Origin: Candidatus Omnitrophota bacterium | GTDB lineage: Bacteria > Omnitrophota > Gorgyraeia > Zapsychrales > Fredricksoniimonadaceae | Length of the DNA stretch: 64,000 nt | Direction: 5' to 3' | Assembly (NCBI GenBank): GCA_016201795.1 | Contig: JACQCF010000027.1 | Coordinates: forward strand, 45,454-109,453 | Shown here: positions 1 through 64,000 of the stretch, in pieces | How the letters are laid out: the number at the start of each line of letters is the position of its first letter | How positions within the stretch are numbered: the first letter of the stretch is position 1 | Translations under genes and position numbers: made by a program | The notes under the pieces: model-generated | What the model was told of the DNA's origin: nothing | Databases searched by the model: none | The model's input: the letters and a program-made list of their open reading frames with translations, nothing else

Positions 1-2
1 CC

Positions 3-290
3 GGTGGGATCACGGTTAAGAGTCATTGTCTTGCAGGGGCCAATCACATTAAGGTATGCGTTCAAGATACAGGTTGTGGTATTCAACCCGAAGATATTCC
101 TAAATTATTTCAGCAATTTCGGCAATTAGGCGAACCAGCCCATCGCAAAGTCGGTGGTACAGGGTTAGGATTATCCATTTGTAAAGAAATGATCCGTTTG
201 CACGGGGGTAAAATTGAAGTGGAATCCCAATGGGGCAAGGGCAGTTGTTTCTATTTTATGCTGCCCATTGAGGAAAGACGGCTGAGGTAA
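3..290 (+). CDS. Sensor histidine kinase, C-terminal HATPase fragment (5' end outside window)
   Basis: Frame-3 translation ends ...VGGTGLGLSICKEMIRLHGGKIEVESQWGKGSCFYFMLPIEE*, a classic G2 box/ATP-lid of HATPase_c. Partial at the window edge. Confidence 0.75.
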   Translation, partial: GGITVKSHCLAGANHIKVCVQDTGCGIQPEDIPKLFQQFRQLGEPAHRKVGGTGLGLSICKEMIRLHGGKIEVESQWGKGSCFYFMLPIEERRLR

Positions 291-302
291 TGCTGAGGTA
301 AA

Positions 303-686
303 ATGGACACCCCTAAGAAAATTCTCATCGTTGATGATGAGACTGATCTGGTACAAATGATCGCCTTTCAGTTTTCCGCCAGAGGTTTTCAAACCCAAAC
401 AGCCAGCGACGGAGTTGAGGCTTTGGATCAATTACGAAATTTTACTCCGGATTTGATTATCCTGGATGTCAATATGCCACGCATGGGTGGTATTGAGTTT
501 TATAATAAAATCTGCAACTCCAACAGTAAACCCCTGTATCCGGTTTTGGTTTTAACCGCTCGTGCGAATATTAAAGATCTTTTTCAACAGTTTGATATTG
601 ACGGTTTTATGATCAAACCTTTTGAAATTGATCAATTGATTTGTGAGGCCGAAGTTATTATTAAAAGACACCGCCCGCAGACTTAG
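303..686 (+). CDS. Stand-alone receiver (REC) domain response regulator
   Basis: 127 aa with KILIVDDE...DLIILDVNMPRMGG...LVLTA...K, the REC phospho-acceptor signature. No output domain. Immediately downstream of the kinase. Confidence 0.8.
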   Translation: MDTPKKILIVDDETDLVQMIAFQFSARGFQTQTASDGVEALDQLRNFTPDLIILDVNMPRMGGIEFYNKICNSNSKPLYPVLVLTARANIKDLFQQFDIDGFMIKPFEIDQLICEAEVIIKRHRPQT

Positions 687-700
687 GAAAGGCTAGACAA

Positions 701-904
701 ATGACGGCGGCCAATCTTATAGGTAACATTATTTTTAGCGCTATTGGTTTTGGGGCTTTTGTGTATGGCAAGAAAAATAAACAGTACAAAGCCATGACCA
801 TAGGCCTTATCCTGATGATTTATCCTTATTTTAATGGCCATACTTTTTGGATTTATGTCATTGGCGTTGCTTTAACCACCGCTTTATTCTTGTTTCGTGA
901 TTGA
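701..904 (+). CDS. Small hydrophobic 2-TM protein, unknown function
   Basis: 67 aa with two hydrophobic spans. No recognisable motif. Confidence 0.35.
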   Translation: MTAANLIGNIIFSAIGFGAFVYGKKNKQYKAMTIGLILMIYPYFNGHTFWIYVIGVALTTALFLFRD

Positions 905-955
905 AAAAATTCTGCCTAAATTTCCTAATCACAGCTATAATAATTTTTTATTACT

Positions 956-1171
956 ATGGTTGAATTCGGAAAAACTATTATTTTTGTCGGTTTGGCTTTA
1001 GTTTTGGCCGGTTTTCTGGTGCTGATGCTGGGTAAATTCAGCCACTTGGGCCGTCTGCCGGGGGATATTTTTGTCAAGAAAGGAAGCTTCTCTTTTTATT
1101 TTCCATTAACCACATGCTTTATTTTGAGTCTTATCTTTAGTTTGGTCATGTTTTTCTTATCCAAAAAATGA
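956..1171 (+). CDS. DUF2905 family small membrane protein
   Basis: 71 aa. GRLPGDIFVKKGSFSFYFPLTT matches the conserved DUF2905 core (GRLPGDI..E.GNF.FYFPI). Confidence 0.7.
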   Translation: MVEFGKTIIFVGLALVLAGFLVLMLGKFSHLGRLPGDIFVKKGSFSFYFPLTTCFILSLIFSLVMFFLSKK

Positions 1172-2391
1172 AAAAAGTCCTGTTTATTTTTTTAGTGGTG
1201 GTAGCCTGTGGCATAGCTGTTGCAGCCATTGCCCAAGTAACCCAAAAAGGAAATCTGTCATCGGAAATGATACGGGTGGCGATTGTTCGCGATGCAAGGG
1301 AAGCGTACTTGTCCATTGAAGGACAATACCGTCTGCGCGATGCCAACACCGGTAAAGTTGTCGGGCAGGGACTAAGACTGGTTCGCTCCAGGATTCGACT
1401 TTTAGAGAAGGGAATTTTAGCCGGCCTTGATGTGTATCCGGTGGCACGACTGATCATTGAACCTGTCAGGGATGCTTCCATTATTGTCAATAATCACCGT
1501 TTCCGGGGAACTGTTACGCTTGTACGCACGGGACCGCATCACATTACAGTGGTTAATGGCATCAATCTCGAAGATTATGTCAAAGGGGTTTTATTCCACG
1601 AGGTATCTAACCATTGGCCCATGGAAGCCTTAAAAGCCCAAGCGGTGGCAACCCGTACTTATGCTTTGTATTCTGTCAATCCAGCCAGTAAAGATTATGA
1701 TGTCACCAATGATATTTATTCTCAAGTGTATGGCGGCAGAGAATCAGAACGTTACCGCACGGGGCTTGCGGTTGATCGCACGGCCGGAGAAATTTTAGTT
1801 TATCAAGGCAAGGTTTTGCCGACCTATTTTCATGCCACCTGTGGCGGAATGACCGAAGATGCTAAAGAGCTGTGGCCAAAGATTGATTTGAGCCCTTTGC
1901 GAGGAGTACCGTGCATGTTTTGTCAAGACTCACCGCATATGCATTGGAAGAAAAATTTTCGTCTGCGCGATATTCAGCTGGTTCTTAATAAGCATGGTTA
2001 TAAAATGGGATTGATGAAGGATATCGGTATTGTTGAACGCGACCGCAGTGACCGTATAAAAACTTTAAAAATTACCAGCCGCGACGGCCAAGAATTAACC
2101 ATCTCTGGTAAAGATTTCCGTGATATCGTCGGTCCCAACGCTCTTAAAAGCAATAATTATGAAATAAGCATGCAGGGCTATTATGTGGATTTTGTCGGCA
2201 AAGGCTGGGGGCATGGGGTGGGTTTATGCCAGTGGGGGGCTCGCGGTATGGCCCTGCAGCAATTTACCTACAAACAAATTTTAGCCTATTATTACCCCGG
2301 CTCTCAACTGATGGATTATCATGATCTGCTAAAATCTGCCTTACCTGTCAAAGAAGAAAATTCCGCCAAGCCAGTGACGCAGGTTAAATAA
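1168..2391 (+). CDS. SpoIID/LytB domain protein (amidase enhancer-like)
   Basis: Signal peptide. C-terminal YYVDFVGKGWGHGVGLCQWGARGMA is the SpoIID/LytB signature. ATGA overlap with the upstream gene. Confidence 0.75.
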   Translation: MKKVLFIFLVVVACGIAVAAIAQVTQKGNLSSEMIRVAIVRDAREAYLSIEGQYRLRDANTGKVVGQGLRLVRSRIRLLEKGILAGLDVYPVARLIIEPVRDASIIVNNHRFRGTVTLVRTGPHHITVVNGINLEDYVKGVLFHEVSNHWPMEALKAQAVATRTYALYSVNPASKDYDVTNDIYSQVYGGRESERYRTGLAVDRTAGEILVYQGKVLPTYFHATCGGMTEDAKELWPKIDLSPLRGVPCMFCQDSPHMHWKKNFRLRDIQLVLNKHGYKMGLMKDIGIVERDRSDRIKTLKITSRDGQELTISGKDFRDIVGPNALKSNNYEISMQGYYVDFVGKGWGHGVGLCQWGARGMALQQFTYKQILAYYYPGSQLMDYHDLLKSALPVKEENSAKPVTQVK

Positions 2392-2394
2392 TGC

Positions 2395-4583
<2,189 letters not shown>

Positions 4584-4584
4584 T

Positions 4585-5286
4585 ATGCTTCGTTTCGATA
4601 TCATTACTTTATTTCCTAAAGTTTTCAACGGTATTTTCAACGAGTCCATGATCAAAAGGGCCAAGGAGAAGAAAAAAGTCCTTATTAAAATCCATGATTT
4701 GCGCGATTATTCTTCGGATAAGAAACGGCACAGCGTGGATGACAGGCCTTTTGGCGGAGGTCCGGGCATGGTATTAAGCCCGCAGCCTTTGTTTGATGCG
4801 GTCAAAAAAATTAAAGGCCGCAAAAAAGCCAAGGTCATTTACGTCACCCCTTCGGGAGTGCCGTTTTCACAATCTCATGCAAAACGCTTGACGAAGCATA
4901 AAAATTTGATTATTATCTGTGGCCATTACGAAGGTATCGACGAGAGGGTACGCGAACATATCGTTGATGAGGAGTTTTCCATTGGCGATTATGTTTTAAC
5001 CGGCGGCGAAATTCCCGCCATGGTCATGGTCGATGCCATTACTCGTTTAATCCCGGGTGTTTTAGGTAAAGACGAGTCGCTGGTGAATGAGAGTTTTGAA
5101 GCGGATTTATTAGAAGGTCCCCAGTACACCCGGCCGGCTGATTTTCATGGCCTGAAAGTACCACCAGTGTTATTATCGGGACATCATCAACAGATAGCAC
5201 AATGGCGTCGGGCCCAGGCAGTTCAACATACTCAAAAAATCAGGCCTGATTTAGCAGGGAAGTGGAGGCAGCATCGTGGTCAGTAA
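4585..5286 (+). CDS. trmD: tRNA (guanine37-N1)-methyltransferase
   Basis: [11 protein letters not shown]...[12 protein letters not shown]...[30 protein letters not shown] knot motifs. Confidence 0.9.
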
Positions 5287-5653
5287 TCTGGAAAAAATTA
5301 AAATTATCGATGAGAAACAGATCCGCAAGGATCTGCCTCATTTTGACGTCGGTGATACCATTAAAATGAGAATTAAAGTGAAGGAAGCTGAAAAGGTGCG
5401 TATCCACCCGTTTGAAGGCACGGTGATTAAAAAAACTGGCCATGGTTTAGGAAAGGCTTTTACCGTGCGCAAAGTTTCCTTCGGCGAAGGAGTGGAAAGA
5501 ACTTTCCCGGTTCATTCGCCGGTGATTGAAAAAATTGAAGTGGTTGCCAAAGGGGTTGTCAAACGCGCCAAATTGTATTATTTGCGTGAACGTTTGGGCA
5601 AAAGTGCCCGCGTTAAGGTGGATCAAACACATTCGACTACGCTCAGTGTTTGA
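5276..5653 (+). CDS. rplS: 50S ribosomal protein L19 (GTG start overlapping trmD stop)
   Basis: [31 protein letters not shown]...[21 protein letters not shown] is canonical bL19. Conserved trmD-rplS synteny. Confidence 0.9.
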
Positions 5654-5710
5654 TCCTGAGTGTAATCGAAGGATCAAACCCAGGCTGCTTAAATTTAGTG
5701 CCGGCCATTT

Positions 5711-6355
5711 ATGGTTGAGCATCTCTTAAATTATGAAACGGAAGCCCAAAATCAAGGCTTCCGTTTTGTTTTAGGAGTAGATGAGGCCGGCCGCGGTCCT
5801 TTGGCCGGGCCGGTGGTAGCCGCGGCTGTATGTTTAAAAAGTTTTGATTTTACCTGCCGTATCGATGATTCCAAAAAAATGACGCCTGCTGCCCGCCAAA
5901 AAGCTTTTGATCAGATTTCTCAAAAGGCTTATGTGGGTCTGGGACTGATTTCTGAGACAGCCATTGATCAGGTTAATATTTTAAATGCTACTTTTTTAGC
6001 CATGGAAGCCGCTGTACGGCAGCTGGTGGACCAAATCCGCAAGGAGATCAGGTCAGAGGTTTTGACGGATCAGGTTAAGATTTTGGTTGACGGCAACAGG
6101 TTTAAAACCGATTTGCCTTATGCCTATCGAGGTATTATTGGTGGAGATACCAGTAGTTTATCCATTGCCTGCGCTTCGATTATAGCCAAAACGTATCGCG
6201 ATCGTATGATGGAGCATTATGACCGCATTTTTCCCCAATACGGGTTTAAAGCCCATAAAGGTTATCCCACTGCTTTGCATAAATTGGCCATTCTGCGATA
6301 CGGTCCCTCGATTATTCATCGTAAAACATTTCAAGGGGTTCTACCAGAAAGTTGA
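5711..6355 (+). CDS. rnhB: Ribonuclease HII
   Basis: VLGVDEAGRGPLAGPVVAAAV active-site motif. Length 214 aa. Confidence 0.9.
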   Translation: MVEHLLNYETEAQNQGFRFVLGVDEAGRGPLAGPVVAAAVCLKSFDFTCRIDDSKKMTPAARQKAFDQISQKAYVGLGLISETAIDQVNILNATFLAMEAAVRQLVDQIRKEIRSEVLTDQVKILVDGNRFKTDLPYAYRGIIGGDTSSLSIACASIIAKTYRDRMMEHYDRIFPQYGFKAHKGYPTALHKLAILRYGPSIIHRKTFQGVLPES

Positions 6356-6368
6356 TGAAATATCAATT

Positions 6369-6400
6369 GACAAGTTTCATGTCGTATTATATGATATTTC
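6369..6400 (+). promoter_or_regulatory. Candidate sigma70-like promoter (TTGACA...TATTAT/TATGAT) ahead of the pilin-tra-like operon
   Basis: ttgacaagtttcatgtcgtattatatgat in the 128-nt AT-rich gap after rnhB. Also a small ATTGAT-TATAA-ATCAAT palindrome at ~6401-6417. Confidence 0.3.
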
Positions 6401-6483
6401 TAAAATTGATTATAAATCAATAATTCCGGTTCCCCCATCGGAAAAACAGCAGTAAAAAATTTCCCCCAAATAGTAATTTTTTT

Positions 6484-7368
6484 ATGTCCAACAACCTGCG
6501 CTCCTACAAACAGGGATTCTCTTTAATTGAGCTTTCCATTGCTATGGCCATTATTGCCATACTGGCTTCTTCTATTGTTCCCATAGCCATTCGTTCCCTA
6601 CAAATTAGAGCAGGGGAAAAGACCGCTTTAGAAATGGCCATGATTCAAGAAGCTAGCCGTAATTATTACATTGATCATAAAGCTTGGCCCGCAGATATTC
6701 CTACTCTTCAAGCCCAAGGTTATTTGAATCCAAATTGGACGGCATTGAACCCTTGGCATAATGCTTATCAAATCTCCAGCACCAATTTGGCTTTAACCGT
6801 AAGTACCGATGTGCCGGCTCAATGGGCTAATTTGGTCGCCAGTCATTTACCGGCAGCGATAGTTAATAATGCCAATGTATCCAGTACACTTTCCTCACCA
6901 GGGGGATCTGGCTTGCAGCCAGGAGTGATTGTGGCATGGTCTGGATCCATTGCTAATATTCCAGCAGGCTGGGCTTTGTGCGACGGTACCAACGGCACGC
7001 CGGATTTGAGGGATAAATTTATTGTCGGTGTAAGGCAAGATGACGCGGGAATTTCCAAAAGTAATATTATGGGGACTTTATTGCAAACTGGTGGATCGAC
7101 AACGCACAATCATGGCGGACAAACAGGCAGTCATACCTTAACCATAGCGGAGATACCACCGCATGATCATGCTGAAAATTACTGGGTATCCATGGATTTA
7201 TCCAACAGTATAGGACTCTATGGCAATAGTCCTGGCGGACATGCTGGTATGTTTAACCCTAGACCAAGAACTGAAATGACCGGTGGCGGCCAAGGTCATA
7301 CTCATACAATTTCGAGTGACTACAATGTACCACCGTTTTACGCGCTGGCGTTTATTATGAAATTATGA
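6484..7368 (+). CDS. Type IV prepilin/pseudopilin N-terminus fused to a phage tail-collar (T4 gp12/MdpB-like) C-terminal domain
   Basis: KQG|FSLIELSIAMAIIAILA is a class-III prepilin peptidase site with Glu+5. Residues 40-70 (EASRNYYIDHKAWPADIPTLQAQGYL) are GspG/PilE-like. The C-terminus (IPAGWALCDGTNGTPDLRDKFIVG...GGSTTHNHGGQTGSHTLTIAEIPPHDH...GGGQGHTHT) matches the tail-collar family motif (P.GW..CDG......L..F..G) with His-rich repeats. Confidence 0.7.
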   Translation: MSNNLRSYKQGFSLIELSIAMAIIAILASSIVPIAIRSLQIRAGEKTALEMAMIQEASRNYYIDHKAWPADIPTLQAQGYLNPNWTALNPWHNAYQISSTNLALTVSTDVPAQWANLVASHLPAAIVNNANVSSTLSSPGGSGLQPGVIVAWSGSIANIPAGWALCDGTNGTPDLRDKFIVGVRQDDAGISKSNIMGTLLQTGGSTTHNHGGQTGSHTLTIAEIPPHDHAENYWVSMDLSNSIGLYGNSPGGHAGMFNPRPRTEMTGGGQGHTHTISSDYNVPPFYALAFIMKL

Positions 7369-8267
7369 GCATTCTTCTCTTATTATTTTTTATTCTCAGC
7401 AACAACGTATGGGCGCAGGAAAAAACTACCCACGTCACTAAGAGTATTTTGGAATTGTCAGCTATGGCGGACTTTAAGTGCGTTCAAGCTAAACCTGTGG
7501 GCGCATGTCCTAAACCGAATCGAGAGCCGCCCATTGGTGTTAAAATGCGTTTCTGGCAGCCGGAGCTTTTTATGGAAACGGTTAAGATGCCGGGGGATTA
7601 TGTCATTGCTGAATATGGAGCGACTCTGGGGTCTTTAGCTAAGACGACGATTAAAACCGAACTTGAGCTAGTCACCCACATTAGACCTTTAACAGTGACC
7701 AGCGGCAGTTCTTTTAATAGTTTAAGTAACAGTAATTTGCAATTCAATGAAGTGCACCTGTACGACTTTCCCTCGGATGATATTTTTGATGCGCTTTGTT
7801 CAGATACTCCTAATACAACTTTGGGTATTCGCTATTTTTCAGAAGTGGATAGTATTACCTGGCGACGAGGAGATATTGAAAAAGAGCTTCCACAAAGCCT
7901 GGTTGCCGAAAATATAGGCGCACAATGTAATTATTTGGTGCTAGGAGCTACGGCGGGCCAGTGTATGAAAAGCTGGGGGCCGCTTTATCCTCGTCAGGGC
8001 TTTGTCATTACTCCCAGCGGACTGGTGAGCTCTATTGTTGATGCTTTGCGGGCCGTGAGTATTGCCTCAAATCCTTTCCCCCATTTAGTAGAGGCTCCAC
8101 TGAGCTTTCAGCCCAATATCCCTATTGATAAAGTGCAAATGGTTTATCCTGTTAAAACATCCTGCTTTCCTATAGGTCAAAACCCATCCCAGTGGGAGGC
8201 TGATAAACAATCCAAGGACGGTCATTATGTATGGATTTTCTGGCATCGACGGGAGTGCTGTATTTAG
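7365..8267 (+). CDS. TraU-like periplasmic protein (F-type T4SS pilus-assembly family), secreted
   Basis: Signal peptide ...NNVWA|QE. ACPKPNREPPIGVKMRFWQPE...MPGDYV resembles the TraU CP.PPP..R.IGL...YWEP..L...PGC block as recalled from F-plasmid TraU. Also EVHLYDFP (F-plasmid TraU has HVHWYKYP) and C-terminal QMVYPVKTSCFPIGQNP (TraU has MVNMYPDSGQCHPFG). ATGA overlap with the upstream pilin gene. Confidence 0.5.
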   Translation: MSILLLLFFILSNNVWAQEKTTHVTKSILELSAMADFKCVQAKPVGACPKPNREPPIGVKMRFWQPELFMETVKMPGDYVIAEYGATLGSLAKTTIKTELELVTHIRPLTVTSGSSFNSLSNSNLQFNEVHLYDFPSDDIFDALCSDTPNTTLGIRYFSEVDSITWRRGDIEKELPQSLVAENIGAQCNYLVLGATAGQCMKSWGPLYPRQGFVITPSGLVSSIVDALRAVSIASNPFPHLVEAPLSFQPNIPIDKVQMVYPVKTSCFPIGQNPSQWEADKQSKDGHYVWIFWHRRECCI

Positions 8268-8601
8268 AAGGCGGGTCTTAACCACCTTGTTTCTTTTGAT
8301 GACAGCCAATCTCTACGCGGCCAATCCTTATCATCTAGGCCAGGTGGATTATTTTCATGATAGACCCATCACTAAAGATACGGAAGATCAAAATCAGTCT
8401 TTTGACTGGCGCGAACCAACAGTTGCTTCCGATGGTCATATAGCGTCTTACACTCCACCGGGGCCGATGCTGACGTTATTGGAAAACCCCACGCCCGAGA
8501 ATGCCAAAGTCTATCTTGCCTGGCAGAAACAAAAGGTACAGAAAATCTTCAAGGCCCAAGAACTGATCGATCAAGTGCTCAAAGAAGGAAAGCCGCTGTG
8601 A
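8227..8601 (+). CDS. Short secreted protein resembling the TraF/TrbB N-terminal region (no thioredoxin domain)
   Basis: RRR plus hydrophobic signal peptide. LENPTPENAKVYLAWQKQKVQKIFKAQELIDQVL fits the TraF N-terminal P..N...Y..LQ......F..A pattern. 124 aa. Its 5' end overlaps the TraU-like gene by 41 nt and its stop overlaps the next start (GTGA). Confidence 0.3.
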   Translation: MYGFSGIDGSAVFRRRVLTTLFLLMTANLYAANPYHLGQVDYFHDRPITKDTEDQNQSFDWREPTVASDGHIASYTPPGPMLTLLENPTPENAKVYLAWQKQKVQKIFKAQELIDQVLKEGKPL

Positions 8602-9854
8602 TTTACTTATTATTTTTATTGCTGATTATTTCTCAAATTTCTTGTGCTGATATTTTTTCTAAAACGACAGATCAAACCTCGTTAGATGAAATGCTGGCCA
8701 AAGATTCCAGGAATTTTTATTATCGCGGCAGTTTTGACTACAATGCTTACGCTCAGCCTGAACCATCCTATGATTTGGAAAAACAGAGAATATCTTTAGG
8801 ATGCAACCGTTATGATTTCCATGAAAGTCTCAAGAATCTTTTCACCCGGCCCGAATTCAACAGCATAGAACTCCAAACTTTGATGACACAGCTTTCAACT
8901 TCCAAGCTTCTGGTTTGGGAATACAGTTCTCCAACGCTGGCTGACCTTTATAAGCATTTGGACACCGTAGGCCATTTGCGTTTGGCCATCCGTTATCATC
9001 AGTGTGAGGATTTGGAAAAAGCCGTGGATGACCCCATCGTTAAATTAAGAAAACAGGCTGTGATGGATTGTATGAAGCACCAGAAAGGCGCCAATGATAC
9101 AGATGATATAGACATTGCTTTCAAAGCCTGTTTTGATCATCTTCATGATGCTTTTAATTTTGAAAAGCCCTATGAGAATCTGGAGGACCCCGCAGATGGA
9201 AGATTTCAACTTACGGGAACAATTAATGTTACAGAAAAGACGTTAAAACGAATTGACCAAAACGGAGAAAACCTAGAGATGGTTGAGAAAATTATTCCCA
9301 ATGTCTATGTTTCAGTTAATTCTGTGCGTATCAAAGGGCCCGACATACAAAGTCGTCAATTAATAGCCCAATACCGTACCAATTTTCTTTCAAATCTTAT
9401 AGAGATGATCAAAGAATACAGGCAAAATAGAACCGTCAACCCTCAGACTTTATCATCCTTATCGGTTTTTGGCGTACCTATGACCGAAGGCCAGGTGAAA
9501 AATATTGCCATGTTGGATCATACGACTGGTTATTTAGCTATGCATAAGATCGCTTCAGAACTAGCTTATCTTAAGACCATCGATCAATATACAAAAGCCT
9601 CTGAAATGTTAAATCGAGTGATGGCGCATCCAGCCATTGAGCCCGGATATAAGACATTATTAAAAAACAGCCATGATTTTGTTCAAGAGGAAATCGTTGC
9701 TCTCAGACAGGAGAAAGAACGTCTAAGCCAATATGCCAACACCATGCACGTTATTTTAGATGAAGCGGACAGGCAACGGCTTAAAACTCTGGCGTTGATC
9801 AAGGAAGAATCTATCGGCGAAGAACAAAAAGGTTTGTTGAAGATTAATCCATGA
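8598..9854 (+). CDS. Secreted 418-aa protein, possibly TraH-like (tentative), with C-terminal coiled coil
   Basis: GTG start after GAAGGAAAG. Signal peptide IISQISCA|D. It has an N-terminal LDEMLAKD...YRGSFDY...ISLGCNRYDF segment and a C-terminal helical/coiled region. F-plasmid TraH, from memory, has FFNKLG...GGSLY...INAGCGGIDAYLG and likewise a coiled-coil C-terminus. Weak resemblance only. Confidence 0.25.
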   Translation: MIYLLFLLLIISQISCADIFSKTTDQTSLDEMLAKDSRNFYYRGSFDYNAYAQPEPSYDLEKQRISLGCNRYDFHESLKNLFTRPEFNSIELQTLMTQLSTSKLLVWEYSSPTLADLYKHLDTVGHLRLAIRYHQCEDLEKAVDDPIVKLRKQAVMDCMKHQKGANDTDDIDIAFKACFDHLHDAFNFEKPYENLEDPADGRFQLTGTINVTEKTLKRIDQNGENLEMVEKIIPNVYVSVNSVRIKGPDIQSRQLIAQYRTNFLSNLIEMIKEYRQNRTVNPQTLSSLSVFGVPMTEGQVKNIAMLDHTTGYLAMHKIASELAYLKTIDQYTKASEMLNRVMAHPAIEPGYKTLLKNSHDFVQEEIVALRQEKERLSQYANTMHVILDEADRQRLKTLALIKEESIGEEQKGLLKINP

Positions 9855-10228
9855 GCACTCAATTATTAGGAAATTATGGGGAAGAGCACGCTTGCAGGTA
9901 CCTGCAAGATAAAGGCTACAAGATCTTAGAGAAGAATTTCCGCAACAGGATGGGGGAAATTGATTTAATTGCTCAAGACAAACACACTGTATGCTTTATT
10001 GAAGTCAAAACCCGAAAATCCCTTCATTGCGGCCAGCCTTATGAATCGGTACATCCTCACAAACAGCGTAAAATCGTGCAGGTGGCTTTAACTTATTTGA
10101 AATACCGTTACCGTACGGTTGAGGTCCTATCTCGATTCGATGTCATTTCTATTTATTATCCTGCCGATGGCATCCCGGAGTTAGAACACATCGTCAATGC
10201 TTTTGATTTAACCTATTTAAGTCATTGA
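9851..10228 (+). CDS. yraN: YraN/UPF0102 family PD-(D/E)xK endonuclease-like protein
   Basis: NYGEEHACRYLQDKGYKILEKNFRNRMGEIDLIAQDKHTVCFIEVKTRKS shows D...EVK motifs typical of UPF0102. ATGA overlap with the upstream secreted-protein gene. Confidence 0.8.
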   Translation: MSTQLLGNYGEEHACRYLQDKGYKILEKNFRNRMGEIDLIAQDKHTVCFIEVKTRKSLHCGQPYESVHPHKQRKIVQVALTYLKYRYRTVEVLSRFDVISIYYPADGIPELEHIVNAFDLTYLSH

Positions 10229-10344
10229 CAAACCAGAAATTATCTATTAAACTCCCTTTAAATTTGTTGACGGTTCGTTGTTGTGACCCGTCATCCCGAG
10301 GTAACGAGGGATTTCATTAAAACAGTTTTACCAAGGAGGGTTGG

Positions 10345-10518
10345 ATGGAGAAATTATCTTTTTACGACGTGAAAACCAAGGCAAAATTTGAATCTGATGA
10401 TTATTCCGTCAAAGAAAAAAGCGGACGTTTTTTCGCCGTTACCAAATCCCTCAAAGGCTCGCATGAGTGCTGGCGCGTGTTAAGCAAAGATCAAGCCGCC
10501 AAGCTCAAAAAGAAATAA
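10345..10518 (+). CDS. Small basic hypothetical protein (57 aa), absent from the ORF track because it is under 60 aa
   Basis: ATG 7 nt after AAGGAGGG. MEKLSFYDVKTKAKFESDDYSVKEKSGRFFAVTKSLKGSHECWRVLSKDQAAKLKKK*. Strong SD, lysine-rich tail, sits directly upstream of rsfS. Confidence 0.4.
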   Translation: MEKLSFYDVKTKAKFESDDYSVKEKSGRFFAVTKSLKGSHECWRVLSKDQAAKLKKK

Positions 10519-10524
10519 GCGGGA

Positions 10525-10941
10525 GTGGTTTCTATCCGAAGCAAAGCATTAACTTCCAAACAATTAGCTAGTAAAATTGCTCAATTGGCCGATCATAAGA
10601 AGGCGCAGGACATTGTCATCCTCGATATGCGGGGGTTAGTCAACTTTTGTGATTATTTTGTCTTGGCCACCGGCACTTCTGACCGCCAGGTCAAAGCCAT
10701 TGCCGAAGGTATTTATGAAGGTTTATTGGCTCTTAGCGTGCATGTGCATCGGGGACACAATTTAAAAGGTTTAGAAACAGCCGCCTCGGTGGATGGTTTT
10801 GGCGTGTGGGTTTTGTTGGACATGGGGGACGTGGTCACGCACGTTTTTGAGCCCAATGCGCGGGAATTCTACGGTTTAGAGCATCTTTGGCAGGACGCGC
10901 CCGCCGTTGTCTATAAAGCGCGCGTGAAAAAGAATGTGTGA
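10525..10941 (+). CDS. rsfS: Ribosomal silencing factor RsfS (Iojap)
   Basis: DIVILDMRGLVNFCDYFVLATGTSDRQVKAIAEGI is the RsfS core. GTG start after GGGAG. Confidence 0.8.
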   Translation: MVSIRSKALTSKQLASKIAQLADHKKAQDIVILDMRGLVNFCDYFVLATGTSDRQVKAIAEGIYEGLLALSVHVHRGHNLKGLETAASVDGFGVWVLLDMGDVVTHVFEPNAREFYGLEHLWQDAPAVVYKARVKKNV

Positions 10942-12627
10942 ATGTTTTTCGATATTCGTCGACAACTACAGGAATTGGTTCAAAAGTCCCTACCTACCGG
11001 GCAGGCGGGTCTATCTTCCCTTGAGACCGTAGCGCCTATTTTGATTGATATTCCCGCCGACAAAGCCCATGGGGAGCTAAGCTGCAACATTGCCTTGCAA
11101 TTAAGCCGCACGCTTAAAAAAAATCCCATGGCCATTGCTGCTGATATTCTCAAAAACCTTCAACAAGAGCTCACCCAACATCCTTTAAAAAATTTTTTTG
11201 CCAACATCGAAGTTAAACAGCCGGGATTTATCAATTTTTATCTTTCCCCCCAAGGGTTTTACGCCATTTTGGAAACGGTTTTAAATAAGAAAGATGATTA
11301 TGGCAAGTCTAGTCATGGGGCGCGGACTCCATTTTGTTTGGAATTTGTCTCTGCTAATCCTACTGGACCCTTGACCGTGGCCCATGGCCGTCAGGCCGCC
11401 GTGGGCGATAGCCTGGTTAATGTCCTTAAAACCGTCGGCTACAAAGCCCAAAAAGAGTATTACGTCAACGACGAAGGCAATCAAATCAATATTTTAGGCC
11501 GCAGTATTTATTTTCGCGCCAAAGAAATTTTAGGCGATAAGGCTGAATTTCCCGAGGATGGCTATCAGGGTGATTATATCCGTACCATCGCAGAGGAGTT
11601 TATTAAAAAACATGCCATAAAGGCCTCAGGGGCTTTGGAGAAGATCAACCCTCAACAATGGCGTCAATTTGGGGCGGATTATTTGATGGGGTTAATCAAA
11701 AAAGATTTGGAAGATTTTAACGTTCATTTTGATATTTGGTCTTATCAAAGCAAAATTGCCACCACCAAAGCTATGGAAAGGGTGTTGGCCGATTTTAACG
11801 CAAAAGGCTATATTTATGAGCATGAAGGCGCCTGGTGGTTTAAATCCACGCAGTGGGGCGATGACAAAGACCGGGTGGTTAAAAAAAGTAATGGCGAATA
11901 CACCTATTTGACTCCGGATATCGTCTATCATCAAGATAAATTCGCCCGGGGTTTCAAACATATCGTCGATATTTTAGGTCCTGACCATCACGGCTATATC
12001 CCGCGTATTAAAGCCGCGGCCGCGGCTCTGGGCAAAAGCGTGGATGATCTAGATGTGGTCATCGTACAGCTGGCTACCATTTACCGAAGCGGCAAGCCGG
12101 TGTCTATGTCCACCCGTCGGGGAGAATTTATTACCTTACGCGAGGTGATGGATGAAGTCGGTACAGACGCGGCCCGTTTCTTTTTTCTCATGCGTCAGAC
12201 CGATGCTCATTTGGATTTTGATTTGGAGTTGGCTAAAAAGACTAGCGCTGAGAATCCGGTGTATTACATTCAGTATGCCCACGCGCGCATTCACAGCATT
12301 ATCCGCAAAGCTACCGATGAATCACATTTGACGCCCAGGCTTAAAAGTTTTAGCCTGCTCAAAGAAGTCGAAGAAATGGATTTGATGCGCAAAATGGCGC
12401 TTTATCCGCAGGTGCTTTTAATCTGCGCCAAACAATTGGATCCTTTTGCTTTGGGGCGTTATCTGCAGGAGTTAGCTGGATGTTTTCATAAGTTTTATGA
12501 TGCCCATCGCGTTTTGGATGAGAACAAAGAGCTTTCCCGTGAGCGTTTGGCTTTAATCGAAGCCGCCCGCATCGTCTTGGGCAATGGCTTAAGACTGTTA
12601 GGTGTAACCGCTCCCGAGAAGATGTGA
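10942..12627 (+). CDS. argS: Arginine--tRNA ligase
   Basis: Class I motifs SANPTGPLTVAHGR (HIGH-like) and MSTRRGE (KMSKS-like). DALR anticodon-binding C-terminus. 561 aa. Confidence 0.9.
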   Translation: MFFDIRRQLQELVQKSLPTGQAGLSSLETVAPILIDIPADKAHGELSCNIALQLSRTLKKNPMAIAADILKNLQQELTQHPLKNFFANIEVKQPGFINFYLSPQGFYAILETVLNKKDDYGKSSHGARTPFCLEFVSANPTGPLTVAHGRQAAVGDSLVNVLKTVGYKAQKEYYVNDEGNQINILGRSIYFRAKEILGDKAEFPEDGYQGDYIRTIAEEFIKKHAIKASGALEKINPQQWRQFGADYLMGLIKKDLEDFNVHFDIWSYQSKIATTKAMERVLADFNAKGYIYEHEGAWWFKSTQWGDDKDRVVKKSNGEYTYLTPDIVYHQDKFARGFKHIVDILGPDHHGYIPRIKAAAAALGKSVDDLDVVIVQLATIYRSGKPVSMSTRRGEFITLREVMDEVGTDAARFFFLMRQTDAHLDFDLELAKKTSAENPVYYIQYAHARIHSIIRKATDESHLTPRLKSFSLLKEVEEMDLMRKMALYPQVLLICAKQLDPFALGRYLQELAGCFHKFYDAHRVLDENKELSRERLALIEAARIVLGNGLRLLGVTAPEKM

Positions 12628-12631
12628 AATC

Positions 12632-14320
12632 ATGAACAAACGTTGGATTATCAAAGCCTCTGACCCCCGGCTTCAAAAAGAACTCAGCGACGCTTTAGGC
12701 ATTCATCCGATCCTCGCCCAGCTTCTGATTAATCGCCAGATCACCACCATTGAGGGGGCCCGCCGTTTTTTAACCGCCGATTTATCCATGCTGCATAATC
12801 CGTTTCTTTTGACCGATATGGATAAAGCGGTTGAGCGTATTCAAAGAGCTCAAAGTAATAACGAAAAAATTCTTATCTATGGCGATTACGATGTGGATGG
12901 GGTCACTTCCAGCGCTTTGCTTCGACGTTTGCTTAAACGTCTGGGTATCACGGCGGTCAATTATATTCCGCATCGCATGGAAGAGGGTTATGGCCTTAAT
13001 TGTGGTATTGTAGAATTCGCTAAGAGCTTGAACGTTCATTTGATTATCACTGTGGATTGCGGCATCAATGCCTTTGGCCCTATTGAGGCCATTCATCGCG
13101 CGGGTATGGATGTGATTATTATTGACCATCACGAACCCGACGCAGAGAAAATTCCTCAAGCCCTGGCGGTCATTGACCCCAAACGTTCAGATTGTCTGTA
13201 TCCGTTTAAAAATTTATCCGCGGTGGGGCTGGTGGCGAAATTAGCCCAGGCTTTGTTGGGTTTTGTCCCGGAAGAGGATTTGGATTTGGTGGCTATTGGT
13301 ACGGTGGCTGATGTGGTGGCACTTCGTTGTGAGAATCGTATTTTTGTCAAAAAGGGATTGCCTTTGATCGAGCGAAGTCAGAAACACGGCTTGCAGGCGC
13401 TGTTGGAGGTAGCTAAAATCGCTGGCAAAAAAATGAAACCCTATTATATCGGTTTTATTTTGGGCCCCCGGCTTAATGCGGCCGGCCGCATGGATTCAGC
13501 AACGGTCGCGTTGGATCTTTTATTATCCGAAGATCCCATGCAAGCGGCGGTTTTGGCTAAAAGCCTGGAAGAGCATAATCAAAGCCGTCAGAAAATGCAA
13601 AACGCGGTTGTTGAGGAAGCGCTAAGCATTATTGAAAACCAGGAAGGTTTAAAGGATCAGCAGATTATTGTGGTGCACAAAGAAGGATGGCATAAAGGGG
13701 TTTTAGGGATTGTGGCTTCACGTATTGTGGAAAAATATTATCGACCCACCATTGTGATTTCCATCGAGGATGGGATGGGCACAGGCTCGGCGCGTTCCAT
13801 TGAAGGCTTTCATTTGCATGAAGCGCTCACCAGCTGCGCCGGGTCGCTGGAGAATTACGGCGGGCATCAAAGGGCCGCGGGTCTACGTTTGCGTCAGGAG
13901 AATATCGACCAATTTCGTCAGGCCATCAATGACTTTGCCCGCGAAGTGTTTAAGGATCAGGAATTGGTACCGACGCTGAATATTGATTGCGAAATTCCGC
14001 TTTCAAGCGTTGATTTGCCGATGGTGGAACTCATTGAATCCATGGAGCCGCATGGCGAAGGTAACCCGGTGCCGATTTTTTGCTCCCGGCGTTTGACGGT
14101 CAAAAGTTCCCCGGTGGTGTTAGGCCGTGATACGCTGAAATTCTGGATCAGCGATGGCGGCAAAACTTATTCCGCTGTTGGTTTTGGCATGGGGACGATG
14201 AAAGACAAAGTTAAAATGGGAAGCCAGCTGGATTTAGCCTACAGTTTGGGTATTGATGATTGGAACAAAGCGCCTCTGGTGCAGTTGATCATAAAAGATA
14301 TCAGAACGGTTAATGGTTAA
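12632..14320 (+). CDS. recJ: Single-stranded-DNA-specific exonuclease RecJ
   Basis: DHH motifs ILIYGDYDVDGVTS, IITVDCG and IIIDHHEP, plus a DHHA1 region with GGHQRAAGL. Confidence 0.85.
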   Translation: MNKRWIIKASDPRLQKELSDALGIHPILAQLLINRQITTIEGARRFLTADLSMLHNPFLLTDMDKAVERIQRAQSNNEKILIYGDYDVDGVTSSALLRRLLKRLGITAVNYIPHRMEEGYGLNCGIVEFAKSLNVHLIITVDCGINAFGPIEAIHRAGMDVIIIDHHEPDAEKIPQALAVIDPKRSDCLYPFKNLSAVGLVAKLAQALLGFVPEEDLDLVAIGTVADVVALRCENRIFVKKGLPLIERSQKHGLQALLEVAKIAGKKMKPYYIGFILGPRLNAAGRMDSATVALDLLLSEDPMQAAVLAKSLEEHNQSRQKMQNAVVEEALSIIENQEGLKDQQIIVVHKEGWHKGVLGIVASRIVEKYYRPTIVISIEDGMGTGSARSIEGFHLHEALTSCAGSLENYGGHQRAAGLRLRQENIDQFRQAINDFAREVFKDQELVPTLNIDCEIPLSSVDLPMVELIESMEPHGEGNPVPIFCSRRLTVKSSPVVLGRDTLKFWISDGGKTYSAVGFGMGTMKDKVKMGSQLDLAYSLGIDDWNKAPLVQLIIKDIRTVNG

Positions 14321-14350
14321 TAGTACATTTAACTTTTCACCATTGACTGA

Positions 14351-14578
14351 TTATGCCGCGCGAATAATTTTATTGGCTTGAATGCAGCTGGTGCACACCA
14401 GAGCTCTTTGGACGGTTCCGTGCAGAATAATTTTAATGCGCTGCAAATTCGGCTTCATCACACGGAGGGTTTTACCGACGATTTTGGAACCGGCACCGCC
14501 TTTTTTCTTTGCCATACCGCGTCTTTTATATTTCCTGCCTGGTGCTGCAGATTTGGCGCAAATGATACAATCTCTCAT
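14351..14578 (-). CDS. rpmB: 50S ribosomal protein L28, zinc-ribbon (C+) form
   Basis: MRDCIICAKS...KPNLQRIKIILHGTVQRALVCTSCIQANKIIRAA has the CxxC...CxxC pairs and the PNLQ motif of bL28. GAGGT SD 8 nt upstream of this ATG. The track ORF (to 14695) is a spurious 5' extension. Confidence 0.7.
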   Translation of the reverse strand: MRDCIICAKSAAPGRKYKRRGMAKKKGGAGSKIVGKTLRVMKPNLQRIKIILHGTVQRALVCTSCIQANKIIRAA

Positions 14579-14682
14579 GAAAATGACCTCAAATAGGATG
14601 GTGCAATGAAGATTGCTAACGACTGATTGGTCAAATATACTGGAAATTATATGCTTGTCAAGGGATTTTAGGAAAGGAAACC

Positions 14683-16401
14683 ATGGATTTAGCACAATTG
14701 CCCGCTTATCAACAACGTACCTTTGTGCCTGAGGCAGCGGACTTAACAGATGTCAAGATCGTCAAGGACCTCTATCAAAAATTACTGGATCGGCCCATCT
14801 ATTCCTCTCAAGAGTTGCAAGAGTGGCTTTTGGAGCGCTCGGAATTGGATGCTGCCTTAAATCAAACCGCCTCCATTTTGTATATCCACATGACCTGCCA
14901 TACGGATGACCCTCAAAGCGCAGGGCCCTATACCCAATTTATTCAAACCGTGCCGCCGGCGGTTAAACCTCTTAATGATGAGCTTAATCGTAAATATCTT
15001 AAAATCCTTAAATCTTATCCTTTGGATGCCAGCCGCTATCAGGTGTATAACCGTGCCACGGCCACAGATGTAGACTTGTTCATTGAGGCTAATGTGCCTT
15101 TGCAAACCAAGGTGGATTTATTGTCGCAGGAATATCAAACCGTTTGCGGGGCCATGACGGTTGATTTCGACGGCAAAGAGCAGACCATGCCGCAAATAGC
15201 TAAATATCTGCTGGAGCCTGCCCGCCAAAAACGTGAAGATGCCTGGCGCGCCATGACCAAGCGGCGCATGGCCGATAAAGACAGACTCGAGCATATTTTT
15301 GATGAGATGTTTAAAGACCGCTGTCAGATCGCGGCCAATGCGAGAATGAACAATTTTATTGAGTATCAATTCCGCGCCTATCATCGTTTTGACTATACTC
15401 CATCGGACTGCAAAAAATATCATGAAACAGTTGAGAAACTGGTGGTGCCGCTCTACAGTGAAATTTTAAAGAAACGCCGGCAAGAGATGAAATTAAAGAG
15501 CCTAAGGCCGTGGGACATGGCGGTGGACCCGCAGGGCCGCAAACCTTTGAAACCTTTTGAGAAAGTTTCTGATCTAACGGTCAAGACACAGAAGATTTTT
15601 AATGATCTCGATAATGAACTTGGTAGCCAGTTTCAGCAGATGAAGAATTTGGGGCTTTTGGATTTGGAAAGTCACAAAGGCAAAGCTCCTGGGGGCTATC
15701 AAAATACTCTCAGTGAGGCGCGCAGACCTTTTATTTTTATGAACGCCGTCGGGGTGGATGATGATGTGCGCACATTGCTGCACGAGGGGGGTCACGCGTT
15801 TCACGCGCTGGCTTGTGCCCAGGATCCCTTGCTGGATTATCGCCATGCGCCGATGGAATTTTGTGAATTGGCCTCCATGGCCATGGAGCTTTTAGGCGGC
15901 CAGTACATGGACGAGTTTTATACGCTCGAGGATACCAAACGCTCTAACCGTGAGCATTTGGAGAGCATGGTGCATATTTTAGTGTGGGCGGCTAACATCG
16001 ACGCGTTTCAGCACTGGCTGTATGAGCATCCGAATCATTCGCCGCATGAGCGCCGTCAGGCGTGGGTTAGTTTTTACCAGCAATTCGGCGGCAAATTTCT
16101 GGATTGGCAGGACCTTAAAGAAGAGCAGGCGTATCTATGGCATCGCCAGTTGCATATTTTTGAAGTACCCCTTTACTATATCGAATACGGTATTGCCCAA
16201 CTGGGAGCTTTGCAATTGTGGCTCAAGGCCAAGAAAGATCCTAAGAAAGCTTTGGCGGATTATCGTCATAGCCTTTCCCTGGGCGGTTCCCGGCCCCTGC
16301 CTGAGCTCTACGAGGCTGCTGGCATTAAATTTGATTTTTCGCAAGAGCTCATCAAACCTTTGGTTGACGAAGTTTATAAAGAGTGGTCAAAATTATGGTG
16401 A
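14683..16401 (+). CDS. pepF: Oligoendopeptidase F (M3B family)
   Basis: HEGGHAFH zinc motif, 572 aa, M3B architecture. Confidence 0.85.
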   Translation: MDLAQLPAYQQRTFVPEAADLTDVKIVKDLYQKLLDRPIYSSQELQEWLLERSELDAALNQTASILYIHMTCHTDDPQSAGPYTQFIQTVPPAVKPLNDELNRKYLKILKSYPLDASRYQVYNRATATDVDLFIEANVPLQTKVDLLSQEYQTVCGAMTVDFDGKEQTMPQIAKYLLEPARQKREDAWRAMTKRRMADKDRLEHIFDEMFKDRCQIAANARMNNFIEYQFRAYHRFDYTPSDCKKYHETVEKLVVPLYSEILKKRRQEMKLKSLRPWDMAVDPQGRKPLKPFEKVSDLTVKTQKIFNDLDNELGSQFQQMKNLGLLDLESHKGKAPGGYQNTLSEARRPFIFMNAVGVDDDVRTLLHEGGHAFHALACAQDPLLDYRHAPMEFCELASMAMELLGGQYMDEFYTLEDTKRSNREHLESMVHILVWAANIDAFQHWLYEHPNHSPHERRQAWVSFYQQFGGKFLDWQDLKEEQAYLWHRQLHIFEVPLYYIEYGIAQLGALQLWLKAKKDPKKALADYRHSLSLGGSRPLPELYEAAGIKFDFSQELIKPLVDEVYKEWSKLW

Positions 16402-16438
16402 GTGAGTGTAACGAGTCGAACTTGACCTTCCCCCAACA

Positions 16439-16855
16439 ATGTTAAGAAAAACACATATTACTTTCAAAATCCTCCTGTTTTTGATCTCTATAGATTTACT
16501 GGAAACCTTTGTTCAATTTTGTTTTAAAAAAACCGCTTTGGCTAACAGTAGCTTTGAAGTTAAAACTTTGGAAGGTATTACTCATTTCATCACGGGAGTC
16601 GCTATCTCTCCTTTTTTATGGCTGGCTTTAGCGTCTGTGTTATTGATATTTATTATCTGGTCAACCATACTCTCCAAAATTGATTTAAGCGTCGCTGTTG
16701 CTGTTAACAGTTTTAGTTTTATAACCATTCCGTTGGTATCCGTGGTTTTTTTGCATGAAAGAATTTCTCTTTTAAGGTGGCTGGGGATATTCATCATTTT
16801 AATAGGGGTGGTTCTAGTATCGCTTAGCAGCAAGCCCAAGGAATATCAGCCATGA
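16439..16855 (+). CDS. Half-size (4-TM) EamA/DMT-superfamily membrane protein, ArnE/ArnF-like
   Basis: 138 aa, four hydrophobic helices, EamA-like topology. ATGA overlap with its paralogue downstream. Confidence 0.55.
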   Translation: MLRKTHITFKILLFLISIDLLETFVQFCFKKTALANSSFEVKTLEGITHFITGVAISPFLWLALASVLLIFIIWSTILSKIDLSVAVAVNSFSFITIPLVSVVFLHERISLLRWLGIFIILIGVVLVSLSSKPKEYQP

Positions 16856-17232
16856 AATCACAGCTGGTCCTTATAATATTTTGGATATTCGCATCCGACG
16901 TTTGTGATACTATTTGCCAATTATTGTTAAAATTTTGTATTAATTCTCTGGGATGGCACATCGATAGTATTAAAAAAGCCTTACAACTGACTTTTGAGTT
17001 AGCTAAAATTCCAGTGGCCTGGCTGGGGCTTATGTTCAGTATTTTTTCTTTGTTTATTTGGTTATTTGTTCTGACCCGATCAGATTTAAACTTTGCTTTC
17101 TCTGCTGATAGCATGCGTTATATTTTAATCGCCGTAGCTTCAACGGCCGTATTAAAAGAGAAAATCGGTTTTATGCGCTGGGCAGGAATAGGGACGGTGG
17201 TGTGTGGAATAACACTGGTGGCCTTGGGGTAG
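16852..17232 (+). CDS. Second half-size EamA/DMT protein (probable heterodimer partner)
   Basis: 126 aa, 4 TM. Paired small DMT subunits as in the ArnE/ArnF flippase. Confidence 0.55.
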   Translation: MKSQLVLIIFWIFASDVCDTICQLLLKFCINSLGWHIDSIKKALQLTFELAKIPVAWLGLMFSIFSLFIWLFVLTRSDLNFAFSADSMRYILIAVASTAVLKEKIGFMRWAGIGTVVCGITLVALG

Positions 17233-17245
17233 GCCTGAGGGCTCA

Positions 17246-18388
17246 ATGATGGGATCTCGTTTAAAAGTTAAAATTGTCAAAAAAATTGAGGATGTTTCTG
17301 CGCAAGAGTGGAAGAGCGTCTTTCCCGATGTATTGGAGAATTATTATTTTTTTAAAACTCTCAATGAGTCTAACTTCCGGCAGTTTATATTCTTTTATAT
17401 TTTAGTTTATGACCAGGATATTCTCATCGGGGCCACCAGCTGTTTTATAATGGATTTTCCTTTGGACATTGCCGTCAGCGGGATCTTAAAGAAATTGACG
17501 GGTTTTATTAAAAGTTTTGTGCCGCGGCTTTTGAGCCCCAGGATTCTTATTTGCGGCCTGCCGATGGGGCAGGGAAGGATAGGAATAAAGGCCCAGTCGT
17601 GTAAAGTCATGCAAGCCATCACGCAAGCCATGGACGAAATCGCTCATCAGCAGAAAGTCGGCATTATCGCATTTAAAGATTTTATTTCCGATTACAAAGA
17701 AGCGTTTGATCCTTTGCTTGAGCAAGGTTTTTTCAGAATAGATTCCCTGCCATCTACGTATATGGACATTACTTTTGCCAGTTTTGATGAGTATTTAAAA
17801 TCATTAAGCAGTGTATCTAGAAGCGGTTTGAAAAGAAAATTTAAGGAAATAGACGGTAAAATCAATATTGATTTGGAAGTCACCAGTCAATTAAAGAACA
17901 ATGACTTGCAGGAGGTTTATGCCCTTTATTTGCAGACCTATGCGCGCAGTGAAATTAGCTTGGAAAAACTCACTCCTGATTTTTTTCAAAAAATATCGGA
18001 AAATATGCCCCATGAGGTTAAATTTTTCCTTTGGCGGATTAATCATAAGATAGTGGCATTTGCTTTATGCATGGTGTCCAGAGATTATTTTATTGATTAT
18101 TATCTGGGGTTTGATTATGGGGTGGCTTATCAGTACCATCTTTATTATGTCAGATTCAGGGATCTGATGAAATGGTGTATTGAGAATAATATGAAGAAAT
18201 ATGAAATGGGCCCCACGGCCTATGAGCCTAAAAGAAGGCTAAATTTTAGTTTTATTCCATTACATATTTATGCCAGACATCGGAATAAATTTTTTAACCC
18301 CATTTTTAGAATTTTCTGCCATATAGTAAAGCCGTCTAATTTTGATCCGGTATTTGTCAAAGTTCGTCCTAAAGTTTGTAGTTTATAG
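17246..18388 (+). CDS. GNAT-fold FemAB-like / PF04339 (BioF2-like) family acyltransferase
   Basis: ~380 aa with C-terminal ...YYLGFDYG...YEMGPTAYEPKRRLNFSFIPLHIYARH, resembling the conserved E.G...HK...GF.P.....H tail of PF04339 proteins. Confidence 0.5.
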   Translation: MMGSRLKVKIVKKIEDVSAQEWKSVFPDVLENYYFFKTLNESNFRQFIFFYILVYDQDILIGATSCFIMDFPLDIAVSGILKKLTGFIKSFVPRLLSPRILICGLPMGQGRIGIKAQSCKVMQAITQAMDEIAHQQKVGIIAFKDFISDYKEAFDPLLEQGFFRIDSLPSTYMDITFASFDEYLKSLSSVSRSGLKRKFKEIDGKINIDLEVTSQLKNNDLQEVYALYLQTYARSEISLEKLTPDFFQKISENMPHEVKFFLWRINHKIVAFALCMVSRDYFIDYYLGFDYGVAYQYHLYYVRFRDLMKWCIENNMKKYEMGPTAYEPKRRLNFSFIPLHIYARHRNKFFNPIFRIFCHIVKPSNFDPVFVKVRPKVCSL

Positions 18389-18398
18389 CTAAAGAGAC

Positions 18399-18944
18399 AT
18401 GCGTAAACTAACCCACGAAGAAATCGTCCATCGTCAAACGGCCAAAGTAAACCAGGTGCGATTGCCGTTTTGCGTGGTGCTCAACAATATCCGCAGTTTG
18501 CATAATGTGGGCTCCATTTTCCGCACGGCCGATGGTGTTGGTGTTGAGAAGATTTGGCTGTGCGGCATCACCGGCTATCCGCCGCAGGGCGGCATTGCCA
18601 AAACCGCTTTAGGCGCCGAAGATCATGTACCTTGGGGCTACCGTCAGGACGGCTTAGGTCTTTTGAAGGAGCTTAAGGCTAAAGACTATCAAATCGTGCT
18701 TCTGGAGCAAATGCAAGGGGCTGTGAGTTACGATGAATTTATCCTCAAGCCGCCGGTATGTTTGGTGATCGGCAATGAGATTTCCGGTGTTTCTGATGCC
18801 TGGCTTGAGCTTTGTGATGCGGCTGTTGACATCGACATGGCCGGCATCAAAAATTCCCTCAATGTGTCCGTAGCTTTCGGTGTGATGGCCTATCAAATCC
18901 GCTCCTGCCTTAAACCTCTTGCGCAAAAACCATTGCGACGTTAG
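18399..18944 (+). CDS. TrmH/SpoU family RNA 2'-O-methyltransferase
   Basis: NVGSIFRTADGVGVEKIWLCGITGYP and VIGNEISGVS...SLNVSVAFGV SPOUT motifs. Confidence 0.75.
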   Translation: MRKLTHEEIVHRQTAKVNQVRLPFCVVLNNIRSLHNVGSIFRTADGVGVEKIWLCGITGYPPQGGIAKTALGAEDHVPWGYRQDGLGLLKELKAKDYQIVLLEQMQGAVSYDEFILKPPVCLVIGNEISGVSDAWLELCDAAVDIDMAGIKNSLNVSVAFGVMAYQIRSCLKPLAQKPLRR

Positions 18945-18954
18945 AATAATTTCC

Positions 18955-19176
18955 ATGAATATCGATGCCAAGAAACTTTTACGCAATAAGAAAGTCATCG
19001 CGGAAATCAACCGGCATAAATGGCTGGAAAGCGAAATTGCCGGCTACGATATCGGTTTTGAAGCCGCGGCTGAGAGTTGGCTTAAAAACCACGCTGTCGC
19101 CTGGGTGGCTTACCATATGAAAAACTCCTCCACAACATCCGCCGCAAGCGCCTCTAAAAAGAAAAAACGGTCTTAA
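18955..19176 (+). CDS. Hypothetical small protein with Ser/Lys-rich tail
   Basis: ORF with ATG at 18955. Track start 18919 would overlap the trmH-like gene. No recognisable domain. Confidence 0.3.
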   Translation: MNIDAKKLLRNKKVIAEINRHKWLESEIAGYDIGFEAAAESWLKNHAVAWVAYHMKNSSTTSAASASKKKKRS

Positions 19177-19181
19177 AAACC

Positions 19182-19925
19182 ATGAAGATATTGTTCTATC
19201 GGGGAATTTTAACAGCGCTGTTAGTGAGTGCGTTTGCATGGAGTGTTTGGGCCCAGGATAAAATGAATTTGCCATCGCCGTCAGGTTATGTCAATGACTT
19301 TGCCGGTATGATGGAGCCCGTGGATCAGCAGGCCATTAATGCTTTGTTGACGGCGTTAGAATCAAAAACCACCACCCAGGTGGCCGTGGTCATCGTCGTA
19401 ACCACCCAACCTGACACAATCGAACAATACGCGGTCAAGCTCTTTCAAAAATGGGGCATCGGACAAAAAGGTAAAGATAACGGCGTTTTGTTTTTAATCG
19501 CGGTGCGTGACCACACTTTACGAATTGAAGTCGGCTATGGTTTAGAGGGTGTTTTAACGGATGCGATTAGTTCTCAGGTTATTAGTCAGATTGTCGTACC
19601 TGAATTTAAGCACGAGCGGATGTCCTATGGTATTTTGCAGGGTACCAGAGCCATTGTCAGTTTGATTGCCAAAGAGTATGGGGTGACTGTCACGGGTCAG
19701 GAAGCGGCGATTTACAACAGTCTTCATAGCGACACCTCAGGACTTTGGATTATTGTTTTTGTGTTTATCCTTATTTTTATGTTTTATGCTTTTTCGTTTA
19801 GCCGTCGTGGTGTAGGCTGGTATGGTTATTATGGTGGGGGCGGCGGTTTCTCAGGCGGTTCCGGAGGGTTTGGCGGTTTCGGTGGAGGTATGAGCGGCGG
19901 CGGGGGAGCGAGTGGAAGTTGGTAA
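19182..19925 (+). CDS. TPM-domain (TLP18.3/Psb32/YgcG-like) protein with C-terminal TM and Gly-rich tail
   Basis: Signal peptide, then GYVNDFAGMMEP...LESKTTTQVAVVIV...GIGQKGKDNGVLFLIAVRDHTLRIEVGYGLEG is the TPM phosphatase-domain signature. Followed by a TM helix and a GGGGFSGGSGGFGG tail. Confidence 0.75.
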   Translation: MKILFYRGILTALLVSAFAWSVWAQDKMNLPSPSGYVNDFAGMMEPVDQQAINALLTALESKTTTQVAVVIVVTTQPDTIEQYAVKLFQKWGIGQKGKDNGVLFLIAVRDHTLRIEVGYGLEGVLTDAISSQVISQIVVPEFKHERMSYGILQGTRAIVSLIAKEYGVTVTGQEAAIYNSLHSDTSGLWIIVFVFILIFMFYAFSFSRRGVGWYGYYGGGGGFSGGSGGFGGFGGGMSGGGGASGSW

Positions 19926-19987
19926 GTTTTAAGGTAGTCCCTCGCTTATGCAATAAAGCTCAAAGAGCTCGGGATTAATTCGCACTT

Positions 19988-20019
19988 ATAACTTATGTCG
20001 CTATTACTCCATAAGTTAT
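19988..20019. promoter_or_regulatory. 10-bp inverted repeat ATAACTTATG-N12-CATAAGTTAT upstream of lemA
   Basis: Perfect 10-nt arms read directly. Centred ~35 nt upstream of the lemA ATG, overlapping the likely promoter. Confidence 0.3.
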
Positions 20020-20040
20020 GTGCTCATTAAGGAGACTCAT

Positions 20041-20607
20041 ATGAAAAACATATGGATTGCTTTAGGAGTTATTGTAGTTTTAGGCTTTGTTGGTTTTAGT
20101 TGGTACCAGGGCGGTTTCAATCAGATGATTGCCTTAGACCAGGGGGTTAAATCCAGCTGGGCTCAGGTGGAAAATCAATTGCAGCGGCGTTTTGACCTTA
20201 TCCCTAATTTGGTGAATACCGTCAAGGGTTATGCTGCTCATGAAAAAAGTATTTTGGAAGAGGTGACCCGTTTAAGAAGCCAGTGGGCTCAGGCCGCGTC
20301 GGTACCTGATAAGGTGGCCGCGGCCAACTCTTTAAGCGGGGCGCTCTCGAGGCTTTTGTTGGTTAGTGAAAATTATCCGAATTTGAAAGCAGATCAAACT
20401 TTCCTGACTTTACAAAGCCAGCTGGAGGGAACGGAGAATCGTATTGCGGTTGAGCGCATGCGTTACAACCAGGCCGTCGAAGCATTCAATTCCTATCAGC
20501 GTTCATTTTTTGGGCGGTATTTTGCCAGTCAGACCGGTTTAAGCGAACCAGCGGTTTATTTTAAAGCGGAAGAAACAGCAAAACAGGTCCCAAAAGTACA
20601 ATTTTAA
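20041..20607 (+). CDS. lemA: LemA family membrane protein
   Basis: N-terminal TM, then NQMIALDQGVKSSWAQVENQLQRRFDLIPNLVNTVKGYAAHEKSIL is the LemA signature. AAGGAG SD 7 nt upstream. The track start at 20020 is a GTG extension. Confidence 0.8.
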   Translation: MKNIWIALGVIVVLGFVGFSWYQGGFNQMIALDQGVKSSWAQVENQLQRRFDLIPNLVNTVKGYAAHEKSILEEVTRLRSQWAQAASVPDKVAAANSLSGALSRLLLVSENYPNLKADQTFLTLQSQLEGTENRIAVERMRYNQAVEAFNSYQRSFFGRYFASQTGLSEPAVYFKAEETAKQVPKVQF

Positions 20608-20608
20608 C

Positions 20609-20635
20609 GTAGGGGCGATTAATAATCGCCCGTAC
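20609..20635. repeat. Hairpin element copy 1: GTAG-GGGCGATT-AAT-AATCGCCC-GTACA
   Basis: Perfect 8-bp GC-rich stem 2 nt after the lemA stop. Shares flanks and stem ends with the copy at 48649-48676. Confidence 0.4.
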
Positions 20636-20649
20636 AAGAAAGAGGGTTT

Positions 20650-22284
20650 ATGTCGTACGAATTAAAGCCTCTGGCCAATTTCCACGGACGTCCGGGCCCT
20701 TTATTGCTGATTATTATGGACGGGGTGGGCATCGGTAAGCGCGATGACAGCGACGGGGTGTTTTTAGCCAAAACGCCGTGTTTGGATGAACTGATGAAAT
20801 CTAAATTCTATACCCCCTTAAAAGCCCACGGCACCGCGGTTGGTATGTCTTCCGACGAGGATATGGGTAACTCTGAGGTCGGCCATAATGCTTTGGGGGC
20901 TGGCCGCGTATTTGACCAGGGGGCCAAGTTGGTGCAACAAGCGATCGATAGCGGCGCCATTTTTCAAACACCTTTATGGCATAGCCTCATTAGCCGCGTG
21001 AAGGATAATAATAAGATTTTTCATTTTATCGGATTGCTTTCCGATGGCAATGTACATTCCCATATTGATCAGTTATTGGCTTTGCTCAAGCGTTGCACGC
21101 AAGAAGAGGTTGAGCGGGTGCGCATTCATGTGCTCTTAGACGGTCGCGATGTTTATGAGAAATCCGCGTTGACGTATATCGACAAGACAGAAAGCCTCCT
21201 CAAAGAGATCAATGCTTCCCATAAAAATTATGATTACTGTATTGCCTCCGGCGGCGGGCGCATGGTGGTGACCATGGACCGTTACAATGCGGATTGGGCT
21301 ATTGTCGAGCGTGGCTGGAAAGCGCATGTCTTAGGCCGTGGTCGACGTTTCAGTTCAGCTCACCAGGCGGTGGAAACTTATTATAAGGAGGACCCTAAAA
21401 TCACCGACCAGTATTTGGATTCTTTTGTCATCGAGGATGACGGCTCACCGGTAGGGACCATTGAAGACGGGGATTCCGTAGTGTTCTTTAATTTCCGTGG
21501 TGACCGCGCTATCGAGTTATCCATGGCTTTTGATAAGAAGGATTTTGATAAATTCGACCGTGTGCGTACACCGGATGTGCTTTTTGCCAGCATGACACAA
21601 TATGATGGTGATTTGTATATTCCTAAGAACTTTCTTGTATCACCACCCAAAATTGACGGGTCCATCGGTGATTATATGTGCGCTAGTGGCATTACTTCTT
21701 TTGCCATTTCGGAGACGCAAAAATACGGCCATGTAACGTATTTTTGGAACGGCAATAAAAGCGGGTATATTGACAATCAACTTGAGACCTATGTGGAAGT
21801 TCCCTCGGATAAAATCCGTTTTGATTTAGCGCCTAAAATGAAGGCCTATGAAATCACGGATAAGGCTATAGAACTTTTAAAAAGCGGTCAATACAAATTC
21901 GGCCGTCTTAATTTTCCCAACGGCGACATGGTTGGTCATACCGGCGTGCCTGAAGCGATCATCATATCCATAGAGACGGTGGATGAGTGCGTGGCCAAAC
22001 TATTAGCGGTGATGAAAGAATTAAACGGTATTGCTGTTGTGTTGGCGGATCACGGCAATGCGGATGAAATGTTTATCATCAAAGACGGCAAAAAACAGGT
22101 GTCTACCGCACATTCGCTTAATCCTGTGCCGTGTGCGATGGTGGATTCCGGCTATAGGGACGAATATGAAATGGCTAAAGTCAATACGCCCGGGCTTGCC
22201 AATGTGGCCGCTACCTTGTTAAACCTTTTAGGGTATGAAGCGCCAAAAGAATACGCGCCTTCATTGATTGAGTTTAAAGCATGA
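20650..22284 (+). CDS. gpmI: 2,3-bisphosphoglycerate-independent phosphoglycerate mutase (iPGM, bacterial type)
   Basis: 544 aa. [16 protein letters not shown]...[20 protein letters not shown] and GDMVGHTG...ADHGNADEM metal-site motifs. Confidence 0.9.
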
Positions 22285-22640
22285 GGATCAACCCGGCAGA
22301 TGTCGTAGAATTTTTTATTCGTTCGTCTGGCCCCGGTGGGCAGAATGTCAATAAGGTGGCCACCTGTGTTGAGCTCTGGCACAGGCCGACGGGCATTAGA
22401 ATCAAATGCCAGAAATATCGCAGCCAACTGTTAAATCGTCAGGAAGCCCGGCGGCTTTTACAGGAAGCCCTTGACCGTAAATATGAGGAAGAGCTCAAGG
22501 CTATAAGACAAAAAAAAGAGAAAATTCAACGAGCTAACCGCCAACGTTCACGATCCGCCAAAGAACGAATGCGCGAGAATAAAAGAAAACAATCGACTAA
22601 AAAATACAATCGCAAGAAATATGGCTACAGCGAAGAATAA
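22281..22640 (+). CDS. arfB: ArfB/YaeJ-like peptidyl-tRNA hydrolase (GGQ domain with basic tail)
   Basis: [21 protein letters not shown] motif plus a long Lys/Arg-rich C-terminal tail. 119 aa. Confidence 0.7.
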
Positions 22641-23088
22641 ACAATCAGGGGCAGGGATGGTGGATATTAGCGATAAGGCCGTCACTAAACGTCGGGCAGT
22701 GGCTGAAGGCACGATTTCTTTTAGGGCCAGGGCTTTTCAAACGCTTATTAAACAAGGTTCTCCTAAAGGTGATGTGTTTGAAACCGCTAAAATCGCCGGC
22801 ATTATGGCGGCCAAATCAACACCGTCGATTATTCCTTTATGTCATCCTTTGAGCCTGGAAAAAGTACGCGTTAGCTTTCAAAAACTCCATTCCAAAAAAG
22901 CGATTAAAGTCACCGCCGAAGTGTTGTGTTTGGCCAAAACAGGGGTGGAGATGGAAGCCCTGAGTGCGGTTTTGGCAGCGTGTTTGACCATTTATGATAT
23001 GAGCAAATGGATGGGGCAGGATATGAAGATTTCGCAAGTGAGGTTAATTCATAAAAGCGGCGGCCAATCAGGAGAGTTTAATCGATGA
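22621..23088 (+). CDS. moaC: Cyclic pyranopterin monophosphate synthase MoaC (true start may be the internal MVDISDK at 22657)
   Basis: [21 protein letters not shown]...[18 protein letters not shown]...IPLCHPL typical of MoaC. Confidence 0.85.
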
Positions 23089-23945
23089 TGACCTATTCAC
23101 CTATAGTGTGGATTGCTTTTAACGCGGGAGTAGTGGCTCTTTTATGCTTGGATGCTTTGGTTTTAAACCCCAAAGGCCGTGAAATTACTTTGCGCCGTGC
23201 CCTGGCCACGACAGCCTTTTGGCTTTTGCTGGCTTTATTATTTAATTTAGGGATTTATTTTTGGCTGGGCGATCAAAGAGCTTTGGAATTTTTAACCGCC
23301 TATATGGTAGAGCAGTCTTTAAGTATCGATAACCTTTTTGTGTTCCTGTTGATTTTTGCTTATTTTAAAATATCACCTGCGGATCAGCACCGGGTGTTGT
23401 TGTGGGGGGTCATCAGCGCCCAGATCATGCGGGCGGTTTTTATTATTGGCGGGATAGCCCTGTTGAGTCATTTCCACTGGATGATCTATGTCTTCGGCGT
23501 TATTTTGCTCATCACAGGTCTGAAATTATTTTTTAAGAAAGACCAACGGGTGCATCCCGAACGTAATCCCATCCTTCAAATCATCGGTAAAAATTTACCC
23601 ATCTTTCTGGTTGTGCTGATTGTGATTGAGACCACGGATTTGATTTTTGCCATTGATTCCATCCCCGCGGTTTTAGCCATCACTAAGAATGTTTTCATCG
23701 CGTATTCCTCAAATATCTTTGCGATTTTGGGTTTGCGGGCCATGTATTTTGTGCTGGCTTCTTTTATGAAAATATTCCATTATTTGCATTACGGGCTAGG
23801 GGTGATACTAGTTGCCGTGGGTCTTAAAATGCTTACCGAGCATCTCTGGCCTGTTCCGGTGGTGCTTACCCTTAGCTTTATTCTCTTGACGTTAACCGTG
23901 ACGGTAGTTTTTTCCATCCTATGCCCGCCCAAGGCACAAAAATAA
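23085..23945 (+). CDS. TerC/Alx family integral membrane protein
   Basis: EQSLSIDNLFVFLLIF and AIDSIPAVLAIT...FAILGLRAMYF TerC motifs. Multi-TM. Confidence 0.8.
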   Translation: MMTYSPIVWIAFNAGVVALLCLDALVLNPKGREITLRRALATTAFWLLLALLFNLGIYFWLGDQRALEFLTAYMVEQSLSIDNLFVFLLIFAYFKISPADQHRVLLWGVISAQIMRAVFIIGGIALLSHFHWMIYVFGVILLITGLKLFFKKDQRVHPERNPILQIIGKNLPIFLVVLIVIETTDLIFAIDSIPAVLAITKNVFIAYSSNIFAILGLRAMYFVLASFMKIFHYLHYGLGVILVAVGLKMLTEHLWPVPVVLTLSFILLTLTVTVVFSILCPPKAQK

Positions 23946-25519
23946 TTCAGCCATGGTGGTGGTTTTTAGGTCTTATGGCTGTTGGAGTGGCGATTTTTTT
24001 TCGTTTTTGGCATATCATGGATAACCAATTCCTATTTTATGATGAAGGGATGTACTTAGGGTACAACCGAAGTTTTTTAAATTTAGTTGCGGCTAATCCT
24101 CCCCAAGACCTGCACGATTTATTCATTATTTTAGGATTGATGTTGAAAATTGCTTTAACCACCGCCAAAGCGTTATGGTTTTTTCTGTTGAACTTAAGGG
24201 TTTTTATCACAGGAGCGCAAGGGTGGTATTTTGCCCGTGTGATTTCAGCCATGGCAGGCATAGCCACCATTGTGGTAACGTATCTTTTTGCTCATCGGTA
24301 TTTTCAATCTAAAAAGATCGCGGTTTTAAGCGCGGTATTTTTAAGTCTTTTGCCCAGCCATGTGTTTTATTCCAGGCTTGGCATGCAGGAGTCTTTGAGT
24401 ACTTTATTGTTCCTGACAGCTCTTTATCTCTATTGGTTTGATGGGTCCATAAGTTGGCGCACGATCGTTTCTGCCCTTTTATTGTCCGGTGTATTTTTGA
24501 CTAATTACCGTATGATTATTGCTCCCATTTTTATCGTTGCTATTGAGACTTTTGAGGCCTTTAAAAATTATGGCTCTATTCATTGGAAAAAATTGATAGT
24601 GTACATAGCTGTTTTTTGTACCACCACCTTTTGGATAGGTTCTTTATACGGCGGTGTTAATCGTTATGTAACTATTAACTGGATGTTTCATCAGGCTCAG
24701 CAGGCCAAGATAGGGTGGAGTTTACTCAATTTGTTTTCCTATCCCTATGAGGTGTTTGCTCTGGAAAGCCTTTTGTTTGGTTTGATATTTTGGGCTAATA
24801 TGTATTTGATTATTCAAAGACAATGGCTCAGACTTTTGCCTTTTGTTCTAGTACTTCTTCAAATGGGGATGTTTTCTTTAGCCGCCGAGCAAGGAGCGAG
24901 GTATCTGTGCGTGGTCTTGCCTTTGATGGCGATCGCCGCGGCCGTAAGTGCGGATTATTTTTTAGGATTGTCCCGAAAGTGGTTTTATGCTCTGGTCGTC
25001 ACCATCGTCTTATCGTGTGGGATGATGGGTATACAGTCTTTGAACATTGTTTTTTCCCGTACGGATTATGCGGAGGCTGTCCATCTTATTTTAAGGCATG
25101 ATCCCAAAGCCAAAATGCTCTCGACCCAGCCTTTGGTTGAGCAGCTTTATGTGGAAAATGAGAATCTCATCAAAGATTGTCCGCATCATCTGCAGGATTT
25201 GATTAACCTTTACAGTCAAGATTATGATTATTTGATTTTAGATCCGCAAGCATATATTTCCTGGACCAAAGATACAGATCATTTCAGTCCACCTTTAATT
25301 GATTTTTTAGAATTTATTCATGCCCAGGTGCCGCCCGTGGCTGTCTTGGAGCATCTCAATGGTGTTCTGTTAAAACGTTTTGTTTGGGATCACAACCGGA
25401 ATTTTGTACAATCGATTAAATTTTTAAATTTAGCTCCACAGGCCGGCTACGGTCAGATTCGAATTTATGATATTGGCCAGTCTTTAATGATGCTTAAAAA
25501 ATATAAAATCTTACGATAA
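23921..25519 (+). CDS. GT-C fold membrane glycosyltransferase (ArnT/PMT, GT39/GT83-like)
   Basis: 532 aa. ~11 N-terminal TM helices with a periplasmic C-terminal domain. FYDEGMYLGY in the first loop is reminiscent of the ArnT/PMT catalytic loop. Confidence 0.55.
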   Translation: MPAQGTKIIQPWWWFLGLMAVGVAIFFRFWHIMDNQFLFYDEGMYLGYNRSFLNLVAANPPQDLHDLFIILGLMLKIALTTAKALWFFLLNLRVFITGAQGWYFARVISAMAGIATIVVTYLFAHRYFQSKKIAVLSAVFLSLLPSHVFYSRLGMQESLSTLLFLTALYLYWFDGSISWRTIVSALLLSGVFLTNYRMIIAPIFIVAIETFEAFKNYGSIHWKKLIVYIAVFCTTTFWIGSLYGGVNRYVTINWMFHQAQQAKIGWSLLNLFSYPYEVFALESLLFGLIFWANMYLIIQRQWLRLLPFVLVLLQMGMFSLAAEQGARYLCVVLPLMAIAAAVSADYFLGLSRKWFYALVVTIVLSCGMMGIQSLNIVFSRTDYAEAVHLILRHDPKAKMLSTQPLVEQLYVENENLIKDCPHHLQDLINLYSQDYDYLILDPQAYISWTKDTDHFSPPLIDFLEFIHAQVPPVAVLEHLNGVLLKRFVWDHNRNFVQSIKFLNLAPQAGYGQIRIYDIGQSLMMLKKYKILR

Positions 25520-25574
25520 TTGGAACATTTGCTATAATGCACGCTGTTGCTTAAAATATTAATGAAGGATCGTT

Positions 25575-27581
25575 ATGACTTATGAACAGTTTATTACTCC
25601 CATAGAAAATTTTGAGGCCAGTTACGCCAAGGATATTACACCGACGAGTTATTTCGGTTTTCCGATTGCCCCGATTTTGGAAGCCGAATCCAAATTAGCC
25701 AACCATCAGGACAAATCCGTGGCCTATTTTTCCATGGAATACGGTCTGGCGCCTAGTGTTTATAATTCTTTTATTCCCAGCAAACCCATGAGTGAGAAAA
25801 ATAAATATTTTATCCATGAAGTGTTCTCTAATTATTGGCTTTCGGACTATGTTTTTAAAATTAATATCAATAAAATGCTTGATATTCCTATTTACAGCGG
25901 CGGTTTGGGGGTTTTAGCGGGGGATACGGTCAAAAGTATTGCCGATTTAGGGTTATCCGTGGTTGCTTTAGGGGTGTTGTGGAATAAAGGTTATTTTAAA
26001 CAGAATTTTTGGTATAAGTATGGCCAGGTGCCGGAAGAGTTATCATGGGATCCTCACTCCTATCCCGGGCTGATTCCTTTAAAAAACCGTGTGGTCATGC
26101 CCACTAAAGAGGGTGATTTGATTCTACGTTTATGGAAGTATTATGTTTACAGTTATGATAAAAAATATGTGTGTCCTTTGGTCTTGTTGGATTCAAATTT
26201 ACCCAAGAACAGTGAGCATTTCAGACAATTGACAGATCAGCTTTACCGCAGTGATCATGTTTCCTGGCGCATTTTTCAGCGTTCCATTTTAGGCGTTGGC
26301 GGCATGAAAGCGCTGGAAGAGTTAAAGCTCAAGATTGATTGTTATCATCTCAATGAAGGCCATGCCGCTTTTGCTTTGGTAGAGAAATACGTCAGTCTCA
26401 AAGATAAATCTCAAATGGATGTAGAGAAAAAGAAGTTTGTTTATACTTGTCATACACCGGTGGCCGCCGGGCACGACCGTTTTGGCATTCATGATATTGA
26501 AAATCTTTTTCCTGATGACTATGTACAGGCAGCCAAAAAATTTGGTAAAGAGAATCAAAATTCTGATAACGTTAACCTAACTTATATTTGTTTGGATAAT
26601 TGCCGTCATACCAATGCCGTGGCCCAAAAGCATGGGGATATTATGCGTTTGCAGTTTCCTGATTTTGCCAGCCGTATTGATGCAATTACCAATGGTGTTC
26701 ACGTGCATACCTGGGTTTCGGAAAATTTTGCCAACCTTTTTGATAAATATAATAACATTTTTGGTGATTGGCGCCGGAGTCCCCAGAATTTAGAACAGGT
26801 CATGCAACTAGCCTCGGATGAAAATTTTCGACGAGACCTTTTTGCTGCGCATCAGGCGAATAAACGTTCTTTCTTAAACGTTATTAAATCCTGGAAATTG
26901 GAAGAAGATGTTTTAACCATCAGCTGGGCCAGGCGTATCGCTGGCTATAAACGTCCATCGCTATTGTTTCATCACATTGATCAGATATTGGATTTGGCTT
27001 ATAAGGTGGGGCCTTTACAGATTATTTTAGCCGGCAAATCGCACCCGAATGATAATATTGGTGCGGCGCATATTCAGGATATCCTTAATCACATTGACCA
27101 GCTGAATAAACATTACAAGGTCATTAAAGTTTTAATTTTAGAAAATTACGATACTTATTTCGGTAAATTATTGACGAATTCCGTGGATGTATGGCTTAAT
27201 AACCCTTTGCCGCCGTTTGAGGCCTCGGGTACCAGTGGCATGAAGGCGATTTTAAACGGGGTGGTGCAATTATCCACACTGGATGGATGGGTGGTGGAAG
27301 CCGCCAAAGACAATGTGGGCTGGATTTTTGGTTATGAGCATCATGGCCTTGACATTGGCGATGAATCCCGGTTGCGTTTAGATGAAGATTCTTTGGCGCT
27401 TTATGTGGCTCTTAAAAAAGTGGCGACGCTTTATTATCAAACTAATAAACGTGGCGTTATTGATTTACAAAGTCAGTGGATTGATAAAATGATCAATTGT
27501 ATTCGACGCGCAGCGTTTTTTAATACACAAAGAATGGTGGAAGAATACAGTCAAAAAATGTGGAATAACGGTAAGGCGTGA
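25575..27581 (+). CDS. Alpha-glucan (glycogen/maltodextrin) phosphorylase, GT35 short form
   Basis: AYFSMEYGL...[12 protein letters not shown], and the PLP region [10 protein letters not shown] with the lysine. 668 aa. Confidence 0.8.
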
Positions 27582-27603
27582 GGGGTTAAGGGCGGGAAAA
27601 TTT

Positions 27604-28419
27604 ATGAAGCAGTATTTGGATTTAGTCAGATACATTTTAGATCATGGCGAAAAAAAAGAAGACCGTACCGGTACCGGTACAGTTTCTGTTTTCGGCTATC
27701 AGAGTAAATACGATCTACGGGATGGTTTTCCCATTTTAACGACGAAAAAAGTGCTTTTCGACGCTGTTGCGTGGGAATTGTTGTGGTTTTTGCGCGGTTC
27801 AACGAACATTAAGGATGATTTAACCGGGCATACGCCCATCTGGAATGCTTGGGCCAAAGAAAACGGCGAATTGGGGCCGGTTTACGGTTATCAATGGCGC
27901 AAATGGGAGAAATTTGTCTGGGATGATAAGAAGCAAGCTTATCGAAAAGAACATATCGATCAGATTGCGCGGGCTCTTGAATTGATTAAGAAGAATCCTA
28001 ATTCTCGTCGAATTATTGTCAGCGCCTGGAATGTGGCGGATATTGACCGTATGGCGCTTCCGCCGTGTCATACGTTTTTTCAGTTTTATGTGGTGAGCGG
28101 CCGTTTGGATTGCCAGCTGTATCAACGCTCGGCGGATGTGGCTTTAGGTGTGCCTTTTAATATCGCCAGCTATGCGCTTTTAATGAGTATGATGGCTCAG
28201 GAATGCGGTTTAACCCCTGGTATTCTTACTCACACCCTGGGGGATGCTCATATTTATTTGAATCATATGGAGGGACTTAAAGTTCAGCTTGAGCGCACCC
28301 TGGGACCTTTGCCTCGTCTGGAAATTCCCAGGAAGAAAGTTTTAGAGTATTGTTTTGAAGACATTAAACTCATCGGCTATCAGCCGGCTGGATTTATTAA
28401 GTTTCCAATAGCTGTTTAA
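27604..28419 (+). CDS. thyA: Thymidylate synthase
   Basis: RTGTGT...[12 protein letters not shown] active-site Cys motif and [14 protein letters not shown]. Confidence 0.9.
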
Positions 28420-28423
28420 TACA

Positions 28424-28498
28424 GTGTCATTGCGAAGAGTGAAACGACGAAGTAATCTTTTCAAAAGATTACTTCACTACGTTCGTTCGCAATGACAC
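28424..28498. repeat. 75-nt imperfect long hairpin between thyA and folA
   Basis: GTGTCATTGCGAA...AAGTAATCTTTT / CAAAAGATTACTT...TTCGCAATGACAC. Outer 13-bp and inner 12-bp stems are perfect, with an asymmetric internal loop. Confidence 0.5.
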
Positions 28499-28513
28499 AA
28501 TTATATACAAATT

Positions 28514-29041
28514 ATGAAACCTTTTTCAATGGTGGTAGCCATGGATGAAAGAAATGGCATAGGCAAAGCCGGTGGTTTGGCCTGGGGCTTATCCGCGGAT
28601 TTAAAACATTTTAAAGAAGTAACTACCCGTACGGGCGGCCATGGCCAAATCAATGCCGTGATCATGGGCCGTAAAACCTGGGATTCTTTGCCAGAGAAGT
28701 TTAAGCCTTTGCCGGGTAGACTCAATATTATTTTGACAGCTCAAAAAGGCATTGTTTTTCCTTCAAGGGTGTTAAATTTTTCGAGTTTAGACGAGGCTTT
28801 AAAGAAAATAAATCAGCTTTCTGAAATTGAAAATGTTTTTGTTATAGGGGGAGCCCAGGTCTATAGTCAGGCGATCGTTCATTTGGCCTGTGGGCAGCTT
28901 TATGTAACGTATTTAAAAGGCGATTTTGCTTGTGATGTTTTTTTTCCTGTGATACCAGCTTCGTTTAAACTTGTCGAATCATCTCCTTGGTTTTGCGAAA
29001 GCGCTATCCAATACCGCTTTTGCCAGTATCAAAAAGTTTAG
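28514..29041 (+). CDS. folA: Dihydrofolate reductase
   Basis: MVVAMDERNGIGKAGGLAW...DLKHFKEVT...VIMGRKTWDSL...VIGGAQVY DHFR motifs. thyA-folA pairing. Confidence 0.8.
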   Translation: MKPFSMVVAMDERNGIGKAGGLAWGLSADLKHFKEVTTRTGGHGQINAVIMGRKTWDSLPEKFKPLPGRLNIILTAQKGIVFPSRVLNFSSLDEALKKINQLSEIENVFVIGGAQVYSQAIVHLACGQLYVTYLKGDFACDVFFPVIPASFKLVESSPWFCESAIQYRFCQYQKV

Positions 29042-29145
29042 TTTAATCAGATTTATCTTATTTAAACTCTTGCGGATACAGCCAGGAAATGCTATGCTAT
29101 ATACGTCTAAAAGAGAAGTATTTGACTCTAAGTAAGGGAGGAAAT

Positions 29146-29703
29146 ATGGACATTAAAATACTCATTCAAAGTACACCGAACCCCAACGCTCTTAAATTTG
29201 TGCTAAATATTCCAGTCAAAAGCGAAGGCAAAGCGACGTACAAAAACGCGGATCAGTCCCAGCGCAATCCTCTGGCAGCGGCTTTGTTTACGGTGCCTAA
29301 TGTCAGCGAAGTTTATTTCTTTGATAACTATGTTACGGTCACCCAGGATGGTTCAGTGGATTGGGATGCTATTGAGGATCAAATTAAGAAGATTATCCTC
29401 GAATATGCCCCTGATCATGACTCCAATTTTCAAGTGGAAGAAACCAAAAAGCCGACGGTTGTTTCGGATAATCCTGACATTGGCAAGATCAACGAAATTC
29501 TAGACCGTACCATACGGCCAGCTTTACAGATGGACGGGGGAGATTTGCAGGTGATCTCTTTGGAAGATAATTTGCTCTTGGTGAATTATCAAGGAGCCTG
29601 TGGTTCGTGTCCGAGTTCTACCGCAGGGACTTTGAAGGCGATTGAAGGCATTTTAAGGGATGAGTATAATCCCGAAATTTCTGTGGAAGCAGCAGTGGTC
29701 TAA
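29146..29703 (+). CDS. nfuA: Nfu-type Fe-S cluster carrier (Nfu_N plus NifU C-terminal domain)
   Basis: GGGAGG SD. The N-terminal domain begins MDIKILIQSTPNPNALKFVL. C-terminal CGSCPSSTAGT CxxC motif. Confidence 0.75.
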   Translation: MDIKILIQSTPNPNALKFVLNIPVKSEGKATYKNADQSQRNPLAAALFTVPNVSEVYFFDNYVTVTQDGSVDWDAIEDQIKKIILEYAPDHDSNFQVEETKKPTVVSDNPDIGKINEILDRTIRPALQMDGGDLQVISLEDNLLLVNYQGACGSCPSSTAGTLKAIEGILRDEYNPEISVEAAVV

Positions 29704-29730
29704 CCTCGCCAAAAATCGCGGGCAAGGGAG

Positions 29731-30084
29731 GTGTGTCAAATGACAATAATAACTGACTTTTCCAAGAAAAAATGTTTGCCCTGCGAAGGCATTGGCCGGG
29801 CCATGACCAAACAGGAGGCCTTGGATCATTTAAAAGATTTTCCAGGATGGGTTTTGGCTGACGACGGCAAAAGCATGGAACGTCCGTATACTCTTAAGAA
29901 TTTTGTGGAGGCGGTGGATAGGATTAACCGTATCAAAGACATTGCCGAAGCCGAAGGCCATCATCCGGATTTGCATTTAACCGGTTATAAACGTTTGAAG
30001 GTGGTTTTATATACGCATGCGCTAGGCGGGATTACGGAAAACGATTTGATTGTAGCGGCAAAAATCAACCAGTTGGTGGGGTAG
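29731..30084 (+). CDS. Pterin-4a-carbinolamine dehydratase
   Basis: AEGHHPDLHLTGYKRLKVVLYTHALGGITEND matches the PCD [EH]xHHPDxxxx[YW]...H...D signature. Confidence 0.75.
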   Translation: MCQMTIITDFSKKKCLPCEGIGRAMTKQEALDHLKDFPGWVLADDGKSMERPYTLKNFVEAVDRINRIKDIAEAEGHHPDLHLTGYKRLKVVLYTHALGGITENDLIVAAKINQLVG

Positions 30085-30087
30085 CCT

Positions 30088-30558
30088 ATGTTTAAGATTA
30101 ACCGAAAATTAGAATACGCTTTAATTTCCTTAAGGCATATGAGTGCCAAAACACCGGGGCAGCTGACCTCCGCCAAAGAGGTTTGTGATATTTATCACAT
30201 GCCTTTTGATCCGACCTCGCGTGTTTTGCAGATTATGGCCCAACATGAAATCGTTCGGGCCGAACAGGGCGCGCATGGCGGTTATCAAATTTTAAAAGAC
30301 CTTTCGAAAATCACACTTTACGATTTAACGCAGATCATCGAAGGGCCAATTCAGATTGTTAATTGTTTTCATGGTAATTATTCACATTGCGATATGACCG
30401 CCAACTGTAACGTGATATCGCCAATGCTTAATCTCAACGAGAAGATTGCGGTCCTTTTTAAGGCGATTAACGTGCGGGAATTGATTCAGTCCCACAATCA
30501 AGGCGAGAAGCAAATTCGAAGCAAGCCGATTTTAATGGCTTCTTCAAAAGAAGAATAG
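30088..30558 (+). CDS. Rrf2-family transcriptional regulator with three clustered Cys (IscR/SufR-like Fe-S sensor)
   Basis: N-terminal wHTH ([12 protein letters not shown]...[10 protein letters not shown]). C-terminal [15 protein letters not shown] gives C-x8-C-x5-C ligands. Directly upstream of sufB. Confidence 0.75.
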
Positions 30559-30568
30559 AGAGTGTTCT

Positions 30569-32029
30569 ATGAGCGATGTCATCAAACAAAAACAATTGGA
30601 AGAAAATAAATTAGCCGGCGGACAGTACCGCTACGGCTTTTTTACAGATATTGAAACAGACACTATCCCTAAGGGGCTTAATGAAGAGGTTGTTCGTTTA
30701 ATTTCCCTAAAGAAAAAGGAGCCCCTCTGGATGCTGGAATGGCGTCTGAAGGCTTTTCGCCACTGGCAGAAAATGCAGGAGCCGGTGTGGCCTAATTTTG
30801 AGTATGGTCCCATTGATTATCAGGCTCTGCACTATTATTCAGCCCCCAAGCAGAAGAAAGAGAGCCCCACAAGTTTAGAGGAAGTGGATCAAGAGCTTTT
30901 AAAGACGTTTGACCGCCTGGGAATTCCTTTAACCGAGCAAAAACGTTTAACTGGGGTAGCTGTGGATGCTGTTTTTGACAGCATCTCGGTGGGGACGACG
31001 CACCAGGAAGAATTGGCAAAGCTGGGTATCATTTTCTGCTCTATGTCGGAGGCCATTTCGAACCATCCGGAACTGGTACAAAAATATATGGGTTCTGTTG
31101 TTCCGGCCGCCGATAATTTTTTTGCCTCACTAAACTCCGCGGTCTTTAGCGACGGCTCTTTTTGCTATATTCCTAAAGGCGTACACTGTCCGCTGGAGCT
31201 TTCGACGTATTTTCGCATCAATGCCGCCGACACTGGACAGTTTGAACGCACCTTGATTGTGGCGGAAGATGACAGCTATGTCAGCTATCTGGAAGGATGC
31301 ACAGCGCCAATGCGCGATACCAATCAATTGCACGCGGCGGTGGTGGAGCTAGTGGCTTTAAATAGGGCGGAGATTAAATACTCCACCGTCCAGAATTGGT
31401 ATTCCGGTAACAAAGAAGGCATAGGGGGTATCTATAATTTTGTCACCAAGCGCGGCAAATGCTTAGGGGTTCACTCTAAGATTTCCTGGACACAAGTGGA
31501 AGCCGGCAGTGCCATCACCTGGAAATATCCGTCGGTGATTTTACAAGGAGACAATTCTATTGGTAAGTTCCATTCGGTGGCTTTAACCAACGGCCATATG
31601 GCGGCGGATACCGGTACCAAGATGATTCATATCGGTAAAAACACCAAAAGCACCATTATTTCGAAGGGGATTTCTTCCGATTTTGCCCATAACAGTTATC
31701 GCGGACTTGTCAAGATTATGCCCTCGGCGACAAACGCGCGTAATTTTTCGCAATGCGATTCCATGCTGGTGGGTAATCATTGTTCAGCCAATACGTTTCC
31801 CTATATTGAAGTCAAGAACAATACGGCGGTGGTGGAGCATGAGGCATCCACGTCGAAAATTAACGCCGAGCAGATGTTTTATCTGAGCTCACGCGGGCTC
31901 GATTTGGAAGAGTCCATTTCTTTAATCATCAATGGTTTCTGTAAAGATGTGTTTAAAGAGCTTCCGTTGGAATTTTCCGTGGAAGCGGTAAAATTACTGG
32001 AGATGAAATTAGAGGGGAGTGTTGGGTAA
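30569..32029 (+). CDS. sufB: Fe-S cluster assembly protein SufB
   Basis: 486 aa with the conserved SufB C-terminal beta-helix region (...[14 protein letters not shown]...). Confidence 0.9.
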
Positions 32030-32781
32030 TGTTAGAAATTAAAGATCTAAAAGCAGGGATTGAAGGTCAAGAAATCTTGAAAGGTATTAATTTAAGCGTG
32101 AATGCCGGCGAGGTGCATGCCCTCATGGGCCCTAACGGTTCCGGCAAAAGTACCTTAGCTAAAGTTTTAGCCGGCCATCCGCAGTATGCCGTGACTGGCG
32201 GCTCTATCGACTATGAAGTGAATTTCAAAAAGATGAATTTGCTGGAATTGCAGCCGGATGAACGTGCCAAAGAAGGCGTATTTTTGGCCTTTCAATATCC
32301 GGTGGAAATTCCCGGGGTGCCAGGCTCGGTGTTTTTAAGAGCGGCGTTTAACGCGATTTGTCGGCATCAAGGAGCAGAGGAAATGGATCCCATTGATTTT
32401 GACCAATACCTGCGTGCAAAAATGACACTGCTGAATATAGATGAGAAATTCATTGACCGTCCGGTCAATGTGGATTTCTCCGGCGGGGAGAAAAAACGCA
32501 ATGAAATTTTGCAGATGGCGGTGCTCAATCCCCGTCTGGCGGTTTTGGATGAGACCGACTCCGGGCTGGATATTGACTCGATGAAAATTGTCGCGGCAGG
32601 AGTCAATAAATTAAGAAACAAGCACAATGCGATTATTTTAATTACCCACTATCAGCGTCTTTTGAATTATATTCAGCCGGATTTTGTGCATATTGTTTAC
32701 GACGGAAAAATTATCAAAAGCGAAGGCAGGGAACTGGCTTTGGAAGTGGAAAATAAAGGATACGATTGGTTGATCAAATGA
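32029..32781 (+). CDS. sufC: Fe-S cluster assembly ATPase SufC
   Basis: Walker A GPNGSGKSTL, ABC signature FSGGEKKRNEILQ, Walker B LAVLDETDSGLD. Confidence 0.9.
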   Translation: MLEIKDLKAGIEGQEILKGINLSVNAGEVHALMGPNGSGKSTLAKVLAGHPQYAVTGGSIDYEVNFKKMNLLELQPDERAKEGVFLAFQYPVEIPGVPGSVFLRAAFNAICRHQGAEEMDPIDFDQYLRAKMTLLNIDEKFIDRPVNVDFSGGEKKRNEILQMAVLNPRLAVLDETDSGLDIDSMKIVAAGVNKLRNKHNAIILITHYQRLLNYIQPDFVHIVYDGKIIKSEGRELALEVENKGYDWLIK

Positions 32782-34094
32782 TGGCTCAAGAACAATTGCC
32801 CTTGAAGATCGAGGGTATCGATGAATATCAAACTAAATTAATTCACAACTCCTGCGATTGGCTCAAAGATTCGCGCCAGAGGGCCGTGGCTCAATTTGCT
32901 CAACTCGGTCTTCCCACCCTCAAAGATGAGGAGTGGAAATACACGTCTTTGGCGGAATTGTCCTCTAAACGTCTACAAATAGCTTCTCATCATAAATTAA
33001 CGGAAGAGAAACAATTCCACGCTTACGCCGATGGCGCCGATATCAATATCGTTTTAATCAACGGTGTTTTGTGGGGAGATTTGTCCACCATCAAACATCT
33101 GCCTCAGGGGATTATTGTTAAATCTTTTTCTGACGCCGCTGTTCATTTCCCTGCGGAGCTTAAGGAAACCGTTAGTAAATTGACCGCTAATGATTCCAAG
33201 CCGTTATTATATTTAAACCAGGCGTTGTTTTTAGACGGCATTTTTATCAAAATCGAAAACAATGCCGTTATTGAACCTTTGGTGCACATCATTCATGTGA
33301 CCAGTAATATTGAACAGGACACGGTTGTTTTTCCACGCAGCATCATTCACATTGGCGTCGCAGCCAAGGCCGCCATCCTTGAGAGCTATATCGGTTTTAC
33401 ACCTAATAGCTACTGGAGCAATGCGTTAACGGATATGCGTATCGGTGAAAATGCCCAGGTGAAATATTGTAAAGCCGAAGGAGAAGCTTCCCATGCCGTG
33501 CATACAGCTACCACCCGCATCTGGCAGGAACGTTTCAGTCAGCTGGAATCTTTTTCTTTTACCCATCGCGCCAAACTGGTGCGCAATAATTTAACCATTT
33601 TGCTTAAAGGCGAAGGTACTAACACCATCATGAACGGGCTTTATGCCATCGATGGCCTGCAGCACGTGGATAATCACACGCTTCTGGACATTCAGCAGCC
33701 CAATTGCACCAGCTATCAGCTTTATAAAGGAATTCTCAATGACGCCGCGCACGCGGTTTTTAACGGAAAAATTTATGTGCATCCGATAGCCCAAAAAACC
33801 AATGCATATCAGCTCAATAAACATTTATTGTTAGGTAAAGAATCCAGAGTGGATACCAAGCCGCAGTTGGAAATTTTTGCCGACGATGTCAAATGCACCC
33901 ATGGGGCGACCGTGGGACAGCTGAGCGACGAAGAAATTTTTTATCTGCAGAGCCGCGCGATTACTAAAGAATTGGCTTCACAGCTTTTAGCTAAAGGGTT
34001 TATTGATGATATCATCAACACCATTGCCTCTGGTTCTATCCGTCAAAAGCTCAGCAAGCTTTTAGCTAAAAAATTTCCGGAAGTGAAACTCTAA
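32778..34094 (+). CDS. sufD: Fe-S cluster assembly protein SufD (track TTG start at 32766 also possible)
   Basis: SufB/D family C-terminal region (...HGATVGQLSDEEIFYLQSRAI...). Position between sufC and sufS. Confidence 0.8.
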   Translation: MMAQEQLPLKIEGIDEYQTKLIHNSCDWLKDSRQRAVAQFAQLGLPTLKDEEWKYTSLAELSSKRLQIASHHKLTEEKQFHAYADGADINIVLINGVLWGDLSTIKHLPQGIIVKSFSDAAVHFPAELKETVSKLTANDSKPLLYLNQALFLDGIFIKIENNAVIEPLVHIIHVTSNIEQDTVVFPRSIIHIGVAAKAAILESYIGFTPNSYWSNALTDMRIGENAQVKYCKAEGEASHAVHTATTRIWQERFSQLESFSFTHRAKLVRNNLTILLKGEGTNTIMNGLYAIDGLQHVDNHTLLDIQQPNCTSYQLYKGILNDAAHAVFNGKIYVHPIAQKTNAYQLNKHLLLGKESRVDTKPQLEIFADDVKCTHGATVGQLSDEEIFYLQSRAITKELASQLLAKGFIDDIINTIASGSIRQKLSKLLAKKFPEVKL

Positions 34095-34109
34095 GAGGGG
34101 AGGATTCGC

Positions 34110-35336
34110 GTGTCTGCCTTTGATGTTCATCGTTATAGAGTGGATTTCCCCAACCTTAACATCAGTGTCCATGGCAAGCCTTTGGTTTATCTGGACAATG
34201 CCGCCACCACCCTCAAACCCCGCTGTGTTATTGATGCGATCAATGCTTATTATGTCACCGGGGTGGCCAATGTGCACCGCGGGGTGCATTATTTAAGCGA
34301 GCAGGCCACCGCCGCTTTTGAATATTCCCGTCAGGTGGTACGGCAATTTCTCCATGCCCGTCGGGTGCAGGAAATCATTTTCACCAAAGGATGCACGGAG
34401 TCTCTTAATCTTGTGGCCCAGGCTTACGGCAGGCAGTTTCTGAAATCCGGTGATGAAATCATTATTTCTCATATGGAGCATCATTCCAACATTGTCCCCT
34501 GGCAAATGCTTTGCCAGCAAGTCGGATGCGTGCTTAAAGTCATTCCCATCAACGATCAGGGCGAAATTATCATCGAGGAATATCTTAAACTTTTATCGGA
34601 TAAAACCAAACTGGTTTCGCTGGTGTGGGTGTCGAATTCACTAGGAACAGTTAATCCTGTCAAGACCATGGTTGAGGCCGCGCATAAGAAAGGGGCGGTC
34701 GTCGTTATCGATGCGGCCCAGGCTGTCACGCATACGCCGATTAATGTTCAAGATTTAGATTGCGACTTTTTGGTTTTCTCGGGCCATAAAATTTTTGGCC
34801 CGACGGGAGTGGGAGTTCTGTACGGCAAAGAAAAATGGCTGGAAGCCATGCCGCCTTATCAGGGAGGTGGGGACATGATCAAAACGGTCACTTTTGCCCA
34901 AACCACCTATAACACTTTACCTTATAAATTTGAGGCGGGAACGCCGCCGATTGCCGAGGTCATTGGCCTGCGATCAGCTCTGGAATATCTTCAAACCATT
35001 AGCTGGGAAGGTATGAGACAACACAAACAAGAATTACTCAATTATGGAACCAAGATACTTTTATCTATTGATGGCGTGCGCATCATCGGTACCGCCAAAG
35101 ATAAAACTTCCATTGTATCGTTTGTCGTCGAGGGTATTCACCCTCATGATTTAGGGACCTTGGTTGACCGGGAAGGAGTGGCGGTTCGCACCGGCCATCA
35201 CTGTACCCAGCCGGTGATGCAGCGCTTTGGAGTTCCCGCGACCGCCCGGGTTTCGTTGGCTTTTTATAACACCAAGGAAGAGATTAATATTTTGAGCCAG
35301 GCGGTGAAAAAAACTCAGGTTGTTTTTCAAAGATAG
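34110..35336 (+). CDS. sufS: Cysteine desulfurase SufS (class V aminotransferase), GTG start
   Basis: IISHMEHHSNIVPWQ, PLP-Lys SGHKIFGPTGVGVLYG, catalytic RTGHHCTQP. Confidence 0.85.
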   Translation: MSAFDVHRYRVDFPNLNISVHGKPLVYLDNAATTLKPRCVIDAINAYYVTGVANVHRGVHYLSEQATAAFEYSRQVVRQFLHARRVQEIIFTKGCTESLNLVAQAYGRQFLKSGDEIIISHMEHHSNIVPWQMLCQQVGCVLKVIPINDQGEIIIEEYLKLLSDKTKLVSLVWVSNSLGTVNPVKTMVEAAHKKGAVVVIDAAQAVTHTPINVQDLDCDFLVFSGHKIFGPTGVGVLYGKEKWLEAMPPYQGGGDMIKTVTFAQTTYNTLPYKFEAGTPPIAEVIGLRSALEYLQTISWEGMRQHKQELLNYGTKILLSIDGVRIIGTAKDKTSIVSFVVEGIHPHDLGTLVDREGVAVRTGHHCTQPVMQRFGVPATARVSLAFYNTKEEINILSQAVKKTQVVFQR

Positions 35337-35351
35337 GACCCTCAAAGACCC

Positions 35352-35798
35352 ATGCGCGATGAATTGTATCAACAGACGATTTTAGAACATAACCGTTCTC
35401 CTCGGAATTTCAAAAAACTCGAGGGGGCCACTCATGCGGCGGAAGGCTACAATCCGCTGTGCGGCGATCACTTATGGATTTACATAAAGGTTAACCCTCA
35501 AAATATGATTGAGGAAGTTTCTTTCGAAGGTTCCGGTTGTGCGATTTCCAAAGCTTCGGCTTCCATGATGACAACAGCCCTTAAGGACAAAACCATCGAA
35601 GAAACTAACCTCTTATTTGATGAGTTTCATAAATTGGTTATCGGTCAGTTAAAACCGGATCAGCAGTCCAATCATTTGGGCAAATTGACTGTATTTTCCG
35701 GCATCTGGCAGTACCCTTCCCGGGTCAAATGCGCTGTATTACCCTGGCATACCATGCATGGCGCTTTGGAGAAGGTTAAGACGATTTCTACGGAATAG
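35352..35798 (+). CDS. sufU: SufU/IscU-like Fe-S scaffold or sulfur acceptor
   Basis: NPLCGDHLWIYIKV...GSGCAISKASASMMT...CAVLPW are the SufU-type Cys ligands. Confidence 0.8.
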   Translation: MRDELYQQTILEHNRSPRNFKKLEGATHAAEGYNPLCGDHLWIYIKVNPQNMIEEVSFEGSGCAISKASASMMTTALKDKTIEETNLLFDEFHKLVIGQLKPDQQSNHLGKLTVFSGIWQYPSRVKCAVLPWHTMHGALEKVKTISTE

Positions 35799-35801
35799 GT
35801 T

Positions 35802-36824
35802 ATGGGACACAGTATCACAGATCAATTTAATCGGCCTCTTAGGGATCTGCGCATTTCGGTTATAGACCGCTGTAATTTCCGCTGCCCCTATTGTATGCCG
35901 GATGAACAATTTTCTCATACTTATCAATTTCTGGATAAAGATCAATGGCTCACCTTCGAGGAAATTTTCAGGTTAGTTAGAATTTTTGTAAGTCTGGGGG
36001 TAGAAAAGGTACGCTTAACCGGCGGAGAGCCCTTATTGAGGCCCCATATGGATGAGCTTGTTAAAAATCTTTCGATGATTGAGGGGATTAAAGATTTAGC
36101 GTTAACCACTAACGGTTCCTTGCTTGGAGGTTATGCCGTTCAACTTAAAAAGGCAGGCCTCAAACGTTTGACGATTAGTTTAGATTCCCTGGATCCACAG
36201 GTATTTAAGACTTTAAGCGGTGCTAAAGGTCGTGTGGAACAAATTTTGGATGGCATTAAAGTTGCCGAAGCGGTAGGCTTTAAACAGATGAAAATCAACG
36301 CGGTGATTCAGCGGGGAGTGAATGATCATACGGTTTTGGATCTGGTGCGTTTTTTTCGCGGTAGCGGCCATACGCTTCGTTTTATCGAATACATGGATGT
36401 GGGCAATCAAAATCATTGGGATTTAACCCAGGTCGTGCCTTCGAGGGAAATTATCGCAAAAATTCATAAGATTTATCCCCTGGAATCTATCGGCGGCACC
36501 GAAGGGGGGGGAACCTCACAGCGCTACCGATTTATCGATGGTCAGGAGGAGATTGGATTTATCTCCTCGGTGAGCCAGCCTTTTTGCGGCACCTGCAACC
36601 GTCTGCGTTTATCTGCGGATGGGAAAATGTACACTTGCCTGTTTGCCACGCAAGGGACGGATTTACGGGAGCATTTAAGAAATGGGGCCAGTGATGACTT
36701 TTTAGCCCATTTAATCCGTGTGGTGTGGATGAAGCGCGAAGACCGCTATTCCGAACTGCGCTCCCAAATTCACCAGACGCACAGGCCGATGCATAAAGTC
36801 GAAATGTATCAAATTGGAGGGTAG
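35802..36824 (+). CDS. moaA: GTP 3',8-cyclase MoaA (radical SAM)
   Basis: CNFRCPYCMP radical-SAM motif and C-terminal CGTCNRLRLSADGKMYTCLF second cluster. Confidence 0.9.
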   Translation: MGHSITDQFNRPLRDLRISVIDRCNFRCPYCMPDEQFSHTYQFLDKDQWLTFEEIFRLVRIFVSLGVEKVRLTGGEPLLRPHMDELVKNLSMIEGIKDLALTTNGSLLGGYAVQLKKAGLKRLTISLDSLDPQVFKTLSGAKGRVEQILDGIKVAEAVGFKQMKINAVIQRGVNDHTVLDLVRFFRGSGHTLRFIEYMDVGNQNHWDLTQVVPSREIIAKIHKIYPLESIGGTEGGGTSQRYRFIDGQEEIGFISSVSQPFCGTCNRLRLSADGKMYTCLFATQGTDLREHLRNGASDDFLAHLIRVVWMKREDRYSELRSQIHQTHRPMHKVEMYQIGG

Positions 36825-36830
36825 CGTAAT

Positions 36831-37205
36831 ATGCCTCAAAAAATTCTTATTGCGGATGATGATCAAGATACCGTTTATCTCCTGAAAGAGGTTTTACAAA
36901 AGCACGGTTATGAAGTTCTGACGGCTTCGGATGGTTATCAGGCTTTGAAGATAGTTAAAGCAAACGTTCCTGATTTGATGATTGTTGATCTAACCATGCC
37001 TAGTATGAGCGGATGGCAATTTACTGTGAAGGTCCGTCAGGACGAACGTTTTAAGACTACCCCGATTATTGTGTTAAGCGGCTTGCTTGAAGGCAACGCC
37101 GAGCCTGAAAAATTCGAGCTTGTCAGCGCCTATATGGTTAAGCCCTACGATGTCTTTAAGCTGATTGATAAGATTAAAGAACTGCTGAAGGGACCTTCAG
37201 GTTAA
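36831..37205 (+). CDS. Stand-alone REC-domain response regulator (CheY-like)
   Basis: KILIADDDQD...DLMIVDLTMPSMSG...IIVLSG...K. 124 aa, no output domain. Confidence 0.75.
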   Translation: MPQKILIADDDQDTVYLLKEVLQKHGYEVLTASDGYQALKIVKANVPDLMIVDLTMPSMSGWQFTVKVRQDERFKTTPIIVLSGLLEGNAEPEKFELVSAYMVKPYDVFKLIDKIKELLKGPSG

Positions 37206-37221
37206 GATGTCAATGTCACGC

Positions 37222-38181
37222 TTACCAAAATTCTTCTTTTTTAGTTTCCGCACTATGGAATGGCCCTACAAACCGCACTTCGCGGTTTAGCTGCAGGCTA
37301 AACTTGTCTTTGACGATTTCAATCATTTTGAGGTGCAGGTCATACACGTCTTTTGAAGTACAGCGTGGACCTTTGATGATGATATTGGCGTGTTTTTTGA
37401 AAATATAAGCGCCGCCGACCCGTAAGTCTTTTGCACCGGCCTGTTCTAGAAACCATCCGGCAGCCTGACGTTTGCCAGCCTTGGAAGTAGGCTCGATGTT
37501 GCGGAAAAAACTTCCTGCGCAGGGTTCGGTTTTAAGGTCGGGATGTTTTTCGGCCCGTATTTTTAAAATTTCAGCCCGCTTTTGGGCCAGAGCCACGGGA
37601 TCGCCCGCCTTTAAAGTAAAACGCACCGAAGAGATAATGTCATTGGTTTCTTTCAAACGCGAATGGCGGTATTGAAAGCCAAAATAACTATTTTTTACTT
37701 CTTTAAGATTGCCTTTTTTGTCTAAAATCACGGCGGATTTTAAGACATCACCGACCTGTTTGCCCCAGGCGCCGGCATTACCCACCACCGCCCCGCCGAC
37801 AGTTCCCGGAATTCCGGTGGCGTAATTAAGCCCTTCCAAGCTTTCATCCACACAATAAAGGACCAGGTCATCCAAAATGGTGCTGGCGGCCACTACCACA
37901 TCATTGCCGTCGCGTTCAATTAAAGGAGCAGTTGAAACATAACGGATGACCGCTGCCTTAAGGCCGTTATCAGAAATCACCAGATTTGATCCGCTGCCGA
38001 TCAGAATAAAATGGGTTTTATCCTTGGATAAGGATTTGACTGCCTTTTGTAATTCTTCAGGGGTTTCGCAATTCATCAGAAGGCGACAGGGGCCGCCTAA
38101 TTGGAAGGTGGTGTAATCACGCAAAAGAGCCTGGGGGATGGCTTTCATAGAATCACGGGAGTTTGGGACCCTCGAATCCAT
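37222..38181 (-). CDS. murB: UDP-N-acetylenolpyruvoylglucosamine reductase
   Basis: FAD-binding LRDYTTFQLGGPCRLL...ILIGSGSNLV and a C-terminal MurB domain. Confidence 0.85.
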   Translation of the reverse strand: MDSRVPNSRDSMKAIPQALLRDYTTFQLGGPCRLLMNCETPEELQKAVKSLSKDKTHFILIGSGSNLVISDNGLKAAVIRYVSTAPLIERDGNDVVVAASTILDDLVLYCVDESLEGLNYATGIPGTVGGAVVGNAGAWGKQVGDVLKSAVILDKKGNLKEVKNSYFGFQYRHSRLKETNDIISSVRFTLKAGDPVALAQKRAEILKIRAEKHPDLKTEPCAGSFFRNIEPTSKAGKRQAAGWFLEQAGAKDLRVGGAYIFKKHANIIIKGPRCTSKDVYDLHLKMIEIVKDKFSLQLNREVRFVGPFHSAETKKEEFW

Positions 38182-38576
38182 GCGCAGGTGCCGTCTGTAT
38201 AGAATTCTTTTTTCCAGATGAGCAATCGTTTTTTGATTTCTTCGATGATGTACCGGCAGCCTTTAAAAGCCTCGTCTCTATGAGAGGCCCAAACGCCAAT
38301 CCACACGGCTGTTTCTGTTGAATTCACTTTACCGACTCTTTGGATGCATACCGCCTCTGTGATAGGAAACAGAGAAAGAGCTTCTTCGATTATTTTTTCG
38401 CCCTCTTGGACGCACGCTGGGGTGTCAGCAATATATAAAAGAGCGTTCACCTGCCTGCCTTTACGCTCATCGCTTCTGACGATACCTTCAAAACTCACCA
38501 TAGCCCCATGGATAGGGTTGGTGCCGGCATTTCTTAGCTTTATAGGATCAATAGGATTTTCTTGAAGAATGAACAT
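38145..38576 (-). CDS. moaE: Molybdopterin synthase catalytic subunit MoaE
   Basis: From MFILQE: GAMVSFEGIVRSDERKG...ASHRDEAFKGCRYIIEEIKKRLLIWKKE is the MoaE signature. The track 5' extension to 38624 would overlap the ferredoxin gene. Confidence 0.75.
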   Translation of the reverse strand: MFILQENPIDPIKLRNAGTNPIHGAMVSFEGIVRSDERKGRQVNALLYIADTPACVQEGEKIIEEALSLFPITEAVCIQRVGKVNSTETAVWIGVWASHRDEAFKGCRYIIEEIKKRLLIWKKEFYTDGTCAWIRGSQTPVIL

Positions 38577-38578
38577 GT

Positions 38579-38833
38579 TTAATACGTTACCTTGACTATA
38601 CCAGCAAGGATTTTGCACTGGCATCCCAGGCGGTGATTGCGGTCCATGGCTAAATCGGTTTCTTCTTTGTTAAGCTCATCGAGATTATCAGCGCCCTCTA
38701 AAATTTCAATTTGGCATGTGCCGCAGACGCCGGAGTTGCAGCTAAAGGGGATCCCCGCGTTTTCACAGGTTTCGGCAATTTGATAGCCGTCAGGCACTTC
38801 GTATTCGATGTTGTCGATATAGATTTTGGCCAT
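38579..38833 (-). CDS. Small [2Fe-2S] ferredoxin (beta-grasp)
   Basis: MAKIYID...CNSGVCGTCQIEIL...GCQCK gives the C-x4-C-x2-C...C ligand pattern. 84 aa from the first ATG. Confidence 0.6.
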   Translation of the reverse strand: MAKIYIDNIEYEVPDGYQIAETCENAGIPFSCNSGVCGTCQIEILEGADNLDELNKEETDLAMDRNHRLGCQCKILAGIVKVTY

Positions 38834-38845
38834 AATAGTCAATTA

Positions 38846-39772
38846 TCATTCTTTAAATTGCAATACGGGAAATACAATATTTTTTTCCGGATTCTCGAAT
38901 TCGTGCACGATGGTTTCAGGGTAATGGGTTTTAATTTTTTTAATGATGGCATCCACTAAATAACGGGGGACCGAGGCACCGGAACTTAAACCGATTTTGG
39001 TTTTATCTTTTAAAATGGAAATATTGAGCTCTTTGGCCGTATCAACGATATGGCTGCTGACGCCTTGCTGTTGGCCGGTTTCGCGCAGGCGATTGCTGTT
39101 GGAGCTGTGCGGCGAACCGCAGATGATAATGACGTCACAGATTTTAGCCAATTCCTTGACCGCGTCCTGGCGATTTTGGGTTGCGTAACAGATGTCCGAG
39201 CGCGGGGGGGCCATGAGTTTAGGAAATTTTTGTTTTAATTTTTCGATTATACCTTTGGTTTCATCCACCGAAAGGGTTGTTTGGGTAATATAAGCCACGG
39301 TTTTTTGGGCGTCAATATGAAGTTGATCCACGTCCTTTTCGTCCTCGATAATATGCAGTAAATTCGGGTGCACATAACCCGAGGTACCCACCAGTTCCTG
39401 GTGGCCCACGTGGCCGATGAGCACCGTATCCATATTTTGATTGGAGAATTTGACGGCTTCTTTATGGACTTTGGTGACCAAAGGGCAGGTGGCATCCACG
39501 AATTTTAAATGTCTGGCCTTGGCGTTATTAATAATTCCTGGCGGCACGCCGTGGGCGCTAAAGATAATGCGCGCACCCTCAGGCACGTCATTTAAATCTT
39601 CCACAAAAATGACCCCGCGATTTTTCATATCATTGACCACCGATGTATTATGGACAATGTCATGATACACGTAAAGGGGGGTGCCGTAGGTTTTCAGCGC
39701 CAGTTCCACAATATCGATGGCGCTTGCCACCCCCGCACAGAATCCTTGAGTTCTTGCTAGAAAGATTTCCAA
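38846..39772 (-). CDS. ispH: 4-hydroxy-3-methylbut-2-enyl diphosphate reductase
   Basis: MEIFLARTQGFCAGV...SAHGV...ATCPLVTKVH is the conserved IspH/LytB Cys triad context. Confidence 0.9.
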   Translation of the reverse strand: MEIFLARTQGFCAGVASAIDIVELALKTYGTPLYVYHDIVHNTSVVNDMKNRGVIFVEDLNDVPEGARIIFSAHGVPPGIINNAKARHLKFVDATCPLVTKVHKEAVKFSNQNMDTVLIGHVGHQELVGTSGYVHPNLLHIIEDEKDVDQLHIDAQKTVAYITQTTLSVDETKGIIEKLKQKFPKLMAPPRSDICYATQNRQDAVKELAKICDVIIICGSPHSSNSNRLRETGQQQGVSSHIVDTAKELNISILKDKTKIGLSSGASVPRYLVDAIIKKIKTHYPETIVHEFENPEKNIVFPVLQFKE

Positions 39773-39792
39773 GCGAGGGATCTCCTTAATTC

Positions 39793-39821
39793 ATTGCTTT
39801 TAATGAGTCAATTTCCTATAA
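39793..39821 (+). promoter_or_regulatory. Sigma70-like promoter TTGCTT-17nt-TATAAT for ispG (divergent from ispH)
   Basis: Read directly: ttgcttttaatgagtcaatttcctataat, ~35 nt upstream of the ispG ATG. Confidence 0.4.
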
Positions 39822-39858
39822 TACTCGTCAATTATAGCATTATTTATTGGACTGTAAA

Positions 39859-41073
39859 ATGAAAACCCTGCGTCGAAAAACCCCCATCGTTCGAGTTGGA
39901 AACTTAAATCTAGGAAGCCAGCATCCTATCTGCATCCAGTCCATGACCGATACTCCCACGGCGGATGTGAGTAAAACTTTAGCTCAAACCAAAGAACTGA
40001 TTGCCGCAGGCTCAGAGCTGGTGCGCTGGACCATCAATGACGATAAAGCCGCCAAAGGAGCGGCTGAGGTTGTAGGTCTTTTACGTCAGGAAGGCATTGA
40101 AACCCCCATCATCGGTGATTTTCATTTTAATGGTCATATTTTATTGAAGAACAATCCTCAAACAGCCAAAGCTTTGGATAAATACCGTATTAACCCAGGT
40201 AATGTGGGTAAAGGCCGTCTGCACGACGATAATTTTGCCCAGATTGTGAAAATTGCTGTCAATAACGGCAAAGCCGTGCGTATTGGGGTCAATTGGGGGT
40301 CGTTGGATCAGGAATTATTGACCGCACTTATGGATACCAATGCTAGGCTTTCAAAGCCTAAAGACGCCCGCGATGTCACCATCGATACTATGATTCAAAG
40401 TGCCTTGCGCTCGTCGGAATATGCTCTTAAGTTAGGATTGCCCAAAGAAAAAATTGTCCTTAGTGTCAAAATGTCTGTGTTGCAGGATATGGTGAGGGCT
40501 TATGAACGTTTGGCCAAGGAGTGTGATTTAGCTCTGCATTTGGGATTGACCGAGGCCGGGACCGATATCAAAGGGGCTGTTTCTTCAGTAGCGGCTTTAG
40601 CCATTTTATTGCAGCAGGGTATCGGGGATACCATCCGTGTGTCATTAACTCCTGTGCCCAATGTGAGCCGTGCCAAAGAAGTGGAGGTGTGCAAAGAACT
40701 TTTGCAGTCCATGGGTTTTCGCTATTTTGCCGCATCGGTGACCAGTTGTCCGGGCTGCGGGCGTACCTCCAGCGATTATTTTCAATATCTGGCTCAGGAT
40801 ATCAACGCGCATATCAAATTAAAAATGCCGCTATGGAAAAATCAATATCCAGGTGTTGAGGAATTGAAAATTGCAGTCATGGGCTGTGTAGTTAACGGCC
40901 CCGGGGAAAGCCGTCACGCGGATATTGGTATCAGCCTGCCAGGCACTTCGGAAAAACCCATCGCGCCGGTCTACGTCAACGGCCAGGAACTAACCACGCT
41001 TAAAGGGGACCATATCAAGGAAGAATTCATTGTGATTTTGGAAGACTATATTAAAAATCGTTATAACCAATAG
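39859..41073 (+). CDS. ispG: 4-hydroxy-3-methylbut-2-en-1-yl diphosphate synthase (flavodoxin)
   Basis: VGNLNLGSQHPICIQSMT..., TSCPGCGRT and MGCVVNGPGES Fe-S ligand motifs. The track start at 39847 is TTG. The ATG at 39859 is preferred. Confidence 0.9.
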   Translation: MKTLRRKTPIVRVGNLNLGSQHPICIQSMTDTPTADVSKTLAQTKELIAAGSELVRWTINDDKAAKGAAEVVGLLRQEGIETPIIGDFHFNGHILLKNNPQTAKALDKYRINPGNVGKGRLHDDNFAQIVKIAVNNGKAVRIGVNWGSLDQELLTALMDTNARLSKPKDARDVTIDTMIQSALRSSEYALKLGLPKEKIVLSVKMSVLQDMVRAYERLAKECDLALHLGLTEAGTDIKGAVSSVAALAILLQQGIGDTIRVSLTPVPNVSRAKEVEVCKELLQSMGFRYFAASVTSCPGCGRTSSDYFQYLAQDINAHIKLKMPLWKNQYPGVEELKIAVMGCVVNGPGESRHADIGISLPGTSEKPIAPVYVNGQELTTLKGDHIKEEFIVILEDYIKNRYNQ

Positions 41074-41136
41074 TAAGCAAATTTTCTTCCCACAAGGCGT
41101 TTTCTTGTGTATAATTTCACCCTTACATCTCTAGTT

Positions 41137-41214
41137 CGGGACGTAGCGCAGTTGGATTAGCGCACTTGAATGGGGTTCAAGAGGCCGTGAGTTCAAATCT
41201 CACCGTCCCGACCA
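41137..41214 (+). tRNA. tRNA-Pro (anticodon GGG), CCA encoded
   Basis: Folded by hand. Acceptor CGGGACG/CGTCCCG, D-stem GCGC/GCGC, anticodon stem CTTGA/TCAAG with loop ATGGGGT (G37), T-arm GTGAG-TTCAAAT-CTCAC, 3' ACCA. A TGtgTATAAT extended -10 lies ~20 nt upstream. Confidence 0.85.
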
Positions 41215-41234
41215 TTCTATCAAAGAGGTTTCCT

Positions 41235-41591
41235 ATGGCCGAATCGTTTAAAAACCGTCGCAAGCATATGCGTATTTACCGTCATTTTATTTTAAGATAT
41301 TATTTTGCATCTGATCCTTCGGCTAAAAAAGAGGTTTCGCAGATTAACAATATTAGCCGGGGGGGAATCAATTTTTCTGCCGCAGCACCTTTAAAGCTGG
41401 GAGAGGCTTTGGAAATAGAATTAAAAACACCTTTTTTAGATGAAAACCTCTGTTTGCAGGGAGTCATTTTGGAATGCCGTGAAAAAATTCCTCAAATTAT
41501 TTACGAGGTGCGTTTGCAATTTAAAGATATTTCCCAACAGGCGAAAGACATATTAGCTAAAGTTGAGCAATATGCCCATAAGGAGGGCTAA
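41235..41591 (+). CDS. PilZ-domain protein (c-di-GMP receptor-like)
   Basis: RKHMR (RxxxR) and NISRGGINF ((D/N)xSxxG) motifs. ATG at 41235. The track ORF start 41166 overlaps the tRNA and is rejected. Confidence 0.65.
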   Translation: MAESFKNRRKHMRIYRHFILRYYFASDPSAKKEVSQINNISRGGINFSAAAPLKLGEALEIELKTPFLDENLCLQGVILECREKIPQIIYEVRLQFKDISQQAKDILAKVEQYAHKEG

Positions 41592-41597
41592 AATTTT

Positions 41598-42893
41598 ATG
41601 GATTGTATCAATATCGGTTTAATCGGTTATGGTGTGATCGGTCAGGGGGTGGTCAAAATCCTCAAGAACCGCCGTAAATATTTTAAGGATAAATATAAGA
41701 AAGATTTTTTTATCAAAACGATCGCCGACCGCAGCATCGCCAAAAAACCTTCGCCGGGATTAGATAATACTTTATTAACCAGTGACATTCACGCGGTTTT
41801 GAATGATGCAGATATCCATGTGGTGGTGGAGCTCATCGGCGGTATGCAGCCAGCCAAGGATATTATGTTATTAGCGGTGCGTTCGGGTAAACATGTGGTG
41901 ACTGCCAATAAAGAACTGCTGGCTACTTGCGGTCAGGAATTATTCCGCGAGGCCAATGCCAACAACCGTATGATTCATTTTGAAAGCGCGGTGGGGGCTG
42001 GTATTCCTATCATCCGCACCATCACCGAAGGGGTTGCCGGTAATAAATTCAACGGTATTTATGGCATTATTAACGGCACCTGCAATTTTATTTTAACCGA
42101 AATGGCCCGTCGCAAGTTAACGTTTCAAGAAGCGCTCAAAGAAGCGCAGGAAAAAGGTTATGCGGAAAGCAATCCAACCCTGGATATCAGCGGTATGGAC
42201 GCGGCGCATAAGCTGGTTATTCTGGTATTTTTAACTCAGGGTAAATTCGTCAGTGTCAAAGATTTTCATGTGGAAGGCATCAACCATATTTCCCATGAAG
42301 ATATTGAATTTGCCAGCGCCCTTGATTTGGAAATTCGCCTGTTGGCCATTGCCAAAAAAATCGGCAATGAACTGGATGTACGCGTGCACCCGACTTTAAT
42401 TCCCAAAGATCATGGATTAGCCACCGTCAATGGTATTGATAATGCAATTTTTTTGGACATGGACCCCATGGGGGATGTGTTTATCGAAGGTCAGGGGGCT
42501 GGGCAGATGACTGCGGCCTCGGGGGTTGTCAGCGATCTGATTAACCTGGGGATTCGCAAAGACGTACAAATGCCCACCTGGATTTATAACCCTACCGAAG
42601 AGCAGGAGAATATCGTGTTGCGTAAAATCGACAAGGTGGAAACTAGGTTTTATATCCGTTTTATGGTCATCGACAAACCCGGCGTTCTCTCGATTATCAC
42701 CGGCGTTTTAGGACAGCATAATATCAGCATTGCCTCGGTGAATCAAAAACAGGAAAATAAAGGCTCCACTGTTCCTGTTGTTATGCTGACTCATGTGGCC
42801 AATGAACGTTCTTTGCGCGAGGCCCTTGAACAAATCACCCATCTGGCGGTGGTGCGCAGCCGTCCCGTGGCCATTCGTATGGAGAAGTTATGA
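41598..42893 (+). CDS. hom: Homoserine dehydrogenase (with C-terminal ACT domain)
   Basis: INIGLIGYGVIGQGV NAD-binding fold, central catalytic domain, ACT-like C-terminus (FYIRFMVIDKPGVLS). Confidence 0.85.
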   Translation: MDCINIGLIGYGVIGQGVVKILKNRRKYFKDKYKKDFFIKTIADRSIAKKPSPGLDNTLLTSDIHAVLNDADIHVVVELIGGMQPAKDIMLLAVRSGKHVVTANKELLATCGQELFREANANNRMIHFESAVGAGIPIIRTITEGVAGNKFNGIYGIINGTCNFILTEMARRKLTFQEALKEAQEKGYAESNPTLDISGMDAAHKLVILVFLTQGKFVSVKDFHVEGINHISHEDIEFASALDLEIRLLAIAKKIGNELDVRVHPTLIPKDHGLATVNGIDNAIFLDMDPMGDVFIEGQGAGQMTAASGVVSDLINLGIRKDVQMPTWIYNPTEEQENIVLRKIDKVETRFYIRFMVIDKPGVLSIITGVLGQHNISIASVNQKQENKGSTVPVVMLTHVANERSLREALEQITHLAVVRSRPVAIRMEKL

Positions 42894-43948
42894 TGCCCTG
42901 GAAAGGTCTTATCAACCATTACCGTGAGTATTTGCCGGTATCTGATAAGACGCCGGTGGTCACACTCTATGAAGGCCATACCCCGCTTGTTCCTGCCGAG
43001 CCTTTGAATAAGATCACGGGTCTGCAAGTTTTTTTAAAATACGAAGGGCTTAATCCGACCGGATCGTTTAAAGACCGCGGCATGACGGTGGCGATTTCCA
43101 GAGCCAAAGAAAAAGGCGCTCGTGTTGTTATGTGCGCTTCCACCGGTAATACGGCGGCTTCCGCTGCGGCCTACGCGGCTTGTGGCGGGCTTAAATGTGT
43201 GGTGCTTATTCCCAACGGCAATATTGCTTTGGGTAAATTAGCCCAGGCCATGATTCACAAGGCGCAGGTGATTGCCATTGACGGTAATTTTGATGATGCT
43301 TTGAATGTAGCCAAAGATATCACCGCCAATTATCCAGTGGAGTTGGTCAATTCCCTTAATCCTTTTCGTATTGAAGGGCAAAAGACCGCGGCGTTTGAAA
43401 TTTGCGATTTTTTAGGAGACGCGCCACAATTTCATGCTATTCCTGTTGGCAATGCCGGCAATATCACCGCCTATTGGAAAGGCTACAAAGAATACAAAGA
43501 AGCCGGCCGCAGTCAGACATTACCGAAAATGCTGGGGTTTCAGGCCGCAGGAGCGGCACCCATTGTGCATAAGCGAGTCATTGCAAAGCCAGAAACTATT
43601 GCCACGGCCATTCGCATCGGCAATCCAGCCAGCTGGAAAACAGCCGAGCAAGCCCGTGATGAATCCCAGGGGCTGATTGATTTAGTCACCGACGAAGAAA
43701 TTTTGCAGGCGTATCATCTTTTGGCTGAAGAGAGCGGTGTTTTCGTGGAGCCTGCTTCAGCTGCTTCGGTCGCCGGAATTATCAAATTGGCCAAGGCTGG
43801 ATATTTTAAAGGACATGCCGAGGGCCGTCTTGTTTGTACACTCACTGGTCATGGCCTTAAAGATCCCCAGACAGCTATGAAAGATTTGCCTAAACCGGTC
43901 GTGGTCAAAGCTGATCGTCAGGCGATTTTGAAGCTCATTGGCATATGA
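42890..43948 (+). CDS. thrC: Threonine synthase
   Basis: PLP site PTGSFKDRGMTVAIS and CASTGNTAAS. Confidence 0.9.
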   Translation: MMPWKGLINHYREYLPVSDKTPVVTLYEGHTPLVPAEPLNKITGLQVFLKYEGLNPTGSFKDRGMTVAISRAKEKGARVVMCASTGNTAASAAAYAACGGLKCVVLIPNGNIALGKLAQAMIHKAQVIAIDGNFDDALNVAKDITANYPVELVNSLNPFRIEGQKTAAFEICDFLGDAPQFHAIPVGNAGNITAYWKGYKEYKEAGRSQTLPKMLGFQAAGAAPIVHKRVIAKPETIATAIRIGNPASWKTAEQARDESQGLIDLVTDEEILQAYHLLAEESGVFVEPASAASVAGIIKLAKAGYFKGHAEGRLVCTLTGHGLKDPQTAMKDLPKPVVVKADRQAILKLIGI

Positions 43949-44592
43949 ACGTATTAATTACTTGTGGACCAACATGGGTGGCTATCGATGATGTGCGCGT
44001 CATTAGTAACCATTCCACCGGCCAAATGGGGCATTTGATGGCCCACCAGTTTGCCGCCAGGGGCGCGCGGGTGACTTTGATTGAAGGCCCTGTGACGCAT
44101 GCTTGGGTTGGGCAATCGGTGAAAGTCATCAAATACCAGTTTTTCGATGAGTTGGTCCAAGTTTTAAAAACAGAATTACGTAAGAAATACGATATGGTGG
44201 TGCACGCGGCCGCTGTTTCGGATTTTAAAGTGGCTAAAATTGTTAAAGGAAAAATCGCCTCAGCAAAATCATTGTCGTTAACGCTCATACCAACTCCAAA
44301 ACTTATTGAGGGTATCAAAAAGATAGCACCGAAAATTTTTTTAGTGGGTTTTAAATTCAAACCTTATCTGAACACGCGTCGTGTGGCTCAAGAAACTCGA
44401 GCGTTATTCGACAAAGCTCATTGTGATTTAGTGGTAGCTAACAGTATCCAAGATGGTTATCGTGGTTTTATTGTAGATAAAGAAGGACATATTTTAGCAA
44501 AGGCGACAAATAAAAAAATATTGGCAAAATCCTTGGTTAAAAATATTGTAGGGGCGCAATTTATTGCGCCCGCCAAAGGGCGTCATAAATGA
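43945..44592 (+). CDS. coaB: Stand-alone phosphopantothenate--cysteine ligase domain (CoaB, DFP C-terminal domain)
   Basis: VLITCGPTWVAIDDVRVISNHSTGQMGHLMAHQFAARGARVTLIEG matches the CoaB Rossmann signature. No CoaC flavoprotein half. ATGA overlap with thrC. Confidence 0.75.
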   Translation: MNVLITCGPTWVAIDDVRVISNHSTGQMGHLMAHQFAARGARVTLIEGPVTHAWVGQSVKVIKYQFFDELVQVLKTELRKKYDMVVHAAAVSDFKVAKIVKGKIASAKSLSLTLIPTPKLIEGIKKIAPKIFLVGFKFKPYLNTRRVAQETRALFDKAHCDLVVANSIQDGYRGFIVDKEGHILAKATNKKILAKSLVKNIVGAQFIAPAKGRHK

Positions 44593-44607
44593 CGCCTGTA
44601 CATTAAA

Positions 44608-45807
44608 ATGAAATATATTATTTTAGTCCCTGATGGTATGGCGGATGAACCCATTGTTGAATTGGGCGGTCAAACGCCTTTGGAAGCCGCGCATACGCCC
44701 AATATGGATTTTTTAGCCCAAAAGGGGTTGTCGGCTTTGGTGCAGACGATTCCTGAAGGCATGGCACCGGGCTCAGATATCGGCAATTTGGCGCTGATGG
44801 GCTATGACCCTAGGGTCAATTTTTCCGGCCGTGCGCCTCTGGAAGCCGCTAATTTAGGCGTCAAACTCGACGATGATGAAGTGGCGTTTCGCTGTAATTT
44901 GATTACGGAAGAAGACGGCATCATGGTCGATTACAGCGCCGGACATATCCCCAGCGATGAAGCCAAACTGCTCATTGAATATTTGGCACGCGCCATCGAT
45001 TGGCCGGATGTACGTTTTTATCCAGGTAAAAGCTATCGCCATTTAATGGTGATGAAGACACTCAACGTTGAGCAAATGCTTAAAGTAAAAACAGTGCCGC
45101 CTCATGATATCCTGAATCAGCCGTTGAAAAATTATTTGCCGGGAGGGCCTCAAAGCACTATTCTTTTAAACTTAATGGAAAAATCTCGGGGAATTTTATC
45201 CGGCCATCAGGTCAATACCGTCAGGCTTGATATGGAAGAAAAGCCGGCTAATATGATTTGGTTATGGGGCCAGGGCAGCCGGCCTCAGTTGCCTTTGTTT
45301 AAAGACCGTTATAGTTTAAGCGGTTGTGTTATCTCCGCTGTGGATTTAGTCAATGGTATCGGCTGTCTGGTCGGCTTTGAGGTGATTAGCGTCCCCGGGG
45401 CCAACGGTTATTATGATACCAATTATAAAGGTAAAGCCGAATATGCACTGGAGTCTTTAAAGAAACACGATTTTGTTTACGTGCATGTGGAAAGCCCCGA
45501 TGAGGCCGGGCATAACGGTGATTGTAAGGCAAAAGTGGAATGCATCGAACGTTTTGATAAATTTGTCGTCGGTACTGTCAGAACATATCTTAAAAGTCAT
45601 CCTCAGGTTCGCCTGCTGGTGGCTCCTGATCATCCCACCCCGATTGTCAGGCGCACGCATACCTCAAGTCCTGTGCCGTTTGTGATGGTCGGGCCGGGTA
45701 TTGAGCCCAATGGGACGAAAGCCTATTCTGAAAAAGCAGCAGACCAAAAGGGCTTAAAGTTTCATAGCGGTGAGGAAATGATGAGGTATTTTTTAAAAGC
45801 ATCGTAA
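44608..45807 (+). CDS. ApgM-type cofactor-independent phosphoglycerate-mutase-family protein, the 'proposed homoserine kinase' in thr operons
   Basis: MKYIILVPDGMADEP...TPLEAAHTPNMD is the metalloenzyme N-terminus. ~400 aa. A separate bona fide gpmI exists at 20650. Embedded between thrC/coaB and lysC. Confidence 0.7.
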   Translation: MKYIILVPDGMADEPIVELGGQTPLEAAHTPNMDFLAQKGLSALVQTIPEGMAPGSDIGNLALMGYDPRVNFSGRAPLEAANLGVKLDDDEVAFRCNLITEEDGIMVDYSAGHIPSDEAKLLIEYLARAIDWPDVRFYPGKSYRHLMVMKTLNVEQMLKVKTVPPHDILNQPLKNYLPGGPQSTILLNLMEKSRGILSGHQVNTVRLDMEEKPANMIWLWGQGSRPQLPLFKDRYSLSGCVISAVDLVNGIGCLVGFEVISVPGANGYYDTNYKGKAEYALESLKKHDFVYVHVESPDEAGHNGDCKAKVECIERFDKFVVGTVRTYLKSHPQVRLLVAPDHPTPIVRRTHTSSPVPFVMVGPGIEPNGTKAYSEKAADQKGLKFHSGEEMMRYFLKAS

Positions 45808-45847
45808 GGACTGGGTGACCTAGCCCTTACAGTAGAGGATTGTTATC

Positions 45848-47071
45848 ATGGAAAAAGAAGTCATTGTTCAGAAATTCGGCGGCTCTTCCGTGGCCAATAT
45901 TGAAAGAATGAAAAATGTTGCCCGAAGGGTGGTGGTTTATAAAAATAAACATACCGATGTGGTGGTGGTGGTTTCCGCGTTAGGGGACACGACCGATGAA
46001 TTGGAATCCATGGCGCTTCAATTGAACGCCGATCCGCCGGATCGGGAAATGGATATGCTTTTATCCACCGGCGAGCAGATTTCCTGCGCGCTTCTGGCCA
46101 TTGCCATCAAGGAATTAGGATATGAGGCGATTTCTTTTACCGGACGGCAGGTGGGAATTAAAACGGATAAAATACATACCAAAGCGCGTATTATGACTAT
46201 CGATGGTAAGCGTATTAACAAAGCGTTTAAGGATGATAAAATCGTTATTGTGGCCGGTTATCAGGGGGTGACCTCCAACGATGATATCACCACCTTAGGC
46301 CGGGGAGGGTCGGATTTGACGGCGGTGGCTTTAGCCAAAGCCCTGAGGGCCAAAGTTTGCGAGATTTATACCGACGTGGATGGTATTTACACGGCGGATC
46401 CGCGCATTGTCAAAGAAGCGCGCAAGATCAAAAATATCACTTTTGATGAAATGCTGGAAATGGCTTCCCTGGGAGCCCAGGTGATCCAGGCGCGCTCCAT
46501 TGAGGTGGCCAAACGTTTTAATATTCCTTTACATGTGCGTTCAAGTTTTTCAAAGGAGGAAGGGACCATGGTCGTCAAAGAAACCGAAAAAATGGAAAGT
46601 ATCGCCGTCAGGGGTGTGACGTGCAATAAAAATGAAGCCAAAATCACCATTTGCAGTGTTCCCGACAAACCGGGTATTGCGGCCAAAATTTTCGGGGAGA
46701 TTTCCAAACAAGGCATCAACGTGGATACGATTGTGCAGAATGTGCCGCATGACAGGCTTTCCGACATTTCTTTTACGGTGCCTAAAGTGGATTTGAATAA
46801 AGCCATCAAAGCCACCCAAACCATCGGCAACAAAATCGGCGCTGGTGAAGTGTTGGAAGACCGTAACATTGCCCGGGTATCTTTGGTGGGAAGCGGCATG
46901 CGTTCCCACAGCGGTATTGCGGCCAAAATGTTTAAAACTTTGGCGGATGAGAAGATTAACATCGGCATGATTTCCACCTCGGAAATCAGCGTTTCGTGTA
47001 TCATTGGGCAGGACTTGGCGGATAAAGCCGTTAAGGCCTTGCATAAGACATTTAAATTAGAAACCATTTAA
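45848..47071 (+). CDS. lysC: Aspartate kinase (with tandem ACT domains)
   Basis: [23 protein letters not shown] and [13 protein letters not shown] motifs. Two C-terminal ACT repeats. Confidence 0.9.
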
Positions 47072-47080
47072 GGGTATTTT

Positions 47081-48646
47081 ATGTCCAGGATTATCATCTA
47101 CGACACCACCTTGCGGGATGGCTCACAAACCGAAGGGGTCTCTTATACCGTGGCCGATAAGCTGAAAATCACCGACAAGCTTGATGAATTAGGGGTGCAT
47201 TACATTGAAGGCGGCTGGCCGGGCTCTAATCCTAAAGACAAAGAATATTTTGAGCGGATGAAATCCCATAAGCTTAAAAATGCGAAGCTGGTGGCTTTTG
47301 GTTCCACCCGTCGTTCAGGTATCAAACCCAAGCAAGATACTAATCTTAATGAGCTCATCGCTTCTCAAACACCGACGGTGACGATTTTCGGCAAAAGCTG
47401 GGATTTGCATGTGAAGGACGTTATTAAAACAACGCTGGATGAAAATCTCAGGATGATTGAAGAGTCCGTGGCTTTTTTAAAAAAACACAAGCGCGAAGTA
47501 TTCTACGATGCCGAGCATTTCTTCGACGGGTATAAACGCAATCCCCGATACGCTTTAAAAACGATTCTCGCGGCGCAAAAGGCAAGAGCGGATTGTATTG
47601 TTTTATGTGATACCAACGGCGGTGCTTTGCCCGAAGAAGTCACTAAAATCGTCAAAGAAGTTAAAAAGAAAATTAAAACATCTTTAGGCATTCATACGCA
47701 CAATGATCAGGATTTAGCGGTAGCCAATTCCTTGGCTGCTATTCATGCCGGTTGTACGCAGGTGCAGGGTACTTTCAACGGCTTAGGTGAGAGATGCGGT
47801 AATGCGGACTTGTGCACCATCATGGCGATTTTGCATACCAAGATGAATAAGAAGTCCATTACACCAAATAAGATCAAATATCTGATGGACGCGTCTTATT
47901 ATATCAGTGAAGTCAGCAATTATACGCTTTCGAACAATCATCCCTTTGTGGGCCATTCGGCGTTTGCGCATAAGGGTGGGGTGCATATTGACGCGATGCT
48001 CAAAAATCCTATGGCTTATGAACATGTCGATCCCGAGGTGGTGGGTAATCACCGTCGACTGTTGACCTCAGAATTAGCCGGCAAAATGCCCATTGTGCTC
48101 AAAGCCCAGAAGATGAATATTGCTCTGGATAAAAATTCGCCCCAGGCCAAAGAAATTATGAAAGAACTGCAGGATAAAGAGTATAGGGGCTATCAATTCG
48201 AGGGCGCGGACGCCTCTTTTGAATTGTTCATGAAACGCCGTTTGAAATTGTATCAGCCGTTTTTTTATTTAGATGGTTTCAAGGTTTATACGGAAAAGAA
48301 GCTCGACGGCAGCGTGAGCGCAGGGGCGACCGTGCGCTTGAGAGTTGACGGCCATGATGAAATGGCCACCATCGAGGGCCATGGCCCGGTGGAAGTTTTG
48401 GATAAAGCCTTGCGCAGTGCTTTGTGCAAATTTTATCCGAATTTGGAACACATGCATTTGTCGGATTATAAGGTGCGGGTGCTTGATACTAAAGACGGCA
48501 CCGCTGCACGCGTGCGCGTTCTTATTGAGTCGCAGGATGAAGGCGATTCCTGGACGACGGTGGGCGTGCATGAAAACATCATCGAAGCTAGCTGGGAAGC
48601 ACTGGTGGATGGCATTGAATACAAATTATTGAAAGATAAAAAATAA
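47081..48646 (+). CDS. cimA: (R)-citramalate synthase / 2-isopropylmalate synthase family enzyme (CimA-like)
   Basis: IYDTTLRDGSQTEGV, HTHNDQDLAVANSLAAIHAG and C-terminal LeuA-dimer regulatory domain. 521 aa. Confidence 0.7.
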   Translation: MSRIIIYDTTLRDGSQTEGVSYTVADKLKITDKLDELGVHYIEGGWPGSNPKDKEYFERMKSHKLKNAKLVAFGSTRRSGIKPKQDTNLNELIASQTPTVTIFGKSWDLHVKDVIKTTLDENLRMIEESVAFLKKHKREVFYDAEHFFDGYKRNPRYALKTILAAQKARADCIVLCDTNGGALPEEVTKIVKEVKKKIKTSLGIHTHNDQDLAVANSLAAIHAGCTQVQGTFNGLGERCGNADLCTIMAILHTKMNKKSITPNKIKYLMDASYYISEVSNYTLSNNHPFVGHSAFAHKGGVHIDAMLKNPMAYEHVDPEVVGNHRRLLTSELAGKMPIVLKAQKMNIALDKNSPQAKEIMKELQDKEYRGYQFEGADASFELFMKRRLKLYQPFFYLDGFKVYTEKKLDGSVSAGATVRLRVDGHDEMATIEGHGPVEVLDKALRSALCKFYPNLEHMHLSDYKVRVLDTKDGTAARVRVLIESQDEGDSWTTVGVHENIIEASWEALVDGIEYKLLKDKK

Positions 48647-48648
48647 AG

Positions 48649-48676
48649 TAGGGGCGGGGTGACCCTGCCCGTACAC
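48649..48676. repeat. Hairpin element copy 2: GTAG-GGGCGGGG-TGA-CCCTGCCC-GTACA
   Basis: 8-bp stem (one G-U) 3 nt after the cimA stop. Same flanks (GTAG...GTACA) and stem ends as the copy at 20609. Confidence 0.4.
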
Positions 48677-48681
48677 CTATC

Positions 48682-51351
48682 ATGATCGATTTATCCGCCC
48701 GCTACAATCCCCAAGAAACCGAAGATAAATGGCTTAAGGTTTGGAAAGCAAGCAATGTTTTTCACGCTGCTGCCAATGTCAAAAAAAAGCCGTTTACCAT
48801 CGTTATCCCTCCGCCTAATATCACCGGTATTTTGCACATGGGCCATGCGCTCAATAATATTTTGCAGGATATCTTAATCCGTTATAAACGTATGAAAGGT
48901 TTTGAGACTTTGTGGATGCCGGGTACGGATCACGCGGGGATTGCTACCCAAAATGTCATTGAGAAAGAATTGGCCAAAGAGGGCAAGAAGCGTCAGGATT
49001 TGGGCCGTGAAGAATTTTTAAAACGCCTCTGGGCCTGGAGACAGGAATACGGGGACACCATTATCCATCAATTGGAAAAATTAGGTTCTTCTTGCGATTG
49101 GTCGCGTACGCGTTTTACCATGGATGAGAATTACAGCCAGGCGGTCAAAGAAGTTTTTGTGCGGCTCTATGAGAAAGGTTTGATCTATCGGGGAGAACGT
49201 ATTATCAACTGGTGTCCGCGTTGTCAAACCGCGCTTTCCGATGAAGAAGCCGAGCATCAGGAAAAAAACGGTAAACTTTATCATATCCGTTATCCGTTCA
49301 AAAATAATCCCAAAGAAGGGGTGATTGTCGCTACCACTCGTCCAGAGACCATGTTAGGGGATACGGCAGTGGCGGTTAATCCCAAAGACTCCCGTTATAT
49401 CAAGCTCATCGGACGAATCCTGGTTCTGCCTTTAGTTGGTCGGGAAATTAAAATTATCGCCGATGATTTTGTTTCTGCGGAATTCGGCACCGGAGCAGTG
49501 AAGGTGACCCCTGCGCATGATCCCAATGATTTTGTTATAGGCCAGCGTCATAAACTGGAAATGATTAACATCATGCATCCGGACGGACGGCTGAATGAAC
49601 AGGCGGGTAAATTTAATGGTTTGGATCGTTTCGAAGGACGCAAACGGGTGATAGCAGCCCTAGATATGGAAGGTTATTTAGTCAAGACCGAAGACCACAA
49701 GCACGCCGTGGGCCATTGTTATCGCTGTGACACGATGGTGGAGCCGTATTTGTCCAAGCAGTGGTTTGTAAAAATGAGCCCCTTGGCTAAACCCGCGCTC
49801 AAGGCTGTCAAAAACGGTACCATTAAAATTTATCCTGAACACTGGCAGAAGGTTTACACCAATTGGATGGAGGATATCCGCGACTGGTGCATTTCCCGTC
49901 AGATTTGGTGGGGCCATCGGATTCCTGTCTGGTATTGTGTGGGAGATGAAGCGTGCCAGTTAAAATGTAAGGAACCTATTGTCAGTAAGACGACACCAGA
50001 ACAATGTCCTCATTGCGGTTCTAAGAATTTACGGCAAGACGAAGATGTACTCGACACTTGGTTTTCCTCGTGGCTGTGGCCTTTTGTTACCCTTGGCTGG
50101 CCTAAGGATAATGCGGATTTGAAATATTTTTATCCCACTCATACTTTATTGACCGCCTCGGAAATTATTTTTTTCTGGGTGGCGCGCATGATTATGGCCG
50201 GTTATGAATTTATGGGCCAGCCGCCGTTTAGCGAAGTATTCATTCACGGTACGGTGCGCGATTCACGCGGCCGTAAAATGTCCAAGTCACTGGGCAATGC
50301 TATTGATCCGCTGGAGATTATTGACCAATACGGGGCAGATGCGCTGCGCTTCAGTCTGATTATCAATTCCGGCCAGGATATTTTTATATCCAAAGAGAAA
50401 TTTGAAATCGGCCGTAATTTTGCCAATAAAATTTGGAATGCCGCACGTCTGATTTTTACCAACTGTGGGCCAGCGCTTGAAGCAGGAGACTATGAAACCT
50501 TAGACGTGAAGGCTTTGGATTTGCCCTCGCGCTGGATCATCAGCCGTTTTTATGAAACATTGGATAAAACATCCAAGGCTATTGAGACATTTCGCTATTC
50601 CGAGGCTGAAAATCTGGTGCAGGATTTCTTTTGGGGTAGTTTTTGTGATTGGTATTTGGAGTTCATCAAGGGTAAATTCACCGATATTCATGTTCAAAAA
50701 ACCGCTTTGTTTATCTTAAAAAATTCTTTGAAACTCCTGCATCCATTTGTGCCTTTTGTCACGGAAGAAATTTACAGCAAGATGAATACTAAAGATAGCT
50801 GTTTATCTGTTGTCTCATGGCCGTCTTTGCCCTGGCCTGTCAGCCAGGACAGGCAAAAGAGTTTGATTGATACAGATGCCTTTGAGCAAATGCAAACGGT
50901 CATTGACGTGATCTGGGCGATTCGCAATATCCGCACCCAGTGGAATGTAAAGCCCCAGGATAGTGTGGACGTTGTGCTTGTGCCAGTCAATCGCCAGCAG
51001 GAGCAATTACTGGAGAAAAACCAGGGGGACATCCAAAGACTGGGCAAGGTCAAGACTTTAACTATTGATTCCAAAGTCCAAACGGTCAAGGATGCCGCCA
51101 GTGTGGTAGTTAATGCTTTAAAAGTGTTTATTCCGCTGGGTGTCTTGGTGGATTTAGCTGCCGAGAAAAAGCGCATGAGCCAGGAGGTAGCCCGGAAGCA
51201 AAAGACCATGGAAGGACTACAAACCCGCTTAAATAACCCCGTCTTTGTGGATAAGGCCCCCCGAGATGTCATTTCCAAGGAAAAAGATCGCCTTAGCGCC
51301 CTTGGAAAAGACGTCAAAGAGCTTCAAACGGTTCTAGCCAATCTAAGTTAA
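48682..51351 (+). CDS. valS: Valine--tRNA ligase
   Basis: PPPNITGILHMGHAL HIGH region, KMSKSLGN, C-terminal coiled-coil. 889 aa. Confidence 0.9.
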   Translation: MIDLSARYNPQETEDKWLKVWKASNVFHAAANVKKKPFTIVIPPPNITGILHMGHALNNILQDILIRYKRMKGFETLWMPGTDHAGIATQNVIEKELAKEGKKRQDLGREEFLKRLWAWRQEYGDTIIHQLEKLGSSCDWSRTRFTMDENYSQAVKEVFVRLYEKGLIYRGERIINWCPRCQTALSDEEAEHQEKNGKLYHIRYPFKNNPKEGVIVATTRPETMLGDTAVAVNPKDSRYIKLIGRILVLPLVGREIKIIADDFVSAEFGTGAVKVTPAHDPNDFVIGQRHKLEMINIMHPDGRLNEQAGKFNGLDRFEGRKRVIAALDMEGYLVKTEDHKHAVGHCYRCDTMVEPYLSKQWFVKMSPLAKPALKAVKNGTIKIYPEHWQKVYTNWMEDIRDWCISRQIWWGHRIPVWYCVGDEACQLKCKEPIVSKTTPEQCPHCGSKNLRQDEDVLDTWFSSWLWPFVTLGWPKDNADLKYFYPTHTLLTASEIIFFWVARMIMAGYEFMGQPPFSEVFIHGTVRDSRGRKMSKSLGNAIDPLEIIDQYGADALRFSLIINSGQDIFISKEKFEIGRNFANKIWNAARLIFTNCGPALEAGDYETLDVKALDLPSRWIISRFYETLDKTSKAIETFRYSEAENLVQDFFWGSFCDWYLEFIKGKFTDIHVQKTALFILKNSLKLLHPFVPFVTEEIYSKMNTKDSCLSVVSWPSLPWPVSQDRQKSLIDTDAFEQMQTVIDVIWAIRNIRTQWNVKPQDSVDVVLVPVNRQQEQLLEKNQGDIQRLGKVKTLTIDSKVQTVKDAASVVVNALKVFIPLGVLVDLAAEKKRMSQEVARKQKTMEGLQTRLNNPVFVDKAPRDVISKEKDRLSALGKDVKELQTVLANLS

Positions 51352-51422
51352 GGCTTTTCGTCCCGGAGTTGATTATTGCTTTTTATTGAATACTCGCTAA
51401 GTACAAGTTATAATGACCGACT

Positions 51423-52274
51423 ATGAATCAAGCTTACATTAAGACTATAGTTGCACTTGCTCTAGCCGAAGATATGGGAAGGGGGGATATTACGACCAAC
51501 AGCCTTATTCCTGCATCTCTTGAGACTCAGGCGCGTATTATTTTTAAATCTGCTGGTATTGTCTGTGGTCTGAATGTAGCGCAGTGTGTTTTTAAAACTT
51601 TAAGCCGGCGGGTGAAGTTTCAAAAAACAGTTGCCGATGGCAGTAGGGTTAAGAAAGGTAAGTTCATAGCCTTTATTAAAGGCCCGGCCAGGGCGATTTT
51701 GATTGGCGAACGCGTAGCGCTTAATTTTTTAATCCATCTTTCAGCCATAGCCACGCACACCAGGGCCCTGGTGGAAAGCATCAAACCTTATAAGACAAAA
51801 ATTTTGGATACCCGTAAAACCACACCATTATTGCGTTCGCTGGAACGTTATGCGGTGCGCACAGGCGGCGGGCATAACCATCGTTTTGATTTATCGACGA
51901 TGGCGATGATCAAGGACAATCATTTAAAAACGTTCGGGAACGACAGATTAGTAAAAGCTGTTCAGGCTATTAAAGCTAAAACTAAAAAACTTGTTGAGCT
52001 GGAAGTGGGTACGTTAAGAGAATTTCAACAAGCTTTGAATTCCAAGGCGGATATGATTCTATTGGATAACATGACGCCGGCGCAGGTTCGCCGGGCGGTT
52101 ATTTGGCGCAATCAGGTCAAATCCAGAATTTTATTGGAAGTCTCCGGAGGTATTAATCTTGACAATGTGCGTGCTTATGCCGCCACGGGGGTGGAGCGTA
52201 TCTCCATCGGCTCGCTGAGGACTTCTCGTCAAGTATTGGATATATCGTTAAATTTCTATGATGAAATTCATTAA
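51423..52274 (+). CDS. nadC: Nicotinate-nucleotide pyrophosphorylase (quinolinate phosphoribosyltransferase)
   Basis: ALAEDMGRGDITT N-terminus and ILDTRKTTP...AVRTGGGHNHR catalytic region. Confidence 0.85.
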   Translation: MNQAYIKTIVALALAEDMGRGDITTNSLIPASLETQARIIFKSAGIVCGLNVAQCVFKTLSRRVKFQKTVADGSRVKKGKFIAFIKGPARAILIGERVALNFLIHLSAIATHTRALVESIKPYKTKILDTRKTTPLLRSLERYAVRTGGGHNHRFDLSTMAMIKDNHLKTFGNDRLVKAVQAIKAKTKKLVELEVGTLREFQQALNSKADMILLDNMTPAQVRRAVIWRNQVKSRILLEVSGGINLDNVRAYAATGVERISIGSLRTSRQVLDISLNFYDEIH

Positions 52275-52938
52275 GTGTTTGATTATTCTTTATGCGTGTT
52301 TCTTGGCTTCTCTAAGCTTAGCCGACGGGACTGCGATGGAAGGAGCGGACCTTGACTCCCAGGCGATTTTCGATGACCGTGCGCTTATTACCGGGTATAC
52401 CGACAAATTTGCGGATGAATCTAAAGATGTTTTGCTGGCCATGATCGCGGATGATTCCATTGGCCCTTACAAATGCACCGCTGCCGTGCGCGTGTTCAAA
52501 CAAAAGTATGGCCAGGAAATCCTCTCCGCGGAAAAAGCCGCTGTGCTTAGAGTTTTTTTGCGCCGGCTTAACCGTACCGATTCTCCGTTTGTACGGGTGG
52601 AGATTATGCACACACTCATTGTCCTGGACCATTATCAATATTTTGCCTCCATGATGCCGATTTTAATTCAAAAGCTTGATCATTACAATGCCGTGGTGCG
52701 GGATTTGGCCTACGAAGACATTGGGGATATTATTAAAGATGACGATCGTCCTCGTGAGGCGAGGATCGTTTTTAACACTTTGCGCAAAATTTTCTTTCTT
52801 TCGCGCCATCGTTTAAACAACGTGCACACCCCGGATGAGAAATTAAAACAAAAATTGTCGATTTTACGCTGGGCTATCCGGGTGTTGGGGACTCAGGAGC
52901 TTAAGCGCCTACCTTTTGAAGTAATACGTTTGCTATAG
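52258..52938 (+). CDS. Secreted alpha-helical (HEAT/ARM-like?) hypothetical protein
   Basis: Signal peptide ...ASLSLA|DG. Helical repeat-like composition. No motif recognised. Confidence 0.3.
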   Translation: MMKFIKCLIILYACFLASLSLADGTAMEGADLDSQAIFDDRALITGYTDKFADESKDVLLAMIADDSIGPYKCTAAVRVFKQKYGQEILSAEKAAVLRVFLRRLNRTDSPFVRVEIMHTLIVLDHYQYFASMMPILIQKLDHYNAVVRDLAYEDIGDIIKDDDRPREARIVFNTLRKIFFLSRHRLNNVHTPDEKLKQKLSILRWAIRVLGTQELKRLPFEVIRLL

Positions 52939-52968
52939 AGGATCTTTTTGTTATAATTTAATTTACTT

Positions 52969-53817
52969 ATGCTTCTTAACTCCTTAACGTTACATACGCC
53001 AAGATCATTGCCTGAGGCGGCCAAACTTTTTAAAGAGCTGGAAGATAGCAAGGTCTTAGCCGGAGGAACTTTTCTTTTAAACATTTTAAAACTACTTAAA
53101 AGCAAAGGGATCAGGACCGTCAAGAATATTTTGAGCTTGAGCCAGGTTGATGAGCTTAAAGGCATCAGCGCCGACGCCCAAGGCTTAACCATCAAGGCCA
53201 TGACCACCATCACCGATGTTTTTGAAAGTCCGCTGTTGACGGATAATTTTCAAATTATCCACACGATTTGCCGCAATATTTCCACAACGCCTATTCGCAA
53301 TATGGCGACCTTTGGTGGCAATTTGACTTGTCGTTATACGTGGACGGAAATGCCGGTAGCCACGATCGCTCTGGACGCGCAGATGTATTTTTTGTTGCCT
53401 GATGGCAAAACTTCCAGCATGAGCGCGGAAGATTTTTTTAAAAACAATGCCAGAAGCGAACATTTATTTACCCATGCCGTTATTACGAGAAATGCCCAGG
53501 CACGTTTGGCCTATCGGCGGGTACGCAAAATGTCGGACGTGGATCAGCCGCTGTTGACGGTATGTGTGAAGACTAACCTTAAAGACCAGCAGTGGGCTCA
53601 GACGCGCGCGGTCATCAATAACGGCACAGCATTTGCGCAAAGAGATTATCAACTGGAGGAATTTTTAAACGGCAAAACTTCAAATCCCCATTTGGGTCAG
53701 GAGGCCATGAATCATTTGACAACCACCATCTATAACACCAGAAGCAACGAATACAAACAGCATATGTTTCGGGTGTGTTTGCGCCAGGCCATTGAGGAAA
53801 TATGCAAGTCCAAGTAA
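52969..53817 (+). CDS. Molybdo-hydroxylase FAD-binding medium subunit (CoxM/XdhB-like)
   Basis: VLAGGTFLL...ATFGGNL FAD-binding PCMH-type motifs. Precedes the 2Fe-2S and Mo subunits. Confidence 0.75.
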   Translation: MLLNSLTLHTPRSLPEAAKLFKELEDSKVLAGGTFLLNILKLLKSKGIRTVKNILSLSQVDELKGISADAQGLTIKAMTTITDVFESPLLTDNFQIIHTICRNISTTPIRNMATFGGNLTCRYTWTEMPVATIALDAQMYFLLPDGKTSSMSAEDFFKNNARSEHLFTHAVITRNAQARLAYRRVRKMSDVDQPLLTVCVKTNLKDQQWAQTRAVINNGTAFAQRDYQLEEFLNGKTSNPHLGQEAMNHLTTTIYNTRSNEYKQHMFRVCLRQAIEEICKSK

Positions 53818-54278
53818 CCATCAATGGGAAACCCCATACGCTGCCATTAAACGGTCATGAAACGCTGTTGGAAGTTTTGCGTGACACATTGTCGATGACC
53901 GGAACCAAAACCGCCTGTCAGGAAAGCGAATGTGGTACTTGTACGGTAATTATTAACGGTAAAGCTGTATTATCCTGCATTACGTTAGCGGCGAATTTAG
54001 ACGGAGTTCAAATTAGAACTATTGAAGGATTAGCCGACGGTGATGTTCTGCATCCGGTGCAAAAGGCTTTTGTGGAGCAGGGATCGGTGCAATGCGGCTT
54101 TTGTATTCCCGGGATGATTATGGCGTCCACCGCTTTATTAGAGAAAAATCCCCACCCCACTCAAAAAGAGATTGAATACGCTTTAGACGGCAATATTTGC
54201 CGCTGTGGGGGTTATCCTAAAATCTTTGAAGCCATTCGTTGTGCCGCCAAAGAAATGGCTCAAGGGAAAAAATTTTAA
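53802..54278 (+). CDS. Molybdo-hydroxylase [2Fe-2S] small subunit (CoxS/XdhC-type iron-sulfur subunit)
   Basis: CQESECGTCTV (plant-type) and CGFCIPGM...CRCGGY (second cluster) motifs. Confidence 0.85.
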   Translation: MQVQVTINGKPHTLPLNGHETLLEVLRDTLSMTGTKTACQESECGTCTVIINGKAVLSCITLAANLDGVQIRTIEGLADGDVLHPVQKAFVEQGSVQCGFCIPGMIMASTALLEKNPHPTQKEIEYALDGNICRCGGYPKIFEAIRCAAKEMAQGKKF

Positions 54279-54279
54279 T

Positions 54280-56598
54280 ATGAAAACTCAAGTTCTCAAA
54301 GAATACGTTGATCCCGTTGGTAAAAGCGTGCCGCGCATTGATGGCCGGGGCATTGTCACCGGGCAGACCAAATACGCTTTTGACGTGAGTTTTCCCAATA
54401 TGCTGGTGGGTAAAATGCTGCGTTCACCGCATGCGCATGCCAAAATTTTGAGTATTGATACCTCCAAAGCCCAAAGCTTGCCTGGCGTTAAAGCCATCAT
54501 CACCGCACGCGATACGCATTTGATTAAATTCGGTTCCAATGAATACTTCTTTCCGCACACCGTTGACCAAATGGCCTTGGAGGCGGATAAAGCGCGTTAT
54601 ATCGGTGATGAAATTGCAGCGGTAGCAGCGGTGGATGAAGAAACCGCTTATGAAGCCTTGAAGCTCATTGATGTGAAATATGAAGTTTTACCGGCTGTTT
54701 TTGATATTGAAGAGGCCATCAAACCAGGCGCTCCCATGATTCATGATTCGCTCAATAACATGGCCGTGATTTTACCGGTCAATTTCGGCAATCCTGAGCG
54801 CGTGATGAAAGAAGCAGATTATGTGCGCGAAGACAAATTTTGGTGTCCGGTGGCGCATCCGGCGCCTTTGGAGCCGCATGTATGCGTGGGGCAATGGGAG
54901 ACCTTTGCCGATAAAATCACGCTATGGTCTTCCTCACAGGCACCGTTTAAATGCCGTGAGGCCTTAGCCAAGACGTTAAAAATGGATCTTAATAACGTAC
55001 GCGTCATTAAAATGGCGGTGGGCGGCGGTTTTGGGGGAAAGCTCGAAATGCTGCCGATGGATTTTGCTGCGTGTCTTTTGTCTAAAAAAGCCGGCAGTTT
55101 GCCTGTCAAAATTTGTTGTACCCGTGAGGAAGAATTTATTTCCACCCGTCGTAAACACGGCATGATTTATAAAGTCAAAACTGGTGTCAAAAAAGACGGG
55201 ACTATTTTAGCCATGACTGGTGAAGTGTTGGCCGACGGCGGAGCCTATTGCAGCTACGGGCCGACGGTGTTGGCCGCAGCCATGATGCGTATTTTCATGG
55301 TGTATAAAATCCAGCATTTTCGTATGACTGGCTATCGCGTATACACGAATAATCCTATCAGCGGTGCCATGAGAGGTTTTGGTGGGGTGCAGTCGGGGTT
55401 TGCTATTGAGTCTCACATGGATATGATCGCCAATCATTTAGGGATGGATCCAGTGGAATTTCGCTTGAAAAATATAACGACCCCGAATATGGTCACCATC
55501 AATAAAATGGTTTTAACGACCAATGGCCTGCGCGAATGTATCGAAAAAGCTTGCAGCGCGGCGGGTTGGAAAGAAAAACACGGCAAGCAAAAGAATGTTT
55601 GCCGTGGTATTGGCATCGGTATCGCGGCGGATGTGATGGGTTCTAAAATGTATAAGTCCCATGAATCAGCCGGAGCTATCGTCAAGGTAGAAGAAGATGG
55701 GTCTGTGTATTTATTTACCGGTGCCGCCGACACAGGGCAGGGATCCAATACAGCACTGTCACAAATTACCGCGCATGAGTTAGGGGTTAGCTACAGCCGC
55801 ATTAAATGCAAGGCGGGAGATACCGAGATTACGCCGTTTGACACCGGTTCTTTTGCCAGCCGCGTGACGTTTATTTCCGGCAATGCCGCTATGTTGGGAG
55901 CCAGAGACGCCAAGGGTCAGATTCTAGAAATTGTGGCCAAAGAACATCATTTAAACGTTGATGATCTAGATGTCAAGGCCGAACAGGTGATCTTTAAAAA
56001 AGACGGCAAGGTTTTGATGAGTTTTGATAAGGCCCTTGAACTTTGCTATTCTTTTAATTACGGCAAACAGATTATCGGCCGTGGCAGTTATAATCCCAAA
56101 ACCACACCCATAGATTTTCGTACCGGCGAGGGTAATGTCTCTGGAAGTTATGGGTTTGAGGCACAGATTGCCGAGGTTGAAGTTGACAAAGAAACAGGAC
56201 AGGTGAAAGTTTTGGAACTTTGGGATGCCCATGATATCGGTAAAGCCATCAACCCCCAGTCGGTGGAAGCACAGATTGAGGGGTCGCTCGCCATGGGATT
56301 AGGCTATACGTTTTATGAAGATTTAAAGTTTAAAAACGGCCTGGTCTTAAATGCGAATTTCGCCGGCTATCGGGTGCCGCGTTCGATCGGCATGCCTAGG
56401 ATGAATACGATTCTAGTCGAAACCAATGACCCTGAAGGGCCTTTTGGTGCCAAAGGAATGGGCGAGGCGTCTTTATTGCCGACTTCCGCGGCTATTGCTA
56501 ATGCCCTGGAGGATGCCATCGGTGTTCGCATCAAAGAACTTCCCCTGACGGCGGATAAAATTATCAAAGCGTTAAAAGAGAAAGAGGCGCATCTATGA
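54280..56598 (+). CDS. Molybdopterin-cytosine-dinucleotide-dependent oxidoreductase large subunit (xanthine dehydrogenase/aldehyde oxidoreductase family)
   Basis: MKTQV... from the ATG at 54280. GGGFGGK Mo-site motif. ~770 aa. The track start 54205 overlaps the Fe-S subunit. Confidence 0.85.
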   Translation: MKTQVLKEYVDPVGKSVPRIDGRGIVTGQTKYAFDVSFPNMLVGKMLRSPHAHAKILSIDTSKAQSLPGVKAIITARDTHLIKFGSNEYFFPHTVDQMALEADKARYIGDEIAAVAAVDEETAYEALKLIDVKYEVLPAVFDIEEAIKPGAPMIHDSLNNMAVILPVNFGNPERVMKEADYVREDKFWCPVAHPAPLEPHVCVGQWETFADKITLWSSSQAPFKCREALAKTLKMDLNNVRVIKMAVGGGFGGKLEMLPMDFAACLLSKKAGSLPVKICCTREEEFISTRRKHGMIYKVKTGVKKDGTILAMTGEVLADGGAYCSYGPTVLAAAMMRIFMVYKIQHFRMTGYRVYTNNPISGAMRGFGGVQSGFAIESHMDMIANHLGMDPVEFRLKNITTPNMVTINKMVLTTNGLRECIEKACSAAGWKEKHGKQKNVCRGIGIGIAADVMGSKMYKSHESAGAIVKVEEDGSVYLFTGAADTGQGSNTALSQITAHELGVSYSRIKCKAGDTEITPFDTGSFASRVTFISGNAAMLGARDAKGQILEIVAKEHHLNVDDLDVKAEQVIFKKDGKVLMSFDKALELCYSFNYGKQIIGRGSYNPKTTPIDFRTGEGNVSGSYGFEAQIAEVEVDKETGQVKVLELWDAHDIGKAINPQSVEAQIEGSLAMGLGYTFYEDLKFKNGLVLNANFAGYRVPRSIGMPRMNTILVETNDPEGPFGAKGMGEASLLPTSAAIANALEDAIGVRIKELPLTADKIIKALKEKEAHL

Positions 56599-56966
56599 GA
56601 AAGATTTTTTTAATGTTTATTTTAGCGGGTATCTTAACCGGCTGCAGCATTTATCAAATCGATTTTCGTAACACCTCTCAAAATTATTATCCACCCAAAA
56701 CCAATATTGATCAGGTACAGTACATGGAAAAGGTGGACAGGCCTTTTGAAGTCATTGGGGTTGCGACCGTCACCACCGAGCGCCGTCAATTGTTGAAAGA
56801 TATTCTGCCTAAACTCAAACAGGAAGCCGCGATTTTAGGGGGGGATGCCATCAGCGATATTCAAACCAATGCCACCGGTATCTGGAAGAAAATCAAACCG
56901 CAGAAATTATTCGGTAACGCTTACATCCGCGCCACCTACAGCGCCAAAGTGATTGTGTTTAAGTAA
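56595..56966 (+). CDS. Lipoprotein, possibly DUF74/YbjQ-like
   Basis: Lipobox LTGC. FEVIGVATV...GGDAIS pattern weakly like the YbjQ family. Confidence 0.4.
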   Translation: MRKIFLMFILAGILTGCSIYQIDFRNTSQNYYPPKTNIDQVQYMEKVDRPFEVIGVATVTTERRQLLKDILPKLKQEAAILGGDAISDIQTNATGIWKKIKPQKLFGNAYIRATYSAKVIVFK

Positions 56967-57530
56967 ATCCTTTAACTCTTCCGGCGTGTTAAACGTCTGA
57001 ATAATCCCGGAGTCATGGACTTCTAAAATGTGGACTTGACGCTGCCTGATGAAACTGTCGAGTCCTTTGTTCGCAGAAAAATCCAACAAATCCTTCTTGA
57101 GGCTTTGATGAAAGATGGGCGGATGTCCGTGTTTTCCTTGATAAGCAGGAATAAGAATATCGGGATTTTGTTGTTGAAAAGCGTTGACGAGATCATCCAT
57201 GGTTTTGGTCAGAACAAAAGGGTAGTCCACCGGCAAAAGCATGAATCCATGGGAGTTCTTATCGACGCTGCGTAAGGCCGTTTGAAAAGAAGATGTCTGT
57301 CCCATTTTGTAATCTTTGTTGTAGACAAGACGGACTTTACTGTGGTTAAATACATAAGGCGCAATGAGCGCTTCATGTGCGCCGGTGACGATGATGATCT
57401 CCTCAACAAGACTTTGAATGAGTTTTTGCTGTAAAAATTCGATAGTCTTGGTGGAACTGATTTGGGCCAAAGCTTTCGGGGAGCCAAAACGCAGGCTTTC
57501 ACCGGCTGTCAGTAAAATGCAAGAAATCAT
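56907..57530 (-). CDS. mocA: MobA-like NTP transferase, probable molybdenum cofactor cytidylyltransferase MocA
   Basis: MISCILLTAGESLRFGSPKAL...LPVDYP nucleotidyltransferase motifs. Sits in the Mo-hydroxylase cluster beside XdhC. Convergent 60-nt overlap with the lipoprotein gene. Confidence 0.7.
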   Translation of the reverse strand: MISCILLTAGESLRFGSPKALAQISSTKTIEFLQQKLIQSLVEEIIIVTGAHEALIAPYVFNHSKVRLVYNKDYKMGQTSSFQTALRSVDKNSHGFMLLPVDYPFVLTKTMDDLVNAFQQQNPDILIPAYQGKHGHPPIFHQSLKKDLLDFSANKGLDSFIRQRQVHILEVHDSGIIQTFNTPEELKDLLKHNHFGAVGGADVSVTE

Positions 57531-57556
57531 AAATTCATTATAGATTAAAGAGTTTA

Positions 57557-57964
57557 ATGATGGTATTTTTTTTGATTCTTCTTATTTTTATCGTGGCTAC
57601 CATTGTCTTGATTTCCCTGTTTGCTCTGCAAAGTCTGCCCTGGTATAGGCCCTCTTTGATTTTAGAAAAAAATGAGATGGGACCGGTGAAACTGCGGCCC
57701 GTGACACGTCAACCAATGGTGATGGAAGGTTTGGCTGAACCTGAAAATGATTTTCATGTGTCTCTGGAAGAGAATGTGGCCAGGTTAGAGACCATGCTCA
57801 ATGAAAAAAACAGGATGATTGAAAAATTACAAAAACAATTAGCCGCCGAAAAAATTCATCGGGTGGAGTTCGAAAAAGTCAAAGCTATTCTCGATGAGGA
57901 AATCCAAAATTTAAAAGCCCAGAATAAGACGCTTAAAGCACCAACAGGAGGGAATAATGCGTAA
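57557..57964 (+). CDS. Membrane-anchored coiled-coil protein, unknown function
   Basis: N-terminal TM followed by a heptad-like [23 protein letters not shown] segment. Confidence 0.3.
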
Positions 57965-58496
57965 GATATTGTTTTTATTAATAAGTTTGATGTTAACCAT
58001 CCTTACATTCAGTAAGGCCCAAGAAAAGGAGAGTGTTGTGGTTTTGGAAACCAATCAGGGAAATATTGAATTGAAATTATTTTCGGATATTGCACCTAAA
58101 ACCTGCGAAAATTTTATCGGTTTAGTCAAAAAAGGCTATTACAACGGTATTATTTTTCACCGAGTGATTAAGAGTTTTATGATTCAGGGCGGGGACCCGA
58201 CGGGAACAGGGACGGGCGGAGAAAGCATCTGGGGTGGTTCCTTCGAGGATGAATTCAGCCCTCGAGTCGGTTTTGACCGTAAAGGCCTTTTGGCTATGGC
58301 TAATGCCGGGCCCAATACCAACGGCAGCCAGTTTTTTATAACCACTGTACCAACCCCATGGCTCAATGGTCACCATACGATTTTTGGGGAAGTGATTAGT
58401 GGCTATGAAACGGTTGAAAAAATAGAAAATACGGCCATCGGCCCCGGGGATCGTCCCATCCAAGCGCAGAAAATCATTAAAGCATACGTCAAATAA
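57957..58496 (+). CDS. ppiB: Cyclophilin-type peptidyl-prolyl isomerase, secreted
   Basis: Signal peptide. [15 protein letters not shown]...[20 protein letters not shown] cyclophilin signature. Confidence 0.85.
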
Positions 58497-59293
58497 TGCA
58501 AGAAATCCTCTATAAAGCCCTTGAAGCAACCCAAAAAGGGCAAAATTACGCTTTTGCGACCATCATCGAGTCAACCCCTAAAGGCACGCCTCGTAAAGCC
58601 GGGGCTAAGATGATTGTTTTTGAAGATGGTTCTTGCTGGGGTACCATCGGTGGAGGGCGTAATGAAAAAGCAGCGATTGGCGAATGTTTGAAAGCCATGA
58701 ACTCTCAAAAATCCACGATGGTTACCTACAATTATTTTGGACGTCAGGGAGAATCGGTTTGCGGCGGCCAGATGAAAGTTTTTATCGAGCCTTTTGTACC
58801 TAAATTTCATTTGGTCATCTGCGGGGCCGGTCATATTGCTTTGCCTTTATCTGCTATCGGTAAAATGCTGGGCTTTAAGGTCACCATCATTGACAATCGC
58901 AAAGAATTTGCCAATAAAAAAAGATTCCCTCACGTGGATCATATCATCGTTGGTAACCACGCGCAGGAATTGGTTAAATTACCTGTCAACAACAACACTT
59001 ATATCGCAATTGTTACCCAGGGTAATGAATTTGATTTTGAATGCCTTAAGGCAGTCATTAAATCTCCAGCCGCTTATATTGGGGTCATTTCCAGCCAACC
59101 CAAAAGAGTAAAATTTTTTGGACGTCTGAAAGAAGCCGGGATGAGGGAAAAATATCTTAAGAATATTAAAATTCCCATGGGGCTGGATATCGGCGCACAG
59201 ACGCCGGCGGAAATCGCCATTTCCATTACTGCCGAAATAGTAGCGGTTAAAGATAAACAATATATAGGAACAGATAAATTTAAAACAAGATAG
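58496..59293 (+). CDS. xdhC: XdhC/CoxI family Mo-cofactor insertion chaperone
   Basis: N-terminal XdhC_CoxI domain (ATIIESTPKGTPRKAGAKMIV...GTIGGG) plus Rossmann-like C-terminal (LVICGAGHIA). Confidence 0.75.
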   Translation: MQEILYKALEATQKGQNYAFATIIESTPKGTPRKAGAKMIVFEDGSCWGTIGGGRNEKAAIGECLKAMNSQKSTMVTYNYFGRQGESVCGGQMKVFIEPFVPKFHLVICGAGHIALPLSAIGKMLGFKVTIIDNRKEFANKKRFPHVDHIIVGNHAQELVKLPVNNNTYIAIVTQGNEFDFECLKAVIKSPAAYIGVISSQPKRVKFFGRLKEAGMREKYLKNIKIPMGLDIGAQTPAEIAISITAEIVAVKDKQYIGTDKFKTR

Positions 59294-59306
59294 ACAGGGG
59301 GAAGGT

Positions 59307-59714
59307 ATGAATAAAGAAGAAGCTATTGATATTGTCCGCGACGCGGGGTTTGGATTTTTAGCTACCGTCGAGGAAAATCAGCCGCATGTACGGCCCATGA
59401 TGCCCTATTTGACCGAGGAGGGCGAACTCTTGCTGGCTTTATTGGGACGTTCGCGTACGATTCCTCAAATCAAAGGCAATCCCAACGTTGAGGTCTGTTT
59501 TGTGGACCGTAAAATGTGGTATTGCCGCGTCAGCGGCACGGCGGTGATTAGTAATGATGTGCCCAAGAAAACCACTGTTTTTGAGATGGTTCCTATGCTG
59601 CGTCAGTATTTTGCTGGACCCCAGGATCCGAATTATCATCTGGCGGTGATTAAAATCAAGTCCATCGAAGCCATGACGCCTCACAGCCGTCTTCCCGAAC
59701 AAATCAGTTTGTGA
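59307..59714 (+). CDS. Pyridoxamine 5'-phosphate oxidase-like FMN-binding split-barrel protein
   Basis: GFGFLATVEENQPHVRPM N-terminal pattern typical of the PNPOx-like family. Confidence 0.6.
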   Translation: MNKEEAIDIVRDAGFGFLATVEENQPHVRPMMPYLTEEGELLLALLGRSRTIPQIKGNPNVEVCFVDRKMWYCRVSGTAVISNDVPKKTTVFEMVPMLRQYFAGPQDPNYHLAVIKIKSIEAMTPHSRLPEQISL

Positions 59715-59719
59715 TGAAA

Positions 59720-61099
59720 TTAGTGTTGGCTGTTTTTGAATTCTGCCACTAAAGCCTGCACGGTTTGTTTGGCATCACCGAAGATCATACGGCAGTTATC
59801 ATCGTAGAACAATTCATTTTCAATCCCCGCAAAACCGGTTGCCATGGAACGTTTGAGCACGAATACGGTTTTGGCTTTGTCGGCATTGATGATAGGCATG
59901 CCGTAAATGGGGCTTGATTTGTCGTGGCGGGCGGCGGGGTTAACCACGTCATTAGCGCCGATGACAATAGCCACATCCACATTTTCCATCAAGGGATTGA
60001 TGGCATCCATTTCCATTAATTGATCATAGGGGATATTGGCTTCTGCCAATACAACGTTCATATGCCCGGGCATGCGGCCGGCCACGGGATGAATGGCGTA
60101 TTTAACGTCGCAACCGTTTTTCTCCAGGAATTCGCTAAGCTCACGCACGGCATGCTGGGCCTGAGCCACGGCCAGACCGTAGCCGGGGATAATCACCACC
60201 GATTTGGCGTTTTCCAAAATCAGAAACGCATCTTCCACCGAAATCGCTTTAGCTTCTTTTTTCTGGCCGTCGGTTTTCTTTTTCACCACCGCTCCAAAAG
60301 CGCCGAAAATAACATTGGTGATGGAGCGGTTCATGGCCTTGCACATGATAATACTTAAGATAATCCCGTTGGCGCCGACCAAAGAACCAACGACGATAAG
60401 AAGAGTGTTATGGATAACGAATCCTGTGGTGCAGGCGACAATCCCCGAATAACTATTTAAGACGGAGATAACTACCGGCATATCCGCGCCGCCGATGGGA
60501 ATGACTAAAAAGATACCGAAAAGCACGGACAGCCCTAAGATGATAAGGAAGACGTCATAACGGGCGGGATGCATAAGGAACAAAATCCCTAAAATTAAAA
60601 TCGAAGCAATAAGGGCGATATTTAACAGACGCTGACCGGCAAATAAAATGGGTTTTCCGGGAATTTTTTCACTCAACTTCCCCCAGGCAATGGCGCTTCC
60701 GGTGACCGTCAGCCCACCGATGACAATGGATAAATAGAGCGTGATGGTATTGGTCAAATCGCCGGCACCATTGACATGGTAGGCAGTCCAATCCACAAAC
60801 ACGCTCGCTAAAGCCCCGCAGCCGTGTAAGAGGGCTATCATCTGCGGCATCTGGGTCATGGCGGCTTTAAAAGCAACTAAAGCGCCCAGGCTGGCACCTA
60901 TAATAATGCCGATGAGAATCCACTGGAAGCTGATGATCTGTCCGTTGGCAAGGGTGGCCACAATGGCTAGGAACATGCCACTGGCAGATAAGATATTGCC
61001 ACGACGGGCAGAAACAGGAGAACCTAGAAATTTTAAACCAAACGCAAATAAGACGGAACTGATGATGTAAGCCAGATTAGTGATAAATGCGCTGTTCAT
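59720..61099 (-). CDS. pntB: NAD(P) transhydrogenase subunit beta
   Basis: Multi-TM N-terminus and C-terminal dIII domain (GYGLAVAQAQH...IVIGANDVVNPAA). Confidence 0.9.
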   Translation of the reverse strand: MNSAFITNLAYIISSVLFAFGLKFLGSPVSARRGNILSASGMFLAIVATLANGQIISFQWILIGIIIGASLGALVAFKAAMTQMPQMIALLHGCGALASVFVDWTAYHVNGAGDLTNTITLYLSIVIGGLTVTGSAIAWGKLSEKIPGKPILFAGQRLLNIALIASILILGILFLMHPARYDVFLIILGLSVLFGIFLVIPIGGADMPVVISVLNSYSGIVACTTGFVIHNTLLIVVGSLVGANGIILSIIMCKAMNRSITNVIFGAFGAVVKKKTDGQKKEAKAISVEDAFLILENAKSVVIIPGYGLAVAQAQHAVRELSEFLEKNGCDVKYAIHPVAGRMPGHMNVVLAEANIPYDQLMEMDAINPLMENVDVAIVIGANDVVNPAARHDKSSPIYGMPIINADKAKTVFVLKRSMATGFAGIENELFYDDNCRMIFGDAKQTVQALVAEFKNSQH

Positions 61100-61383
61100 T
61101 GAGCAGCCTTTTTCTTAAACATTTTCAGCATGCGTTCGGTGACTAAATAACCGCCGACTACGTTAAAGGTGGCTAGAGCCACGGCTGATGTTCCTAAAAT
61201 GATGGTTAATGTGCTGTTGGCTTGGGCGCCTGCGGCAATCAAAGCGCCGATGACAATAATCCCGCAAATGGCATTGGCCTCGGACATCAAAGGTGTGTGC
61301 AATAGAGGAGGCACACGGGAAATCAGCGCGAATCCCAGAAAAATGGACAGCACTAAGATAAAGAGTAAATAAATGAGTTCCAT
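61096..61383 (-). CDS. pntA2: NAD(P) transhydrogenase alpha subunit part 2 (membrane)
   Basis: 95 aa, three TM helices. ATGA overlap with pntB. Confidence 0.8.
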   Translation of the reverse strand: MELIYLLFILVLSIFLGFALISRVPPLLHTPLMSEANAICGIIVIGALIAAGAQANSTLTIILGTSAVALATFNVVGGYLVTERMLKMFKKKAAQ

Positions 61384-61484
61384 AACTTTTTCCAGATTAT
61401 TTCCCTCCCTTGATGGGAGGGATTAAGGGAGGGTGATTAAAAAATTTTTACCCCCACCTAACCTCCCCTATTAAGGGGGAGGAA
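61384..61484. promoter_or_regulatory. Structured pntA1-pntA2 intergenic region with two homopurine/homopyrimidine hairpins and a U-run
   Basis: On the mRNA: CCUCCCC-UUAAUA-GGGGAGG ... GGUGGGGGUAAAAAUUUUUU ... CCCUCCC-AUCAA-GGGAGGG, 22 nt before the pntA2 AUG. Confidence 0.4.
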
Positions 61485-62615
61485 TTATTTAATGTTTTTA
61501 ACCATTTCATTAACCACCGTACCCTGATGCGTGATCAATGCACCTTTGATGATTTCATCCTCGATATTGAGTTTGAATGTTTTACTGTCTTTATCCCAGT
61601 ATTCTTCAATGAGATTATGCAGATTTGCCGAATACATCTGAGAGGCATGTACCGCCACGCGGCCAGGTAAATTGTCTAAACCGATGATGCGTACGCCGTT
61701 GGCGGTGGTAACTTCTTCATTAACCTTGGAACCTTCCACATTGCCGCCGGATTCAACCGCCATATCCACGATGATGGTGCCGGGTTTCATTTGGGCGATT
61801 ATATCCTTAGTTAAGAGTACAGGGGCTTTGCGGCCGAATAGCTGGGCGGTGGTAATGACAACATCAGATTGCATACACACACGAGCCATGCCGTTTCTTT
61901 GTTTTTGCAATTGCTCTGGTGTTAATGATTTGGCATAGCCTTGAGTGGTTTGGCCGGTTTCTCCTAAATCAATCTCAACGAATTTGGCCCCCAGCGACTG
62001 CACCTGTTCTTTCACGACGGGGCGCGTATCAAAAGCCTCAACGCGAGCACCTAAACGTTTGGCGGTGGCAATGGCTTGCAAACCCGCCACACCAGCACCG
62101 ATAATAAACACGCGCGCCGGCTGAATAGTACCAGCGGGGGTCATGAGCAAGGGAAAAATTTTCGGTAAACGTTCGGCGGCTAAAATAACCGTCACATAGC
62201 CGGCTAAATTCGCTTGCGAGCTTAACGCATCCATTTTTTGGGCGCGGGTGGTACGCGGGATCATTTCCATGGAAATGACGCTGATATTGTTTTTAGCTAA
62301 TTCTGCAACGAGGGTTTTTTCATTAAAAGGATCCAGAAAGCTGATGTGAATGCATCCTTTTTTAAGTGGGGCAACTTCTTCGATGGGAGGTTTGCGCACA
62401 CGCAAAATCATATCGGCGTTTTTTAAAATGTTGGATCTAGAATCGATCGAGGCGCCGGTTTTTTGATATTCACTATCGAAGATACCAACACAGGCGCCAA
62501 GCCCGCTTTCCACTGTTACCTGCGCGCCTCCTTTAACCAGACGATCAACGGAAAGAGGGATCAGGGCACATCTTGTTTCACCGAGATAAATTTCTTTAAG
62601 GACACCAATGAGCAT
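61485..62615 (-). CDS. pntA1: NAD(P) transhydrogenase alpha subunit part 1 (soluble dI, AlaDH-like)
   Basis: NAD-binding IIGAGVAGLQA and an AlaDH/PNT N-terminal domain. 376 aa. Confidence 0.9.
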   Translation of the reverse strand: MLIGVLKEIYLGETRCALIPLSVDRLVKGGAQVTVESGLGACVGIFDSEYQKTGASIDSRSNILKNADMILRVRKPPIEEVAPLKKGCIHISFLDPFNEKTLVAELAKNNISVISMEMIPRTTRAQKMDALSSQANLAGYVTVILAAERLPKIFPLLMTPAGTIQPARVFIIGAGVAGLQAIATAKRLGARVEAFDTRPVVKEQVQSLGAKFVEIDLGETGQTTQGYAKSLTPEQLQKQRNGMARVCMQSDVVITTAQLFGRKAPVLLTKDIIAQMKPGTIIVDMAVESGGNVEGSKVNEEVTTANGVRIIGLDNLPGRVAVHASQMYSANLHNLIEEYWDKDSKTFKLNIEDEIIKGALITHQGTVVNEMVKNIK

Positions 62616-62763
62616 ACCGTTTTCCTTAAGGGTTGAATTTATACTAATTTTCTTTAATGTAACAAAACATCCTTAAGAGTCAAGCTTACTTTTAAGAACA
62701 TAATTATTCCCTACTTTTCTTTTTTGTGATAATGTTGAGGTCTTATGTCCACTCGTCCCCGAG

Positions 62764-62781
62764 TAAATTTAATTAAATTTA
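62764..62781. promoter_or_regulatory. Perfect 18-bp AT palindrome TAAATTTAATTAAATTTA, flanked by CCCGAG/CTCGGG repeats, upstream of bioB
   Basis: Read directly. Flanked by ACTCG-TCCC-CGAGT and CGAGGGACTCGGG mini-palindromes. Sits 60-75 nt upstream of the bioB ATG. Confidence 0.3.
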
Positions 62782-62839
62782 TTTGCGAGGGACTCGGGAC
62801 TATGGTGAGGAGATTGTAAATTTTTTGAGGCGACGAACC

Positions 62840-63937
62840 ATGGATCTCACATTTTATGATGAGTTAGCTAATAAGAGCATTGTCGGCGAGGAAATTGATG
62901 ATGCTACCTGCCAGAAAATTTTGGCGAATGACCACTTTGAGCTTTTGCCGCTGGTTAACGCCGCGTATCAAGTGCGCAAGCATTTTCGTGGCAGGGAAGT
63001 GGTGATTCATATCATCAACAATGCTCAAAACGGCCATTGTCCGGAAGACTGTCATTATTGCGCACAGGCTAAATCCTCTCAAGCCAATATCGAAGAATAC
63101 GGTTTAAAATCCGATGAGGAAATGGTTGAGGAAGCCCGTCAGGCCTATGCGAAAGGGGCTTACCGCTATTGCATGGTGTATGCCGGCCGTGGGGCCTCTG
63201 CCCAACGTATCGAACGCTTGTCAGGTTTAATCCGTAAAATTAAAGCGGAATATCCGAATCACGAAATTTGTATCTCCACAGGGCTTGTCACTGTGCAGGG
63301 TGCCATAGAGCTCAAAAGCGCGGGACTTGACCAGCTCAATCACAATTTAAATACGTCAGAGGCTTTTTATCCGAATATTTGTACCACACACACCTTTGCC
63401 GACCGGATCAATACTTTATTGGCTGCGCGATCGGCGGGAATACATTTATGTTCCGGTATGATTGTGGGCATGGGTGAGAGTCATCAGGATGTTATTGAGG
63501 TGGCTAAACGCCTGCGGTCTTTGAAAGCTGAATCTATACCGGTCAATTTTTTGGTGCCCATCGAAGGCAATCAATTATCCGTACCTCAGGGGCTAACACC
63601 GGAGTTTTGTTTAAGAGTTTTATGTTTGTTTCGTTTTTTAAACCCGCCAGCGGAAATACGTGTGGGAGCGGGGCGGGAAGGGCATTTACGCAGCATGGAA
63701 GTTCTGGCGTTGTATCCGGCCAGTTCTTTGTTTTTGCAGGGGTATTTGAACACCAAAGGTTCCTCGAATGCCAGGACTTTGCGCATGATCAAAGATGCTG
63801 GTTTTGAGATTAAATCAGATGTTCATTTGGATGATCTTTTGGCCTGCCAAAGCGAAGATATAGCGACAGCAGGATTTCATGAGGCCAAAGCGGTGGTGAA
63901 AGACCTTAAAGATTTACGTCCGGCATTGAAAGTATAG
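62840..63937 (+). CDS. bioB: Biotin synthase-like radical SAM enzyme
   Basis: NGHCPEDCHYCAQAKSS matches the BioB C-x-EDC-x-YC-xQ cluster motif. The ATG at 62840 follows GAGG. The track TTG start at 62783 is rejected. Confidence 0.7.
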   Translation: MDLTFYDELANKSIVGEEIDDATCQKILANDHFELLPLVNAAYQVRKHFRGREVVIHIINNAQNGHCPEDCHYCAQAKSSQANIEEYGLKSDEEMVEEARQAYAKGAYRYCMVYAGRGASAQRIERLSGLIRKIKAEYPNHEICISTGLVTVQGAIELKSAGLDQLNHNLNTSEAFYPNICTTHTFADRINTLLAARSAGIHLCSGMIVGMGESHQDVIEVAKRLRSLKAESIPVNFLVPIEGNQLSVPQGLTPEFCLRVLCLFRFLNPPAEIRVGAGREGHLRSMEVLALYPASSLFLQGYLNTKGSSNARTLRMIKDAGFEIKSDVHLDDLLACQSEDIATAGFHEAKAVVKDLKDLRPALKV

Positions 63938-64000
63938 ATTTTTATTGCCAAAATCCTCGGCGGTGTTATAGTAAATAAACTTTCCGCAATTTTTAATCTA

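Follow-up and report, generated by a model that had tools for sequence, protein, structure and literature searches.

A type IV pilin–TraU–YraN cassette in Omnitrophota, possibly part of an undescribed DNA-uptake machine of mixed pilus/secretion type

We describe a five-gene cassette in a 64,000-nucleotide stretch of DNA (the window) from the MAG of an uncultured member of the Omnitrophota. Judged from its sequence, the region 6367–10228 appears to be a single self-contained transcription unit comprising a promoter, a leader and the genes for a type IV pilin, TraU, ORF3, ORF4 and YraN. Gene order in relatives indicates that the cassette stands at the distal end of a more extensive gene set of mixed type IV pilus/F-type Tra character, and that it is old, lineage-wide and vertically inherited in one Omnitrophota subclade. 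In our view, the most consistent interpretation is that these genes belong to a chimeric type IV pilus/F-type Tra envelope machine which is tied firmly to a transformation nuclease and probably serves in DNA uptake; we assign this reading a probability of roughly 0.55.

Boundaries of the transcription unit

The open reading frames from rnhB through yraN have the coordinates and + strand orientation given in the first-pass annotation. To the left, outside the cassette, lies rnhB (RNase HII; 5711–6355, + strand), with a Pfam RNase_HII score of 111 bits (E = 6e-32). The 128-nucleotide gap upstream of the pilin gene does contain the sigma-70-like promoter that had been proposed (TTGACA-17-TATGAT; 6367–6395, + strand), with 11 of 12 positions matching. 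Its −35 and −10 boxes are kept in four relatives (L001, L003, L004 and L026) which have xerC or a methyltransferase gene upstream. The promoter is followed by a conserved 5′ leader (6406–6443, + strand) made up of a perfect palindrome, TTGATTATAAATCAA (6406–6420), and a short hairpin with a C-rich loop (6424–6443). The palindrome is kept in five loci, is predicted to form a helix and occurs only once in the window. The hairpin stem is TTCCG..CGGAA here and TTCGA..TCGAA in relatives, which we judged by eye to be paired changes; RNAalifold did not call this hairpin. It is possible that the leader is an operator or an RNA element.

Overlapping stop and start codons had been reported at every junction. 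This is the case for pilin/TraU (ATGA), ORF3/ORF4 (GTGA) and ORF4/yraN (ATGA), but the TraU/ORF3 junction is instead a 41-nucleotide overlap, with the TraU stop codon TAG at 8265–8267 and the ORF3 start codon ATG at 8227. This ATG, which has AGGA upstream, is the only sensible start, and the same overlap is found in the gene calls of relatives. The ATGA at the last junction indicates that yraN is translationally coupled to ORF4, and the overlaps and promoter positions together suggest that the cassette genes are co-transcribed.

At the right border there is a second promoter-like site (TTGACA-17-TAAACT; 10225–10253, + strand), the −35 box of which overlaps the yraN stop codon. The last yraN codons and this −35 box are invariant in seven loci, a conserved AAGGAGG Shine–Dalgarno sequence lies downstream and the site appears to mark the start of the next transcription unit. 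As the first conserved promoter and the leader belong to the cassette itself and the second conserved promoter is located at the yraN stop codon, we place YraN within the transcription unit of the module. No terminator-like site was found in the rnhB–pilin gap or between yraN and the conserved 57-residue ORF which follows (10345–10518, + strand). This ORF and rsfS (10525–10941, + strand), with argS and recJ beyond, lie outside the cassette; the same order is present in L001, L003, L004, L026, L027 and L028 and absent from L024, L025 and L111.

Products of the cassette genes

The first gene (6484–7368, + strand) encodes a type IV prepilin with a tail-fibre/collar-like C-terminal domain. The N_methyl prepilin motif is recognised with 31.4 bits (cut-off 21.2) and TIGR02532 with 32 bits, and the cleavage motif is G↓FSLIE. 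In the AF2 model the N-terminal domain (residues 1–140) has a pLDDT of about 90, and Foldseek matched the pilins 1ay2 and 6xxd with probabilities of 0.99–1.0. The earlier label of pilin-collar holds for the N_methyl part and finds further support in a Foldseek match to the tail fibre of phage Pa223 (9nxk; E = 1e-4, 32% identity), but the Pfam collar score is sub-threshold (19.8 against 24). In NCBI the identical protein is listed as 'tail fiber protein'. Sequence and model together suggest that this is probably an adhesive or tip pilin.

For a tail-fibre-headed pilin, cell adhesion fits as well as DNA binding. As a less likely reading, the cassette may serve an adhesion or predation pilus by which host or prey cells are bound, and YraN would be a passenger whose place at the 3′ end has historical reasons only; the operon would have landed upstream of yraN, and dependence of yraN on the operon promoter and on translational coupling would since have prevented their separation. 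The phage tail fibres which the pilin head resembles are receptor-binding proteins, and such a pilus would fit the proposed epibiotic lifestyle of Omnitrophota, in which type-4a pili have been read as symbiosis/predation factors (Seymour et al., 2023).

The TraU-like label was confirmed for the second gene (7365–8267, + strand). Its product is a true member of the periplasmic TraU family (Pfam TraU, 100 bits against 26.5, E = 2e-28, profile positions 29–304 of 306), with a signal peptide and an alignment to plasmid TraU that covers 85% of the length at about 23% identity. Cysteines 48, 267 and 299 are invariant in 17 homologues, and Cys39, Cys145 and Cys298 are nearly so. The product of ORF3 (8227–8601, + strand) is small and exported and belongs to an orphan family; it has the conserved motifs VDYF and PTPENA..YL.WQ and matches no Pfam or NCBIfam family. 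Its homologues occupy the same place in the related loci that cover this stretch, between TraU (or a thioredoxin gene after TraU) and ORF4. We found no similarity to F TraF, and the description of ORF3 as TraF-N-like is unsupported.

The product of ORF4 (8598–9854, + strand; 418 residues) is exported and ends in a long coiled coil, with helices at 308–343 and 349–416 in the AF2 model. Its TIGR03755 score of 27 bits (E = 1.8e-6) is far below the cut-off of 270. Only 161 clusters among 1.84 billion representatives belong to the ORF4 family, and the remote members barely reach Pfam TraH. Searches for ORF4 gave no PDB match and no plasmid match, and hhalign found nothing against F-plasmid TraH. 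Of the earlier TraH-like label we retain a weak, profile-based indication that ORF4 is a distant relative of TIGR03755 and TraH.

The last gene, yraN (9851–10228, + strand), encodes a PD-(D/E)xK nuclease of the UPF0102 family, as had been proposed. The UPF0102/YraN score is 106 bits (E = 1e-30) and that of NF009154 is 119.9 against a cut-off of 109; the catalytic residues Asp38, Glu51 and Lys53 are intact and invariant in ten orthologues. YraN has been described as a single-stranded DNA endonuclease which acts at the D-loop with the ComM helicase as partner and is needed for natural transformation (bioRxiv 10.1101/2024.02.06.579203). It should not be seen as a generic housekeeping protein. Induction of yraN in A. 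baumannii coincides with that of dprA, comEA and all the type IV pilus operons (bioRxiv 10.64898/2026.02.23.707608). DNA import itself does not require YraN (Hardy et al.). That the sole known role of YraN is in transformation, a process begun by a type IV pilus, argues against its being a mere passenger. In eight relatives (L001, L003, L004, L021, L026, L027, L028 and the P0007 contig) dprA lies three genes upstream, but the dprA–topA pairing is widespread by itself and this proximity may therefore be coincidental. Neither the window nor any of the loci retrieved showed a gene for ComEC, ComEA or ComM.

Related loci and the history of the rnhB junction

The order pilin-collar/TraU/ORF3/ORF4/YraN, with the ORF4/yraN overlap, was found in all 12 places where this junction is visible (the window, L001, L003, L004, L022, L024, L025, L026, L027, L028, L111 and the P0007 contig). 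The core order pilin–TraU–ORF3–ORF4 persists down to 34% TraU identity in 18 genome loci, nearly all from Omnitrophota MAGs. The left neighbour is variable: rnhB in the window only, dprA–topA–xerC, T2SSE–T2SSF–minor pilin (L009, L011–L015, L017, L019, L020, L022 and L024) or TraB–TraV–minor pilins. A secretin gene is present in L019 and L022, and in many relatives TraU and ORF3 are separated by a gene for a TraF-like thioredoxin. Mixed orders are TraC–secretin–T2SSE–T2SSF–pilins–TraU–ORF3–ORF4–YraN in L111, where TraC is 30% identical to F TraC, and TraG_N–TraL–TraE–TraK–TraB–TraV–pilins–TraU–ORF3–ORF4–YraN in L025; L109 has this order too, as TraB–TraV–pilins–TraU–thioredoxin–ORF3, up to the end of its contig. 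Across relatives, the larger gene set thus has a type IV pilus/T2SS side (secretin, PilB-like T2SSE, PilC-like T2SSF, minor prepilins and prepilin peptidase) and an F-type side (TraC/VirB4, TraG_N, TraL, TraE, TraK, TraB, TraV, TraU, the TraF-like thioredoxin and the TraH-like ORF4).

One earlier suggestion, that a PD-(D/E)xK protein had been recruited into the module, fits these data: yraN overlaps ORF4 at every visible junction while the outer genes on both sides change. The overlap is kept across at least four left and four right contexts, in which a neutral passenger would sometimes be expected to be lost or displaced. The link is nevertheless not obligatory, since a second Omnitrophota clade (L010–L020) has the operon without yraN and a clade nested among the linked ones (the ferrochelatase/FadL group) has yraN after ferrochelatase with the module absent. 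Both exceptions favour the adhesion pilus, as does the position of three rnhB-linked yraN loci (L047, L048 and L057) as sister to the linked clade, which fits a single historical capture.

On one reading of the first-pass annotation, four genes left over from a conjugative element entered the trmD–rplS–rnhB–yraN block only recently. The block is indeed common, with rnhB directly upstream in 23 of the 63 metagenomic yraN loci whose upstream region is visible, often preceded by trmD–rplS, and here the four genes lie exactly between rnhB and yraN. In the relatives, however, the same four genes are joined to yraN and none has rnhB upstream. Neighbour-joining trees of a few genes place the window within the xerC-type clade of cassette-bearing relatives (0 of 200 bootstraps put it outside), and the rnhB adjacency is therefore derived; the sister of the window is L109, in which TraB–TraV–minor pilins lie upstream. 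The reported AT-richness of the insert proved marginal (43.0% GC against 44.8 and 46.2% in the flanks): ORF4 (39.4%, z = −2.2) and yraN (40.7%) are slightly low, the pilin gene is atypical in codon use, and pilin, TraU and ORF3 are at background in GC. For an insertion ending before yraN, the equal AT-richness of yraN and ORF4 is unhelpful, as is the absence of a border integrase, flanking repeat or tRNA, on which the annotation was correct. The annotation had itself named, as evidence that would overturn its scenario, related genomes with these four genes at this position and no difference in composition. Relatives do have them directly upstream of yraN and the contrast in composition is small, which largely refutes a recent insertion; we consider it highly improbable. 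Grafting into a core operon for expression is likewise unsupported, as the window shares with its relatives a promoter and leader which are conserved where the upstream gene is xerC. The gene orders suggest rather that in the window's genome the proximal genes are elsewhere and that trmD–rplS–rnhB was secondarily placed upstream.

Since the window comes from a MAG contig, a misassembly might account for the rnhB junction, in which case only the left border would be affected. The rnhB arrangement is found in the window alone and the breakpoint would fall within the roughly 11 nucleotides that separate the rnhB stop codon from the −35 box. Against this, the 200-kb contig was deposited as one record, the junction is without a repeat and left contexts vary in other genomes too; we give an assembly chimera very little weight.

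Proposed function and comparison with known systems

In the DNA-uptake machine that we favour, a prepilin peptidase would cleave the prepilin to permit filament assembly, and the tail-fibre-like head of the filament would bind its target, either DNA or another cell. TraU, ORF3 and ORF4 would be exported and make up a cysteine-rich complex in the periplasm for assembly/retraction, comparable to that of TraU, TraF and TraH in F; in the F system TraF binds TraH, TraH contacts TraU and all three affect pilus extension/retraction (PMC7555446). Cytoplasmic YraN from the same mRNA would cut the RecA/ComM D-loop, leading to integration of the imported single-stranded DNA. It is this proposed sharing of an operon mRNA that would hard-wire the envelope machine to the recombination step of transformation. 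If this is correct, one operon joins a DNA-uptake machine to the transformation nuclease.

We regard as unlikely a conjugation-like DNA export or contact-dependent transfer by a domesticated or mobile F/ICE-type T4SS, with type IV pili for mating-pair formation, of the kind known from IncI R64 or PAPI-1, and YraN as the DNA-processing nuclease. The genes for TraC, TraG_N, TraL, TraE, TraK, TraB, TraV and TraU share operons in L025, L109 and L111, and L111 also has an ORF6N protein upstream and HicAB downstream; these points, and best NCBIfam scores of TraU and ORF4 against ICE families, speak for such a system. Nevertheless, no relaxase, coupling protein, integrase or oriT-like feature was found in any locus, the flanks are housekeeping genes, inheritance is apparently vertical and ICE transfer is independent of YraN (Hardy et al.).

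The DNA-uptake machine would resemble the F-plasmid (MPF-F) TraU/TraF/TraH group in its true TraU, its exported proteins with many conserved cysteines, the thioredoxin gene of many relatives, the signal peptide and C-terminal coiled coil of ORF4 (PMC7555446) and the Tra neighbours in L025, L109 and L111. It differs in the low identity of its TraU to plasmid TraU, in an ORF4 that falls below the TraH and TIGR03755 thresholds and in having a type IV rather than a TraA-type pilin, and the cassette is chromosomal, vertically inherited and without a relaxase or coupling protein. ICE-type (MPF-G) T4SSs supply the best NCBIfam matches of TraU and ORF4 (TIGR03756 and TIGR03755, respectively), with scores far under the cut-offs (64 against 188 for TraU). 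With type IV and competence pili, the operons of relatives share G↓FxxxE prepilins, a PilB-like ATPase, a PilC-like platform, a secretin and a prepilin peptidase, whereas no PilMNOP, ComEC, ComEA or ComM was identified near the cassette. The operon also contains Tra proteins, which are not known from type IV filament systems. Co-expression of yraN with pilus genes is predicted, as in the A. baumannii transformation regulon, but here yraN is physically joined to the pilus operon rather than co-regulated in trans.

The conjugative elements IncI R64 (thin pilus) and PAPI-1 also combine T4SS parts with a type IV pilus, in their case of type IVb. Their pilus and T4SS are encoded in separate operons on a mobile element with a relaxase, whereas here a single chromosomal operon intermingles the two sets of parts. 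Helicobacter pylori takes up DNA by ComB, a T4SS of VirB-type (P-type) which lacks type IV pilins, a secretin, TraU and TraH. The cassette, for which we infer the uptake role, would similarly be part of a T4SS-derived transformation machine that operates without a relaxase or coupling protein.

Genes and boundaries of the cassette

The region 5711–10228 contains six co-directional ORFs on the forward strand, and the coordinates proposed for them in the first-pass annotation were exact. The rnhB gene (5711–6355; Pfam RNase_HII) is followed by the cassette proper: a prepilin gene (6484–7368), traU (7365–8267), two ORFs referred to here as ORF3 (8227–8601, 124 aa) and ORF4 (8598–9854, 418 aa), and yraN (9851–10228). 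Overlapping stop and start codons, previously claimed for every junction, are found as ATGA at 7365, GTGA at 8598 and ATGA at 9851, but TraU and ORF3 share a 41 nt overlap and not an ATGA. The 128 nt gap before the prepilin gene does contain the sigma70-like promoter that had been proposed, TTGACA-17-TATGAT at 6367–6395.

Relatives in which another gene lies upstream retain both the −35 and −10 boxes, together with a perfect 15 nt palindrome, TTGATTATAAATCAA (6406–6420), and a short hairpin whose loop is C-rich. The palindrome may be an operator. As the sign of a regulon it was rejected, having one copy only in the window, which is no better than chance. We note that in the leader (6406–6443) the hairpin is followed by a CCCCC run and that there is no obvious Shine–Dalgarno sequence before the pilin ATG. 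This leader has no Rfam match; the single match in an Rfam scan of the window was a tRNA at 41137, the leaders giving none.

At the 3′ side of the cassette, yraN is invariant over its last 23 nt, and its stop codon lies inside CATTGACA, a stretch that is unchanged in seven genomes and that forms the −35 box of a second promoter-like site, TTGACA-17-TAAACT (10225–10253); a conserved AAGGAGG and a 57-residue ORF follow. From the conserved promoter and leader upstream and the promoter downstream, we infer that the cassette unit ends with yraN and that the downstream housekeeping genes have a promoter of their own. The leader of this next unit carries, in the window only, an extra insert of ∼47 nt (∼10266–10325) with a GACGG..CCGTC hairpin. 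The 57-residue ORF, MEKLSFYDVKTKAKFESDDYSVKEKSGRFFAVTKSLKGSHECWRVLSKDQAAKLKKK (10345–10518), has AAGGAGG as a strong Shine–Dalgarno sequence. It belongs to no Pfam family and, throughout this clade, is flanked by yraN and rsfS; at 86–90% identity among relatives it is more conserved than its neighbours.

The four genes between rnhB and yraN had also been described as AT-rich. Their GC content is indeed lower (43.0%) than that of the flanks (44.8 and 46.2%), but the z-scores are modest and the low GC is common to yraN, which resembles ORF4 in this respect. Compared with 51 other genes in the window, the only outliers were ORF4 (z = −2.2) and the codon usage of the pilin (z = −2.9). A genomic island defined by composition was rejected because of these modest scores and the same shift in yraN. 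The borders are unmarked, as first observed: no integrase, tRNA or flanking repeat was found, and a repeat search for island borders returned short chance matches only. The ORFs sampled in the remainder of the window are housekeeping genes.

The cassette proteins

The prepilin, which is annotated as `tail fiber protein' by NCBI (6484–7368), contains a class III signal peptide motif (KQG|FSLIE) and scores above the cut-offs of both Pfam N_methyl (31.4 versus 21.2 bits) and TIGR02532 (32 versus 16.3 bits). Its AF2 model has a helix (residues 14–65) and a β-sheet with a pLDDT of ∼90, and Foldseek matched this N-terminal domain to the solved pilins 1ay2 and 6xxd with a probability of 0.99–1.0; the domain is confidently modelled as a type IV pilin fold. 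The collar domain (PF07484) is below threshold (19.8 bits; gathering score 24); homologues carry precomputed Collar matches. Foldseek related the C-terminal domain, the model of which is of low confidence, to a phage tail fibre (E = 1e-4, 32% identity). The family of pilins with a tail-fibre head comprises 3,336 database clusters at E ≤ 1e-3, far outnumbering the TraU (40) and ORF4 (19) homologues found by the same kind of search, so most copies of this pilin probably lie outside the cassette.

The assignment of TraU is clear at the level of the Pfam family (E = 2e-28, nearly full length; PF06834, 100.2 bits against a cut-off of 26.5, profile positions 29–304 of 306). The score against the F-plasmid equivalog NF010297 is 28 bits, below the curated cut-off of 298, and that against the ICE family TIGR03756 is 64.3 bits, below the cut-off of 188; identity to plasmid TraU is ∼23%. 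The protein has a signal peptide and conserved cysteines, and an exact sequence look-up gave no record. All homologues retrieved come from Omnitrophota-type MAGs, a few of the bins being labelled otherwise (`Planctomycetales', Ca. Elulimicrobium and one Woesearchaeota). Locus L023 (1–6920, binned as `Candidatus Woesearchaeota archaeon') contains pilin-collar, ORF4-like and TraU-like genes and is probably a mis-binned bacterial contig.

ORF3, originally labelled TraF-N-like, shows no similarity to PF13728 or to F TraF. It matches no family even at E ≤ 10, a Pfam scan of 17 homologues gave noise only, and hhalign of the family against F TraF aligned the signal peptides alone. We regard it as an exported orphan with the conserved motifs VDYF and PTPENA..YL.WQ. 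Some relatives have a further gene between TraU and ORF3 that encodes a thioredoxin fold (Thioredoxin_2, with a weak TraF match), at 8866–9393 in locus L001, 8875–9393 in L004, 8845–9363 in L027 and 3349–3873 in L109. Wherever present, it overlaps its neighbours by ∼41–50 nt; the window, L003, L026 and L028 lack it. The idea that ORF3 arose by a deletion fusing the thioredoxin gene to ORF3 was dropped because relatives simply either have or lack that gene, and the alignment revealed nothing more than an N-terminal extension and signal peptide that vary.

The TraH-like label given to ORF4 holds only in part. There is no sequence-family match to TraH (PF06122) or to TIGR03755, the latter being the sole signal at 27 bits against a cut-off of 270; Pfam gave no match even at E ≤ 10, and hhalign of the family against F TraH aligned the signal peptide only (E = 0.3). 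Remote members of the family alone reach 25.5 bits on TraH. What does agree with the label is predicted export, with a signal peptide seen in the sequence, a long C-terminal coiled coil (modelled helices 308–416) and neighbouring Tra genes in L025, L109 and L111. The family comprises 161 clusters among 1.84 billion representative proteins; no PDB relative was found, and tblastn against plasmids gave no match. Both ORF4 and the pilin have 100% identical counterparts in a `Candidatus Omnitrophica bacterium' MAG, on a contig of 200,936 bp.

YraN is identified by UPF0102 (PF02021; 106 bits, cut-off 23.6) and NF009154 (119.9 bits, cut-off 109), and its PD-(D/E)xK triad (D38, E51 and K53) is invariant.

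Gene order in relatives

In loci L001, L003, L004, L026, L027 and L028 and in the contig of the homologue P0007, dprA-topA-xerC precedes pilin-TraU-(thioredoxin)-ORF3-ORF4-YraN, which is followed by 57aa-rsfS-argS-recJ. Compared with these close relatives, the window is the same on the right side and different on the left. Elsewhere the cassette, ending in YraN, is preceded by ThiC-153aa-T2SSE-T2SSF-minor pilin and followed by a glycosyltransferase (L024); preceded by ferrochelatase-TraG_N-90aa-TraL-TraE-TraK-TraB-TraV-minor pilin and followed by a 1598-residue protein (L025); preceded by ORF6N-TraC-112aa-secretin-513aa-175aa-T2SSE-T2SSF-pilin and followed by HicAB-FadL (L111); or preceded by secretin...T2SSE-T2SSF-pilins (L022). 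The ORF4 and yraN stop and start codons overlap in every locus ending in YraN. Across the loci, the cassette has a labile left border and a fixed ORF4/yraN junction.

In most loci of the L010–L020 clade the order is T2SSE-T2SSF-pilins-TraU-ORF3-ORF4; upstream of it L019 has a secretin and L020 a prepilin peptidase. ORF4 went undetected in L010, L016 and L018, which have T2SSE-T2SSF on the downstream side of ORF3. In none of the loci of this clade does yraN follow the cassette, and HemN, TatC or PIN genes are found downstream in L019, L020 and L011.

The first-pass annotation had the four genes inserted into a conserved rnhB–yraN block. Such a block exists, since 23 of the 63 metagenomic yraN loci whose upstream region is visible have rnhB directly before yraN, often after trmD-rplS, but recent insertion does not follow. 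There are no direct repeats, integrase or tRNA, the compositional scores are modest and the cassette is present in all relatives examined. In trees of pilin, TraU, ORF4 and YraN rooted with L022, L024 and L025, the window falls inside the xerC-type group (outside it in 0/200 bootstraps), and it is also nested in a tree of argS, recJ and rsfS. Its sister is L109 (100/100 bootstraps; TraU 87% identical), in which TraB-TraV-minor pilins lie upstream and the thioredoxin gene downstream of TraU. This nested position indicates that adjacency to rnhB is a derived rearrangement of this genome. We note that L109, the closest cassette relative, has an upstream context different from that of the window. 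In relatives (L001, 1–7007; L028, 1–7354) leuA is followed by aroE, prepilin peptidase, pspC, aroK, dprA, topA, xerC and the cassette, while in the window the gene after leuA is valS (47081–51351), so the genome has been rearranged around the cassette region. For annotation, the lesson is that a site between two conserved core genes is no evidence of insertion.

The YraN tree, which is of low resolution, places the rnhB-linked loci L047, L048, L057, L063 and L071 as sister to the cassette-linked clade, suggesting a single capture of yraN by the pilus/Tra operon. A group nested in this linked clade has nrdAB-ferrochelatase-(toxin–antitoxin)-yraN-FadL and no cassette, for which the simplest reading of the gene order is secondary loss of the Tra/pilin block. 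In L036 (5163–8782) and L040 (5827–9408) ferrochelatase and yraN are neighbours, with toxin–antitoxin genes only between or beside them; in L025 (1140–10769) a Tra/pilin block of ∼8 kb lies between the two, a clean presence/absence polymorphism.

A possible chimeric competence machine

YraN was the orphan `UPF0102' until papers of 2024–2026 linked it to natural transformation (bioRxiv 10.1101/2024.02.06.579203; bioRxiv 10.64898/2026.02.23.707608). Hardy et al. showed that this ssDNA endonuclease of the PD-(D/E)xK type, which works together with the helicase ComM at the recombination D-loop, is needed for transformation of Legionella, Acinetobacter and Vibrio, and that DNA import is independent of it (bioRxiv 10.1101/2024.02.06.579203). 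In A. baumannii yraN is co-induced with all type IV pilus operons, dprA and comEA (bioRxiv 10.64898/2026.02.23.707608). In the F plasmid TraF binds TraH and TraH contacts TraU, with effects on pilus extension and retraction and on DNA transfer (PMC7555446). On these grounds the cassette most likely represents the distal part of a chimeric pilus/type IV secretion system (T4SS) envelope machine, the expression of which would be coupled to a recombination step of transformation. An adhesion pilus with yraN as a locked-in passenger is a serious rival. No com genes were seen near the cassette, no ComM gene lies within the 64 kb window, and the cassette–yraN link is absent in one clade.

The window contains no VirB4/TraC ATPase, coupling protein or relaxase, nor a PilB-like ATPase, PilC-like platform, prepilin peptidase or secretin. 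PilB/PilC-like, prepilin peptidase and secretin genes occur in the operons of relatives; TraC is found in L111 only among the loci, and no relaxase or T4CP in any locus retrieved. In L111 a single operon (671–13341) contains TraC_F_IV (30% identical to F TraC), T2SSE, a secretin, T2SSF, prepilins and TraU-ORF3-ORF4-YraN; judged by its predicted genes, it is a T4SS/type IV pilus chimera with VirB4-family and PilB-family ATPases together. In L025 (2266–10769) TraG_N-TraL-TraE-TraK-TraB-TraV directly adjoin type IV prepilin genes, followed by TraU-ORF3-ORF4-YraN, and in L109 (2–4021) TraB-TraV likewise adjoin prepilin genes followed by TraU.

TraU and TraH are considered specific to F-like conjugation systems. 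The occurrence of TraU/TraH-like genes in operons with secretin, PilB, PilC and prepilin genes suggests a more general action in filament assembly or retraction, and the places that also have TraC, TraL, TraE, TraK, TraB and TraV offer a natural hybrid in which to study the combination of type IV pilus and T4SS. We found no account in the literature of TraU/TraH-like genes forming part of type IV pilus operons or occurring in Omnitrophota, and no yraN-terminated pilus operon. The components of the cassette are all of known kinds; their combination is new. A lineage with yraN in one operon with pilus genes would give independent genomic support for the transformation role of YraN and extend it to an uncultured phylum.

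The hitherto undescribed envelope machine that we tentatively propose for Omnitrophota, with a probability of roughly 0.3, would interleave a type IV pilus and an F-type T4SS in one operon and be transcriptionally fused to YraN in one subclade. If so, these ultra-small cells, which may depend on hosts, might use it to acquire DNA from neighbours or prey and recombine it. Its type IV pilus side would consist of the secretin, PilB/PilC-like proteins, prepilins and the tail-fibre-headed pilin, and its F-type T4SS side of TraC/VirB4, TraG_N, TraL, TraE, TraK, TraB, TraV, TraU and TraF-like and TraH-like proteins; as a chimeric competence apparatus, it would be a functional analogue of H. pylori ComB.

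Follow-up and report, generated by a model that had tools for sequence, protein, structure and literature searches.

A modular prepilin with a phage tail-fibre head next to F-ordered tra genes in Omnitrophota: a putative pilus adhesin

The collar-pilin and its two modules

The gene at 6484..7368 on the + strand of the window, which is the whole 64-kb stretch of Omnitrophota DNA analysed here, starts with ATG and encodes a 294-aa modular prepilin with a tail-fibre head, hereafter called the collar-pilin. Its N-terminus reads MSNNLRSYKQG followed by FSLIELSIAMAIIAILASS; the first 11 residues are the leader peptide (aa 1-11; 6484..6516, +), which ends at the predicted prepilin-peptidase site G/F. 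The mature pilin module (aa 12-137; 6517..6894, +) consists of a long alpha1 helix and a small beta-sheet globular domain, and it is joined by the Gly/Ser/Pro linker SPGGSGLQPG (aa 138-147; 6895..6924, +), which has small indels in the family alignment, to the tail-fibre ('tail collar') head module with its HxH motifs (aa 148-294; 6925..7365, +). A hypervariable tip loop (aa 231-260; 7174..7263, +) lies within the head and is the putative specificity determinant. The identical protein in NCBI is MBI3602614.1, 'tail fiber protein [Candidatus Omnitrophica bacterium]', and other members of the family bear generic NCBI names only.

The collar-pilin matched the Pfam N_methyl model PF07963 (E 1.2e-7, 31.4 bits; gathering score 21.2) and the NCBIfam model TIGR02532 (7.2e-8, 32 bits; cut-off 16.3). 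Matches to the GspG, ComGC and ComGE equivalog models of NCBIfam were weak and all under the cut-off. In the alignment of 72 homologues (A1), Glu+5 (E16) is invariant, Phe+1 (F12) is at least 90% conserved and position -1 is Gly or Ala, and the pilin part shows little or no change at the W68-P69 motif, W85, W91 and Y95. When the A1 profile was compared with PDB sequences, aa 4-77 matched the pilins geopilin, PilE, GspG and TcpA. The AF2 monomer model (mean pLDDT 79.8) was very confident for the pilin module, in which alpha1 spans aa 14-65 and a small sheet extends to aa 137, and showed the linker as coil with a dip in pLDDT. The pilin fold, an extended alpha1 helix on an antiparallel beta-sheet, is present. 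Structure comparison gave values of 8.8 for PilA1, 8.3 for EpsG, 8.1 for CofA, 6.4 for TcpA, 5.6 for TcpB and 4.5 for CofB, and, for fibre structures, 5.2 for 9nxk and 4.3 for both the T4 gp37 tip and 6ov6. The class III signal and the pilin fold are genuine, and the preliminary description of this locus, which had claimed a prepilin N-terminus with a cleavage site and Glu+5, was right on this point.

That description had also assigned the C-terminal half to the tail-collar domain, and the motifs that it quoted were found: IPAGWALCDGTNGTPDLRDKFIVG, HNH at 208-210, HDH at 227-229 and HTH at 272-274. The Pfam Collar model (PF07484) matched the window protein with 19.8 bits, under the gathering score of 24, and covered aa 147-170 only; a weak Gp10_C match was also seen. 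On the Pfam evidence alone, the tail-collar assignment would be shaky. PF07484 was passed by two family members, P0002 (precomputed annotation) and P0253 (83.7 bits). The A1 profile matched the PDB entries 9qgo (tail fibre, 1.6e-22), 9nxk (Pseudomonas phage Pa223 tail fibre, 1.3e-18) and 6ov6 (Bizionia C24, 8.3e-16) over aa 118/131/151-292, and all three were deposited with three chains. PHROGs tail families matched at 5.7e-27 and 5.3e-16, and tblastn with aa 148-294 matched 174 phage records; in most of the annotated records listed, the match falls in tail-fibre or tail genes. At the level of sequence, the homology of the head to tail fibres is solid and far above chance. The tail-collar assignment was therefore upheld by profile matches to tail-fibre trimers, whereas T4 gp12, which had been named as a reference for the fold, showed marginal similarity in the fold search and in PHROGs, and PF07484 stayed below its cut-off.

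The core of the head is invariant or nearly so among the 72 sequences at I149, W152, G154, P160, G162, W163, C166, G168, D174, L175 and other positions. The head histidines are also conserved (H217 96%, H227 92%, H229 86% and H272 82%), and in the profile alignment the HxH motifs line up with those of the fibre structures. In the AF2 model, the head is beta-rich with low to moderate confidence (pLDDT 44-88), aa 236-259 have pLDDT < 50, and the TM-scores of the fold search were low (0.22-0.28).

Genomic context in the window and in relatives

The genes 5' of the collar-pilin gene are trmD, rplS and rnhB, followed by a 128-bp gap. This gap contains a sigma-70-like promoter, TTGACA-17 nt-TATGAT (6367..6395, +), which is a consensus match only (11/12 matches) and would fit independent transcription of the four-gene cassette, in this clade apart from the rest of the cluster. 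On the 3' side, a gene for a TraU-like periplasmic protein (7365..8267, +; PF06834 1.9e-28, 100 bits, gathering score 26.5; TIGR03756 1.1e-17) starts within the pilin stop codon (ATGA). Next comes a small conserved protein (8227..8601, +; 124 aa as listed) that had no Pfam or NCBIfam match, is kept in relatives and sits where trbC follows traU in the F plasmid order. The 418-aa TraH-like protein (8598..9854, +) matched a protein of locus L001 that carries PF06122 TraH (tblastn 5e-47), with a weak TIGR03755 match (1.8e-6). A UPF0102/YraN-family gene (9851..10228, +; PF02021 1.1e-30) overlaps the TraH-like stop (ATGA); it is the conserved 3' neighbour in two clades and a possible member of the system. 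Beyond it lie rsfS, argS, recJ and pepF, and the remaining annotated window is housekeeping metabolism. The GC content at the locus is 0.40-0.46, equal to that of the surroundings, and a compositional anomaly is absent.

The window holds the distal half of the cluster only. When the operon proteins of relatives were compared with the window by tblastn, the four-gene cassette and the UPF0102 gene were recovered and no pilus machinery was detected. A Pfam search of 30 further ORFs of the window, which covered some but not all of those at 34-64 kb, returned housekeeping families only and no Peptidase_A24, and the relatives' operons, in their precomputed Pfam matches, likewise show no Peptidase_A24. 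The search for a prepilin peptidase proposed in the preliminary description was thus negative among the ORFs of the window that were scanned, and the secretin, ATPase, platform and major pilin were not found in the window either; in relatives, the pilus machinery lies directly upstream. A TraC protein, MBI3601277.1, has an accession 1,337 away from that of the pilin, MBI3602614.1, and may come from the same MAG; by this proximity of accessions, the proximal half may be present in the same genome. A look-up of the pilin itself for the proximal half returned just two contigs, of 2.4-2.5 kb.

Full-length homologues were found at 24 loci, all in Omnitrophota, by contig look-ups and a scan of the GTDB species genomes, so the fusion is kept in related genomes, as the preliminary description had suggested checking. 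Some of the collar-pilin loci carry a Planctomycetales label from automated pipelines. At the 21 loci with enough flanking sequence for evaluation, TraU-x-TraH lies immediately downstream of the collar-pilin in every case (21/21). At 17 of the 21, the collar-pilin directly follows a series of six genes: a secretin (MshL 4e-60; PilN-IVB 1e-40), an unknown protein of 390-510 aa, a small protein weakly similar to PilP and GspC, an MshE/PilB-like ATPase with an MshEN domain, a PilC-like platform protein and a major pilin of ~145 aa. The major pilin has its own G/F..E5 signal and reaches or exceeds the gathering score of the Bundlin (29.6 bits) and PilS (22.1 bits) models. At these 17 loci, the collar-pilin is the only or nearly the only minor pilin downstream of the major pilin, an arrangement not seen in the window, L005, L006 and L008. 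This distal place after the major pilin is the one that an adhesin minor pilin takes in type IVb operons. The traits of the pilus module are mixed: the 11-aa leader and Phe+1 of the collar-pilin, the short leader and Phe+1 of the relatives' major pilin, the MshEN-type ATPase and MshL as the best secretin model are IVa/MSHA-like, and the Bundlin/PilS major pilin is IVb-like.

Farther upstream, a VirB2-like small ORF, TraL, TraE, an unknown protein, TraB/TrbI, a second unknown protein and TraC were found, with TraG_N and a coupling protein (T4CP) likewise upstream in one clade. The TraC of relatives matched TIGR02746 at 1.4e-111, below the equivalog cut-off. The F-plasmid order is traA-L-E-K-B-V-C ... 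traU-trbC ... traH; the relatives' clusters would follow it, with a compact pilus module placed after traC and before traU. A search of about 31 kb near the cluster in relatives turned up neither a relaxase nor an integrase, though divergent ones would escape it. As the cluster lacks a detectable relaxase, we do not class it as an established conjugative element, though F-ordered tra genes are present.

L005, L006 and L008, the closest relatives of the window (60-65% identity), share with it a break in the cluster that falls precisely at the junction of major pilin and collar-pilin. The downstream synteny between the window and these relatives is kept, with 69-80% identity for housekeeping genes and 47-65% for cassette genes; the sequence upstream of the split clusters varies between genomes.

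The NCBI name and the strong similarity to phage tail fibres are what would be expected of a plain phage, prophage or tailocin tail-fibre gene whose pilin-like N-terminus is fortuitous. This explanation is highly improbable, because the flanking genes are rnhB, TraU, TraH, yraN, rsfS, argS and recJ, with no phage genes nearby and no shift in composition, because a complete pilin fold occupies the first 137 residues throughout the family, and because all 21 evaluable loci show the link in the operon to pilus and tra genes. A prophage or tailocin origin was rejected on the same absence of phage genes, housekeeping flanks and GC content.

A less distant alternative, which we consider unlikely, is that the protein is processed like other pilins without capping a long filament. 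It might instead form the tip of a short, periplasm-spanning pseudopilus or, with no need for a long filament, act as a TraN-like surface lectin that is anchored in the envelope and stabilises mating pairs for the F-like secretion system. The F-ordered clusters showed no homologue of TraN, a T2SS-like piston would equally fit the ATPase, platform and secretin, and the window gene travels with TraU and TraH, and not with pilus machinery, behind its own promoter-like site. However, a dedicated Bundlin/PilS-like major pilin and a secretin next door in most relatives argue for a real external filament, and fibre heads with a hypervariable tip make most sense when displayed distally.

Family, module exchange and the hypervariable loop

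A homologue search of 5.8 billion proteins gave 3,336 matches. The best 120 of these, all proteins of 269-308 aa with 44-100% identity, align to 88-100% of the query; since these matches are full-length, the fusion represents a conserved family and not an assembly artefact or a singular event. The preliminary description had seen the fusion as an unusual chimera, a view that gives way to a large conserved Omnitrophota family and to combinations of pilin and tail collar that are already published (PMC9881135; PMC8179133 Dataset S1). As the Collar match lies below the Pfam threshold, the family escapes domain-based censuses. The head without the pilin module was found across many phyla. Plasmid matches (n = 14) were all confined to the head, and an ORF inspected on a Serratia IncI1 plasmid, matched through its head, was without a prepilin N-terminus; these plasmid matches were accordingly rejected as counterparts of the collar-pilin.

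The pilin module alone (aa 1-135) was searched with phmmer against 1.84 billion representatives, which gave 926 proteins at E<=1e-3 and 120 at E<=1e-10. Among the best 150 of these proteins, collar heads are present on at least 38, a further set of 220-400 aa lacks any recognisable head, and three of 1,190-1,445 aa bear the Peptidase_S74 intramolecular chaperone, one of them also with YadA head repeats. The Peptidase_S74 chaperone is found on tailspikes and fibres. To our knowledge, every identifiable head on the pilin module is an obligate homotrimer, and the joining of this module to the strictly trimeric S74 and YadA modules as well argues that the carrier works as a trimer. As far as we know, tail-fibre heads in phage are themselves obligate trimers in which the HxH histidines of the three chains hold a metal on the threefold axis. 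[quoted passage not shown]

These data bear on the possibility that monomers are placed along the shaft, or that the protein is itself the major subunit, so that many non-trimerising lectin heads decorate the filament. A shaft location of modular pilins is possible with a flexible linker (Raynaud et al., PMC8179133), and the AF2 monomer model has no obvious clashes. Nevertheless, the solved homologues of the head all have three chains, the conserved HxH motifs need three chains for the metal site, the sister S74 chaperone and YadA modules fold as trimers only, and relatives encode a separate small major pilin, so a monomeric shaft subunit appears improbable compared with a trimeric minor pilin.

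In the family alignment, the column entropy at aa 231-260 is 2.6-3.1 bits, with indels, compared with 0.35-1.9 bits in the remaining mature protein; of the other regions, only the leader (aa 1-10) reaches 2.3. At L001, L018 and L021, most neighbouring genes share 90-99% identity (79-82% for two small ORFs of poor conservation), and the collar-pilins are just 80-84% identical to each other. Their differences amount to a block swap of ~28 residues directly after the HxH motif, and the L001 version of the loop is present in the more distant L013 and L017. Such localised mosaic diversification is the pattern of receptor-binding proteins and points to the loop, which is exchanged like a cassette between strains, as a specificity determinant. 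Inverted or direct repeats were sought in 5600-10700 and none was meaningful; together with the overlap of the next gene with the pilin stop, this led us to reject shufflon or inversion-based variation.

Proposed role and comparison with known systems

The reading that we favour, with a probability of about 0.6, is that the collar-pilin is a modular minor type IV pilin and the adhesin of a pilus that belongs to an F-ordered type IV secretion cluster of the conjugation type, which is conserved in Omnitrophota. By analogy with known systems, it is best read as a homotrimeric tip minor pilin and adhesin that would set target-cell specificity and would be functionally like PilV, CofB and TcpB. Five lines of evidence suggest the homotrimeric tip minor pilin: the position after the major pilin, the layout of pilin, linker and bulky head, heads that occur only as trimers, the HxH motifs and the localised hypervariability. 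The role of tip adhesin or receptor-binding subunit proposed in the preliminary description is likewise the one to which the genomic context and the variation pattern point; nothing in the analysis supports its further suggestion that phage-like targets are bound.

We infer the following mechanism. A prepilin peptidase encoded elsewhere would cut the 11-residue leader at G/F, and the hydrophobic alpha1 and small pilin fold would let the protein enter the filament like an ordinary pilin. Three copies would join via their C-terminal tail-fibre heads, and the trimer would go in first and end as the tip cap, in parallel to the initiator trimers of CofB and TcpB in type IVb pili, since pili grow from the base and the subunit that goes in first is hence at the tip. 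The linker has just 10 residues, so we assume, from the example of CofB, that a C3 head can be reconciled with the helical packing of pilins. The distal loop (aa 231-260) would bind a structure on the target-cell surface, probably a glycan such as LPS, and this binding would set which recipient, host or prey cells meet the transfer apparatus, as PilV does for the R64 thin pilus.

A wider interpretation starts from the Omnitrophota being thought to be host-dependent nanobacteria. Swappable phage-derived trimeric tips (collar, S74-chaperoned and YadA-like) may cap the pilus of a vertically inherited, chromosomally fixed and apparently relaxase-less F-like machine, the tip being a host-range determinant that evolves by cassette exchange as in phages and steers attachment and the delivery of effectors or DNA to a specific host or prey, and not ordinary plasmid conjugation. 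We offer this interpretation as a speculative and rather doubtful one. If the collar-pilin has the role proposed here, cellular organisms use phage receptor-binding modules as swappable pilus tips, and the threefold symmetry of the fibre head would suit the trimeric tip-initiator model of type IVb pili. It would also open a way to study how partners are recognised in the Omnitrophota, an uncultivated phylum whose members are suspected to live as parasites or predators. The analysis further flags a gap in the domain-based censuses of modular pilins, which overlook this large family.

PilV of the IncI1 plasmid R64 (type IVb thin pilus) and PilV2 of PAPI-1-type ICEs are the closest in design, being likewise prepilins with a variable C-terminal part. 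The PilV gene, too, stands at the distal end of a conjugation-linked cluster of secretin, ATPase, platform and major pilin, and in the collar-pilin the variable part is also exchanged between strains. According to the summary given in PMC9881135, PilV of the R64 thin pilus picks recipients by LPS binding. Unlike PilV, the collar-pilin has no shufflon (inverted-repeat cassettes and recombinase), the next gene overlapping its stop; its head is a phage tail-fibre module; and the secretion system that goes with it has the F order (TraL, E, B, C, U, H) and not the I type. PF04917 (Shufflon_N, PilV) gave no match to the collar-pilin at E<=1, so homology to PilV was rejected, and sequence homology to CofB or TcpB was not found either.

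Milman et al. 2023 (PMC9881135) described UCP91044.1, a fusion of 'Shufflon PilV N-terminus + phage tail collar' among pilus genes, and put forward the hypothesis that a domain of phage tails had been turned to new use in recipient specificity. Proteins of this type are larger (1,575-nt gene) and have a PilV-type N-domain and programmed inversions, whereas the Omnitrophota family has a small, different pilin module and no inversions. IPR011083 denotes the tail collar domain. Dataset S1 of Raynaud et al. 2021 (PMC8179133) contains two singleton architectures of IPR012902 + IPR011083. UCP91044.1 and these singletons share with the collar-pilin the design of a pilin carrier with a tail-collar head among pilus genes.

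The experimental model for an adhesive tip minor pilin that starts assembly as a trimer is CofB (ETEC CFA/III): its C-terminal domains homotrimerise, and the trimer initiates assembly and lies at the tip of a three-start filament (PMC6048534). The CofB head is an H-type lectin with a beta-repeat, in contrast to the unrelated tail-fibre collar fold of the collar-pilin, which has 294 aa compared with ~500 aa for CofB and TcpB (type IVb minor pilins; TcpB of V. cholerae TCP). The leader of the collar-pilin is short with Phe+1, unlike classical type IVb pilins, and its trimerisation is a prediction.

Modular pilins as such are established, with 1,219 proteins in 264 architectures (PMC8179133); in that census, the tail-collar domain occurs in two singleton architectures only, and pilin-S74 in 29 proteins. 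S. sanguinis PilB with its vWA module and the IPR012902-Peptidase_S74 pilins likewise carry a module on a small pilin via a short linker (PMC8179133). PilB is treated as a monomeric subunit with another type of module, whereas the collar-pilin would be obligatorily trimeric. Modular pilins and one fusion of PilV-N with a tail collar are thus known already. The searchable Omnitrophota literature mentions T4a and Tad pili, and a search of it found nothing on TraU, conjugation genes or pilins with a tail-fibre part. In the literature that can be searched, we found no description of the large Omnitrophota family, its small pilin carrier, its embedding among F-ordered tra genes or its exclusively trimeric fibre heads.

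The head itself compares with the phage Pa223 fibre (9nxk), 9qgo, the Bizionia argentinensis C24 protein (6ov6) and the T4 gp37 tip/gp12, to which homology extends over aa ~131-294. The motifs common to the collar-pilin and phage fibre tips are the WsG-IP-GW-LCDG-GTPDLR core, HxH and the C-terminal PPYYxLxFI strand. Unlike phage fibres, the collar-pilin has no shaft or virion-attachment domain, and a pilin stands in that place.

Organization of the cluster in relatives and in the clade of the window

The Omnitrophota relatives have an F-ordered tra operon in which an inserted, compact module for a type IV pilus, running from the secretin to the collar-pilin, separates traC from traU (loci L085 5123-22481, L086 1113-22538 and L007 650-13320). 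The traA position in this operon is occupied by a 93-aa ORF that is weakly VirB2-like, and in one clade of relatives TraG_N and a coupling protein are encoded upstream. About 31 kb around the relatives' clusters yielded neither a relaxase nor an integrase.

The break point of the cluster in the window (6356-6483) was compared with the regions upstream in L005, L006 and L008, the loci of the closest relatives. In this clade, the cluster is split at the precise junction of the major pilin gene with the collar-pilin gene; the yraN-rsfS-argS-recJ-pepF synteny is retained downstream, and the upstream sequence is different in every genome. The accession of a TraC protein (MBI3601277.1) is close to that of the collar-pilin of the window (MBI3602614.1), which hints that the other half of the cluster is located elsewhere in the same MAG.

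The start of a UPF0102/YraN-family gene (PD-(D/E)xK-like), at 9851-10228 in the window, overlaps the stop codon of the TraH-like gene (ATGA). Counterparts were located at 10976-11341 in L004 and L007, 7145-7522 in L005, 4965-5342 in L006 and 13774-14151 in L008, and the order of the two genes is common to two divergent clades. The UPF0102/YraN-family gene may be merely a conserved chromosomal neighbour, or it may have a functional link to the transfer system.

Other genes lie downstream of TraH: HTH_17, DUF6577, AbiEii and FRG genes in one clade (L001 12507-15686), and a ThiF and JAB gene pair in L019 (17609-19364). These genes are defence-island-like cargo adjoining the cluster. In the window, a 532-aa ORF amid housekeeping genes (23921-25519) gave no Pfam match at 1e-5.

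Variation in and beside the collar-pilin

The collar-pilin genes of L001 (8001-8831), L018 (7062-7889) and L021 (10446-11273) were compared, and a block of about 28 residues in the head, immediately after the HxH motif, was found to be replaced, while the neighbouring genes are mostly 90–99% identical. One of the two versions of this tip loop is common to the more distant genomes L013 and L017. Because the block is replaced among near-identical strains and one version is common to distant genomes, the sequence comparison indicates that the tip loop has been exchanged by recombination among strains.

In one clade, an additional ORF of about 136–156 aa separates the collar-pilin from the major pilin (L001 7619-8029, L012 3604-4074, L019 10001-10471 and others). 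Its equivalent in L023 shows weak similarity to the N-terminus of the collar-pilin (2e-8), and the additional ORF probably encodes a second minor pilin without a head.

Relation to plasmid proteins, long pilins and known pilus types

Fourteen matches to the head were on plasmids, 9 of them from Serratia and 9 on plasmids predicted to be conjugative. The one plasmid inspected, the conjugative IncI1 plasmid pQE21 of Serratia marcescens (AP028587.1), specifies a protein of 295 aa whose collar head is homologous but which has no prepilin N-terminus; its gene (L089 8590-9477) lies within a block of large unannotated genes. The N-terminal pilin module was also found in four pilins of 1,190–1,833 aa (P0281, P0292, P0322 and P0311). 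Three of the four contain Peptidase_S74, a trimerisation chaperone of tailspikes and fibres, accompanied in one of these three by YadA head repeats; in the 1,833-aa pilin, N_methyl is the only recognisable domain.

The pilus module of the relatives, as represented by L007 (9549-9998 and 6803-8338), has a leader of only 11 aa with Phe+1, an ATPase with an MshEN N-domain (c-di-GMP-binding type) and a secretin for which MshL was the top-scoring model, all of which are IVa/MSHA-like. In contrast, the Bundlin/PilS-like major pilin and the additional match of the secretin to the PilN-IVB model are IVb-like traits. The module is a mixture of IVa/MSHA-like and IVb-like traits.

Follow-up and report, generated by a model that had tools for sequence, protein, structure and literature searches.

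Relatives of the conjugation proteins TraU, TraF and TraH are encoded in a single operon together with a type IV pilin that ends in a phage tail-fibre tip, at positions 6484–9854 of the stretch of Omnitrophota DNA analysed here (the window, 64 kb in length). Probably these genes are the distal operon of a composite machine for cell contact, which Omnitrophota conserve on their chromosomes and which has been split in the lineage of the window. The Omnitrophota are abundant, uncultured nanobacteria, and the supercluster to which the operon belongs is widespread in their tiny predatory or parasitic members. To our knowledge only one of these, Ca. Velamenicoccus archaeovorus, a predator of bacteria and archaea, has been studied.

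Operon layout and protein identities

The trio consists of open reading frames at 7365–8267 (300 aa), 8227–8601 (124 aa) and 8598–9854 (418 aa), all on the + strand and as described in the initial annotation, and each encoded protein begins, as the sequence itself shows, with a hydrophobic stretch that resembles a signal peptide. The pilin gene (6484–7368, + strand) precedes them and yraN follows. Start and stop codons overlap by 4 nt (ATGA or GTGA) at three junctions, pilin to TraU, TraF-N to TraH and TraH to yraN, and the 124-aa frame overlaps the end of the TraU gene by 41 nt. The proposed coupling of the trio to a type IV pilin is genuine and is kept in relatives; at almost every related locus the tail-fibre pilin gene comes immediately before TraU. 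Upstream of the pilin, in the 128-bp gap that separates it from rnhB, lies the best regional match to the sigma-70 consensus (TTGACA-17-TATGAT, 6367..6395, + strand, 11/12 positions), which is a candidate promoter only, as promoter-type matches in the region are no more numerous than expected from shuffled sequence.

The pilin carries a class III signal peptide followed by a hydrophobic helix. Its leader, MSNNLRSYKQG, is followed by FSLIELSIAMAIIAILASS, with cleavage between KQG and FSLIEL (G-1, F+1, E+5), and the N-terminus matches N_methyl (E=1.2e-7) and TIGR02532 (E=7e-8). The other end of the protein resembles the tail-fibre tip or "tail collar" of phages (T4 gp12; PDB 9qgo, 9nxk, 6ov6). 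When the pilin family profile was compared with PDB sequences, about 160 C-terminal residues matched 9qgo at E=2e-20, 9nxk at 2e-17 and T4 gp12 at 9e-5, and the family ends in the same PPYYALAFIMK motif. Searched with the C-terminal 168 aa of the window pilin, 185 phage records were matched. The window pilin alone scores 19.8 bits against Pfam Collar PF07484 (cut-off 24), while the homologue at locus L006 has a recorded Collar match; the window copy is without a segment of ~26 residues found in L006/L018-type copies. Unlike in phage fibres, the domain is joined to a type IV pilin N-terminus rather than to a fibre shaft. By analogy with PilV, the protein is a putative pilus adhesin, with no match to Shufflon_N in the window pilin.

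The identification of the 300-aa protein as TraU-like was borne out directly, with PF06834 matching at E=1.9e-28 (100.2 bits, cut-off 26.5) over nearly its full length (residues 35–299, profile positions 29–304 of 306). The more specific equivalog models are not reached: TIGR03756 gives E=1e-17 and 64.3 bits against a cut-off of 188.35, and the F-plasmid TraU model NF010297 gives E=1e-6 and 28 bits against 298. [quoted passage not shown] The "MPF-F" label originally applied to the module is imprecise: F-plasmid TraU is a poorer match to the TraU and TraH relatives than are TIGR03756 and TIGR03755, families of the ICE (GI) type. The 300-aa protein is predicted to be secreted and periplasmic, judging by a hydrophobic leader that ends between VWA and QE, and is rich in cysteine; all 31 homologues compared have C48, C267 and C299, and nearly all have C39, C145 and C298.

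The identities of the 124-aa and 418-aa proteins depend on their homologues, because direct Pfam and NCBIfam scans gave nothing usable. For the 124-aa protein there was no direct match in either collection, and none to PF13728 at E<=10. Along its entire length it can be aligned to the N-terminal half of Omnitrophota proteins of 243–256 aa (phmmer E=1e-13 to 1e-15), with P88, N92, A93, Y96, W99, A110 and Q111 invariant, and consists of a signal peptide and a PxPENAKxYLxWQ...AQ helix. The 243- and 256-aa homologues match Pfam TraF (31.6 and 35.2 bits, cut-off 23) and continue into a C-terminal CPxC thioredoxin fold, at the beginning of which the window protein stops. Its description as a TraF/TrbB N-terminus devoid of thioredoxin domain was thus upheld through this alignment. 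In the F system, the N-terminal domain of TraF is the part that binds TraH (PMC7555446).

The 418-aa protein is a divergent member of the TraH/TIGR03755 superfamily, a likeness first proposed from its layout and recovered here through homologues and profile searches. Its sole direct match is TIGR03755 (E=1.8e-6, 27 bits, far below the cut-off of 270.45), and no Pfam family, PF06122 included, matches it directly. Its homologue in Ca. V. archaeovorus, reached by phmmer at E=1e-53, matches both TraH PF06122 (50.2 bits) and TIGR03755 (E=1e-13). Homologues match PF06122 at E=3e-13, and 6/32 family members do so. Nine of ten distant matches of the family profile carry only TIGR03755, all far below cut-off, and one passes the TraH threshold. 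In proteobacterial elements the profile picks out the frame just downstream of TraU/TIGR03756, and this position just downstream of TraU (and TraF) is kept in Omnitrophota, Planctomycetota and proteobacterial loci. AF2 yielded a medium-quality model (pLDDT 69.5) that is helical, two long helices near the C-terminus spanning 308–343 and 349–416. Foldseek found no relative of this model in the PDB (best E=0.2), in agreement with the fact that we know of no solved TraH structure.

The supercluster in relatives and its closest known systems

In related Omnitrophota genomes the module is the 3' end of a supercluster that runs TraL-E-K-B-V-C, secretin, PilB, PilC, pilins, tail-fibre pilin, TraU, (Trx), TraF, TraH. 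It is contiguous in the complete chromosome of Ca. V. archaeovorus (CP019384, 602,710–636,108) and in GCA_013565695, and in a scan of species-representative genomes the pilus machine adjoins the module at 18 of 39 loci. Some loci depart from this arrangement: at L014 the trio is present but the pilin is not, and L023 and L025 have no TraH-like gene within 10 kb. The genes lying between TraC and TraU are a type IVb-like pilus set made up of a secretin, an ATPase of PilB type, a platform of PilC type, a major pilin of the PilS/bundlin type, and minor pilins. The closest known systems are the type IV secretion systems (T4SSs) of ICEclc/PAPI-1 type and of F type, along with the PilS/PilV conjugative pilus of IncI plasmids.

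With the GI/ICE-type (MPF-G) systems, represented by ICEclc, PAPI-1, ICEHin1056 and Vibrio tubiashii p123, the Omnitrophota cluster has in common the order TraC, thioredoxin-like protein, TraU (TIGR03756/IceU), TIGR03755-type protein and TraG_N, which is that described for ICE-type T4SSs (PMC10018362). These families score best for the window proteins, yet the scores stay far below those that the equivalogs demand (64 bits where 188 are needed, 27 where 270 are). ICEclc cannot transfer without IceU and the TIGR03755 protein (PMC10018362), and PAPI-1 additionally requires a type IVb pilus (PMC12857230). The Omnitrophota cluster differs in having its pilus genes within the T4SS operon, as an insert between TraC and TraU, in possessing a TraF-like gene, and in its chromosomal, fixed site and its division in some genomes; moreover, neither a relaxase nor an element integrase was seen in any flank read.

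The F-specific group centres on TraH as a hub with TraF, TraU, TrbI and TrbB. TraH binds TraF, TraU and TrbI, the TraF N-terminal domain binds TraH, and TraF and TraH together form the node by which the outer-membrane core is connected with the F-specific proteins (PMC7555446; PMC10939261). The window matches this group directly for Pfam TraU and through homologues for TraF and TraH; it keeps TraH with two of its direct partners, the TraF remnant being the TraH-binding N-domain (PMC7555446, PMC10939261). Unlike in F, however, TraW, TrbC, TraN and TrbI were not detected in the Omnitrophota system, the longer TraF-like proteins of relatives have a CPxC motif whereas F TraF is without CxxC, and a type IV pilin is present where F has none.

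The thin pilus of IncI plasmids (R64, TP114) is built from the PilN secretin, PilQ ATPase, PilR platform, PilS pilin and PilV adhesin. Beside a T4SS, relatives of the window likewise have genes for a secretin, an ATPase (T2SSE), a platform protein (T2SSF) and a major pilin with a PilS domain, and, as in PilV, a minor pilin carries a large binding domain at its C-terminus. In contrast to IncI, the adhesin ends in a tail-fibre tip of phage type and not in a domain of the Shufflon_N/PilV family, no shufflon was seen, the PilS domain occurs only in the major pilin of relatives, and the partner T4SS is F/GI-like rather than Dot/Icm-like.

The T4SS may not be a standard conjugation machine, because no relaxase was seen in the flanks examined and TraW, TrbC and TraN were not detected. 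This bears on a competing explanation, by which the whole supercluster is an ordinary self-transmissible element for DNA conjugation among Omnitrophota, using its type IVb pilus as IncI and PAPI-1 do, with no role in predation or host contact. Collinearity with ICE T4SSs, a coupling protein in L015 and in Ca. V. archaeovorus, and the fact that known pairs of type IVb pilus and T4SS are all conjugative (PMC12857230; PMC9045228) give this explanation some weight, but it is still rather unlikely. Besides the absence of relaxase and integrase from the flanks read, it is opposed by the fixed housekeeping neighbourhood yraN-rsfS-argS-recJ, by the splitting of the cluster across loci in some genomes, and by TraC clades that parallel the module clades, which suggests vertical descent.

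The split locus

Neither T4SS core nor pilus machine genes were found in the 64-kb window, either by tblastn with the Tra proteins of a relative, of which TraL, TraE, TraK, TraB and TraV returned only noise, or by Pfam searches of 20 large open reading frames. The initial annotation was correct for the window in reporting no T4SS core, but not for the lineage, where relatives have the cluster in one piece and a sister genome holds the core on another contig. In this sister genome, GCA_044225175, the same bare module lies on an 820-kb contig, while a 214-kb contig encodes TraL through TraC, secretin, PilB, PilC and pilins and has no TraU, TraF or TraH, an arrangement that depends on correct binning of the two contigs. 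The window lineage has probably undergone the same division, with the 5' part of the cluster elsewhere in the genome and the last block left beside yraN.

Judging by accession proximity and clade congruence, which together form the basis for the claim, the window's own metagenome-assembled genome (MAG) probably holds a matching TraC. The candidate, TraC P0088 (MBI3601277.1), is 72% identical to TraC of the sister genome and stands 1,340 accessions before the TraH-like protein of the window (MBI3602617.1, HY209_06990); since the first protein of the window MAG is predicted at ~MBI3601262-1290, its assignment by accession numbering is borderline. The MAG that holds a second bare module has a TraC at the same accession proximity and in the same clade.

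The description of the module as an orphan, with TraU, TraF-N and TraH domesticated as accessories of a type IV pilus independently of any T4SS core, consequently fails, the split locus that was to refute it being present in the sister genome. It draws on the 64 kb free of T4SS and type IV pilus machinery, on the trio staying with the tail-fibre pilin and not with TraC wherever the cluster breaks, and on L007 and L013, where PilB/PilC adjoin the module and the genes further upstream are unrelated. Nevertheless, the full TraL-to-TraC-to-PilC set of the sister genome and the TraC probably present in both bare-module MAGs make it improbable, as does the trio being part of a T4SS in loci that lack the pilus (L015, L036, L042) and in elements of proteobacteria. 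A module that seems to stand by itself within 64 kb can prove to be half of a locus split in two.

Downstream, yraN (9851–10228, + strand; UPF0102 predicted nuclease, PF02021 E=1.1e-30) overlaps the stop codon of the TraH-like gene. It adjoins the module not only in the window but also in L001, L003, L004, L006, L007, L008, L010, L012, L014, L027 and L034/L049, and is absent downstream of the module in the Velamenicoccus group. A part for yraN in the system is unproven, as it is a universal housekeeping gene, is missing at this place in that group, and forms with rnhB what looks like a chromosomal site; it is conserved as the neighbour downstream and probably marks this site. An upstream XerC-like gene was considered as an element integrase and ruled out by its place in a dprA-topA-xerC housekeeping run.

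Measured against the closest relative, TraU has a dN/dS of 0.14 and the pilin one of 0.22, and these values indicate purifying selection on the module genes. Decay of an integrated conjugative element to non-functional remnants, to which truncated architectures (e.g. L004 and L052, with TraV running straight into pilins), the loss of thioredoxin domain and gene in the window and the insertion of toxin-antitoxin and other genes in relatives might point, is highly improbable in view of this selection, the intact and translationally coupled frames, the Cys and motif columns invariant across 31 TraU and 18 TraH-like sequences, the same chromosomal position in many species, and the occurrence of the TraF-N-only form within a complete, contiguous cluster (L049).

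Candidate mechanism and significance

For the composite cell-contact machine, we infer both the protein–protein contacts and the biological role, be it attachment to and attack on prey or host, or DNA exchange. The PilB/PilC/secretin set would assemble a pilus displaying the tail-fibre-domain pilin, which might bind a surface glycan on another cell as IncI PilV and T4 gp12 do. TraH, as a periplasmic, outer-membrane-associated hub, would bind TraU and the TraF N-domain and link both to the TraK/B/V core, supporting pilus dynamics and a stable cell–cell junction, whereupon a channel powered by TraC could move macromolecules.

A bolder and rather unlikely proposal is that TraU, TraF-N and TraH no longer serve a T4SS pilus and instead physically couple the tail-fibre-tipped type IVb pilus to the TraK/B/V/C channel, giving a hybrid grappling-and-injection machine with which ultra-small predatory or parasitic Omnitrophota would seize other cells, archaea among them, for attack or exchange. 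Were this so, the coupling would have left its mark in the persistent linkage of the adhesin pilin gene and the trio, whatever the rearrangement.

No account of this composite system turned up in the literature searched. Tad and T4a pili are discussed by Seymour et al. (2023) and in a 2026 complete-genome preprint, with the Omnitrophota Tra/Pil cluster absent from both, and the initial designation as previously undescribed may still hold for the composite system. A conserved chromosomal cluster in which a secretion channel is interleaved with a retractile-type pilus, the adhesin of which derives from phage tail fibres, is a testable candidate for the apparatus by which Ca. V. archaeovorus grips and kills its prey. 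That evolution has retained TraH, TraU and, of TraF, no more than the TraH-binding part, always next to a pilin adhesin, also makes for a natural experiment on the F-specific proteins, which are poorly understood.

The module genes and their identity

Four closely packed genes, all on the forward strand, lie between rnhB (5711–6355, +) and yraN (9851–10228, +), encoding a 294-aa pilin (6484–7368), a 300-aa TraU (7365–8267), a 124-aa TraF N-domain protein (8227–8601) and a 418-aa TraH-like protein (8598–9854). ATGA or GTGA stop/start overlaps join the pilin to the 300-aa gene, the 124-aa gene to the 418-aa gene and the latter to yraN, and the 124-aa frame overlaps the preceding 300-aa gene by 41 nt. 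The top promoter-like site of the region, a candidate reading TTGACA-17-TATGAT (11/12 positions), is situated in the gap between rnhB and the pilin. The remainder of the window is housekeeping in content: SpoIID, queA, tgt, trmD, rplS, rsfS, argS, recJ, suf genes, ispG/H, amino-acid biosynthesis and valS.

The initial annotation had proposed a TraU, a TraF N-terminal domain devoid of thioredoxin and a TraH-like protein, and all three identities hold. The 300-aa protein is a full-length TraU (PF06834, E=1.9e-28, 100 bits), matching the ICE family TIGR03756 at E=1e-17 versus E=1e-6 for F-plasmid TraU, under both curated cut-offs, and its closest plasmid relatives (23–35% identity) carry, with few exceptions, the TIGR03756 annotation. 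Pfam and NCBIfam profile scans give no direct family match for the 124-aa protein. It aligns end to end with the N-terminal half of 243–256-aa proteins found at the same gene position in other Omnitrophota; these longer proteins score above the Pfam cut-off for TraF and end in a thioredoxin fold bearing a CPxC motif. Of this layout the window's protein retains the signal peptide and the conserved PxPENAKxYLxWQ...AQ helix, ending before the thioredoxin domain. The same TraF-N-only state is found inside a complete contiguous cluster, so the truncation is no sign of decay. Full-length TraF-like proteins with a CPxC motif occur in the related loci L021 (11331–12062, GCPVC) and L015 (11436–12206, GCPYC), each preceded by a second thioredoxin-like gene, thus giving two potentially redox-active thioredoxin-fold proteins per cluster, unlike F-plasmid TraF, which is without CxxC.

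Assignment of the 418-aa protein to the TraH family follows from the matches of its relatives, its own sole direct match being TIGR03755 (E=1.8e-6). The Velamenicoccus homologue (phmmer E=1e-53) reaches 50 bits against Pfam TraH and E=1e-13 against TIGR03755, and TraH is matched by 6 of the 32 family members. A profile of this family detects the ORF directly 3' of TraU/TIGR03756 in Pseudomonas, Legionellales, Vibrio, Thiotrichales and Dickeya loci, an exhaustive search yielding only 161 representatives. Ten distant representatives were tested: TIGR03755 was the sole match in nine, at 18–50 bits and far under cut-off, while one passed the TraH threshold. AF2 models the 418-aa protein as helical (pLDDT 69.5), its N-terminal half holding four Cys and its C-terminal part forming two long helices, and a search of the PDB with this model returned no solved structure resembling the protein. 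Across the families, Cys and motif columns are invariant, and dN/dS against the closest relative is 0.14 for TraU (dS 0.47) and 0.22 for the pilin (dS 0.82).

Organisation among relatives and the split locus

Relatives were surveyed through TraU homologues (40 clusters) and by scanning species-representative genomes (39 loci), with reference proteins mapped on every locus. Almost all belong to Omnitrophota, with a few in Planctomycetota and distant ones in Proteobacteria. The commonest architecture, type A, runs (secretin ...), PilB-type ATPase, PilC-type platform, PilS/bundlin-type pilin, small pilin, tail-fibre pilin, TraU, (Trx), TraF or TraF-N and TraH. In type B* (L004 and L052, the latter being the window's closest relative with 88% TraU identity) TraB/TraV pass directly into pilins and TraU, while type C is the bare module adjoining yraN, as in the window, L001, L003, L006, L008, L010 and L012.

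TraC is common in Omnitrophota (168 clusters, roughly 45–57% identity) and shares a cluster with the module in the complete Ca. Velamenicoccus archaeovorus chromosome and in GCA_013565695. Both are ordered TraG_N, coupling protein, ..., TraE, TraK, TraB, TraV, TraC and a small protein, followed by secretin, 2–4 unknowns, PilB, PilC, pilins, tail-fibre pilin, TraU, (Trx), TraF(-N) and TraH. From this gene order, the ancestral unit is a T4SS operon of F/GI-like kind into which a type IVb-like set of pilus genes has been inserted, between TraC and TraU.

The module had initially been read as an orphan pilus-assembly set of MPF-F type without a T4SS core, a reading which fails in the one directly checkable case, where architecture C is not orphan. 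In the sister genome GCA_044225175 the bare module is found on contig 1 (820 kb) and the 5' part, from TraL to TraC with secretin, PilB, PilC and pilins, on another contig of 214 kb, in which no TraU, TraF or TraH accompanies that part and unrelated LPS genes follow directly. The break point falls exactly upstream of the tail-fibre pilin. As for the window's own MAG, the 418-aa protein matches HY209_06990 (MBI3602617.1; 200,936-bp contig) at 100% identity and counts as gene 1,398 of that MAG; a TraC, P0088 (MBI3601277.1, 13.8-kb contig), precedes it by 1,340 accession numbers and is 72% identical to the TraC of the sister genome. The bare-module MAG of L003 has a TraC 745 accessions away, 74.5% identical to P0088 and the only one of that project's seven TraCs in the P0088 clade. 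Accession proximity, with the numbering borderline for the window, and clade membership together suggest that the window's genome probably holds the 5' part. The orphan claim does not hold up.

The tail-fibre pilin and a proposed role

The pilin has a canonical class III leader (KQG|FSLIEL). Over the last ~160 residues it shares homology with the tips of phage tail fibres (PDB 9qgo, E=2e-20; 9nxk, 2e-17; 6ov6, 5e-12; T4 gp12, 9e-5), and phage matches to its C-terminal 168 residues number 185. The proposed linkage of the trio to a type IV pilin is borne out by the stop/start overlap with TraU and by its retention in relatives, with the one exception of L014. This pilin's nearest functional analogue is PilV, which serves IncI plasmids as the adhesin of a PilS pilus and sets recipient specificity (PMC9045228; PMC12857230).

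In the F plasmid, TraH has TraF, TraU and TrbI as binding partners and is bound by TraF through the N-terminal domain of the latter; TraF, TraH and TraU are all outer-membrane-associated (PMC7555446). F TraF and TraH are seen as a node joining F-specific proteins to the outer-membrane core and are essential for transfer and piliation, with TraU contributing to both (PMC10939261). In ICEclc, IceU (TraU) and a TIGR03755 protein are essential and envelope-located (PMC10018362). The window keeps the TraH hub of F and two TraH partners, and encodes them together with a pilin that has a receptor-binding phage domain as its head. We infer the protein contacts and biological role of the system: the pilus would display the tail-fibre pilin and bind another cell, the TraH/TraU/TraF-N complex would tie envelope events to the TraK/B/V/C channel, and material would pass through that channel. 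The lifestyle of Ca. V. archaeovorus makes contact with prey or host an attractive candidate for the role, which may also be ordinary conjugation.

T4SS-plus-T4bP pairs and the TraU/Trx/TIGR03755 block are already known, and no description of the composite T4SS/pilus system was found in the accessible literature. New are the interleaved operon, the tail-fibre-pilin fusion, the fixed chromosomal site with phylum-wide spread, and recurrent splitting in which the adhesin pilin always stays with the trio, L014 excepted.

Variation in and around the loci

The window's tail-fibre domain is without a ~26-residue segment typical of the Collar domain (alignment columns ~247–272; consensus ...SR.DY..LF.VIGT.YG.GDG.TTF.), present in the L006, L018, L023, L025, L028 and L031 copies, hence its sub-threshold Pfam score. 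The pilin–TraU junction is interrupted only in Ca. V. archaeovorus (CP019384, L048), by a GNAT acetyltransferase/TacA1-type toxin-antitoxin pair on the opposite strand (21646–22516). The same cluster has an NYN-domain gene inserted 5' of TraE, and an ORF6N gene is inserted ahead of TraC in the complete contiguous cluster L049. L014 (9566–12714) has TraU, TraF-N, TraH and yraN with no preceding pilin; 5' of TraU lie a 92-aa SpoVG-like gene and two-component regulators. L023 and L025 (about 8100–14300) are rearranged, with pilins, TraU and TraF-N followed downstream by a ~150-aa protein, PilB and PilC, and no TraH-like gene was detected within 10 kb, family HMM included.

A prepilin peptidase gene (A24_N_bact + Peptidase_A24) sits 6–7 kb upstream of the bare module in L001 (3026–4018) and L006 (1282–2274), within a housekeeping run of aroE, aroK, dprA, topA and xerC; the window's upstream neighbourhood differs, having trmD, rplS and rnhB. 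Just 3' of the module neighbourhood, very long, little- or un-annotated ORFs occur in L004 (12407–17203; 1,598 aa, no Pfam match) and L006 (18302–21233+; a 2,638-aa SNF2/helicase protein). L035 (CAZGIL010000129.1, 1.2 kb), L009, L014, L022, L027 and L034 contain typical Omnitrophota TraU/Trx/TraF blocks under the titles 'Woesearchaeota archaeon' or 'uncultured Planctomycetales bacterium', probably because the source assemblies were misbinned or mislabelled.

Between yraN and rsfS the window encodes a basic 57-aa ORF (10345–10518, +; MEKLSFYDVKTK...AAKLKKK), identical at 51/57 residues to its L001 counterpart (13370–13543), whereas the adjacent TraU is only 64% identical; a 57-aa gene call occupies the same place in L001, L003, L006, L008 and L050. 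Further downstream (19182–19925, +), a secreted 247-aa protein has a C-terminal transmembrane segment and, beyond it, a long tail rich in Gly (...GGGGGFSGGSGGFGGFGGGMSGGGGASGSW).

Follow-up and report, generated by a model that had tools for sequence, protein, structure and literature searches.

An ArnE/ArnF-like transporter pair and a Fem-fold transferase as the possible core of a gene cluster for an amine-containing, lipid-like product in Omnitrophota

The locus and the three proteins it encodes

The Omnitrophota constitute an uncultured phylum of ultra-small, host-dependent bacteria. In the 64,000-nucleotide stretch of Omnitrophota DNA analysed here (referred to as the window) three plus-strand genes span positions 16439-18388, in accordance with the original prediction; the first, DMT_A (16439..16855), encodes a 138-aa half-size EamA protein with four transmembrane (TM) helices, which resembles ArnE/ArnF and is predicted to be N-in/C-in, the second, DMT_B (16852..17232), a 126-aa, 4-TM paralogue of DMT_A with the opposite predicted orientation (N-out/C-out), and the third, FEM (17246..18388), a soluble tandem-GNAT transferase of 380 aa assigned to PF04339 (FemAB_like) and PF13480 and representing a divergent COG3146-type protein. 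According to the list of open reading frames DMT_A and DMT_B overlap by 4 nt, while a gap of 13 nt separates DMT_B from FEM. The three genes are considered to be real as hundreds of homologues, at roughly 50-90% identity, are present in Candidatus Omnitrophota assemblies. A promoter and terminator scan of positions 14300-20100 was uninformative, returning counts near those expected from shuffled sequence. The M3 peptidase gene upstream and the SpoU methylase gene downstream are near to, and co-directional with, the trio, but their conservation does not extend beyond copies of the same genome, and they were judged to be unrelated. No homologue of a ketoacyl synthase (KAS), ACP, hydrolase, HAD or aminotransferase was found across the 64-kb window, where the trio stands alone.

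An ArnT/PMT-like GT-C transferase had also been proposed to lie 6 kb downstream, at 23921-25519. The product of this gene matched nothing in Pfam (E values up to 10), NCBIfam or the PDB, its single-sequence AlphaFold model was unusable (pLDDT 41), and tblastn detected no homologue within 6 kb of FEM in any of 80 loci. The 'YDEG' motif following its first TM helix we take to be a mere lead to GT-C identity, and the gene was dropped as a member of the system owing to the lack of a family match, of a usable model and of conservation near the trio.

The assignment of the two small genes as ArnE/ArnF-like half-size DMT proteins is borne out by the agreement of Pfam, NCBIfam and profile comparisons. 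DMT_A matched EamA at 34.1 bits (cut-off 28.2) and DMT_B at 23 bits, under the cut-off. ArnE and ArnF were the top NCBIfam matches of both proteins, albeit at 30-39 bits against cut-offs of 92-99 (39 bits for ArnF and 30 bits for ArnE in the case of DMT_B), and the same held for 25 of 25 orthologues of each subunit. Profile comparison by hhalign with E. coli ArnE returned probabilities of 97.6% for DMT_A and 96.9% for DMT_B, and with ArnF about 92% for the pair, while for EmrE the probability was about 32-33% and TM3-4 alone were aligned, leaving the TM1 acid, the residue to be compared with E14 of EmrE, outside the aligned region. The two subunit families are paralogous, matching each other with 99.9% probability at 25% identity. 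PF00893 was not matched by either window protein, and was matched weakly in one fused relative, P0347; some members of the pair have weak matches to MdtI/MdtJ (a minority only), EbrA/B or a 2A78 carboxylate/amino acid/amine transporter.

The distribution of positively charged residues differs between the subunits. An excess of lysine and arginine is found in the N-terminus, loop 2 and C-terminus of DMT_A in 89% of 62 orthologues, and in loops 1 and 3 of DMT_B in all of 60 orthologues (100%). From this opposite bias we infer that DMT_A is N-in and DMT_B N-out, the two forming an antiparallel heterodimer. In the orthologue alignment Q26, K30, W61 and W74 of DMT_A are invariant, and D19 and E107 nearly so. 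A TM1 acid is conserved in both subunits (D19 in DMT_A and D16 in DMT_B) at a position occupied by Ser in ArnE; judged from the alignment, this Asp could alternatively mean that a cation is exported in a proton-coupled manner.

Pfam analysis and structural modelling agree in placing the third protein, as anticipated, among the uncharacterised Fem/GNAT-fold proteins of PF04339. In Pfam, FEM scored 73.6 bits for PF04339 (cut-off 27; residues 111-325) and 49.9 for PF13480 (cut-off 22), and no well-characterised unrelated family was matched in the Pfam and HMM searches. Its AlphaFold2 model (pLDDT 89.4, pTM 0.87) has FemX of Weissella viridescens as top Foldseek match in the PDB (E 1e-13, TM 0.55), followed by the aminoacyl-tRNA-dependent peptide synthases Sbb17/Sba18 and the synthase domain of MprF; across FemX, Sbb17 and Sba18 the E values range from 1e-13 to 1e-10 with TM scores of about 0.55 and identities of 10-14%. 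At the sequence level only chance matches to PDB entries were obtained, both with the single protein and with a 25-sequence profile, the Pfam scan reported no match of FEM to the FemAB Pfam family or to DUF2156, and the NCBIfam FemX score of 21.8 bits lies below the equivalog cut-off of 500. FEM has the tandem-GNAT Fem fold by structure as modelled, and is not a member of the Fem families by sequence.

G104 and K329 of FEM are invariant across distant relatives, and K329 may, we presume, correspond to the catalytic Lys of FemX. No CoA-type P-loop motif was recognised in the C-terminal GNAT half when the alignment was read by eye. The C-terminal tail, given in the original prediction as GF.P...H, proved approximately right, the family consensus being LGFxFIPLYxYxKH, although its G is replaced by N in the window protein and the motif falls beyond the Pfam match, the last residue of which is 325. 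None of the PF04339/COG3146-type proteins has a known function, and the sole published hypothesis that we found, a pterin-related role of COG3146, was invalidated (PMC3223725).

Linkage, natural fusions and accessory genes

Proteins of the PF04339/COG3146 type are numerous, and a profile of the FEM subfamily by itself recovers 4088 clusters at 50% identity; a scan of metagenomes with a narrow FEM alignment yielded seven loci. In 62 of 80 loci from GTDB genomes the DMT pair adjoins FEM, being located upstream (as in the window) in 25, downstream in 35 and convergent in two, with pair-FEM gaps that mostly fall between -6 and 50 nt. Each of the two orders matches one of two deep clades in the FEM tree, and besides the DMT pair no broadly conserved neighbour gene was identified among the 80 loci. 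The pair is not adjacent to FEM in the remaining 18 loci, four of which have short flanks, while some represent second copies in one MAG. Conservation of the pair beside FEM in relatives, in two gene orders, together with the natural FEM-EamA fusions described below, upholds the proposal that the trio is a functional unit. An AsmA-like or Omp85 gene is located directly downstream of the DMT pair in some Omnitrophota loci, and a fused MFS/spermidine-synthase gene adjoins FEM in one clade of related genomes only.

Fusions were surveyed among the best 150 of the 4088 representatives of the wider FEM family. Eight of these 150 are FEM-EamA fusions (P0242, P0246, P0280, P0293, P0306, P0325, P0347 and P0349), in which the EamA half must be N-in, and in P0306, from a Rudaea sp., the C-terminal domain again matched ArnE/ArnF. 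Within the same 150, P0358 represents a Hydrolase_4-FEM fusion and P0294 combines PilZ, an SPT/BioF-like alpha-oxoamine synthase and FEM. P0449 carries FEM together with a weak precomputed PP-binding (ACP) match, an apparent ACP fusion which suggests carrier-protein chemistry. The fusions are supported by Pfam domain matches and by many independent clusters in the Rudaea lineage. The 496-aa FEM reading frame of locus L044 was rejected as a fusion, since its extra length stems from a start placed too far upstream, at a TTG codon.

In Omnitrophota, some 20 of the 80 loci carry accessory genes, in three different arrangements, the set that accompanies the trio comprising a KAS, an ACP, an alpha/beta hydrolase, a HAD phosphatase and a class-III aminotransferase. 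At L055 the operon KAS - ACP - Hydrolase_4 - PF06888 HAD - Aminotran_3 is convergent with FEM-EamA-EamA, at L015 the hydrolase, HAD and aminotransferase genes are on the same strand as the DMT pair, and at L076 this is the case for the KAS gene. In Rudaea/Rhodanobacteraceae (Gammaproteobacteria) the order is EamA - Hydrolase_4 - FEM (or FEM-EamA) - EamA - ACP - KAS, with genes for Aminotran_3, a HAD phosphatase and a fatty-acid desaturase close by. In a third lineage FEM lies beside, or is fused to, an alpha-oxoamine synthase, accompanied by a FadL/TodX outer-membrane channel and, at one locus, by a PlsC-type acyltransferase directly upstream. The recurrent neighbour clusters scanned in the 80 loci and the Rudaea contexts contained no arnBCADT-type genes, and in the 80 loci no mur, mra or fts genes were linked to FEM, nor were other peptidoglycan or tRNA-related genes present in its neighbourhood. 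Because of this accessory gene set, acyl-chain and amine chemistry is favoured over an Arn-type sugar or a peptidoglycan bridge, and the conserved partners (KAS, ACP, aminotransferase, desaturase and alpha-oxoamine synthase) argue that a dedicated acceptor is built rather than bulk lipid modified.

A putative synthase-translocator and its competing explanations

The explanation that we prefer, with a probability of about 0.5 as a whole, is that the trio is the core of a cross-phylum cluster which makes and translocates an amine-containing, lipid-like amphiphile. The observations on which it is based are gene linkage, fusions, fold, resemblance to known families and the opposite charge bias seen in the subunits; the lipid nature of the product, its flipping or export by the pair and the likely donor are inferred from these. 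FEM would be a soluble cytoplasmic tandem-GNAT enzyme working at the inner membrane face, where it would create an amide (or ester) bond on an amine that bears an acyl chain. This amine would be built by the dedicated KAS and ACP with the class-III aminotransferase, HAD phosphatase and alpha/beta hydrolase, where these are present, whereas in the other lineage the alpha-oxoamine synthase would take the amine-building role. DMT_A (N-in) and DMT_B (N-out) would constitute an antiparallel ArnE/ArnF-like heterodimer that takes the product directly from FEM and then flips or exports it. As donor, acyl-ACP or acyl-CoA is somewhat favoured over aminoacyl-tRNA, a preference with which the aminoacyl-tRNA dependence of the top structural matches is in conflict. 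The lipid-linked modification coupled to flipping that was originally envisaged survives in part, as a translocated lipid-like product is still the best reading; the undecaprenyl-phosphate-sugar substrate is unsupported, with no Arn-type genes nearby, and the acyl and amine enzymes had not been foreseen. Several considerations run counter to our explanation, namely that the DMT superfamily includes many soluble-metabolite exporters, that the scores of the pair fall far short of the ArnE/ArnF equivalog cut-offs, that the HAD phosphatase has no evident role, that the window locus consists of the trio without accessory genes, and that 18 of the 80 loci are without an adjacent pair.

A different division of labour, which we regard as unlikely, would be a split MprF- or Arn-like system in which FEM aminoacylates an existing lipid (a phospholipid, lipid II or a polyprenyl-phosphate sugar) via aminoacyl-tRNA and the pair flips the cationic product to the outer leaflet, thereby remodelling the envelope. 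It would accommodate the top structural matches (FemX, the aminoacyl-tRNA-dependent peptide synthases and the MprF synthase domain), the weak NCBIfam FemX match, and the standing of ArnE/ArnF as the closest curated relatives of the pair, while the FEM-EamA fusions mimic the synthase-flippase architecture of MprF and a cationic head group would fit the conserved acids of TM1. That no CoA-type P-loop motif was recognised by eye in the C-terminal half of FEM also speaks for it. The operonic alpha/beta hydrolase, moreover, parallels AhyD, VirJ and PesT of aminoacyl-lipid systems (PMC6103681). Set against this, FEM has no reported DUF2156 or FemAB Pfam match, its neighbourhood is devoid of ArnB, C, A, D and T and of peptidoglycan or tRNA-related genes, the putative GT-C is without a family match and is not co-conserved, the KAS, ACP, aminotransferase, desaturase and alpha-oxoamine synthase partners imply a dedicated acceptor, and the apparent ACP fusion suggests carrier-protein chemistry. 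Another role, that of a FemX-type transferase extending the stem peptide of peptidoglycan precursors by an amino acid, with the DMT pair unrelated or merely co-transcribed, is highly improbable. FemX is the top structural match of FEM, the Pfam family is named 'Peptidoglycan biosynthesis/recognition' and complete peptidoglycan synthesis is encoded in Omnitrophota (bioRxiv 10.64898/2026.06.07.730766), but the 80 loci show no linked mur, mra or fts genes, FemX is matched in NCBIfam at 21.8 bits where 500 are required, and cross-bridge synthesis offers no place for the linkage or fusion of FEM with EamA, ACP, hydrolase and alpha-oxoamine synthase genes.

A soluble small-molecule product is also conceivable, if improbable, with FEM acylating or aminoacylating a soluble amine (polyamine-like, an amino alcohol, or a signal precursor derived from the aminotransferase and phosphatase) and the pair acting as an SMR-like, proton-coupled antiparallel exporter or as a substrate importer. 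Many DMT/EamA and paired 4-TM transporters carry soluble metabolites, some members show the weak MdtI/MdtJ, EbrA/B and 2A78 matches, both subunits combine conserved TM1 acids with opposite topology as in SMR pairs, and the combination of aminotransferase and phosphatase is typical of soluble-amine synthesis; the fused MFS/spermidine-synthase gene next to FEM points in the same direction, but is limited to one clade of related genomes. The hhalign probability for EmrE, however, is about 32% over a partial region as compared to 97% for ArnE, and the KAS, ACP and desaturase, together with the FadL-type channel, SPT-like synthase and PlsC-type acyltransferase of related lineages, indicate long acyl chains. 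A soluble enzyme fused to half of a transporter is also easier to explain with a membrane-resident substrate.

Returning to the lipid-like amphiphile, a more far-reaching version, which we put forward tentatively and at less than even odds, is that the trio represents the synthase-translocator core of an undescribed pathway leading to amino-lipids of a new class. This pathway would consist of the KAS, ACP, aminotransferase, HAD phosphatase, hydrolase and PF04339-type transferase, and would be common among Omnitrophota and also occur in Rhodanobacteraceae, with the transferase docked on or fused to an antiparallel ArnE/F-like heterodimer. Such a system would be analogous in function to MprF, although its components are unrelated, and would provide a first function for the COG3146/PF04339-like family; its products might be, for example, N-acylated or N-aminoacylated beta-amino fatty acids or long-chain amines. 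No published description of the trio module was found in the literature on PF04339, DUF482, COG3146, PF13480, BioF2-like proteins or Omnitrophota GNAT/EamA proteins. The present analysis gives the PF04339/COG3146-type family a testable context, namely an ArnE/F-like pair with fatty-acyl and amine-forming enzymes, and as Rudaea has cultured relatives, knockouts combined with lipidomics are feasible. If the product is an envelope lipid, the lipid class would be new, as would the way in which synthase and flippase are combined, with a bearing on the envelope biology of the Omnitrophota.

Comparison with known systems

The undecaprenyl-phosphate-alpha-L-Ara4N flippase ArnE/ArnF of E. coli, of the DMT superfamily, shares with the trio the arrangement of two adjacent, overlapping genes for paralogous 4-TM proteins of about 110-140 aa, and the genetic coupling of the pair to a cytoplasmic enzyme that modifies an amine-bearing amphiphile, the product being a predicted one in the case of the trio. 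The trio pair, however, scores 29.7-39.2 bits against equivalog cut-offs of 92 (NF011625) and 99 (NF002816), has no arnBCADT nearby, and carries Asp in TM1 where ArnE has Ser, while its partner is a Fem-fold transferase and the accessory genes encode fatty-acyl rather than sugar-nucleotide enzymes. The paired SMR transporters EbrAB and MdtIJ are likewise small antiparallel 4-TM heterodimers encoded by adjacent genes and bearing TM1 acids, the antiparallel arrangement of the trio pair being predicted from its K/R bias, but the similarity is weak and partial (hhalign about 32% with EmrE, and MdtI/J matches in a minority of members). As regards the transferase, FemX/FemABX and Sbb17/Sba18 are the best fold matches of FEM, from which they differ in that identity is just 10-14%, there is no sequence-level PDB match and FEM lacks a peptidoglycan gene context.

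In MprF, the aminoacyl-phosphatidylglycerol synthase and flippase, a synthase of Fem fold is joined to a flippase, and hydrolases are encoded in the operon (PMC6103681). It resembles the trio in linking a tandem-GNAT Fem-fold synthase, whose domain is among the fold matches of FEM, to a translocator; an operonic hydrolase is possible in both, and FEM-transporter fusions exist. The parts nevertheless differ, as FEM belongs to PF04339/PF13480 and the MprF synthase to DUF2156, the translocator of the trio is a DMT pair of two 4-TM proteins whereas the membrane domain of MprF has up to 14 TM helices, and the FEM fusions reverse the domain order, the enzyme being N-terminal. In the bacterial ceramide pathway (Spt and bCerS, Caulobacter) the ceramide synthase is a cytoplasmic peripheral-membrane N-acyltransferase acting after Spt, and the flippase of the pathway is still unidentified (PMC11087976). 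No spt or cerR is found in the window or at the Omnitrophota loci, and at the latter a class-III aminotransferase serves as the amine-forming enzyme; the likeness, by analogy, would lie in a cytoplasmic N-acyltransferase acting on a long-chain amine from a PLP enzyme prior to translocation, and relatives of FEM are fused or adjacent to an SPT/BioF-like alpha-oxoamine synthase. The trio pair may accordingly suggest candidate inner-membrane translocators for other bacterial amino-lipids that lack known flippases, such as the ceramides.

The DMT pair and its linkage to FEM

Three co-directional open reading frames occupy 16439-18388 on the forward strand: DMT_A (16439-16855, 138 aa) and DMT_B (16852-17232, 126 aa), two half-size EamA proteins of four transmembrane (TM) helices whose genes overlap by 4 nt, and, after a 13-nt gap, the tandem-GNAT protein FEM (17246-18388, 380 aa). 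The trio is preceded by an M3 oligoendopeptidase gene (14683-16401) and followed by SpoU methyltransferase, TPM-domain and LemA genes, and two short public contigs carry the same DNA. The nearest homologues bear the name Candidatus Omnitrophota, which places the window in this phylum. Its proposed nature as a unit was corroborated in 80 loci fetched from one-genome-per-species assemblies, each containing a FEM relative at 42-68% identity, as well as by FEM-EamA fusions. The DMT pair directly adjoins FEM in 62 of these loci (tblastn), mostly with gaps of -6 to 50 nt, and is positioned upstream in 25, as in the window, downstream in 35 and convergent in two. As the upstream and downstream gene orders each mark a deep clade in the FEM tree, the linkage has outlived rearrangement. 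Four of the 18 loci without an adjoining pair have short flanks, and some others belong to MAGs with another FEM copy that does have the pair. Clustering of all neighbouring ORFs in the 80 loci yielded no further gene kept in more than 18 loci.

Two FEM paralogues, one without the pair and one with it, were observed within the same MAG in some Omnitrophota (L037 vs L035; L061 vs L046), and the pair-less copies L037 and L061 group together in the tree. One FEM subclade without an adjoining pair (L011, L020 and L028, about 3600-8300) has, as read from sequence, two response-regulator-like genes flanking FEM and a histidine-kinase-like gene upstream; a radical-SAM/HHH protein is encoded downstream of FEM in L011 and L020 only. 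FEM genes from records titled 'uncultured Planctomycetales/Planctomycetia' or 'Deltaproteobacteria' nest in Omnitrophota clades (e.g. L012, L025, L030), these titles probably reflecting loose taxonomic labelling of MAGs.

DMT_A scores above the Pfam EamA cut-off and DMT_B slightly below it, and the two are paralogues, as their families align with 99.9% probability at 25% identity (hhalign). Their closest curated relatives in NCBIfam are ArnE and ArnF, which were the top match for all 25 orthologues of either subunit, SMR models being matched by only a minority of these. The window proteins nevertheless reach 30-39 bits where the equivalog cut-offs lie at 92-99. The predicted resemblance thus stands but not the identity, the fair label being 'ArnE/ArnF-like' and not plain 'ArnE/ArnF'. 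Against the subunit profiles E. coli ArnE gave probabilities of 97.6% and 96.9% and ArnF approximately 92%, as compared to approximately 32% for EmrE, over TM3-4 only. TM1 of subunit A contains a nearly invariant aspartate (D19) where the aligned ArnE position has serine, and subunit B has an acid equally spaced ahead of a conserved glutamine (D16 in the window protein). The K+R distribution indicates an N-in topology for subunit A in 89% of 62 sequences and N-out for subunit B in 100% of 60, which predicts that the subunits are oppositely oriented in the membrane and implies an antiparallel heterodimer.

FEM and its natural fusions

FEM matches PF04339 (73.6 bits) and PF13480 (49.9 bits), and no relative was detected in a sequence-level search of the PDB. 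The function of COG3146, the counterpart of PF04339, is not established, a pterin-related hypothesis having been tested and invalidated (PMC3223725). An AlphaFold2 model, built from an alignment of 25 homologues, was confident (pLDDT 89.4, pTM 0.87) and had FemX of Weissella viridescens as its best fold match in the PDB (E 1e-13, TM 0.55); the aminoacyl-tRNA-dependent peptide synthases Sbb17/Sba18 and the MprF synthase domain were also among the leading matches, with acetyl-CoA-dependent tandem GNATs ranking below all of these. Within Omnitrophota the family shows high conservation (64% mean column identity), and residues G104 and K329 are invariant even at approximately 25% identity.

A profile search over 1.84 billion cluster representatives returned 4088 FEM relatives (541 at E <= 1e-30), the top 150 of which were searched for multi-domain proteins. 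Eight of the 150 carry a C-terminal half-size EamA domain (P0242, P0246, P0280, P0293, P0306, P0325, P0347 and P0349). In P0306, a protein of Rudaea sp. (Gammaproteobacteria), the C-terminal domain matches ArnE/ArnF; in this lineage the fusion of approximately 513 aa occurs in dozens of independent clusters, together with unfused 377-aa forms. The one trace of the module that was found is the automatic JGI annotation of these fusions, 'predicted N-acyltransferase/multidrug transporter EmrE-like cation transporter'. Such fusions place FEM physically beside a DMT half, and the N-terminus of the fused half must in that case be cytoplasmic. Further architectures among the 150 were FEM-PilZ, FEM-DUF4118, a fusion of an alpha/beta hydrolase (Hydrolase_4) to FEM (P0358), and P0294, in which PilZ and an SPT/BioF/Kbl-like alpha-oxoamine synthase (scoring 425 bits with the serine palmitoyltransferase model) precede FEM, while P0449 (577 aa) has a weak precomputed PP-binding (acyl carrier protein, ACP) match besides FEM. 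The c-di-GMP-binding PilZ domain, present in P0361, P0372, P0350 and P0294, suggests second-messenger control in one lineage.

Accessory genes

In Rudaea/Rhodanobacteraceae the gene order is an unknown 305-aa protein, EamA, Hydrolase_4, FEM (or FEM-EamA), EamA, ACP and beta-ketoacyl synthase (KAS), followed farther along the contigs by a PhzF-like gene, a class-III aminotransferase (Aminotran_3), a HAD phosphatase and a fatty-acid desaturase. The first of these proteins, of 304-305 aa (L087:7735-8652; L085:7778-8692), is conserved and has no Pfam match, and homologues of it are absent from the Omnitrophota loci. In the Omnitrophota locus L055 FEM-EamA-EamA faces, in convergent orientation, an operon of KAS, ACP, Hydrolase_4, PF06888/HAD-IB phosphatase and Aminotran_3, with identities to Rudaea of approximately 42% (KAS) and 39% (hydrolase). 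Some or all of these genes occur in approximately 20 of the 80 loci, in three arrangements; hydrolase, HAD and aminotransferase genes (L015) or a KAS gene (L076) lead straight into the DMT pair on the same strand. No homologue of KAS, ACP, Hydrolase_4, HAD or aminotransferase lies within the 64 kb of the window. In a third FEM lineage, from metagenomes, a FadL/TodX outer-membrane channel is followed by an alpha-oxoamine synthase and FEM, adjacent or fused, with a PlsC-type acyltransferase directly upstream in one locus.

An 805-816-aa AsmA/DUF748/YhdP-like protein is encoded right behind the pair in L035, L046 (6669-9095, 8 nt past DMT_B) and L053, and an Omp85-family gene in five loci (L036, L039, L044, L050, L051); both families are associated with outer-membrane biogenesis or lipid transport. 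One clade alone (L055, L057, L063, L068, L070, L072, L079, L082) has a 729-aa fused membrane/spermidine-synthase-like protein (NCBIfam MFS_SpdSyn; e.g. L082:1308-3497, minus strand) immediately upstream of FEM, on the strand opposite to it, preceded by a gene read as XseA-like and a 141-aa gene without family match, which may reflect simple synteny or a polyamine link.

Proposed function and comparison with known systems

The partners comprise genes for acyl-chain building and handling (KAS, ACP, desaturase, PlsC-like acyltransferase), for amine installation on acyl chains (class-III aminotransferase or alpha-oxoamine synthase) and for movement of hydrophobic molecules (the DMT pair, FadL, AsmA-like). 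In the simplest scheme, a dedicated amine bearing an acyl chain would be made in the cytoplasm, FEM would form an amide or ester bond on it at the membrane surface, and the product would be flipped or exported by the antiparallel ArnE/F-like heterodimer. As to the donor, the ranking of fold matches favours an aminoacyl-tRNA, to which we give roughly one chance in three; acyl-carrier chemistry, favoured by the neighbouring ACP gene and by the apparent ACP and SPT-like fusions, we give slightly better than even odds. Hydrolase_4 may act as a thioesterase or lipase, or perhaps as a deprotecting S33-type peptidase like those of macrolactam pathways.

It is also plausible that the trio makes and exports a soluble metabolite, as the TM1 carboxylates and SMR-like topology of the pair and the aminotransferase-phosphatase pair in the cluster would allow; however, such a product fits poorly with KAS, ACP, desaturase, FadL and SPT-like partners, and the pair is far more like ArnE than EmrE. 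The Arn-like envelope modification of the original prediction, in which a lipid carrier would be aminoacylated or acylated, is weakened, as the neighbourhoods yielded no partner of arn, peptidoglycan or glycosyltransferase type, and a peptidoglycan cross-bridge role for FEM is unlikely. Nor did the proposed ArnT/PMT-like GT-C transferase at 23921-25519 (plus strand) hold as part of the system. This orphan 532-aa polytopic membrane protein has no Pfam, NCBIfam or PDB match even at permissive thresholds, its predicted structure is unusable and no homologue was found near FEM in other loci; the 'FYDEG' motif behind its first TM helix resembles GT-C enzymes.

Full-text searches of the literature turned up neither an account of the trio module nor any function assigned to the FEM family. 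The coupling of a synthase to a flippase is a known principle, while this combination of families, with its natural fusions and cross-phylum accessory gene set, is not yet described, and the trio hypothesis is directly testable in cultivable Rhodanobacteraceae. The three-step scheme shares its logic of transfer and then translocation with the bacterial ceramide route, where a peripheral cytoplasmic N-acyltransferase follows Spt and the flippase is not identified (PMC11087976), and its synthase-flippase logic with MprF, which combines a Fem-fold synthase and a flippase, with operonic hydrolases (PMC6103681).
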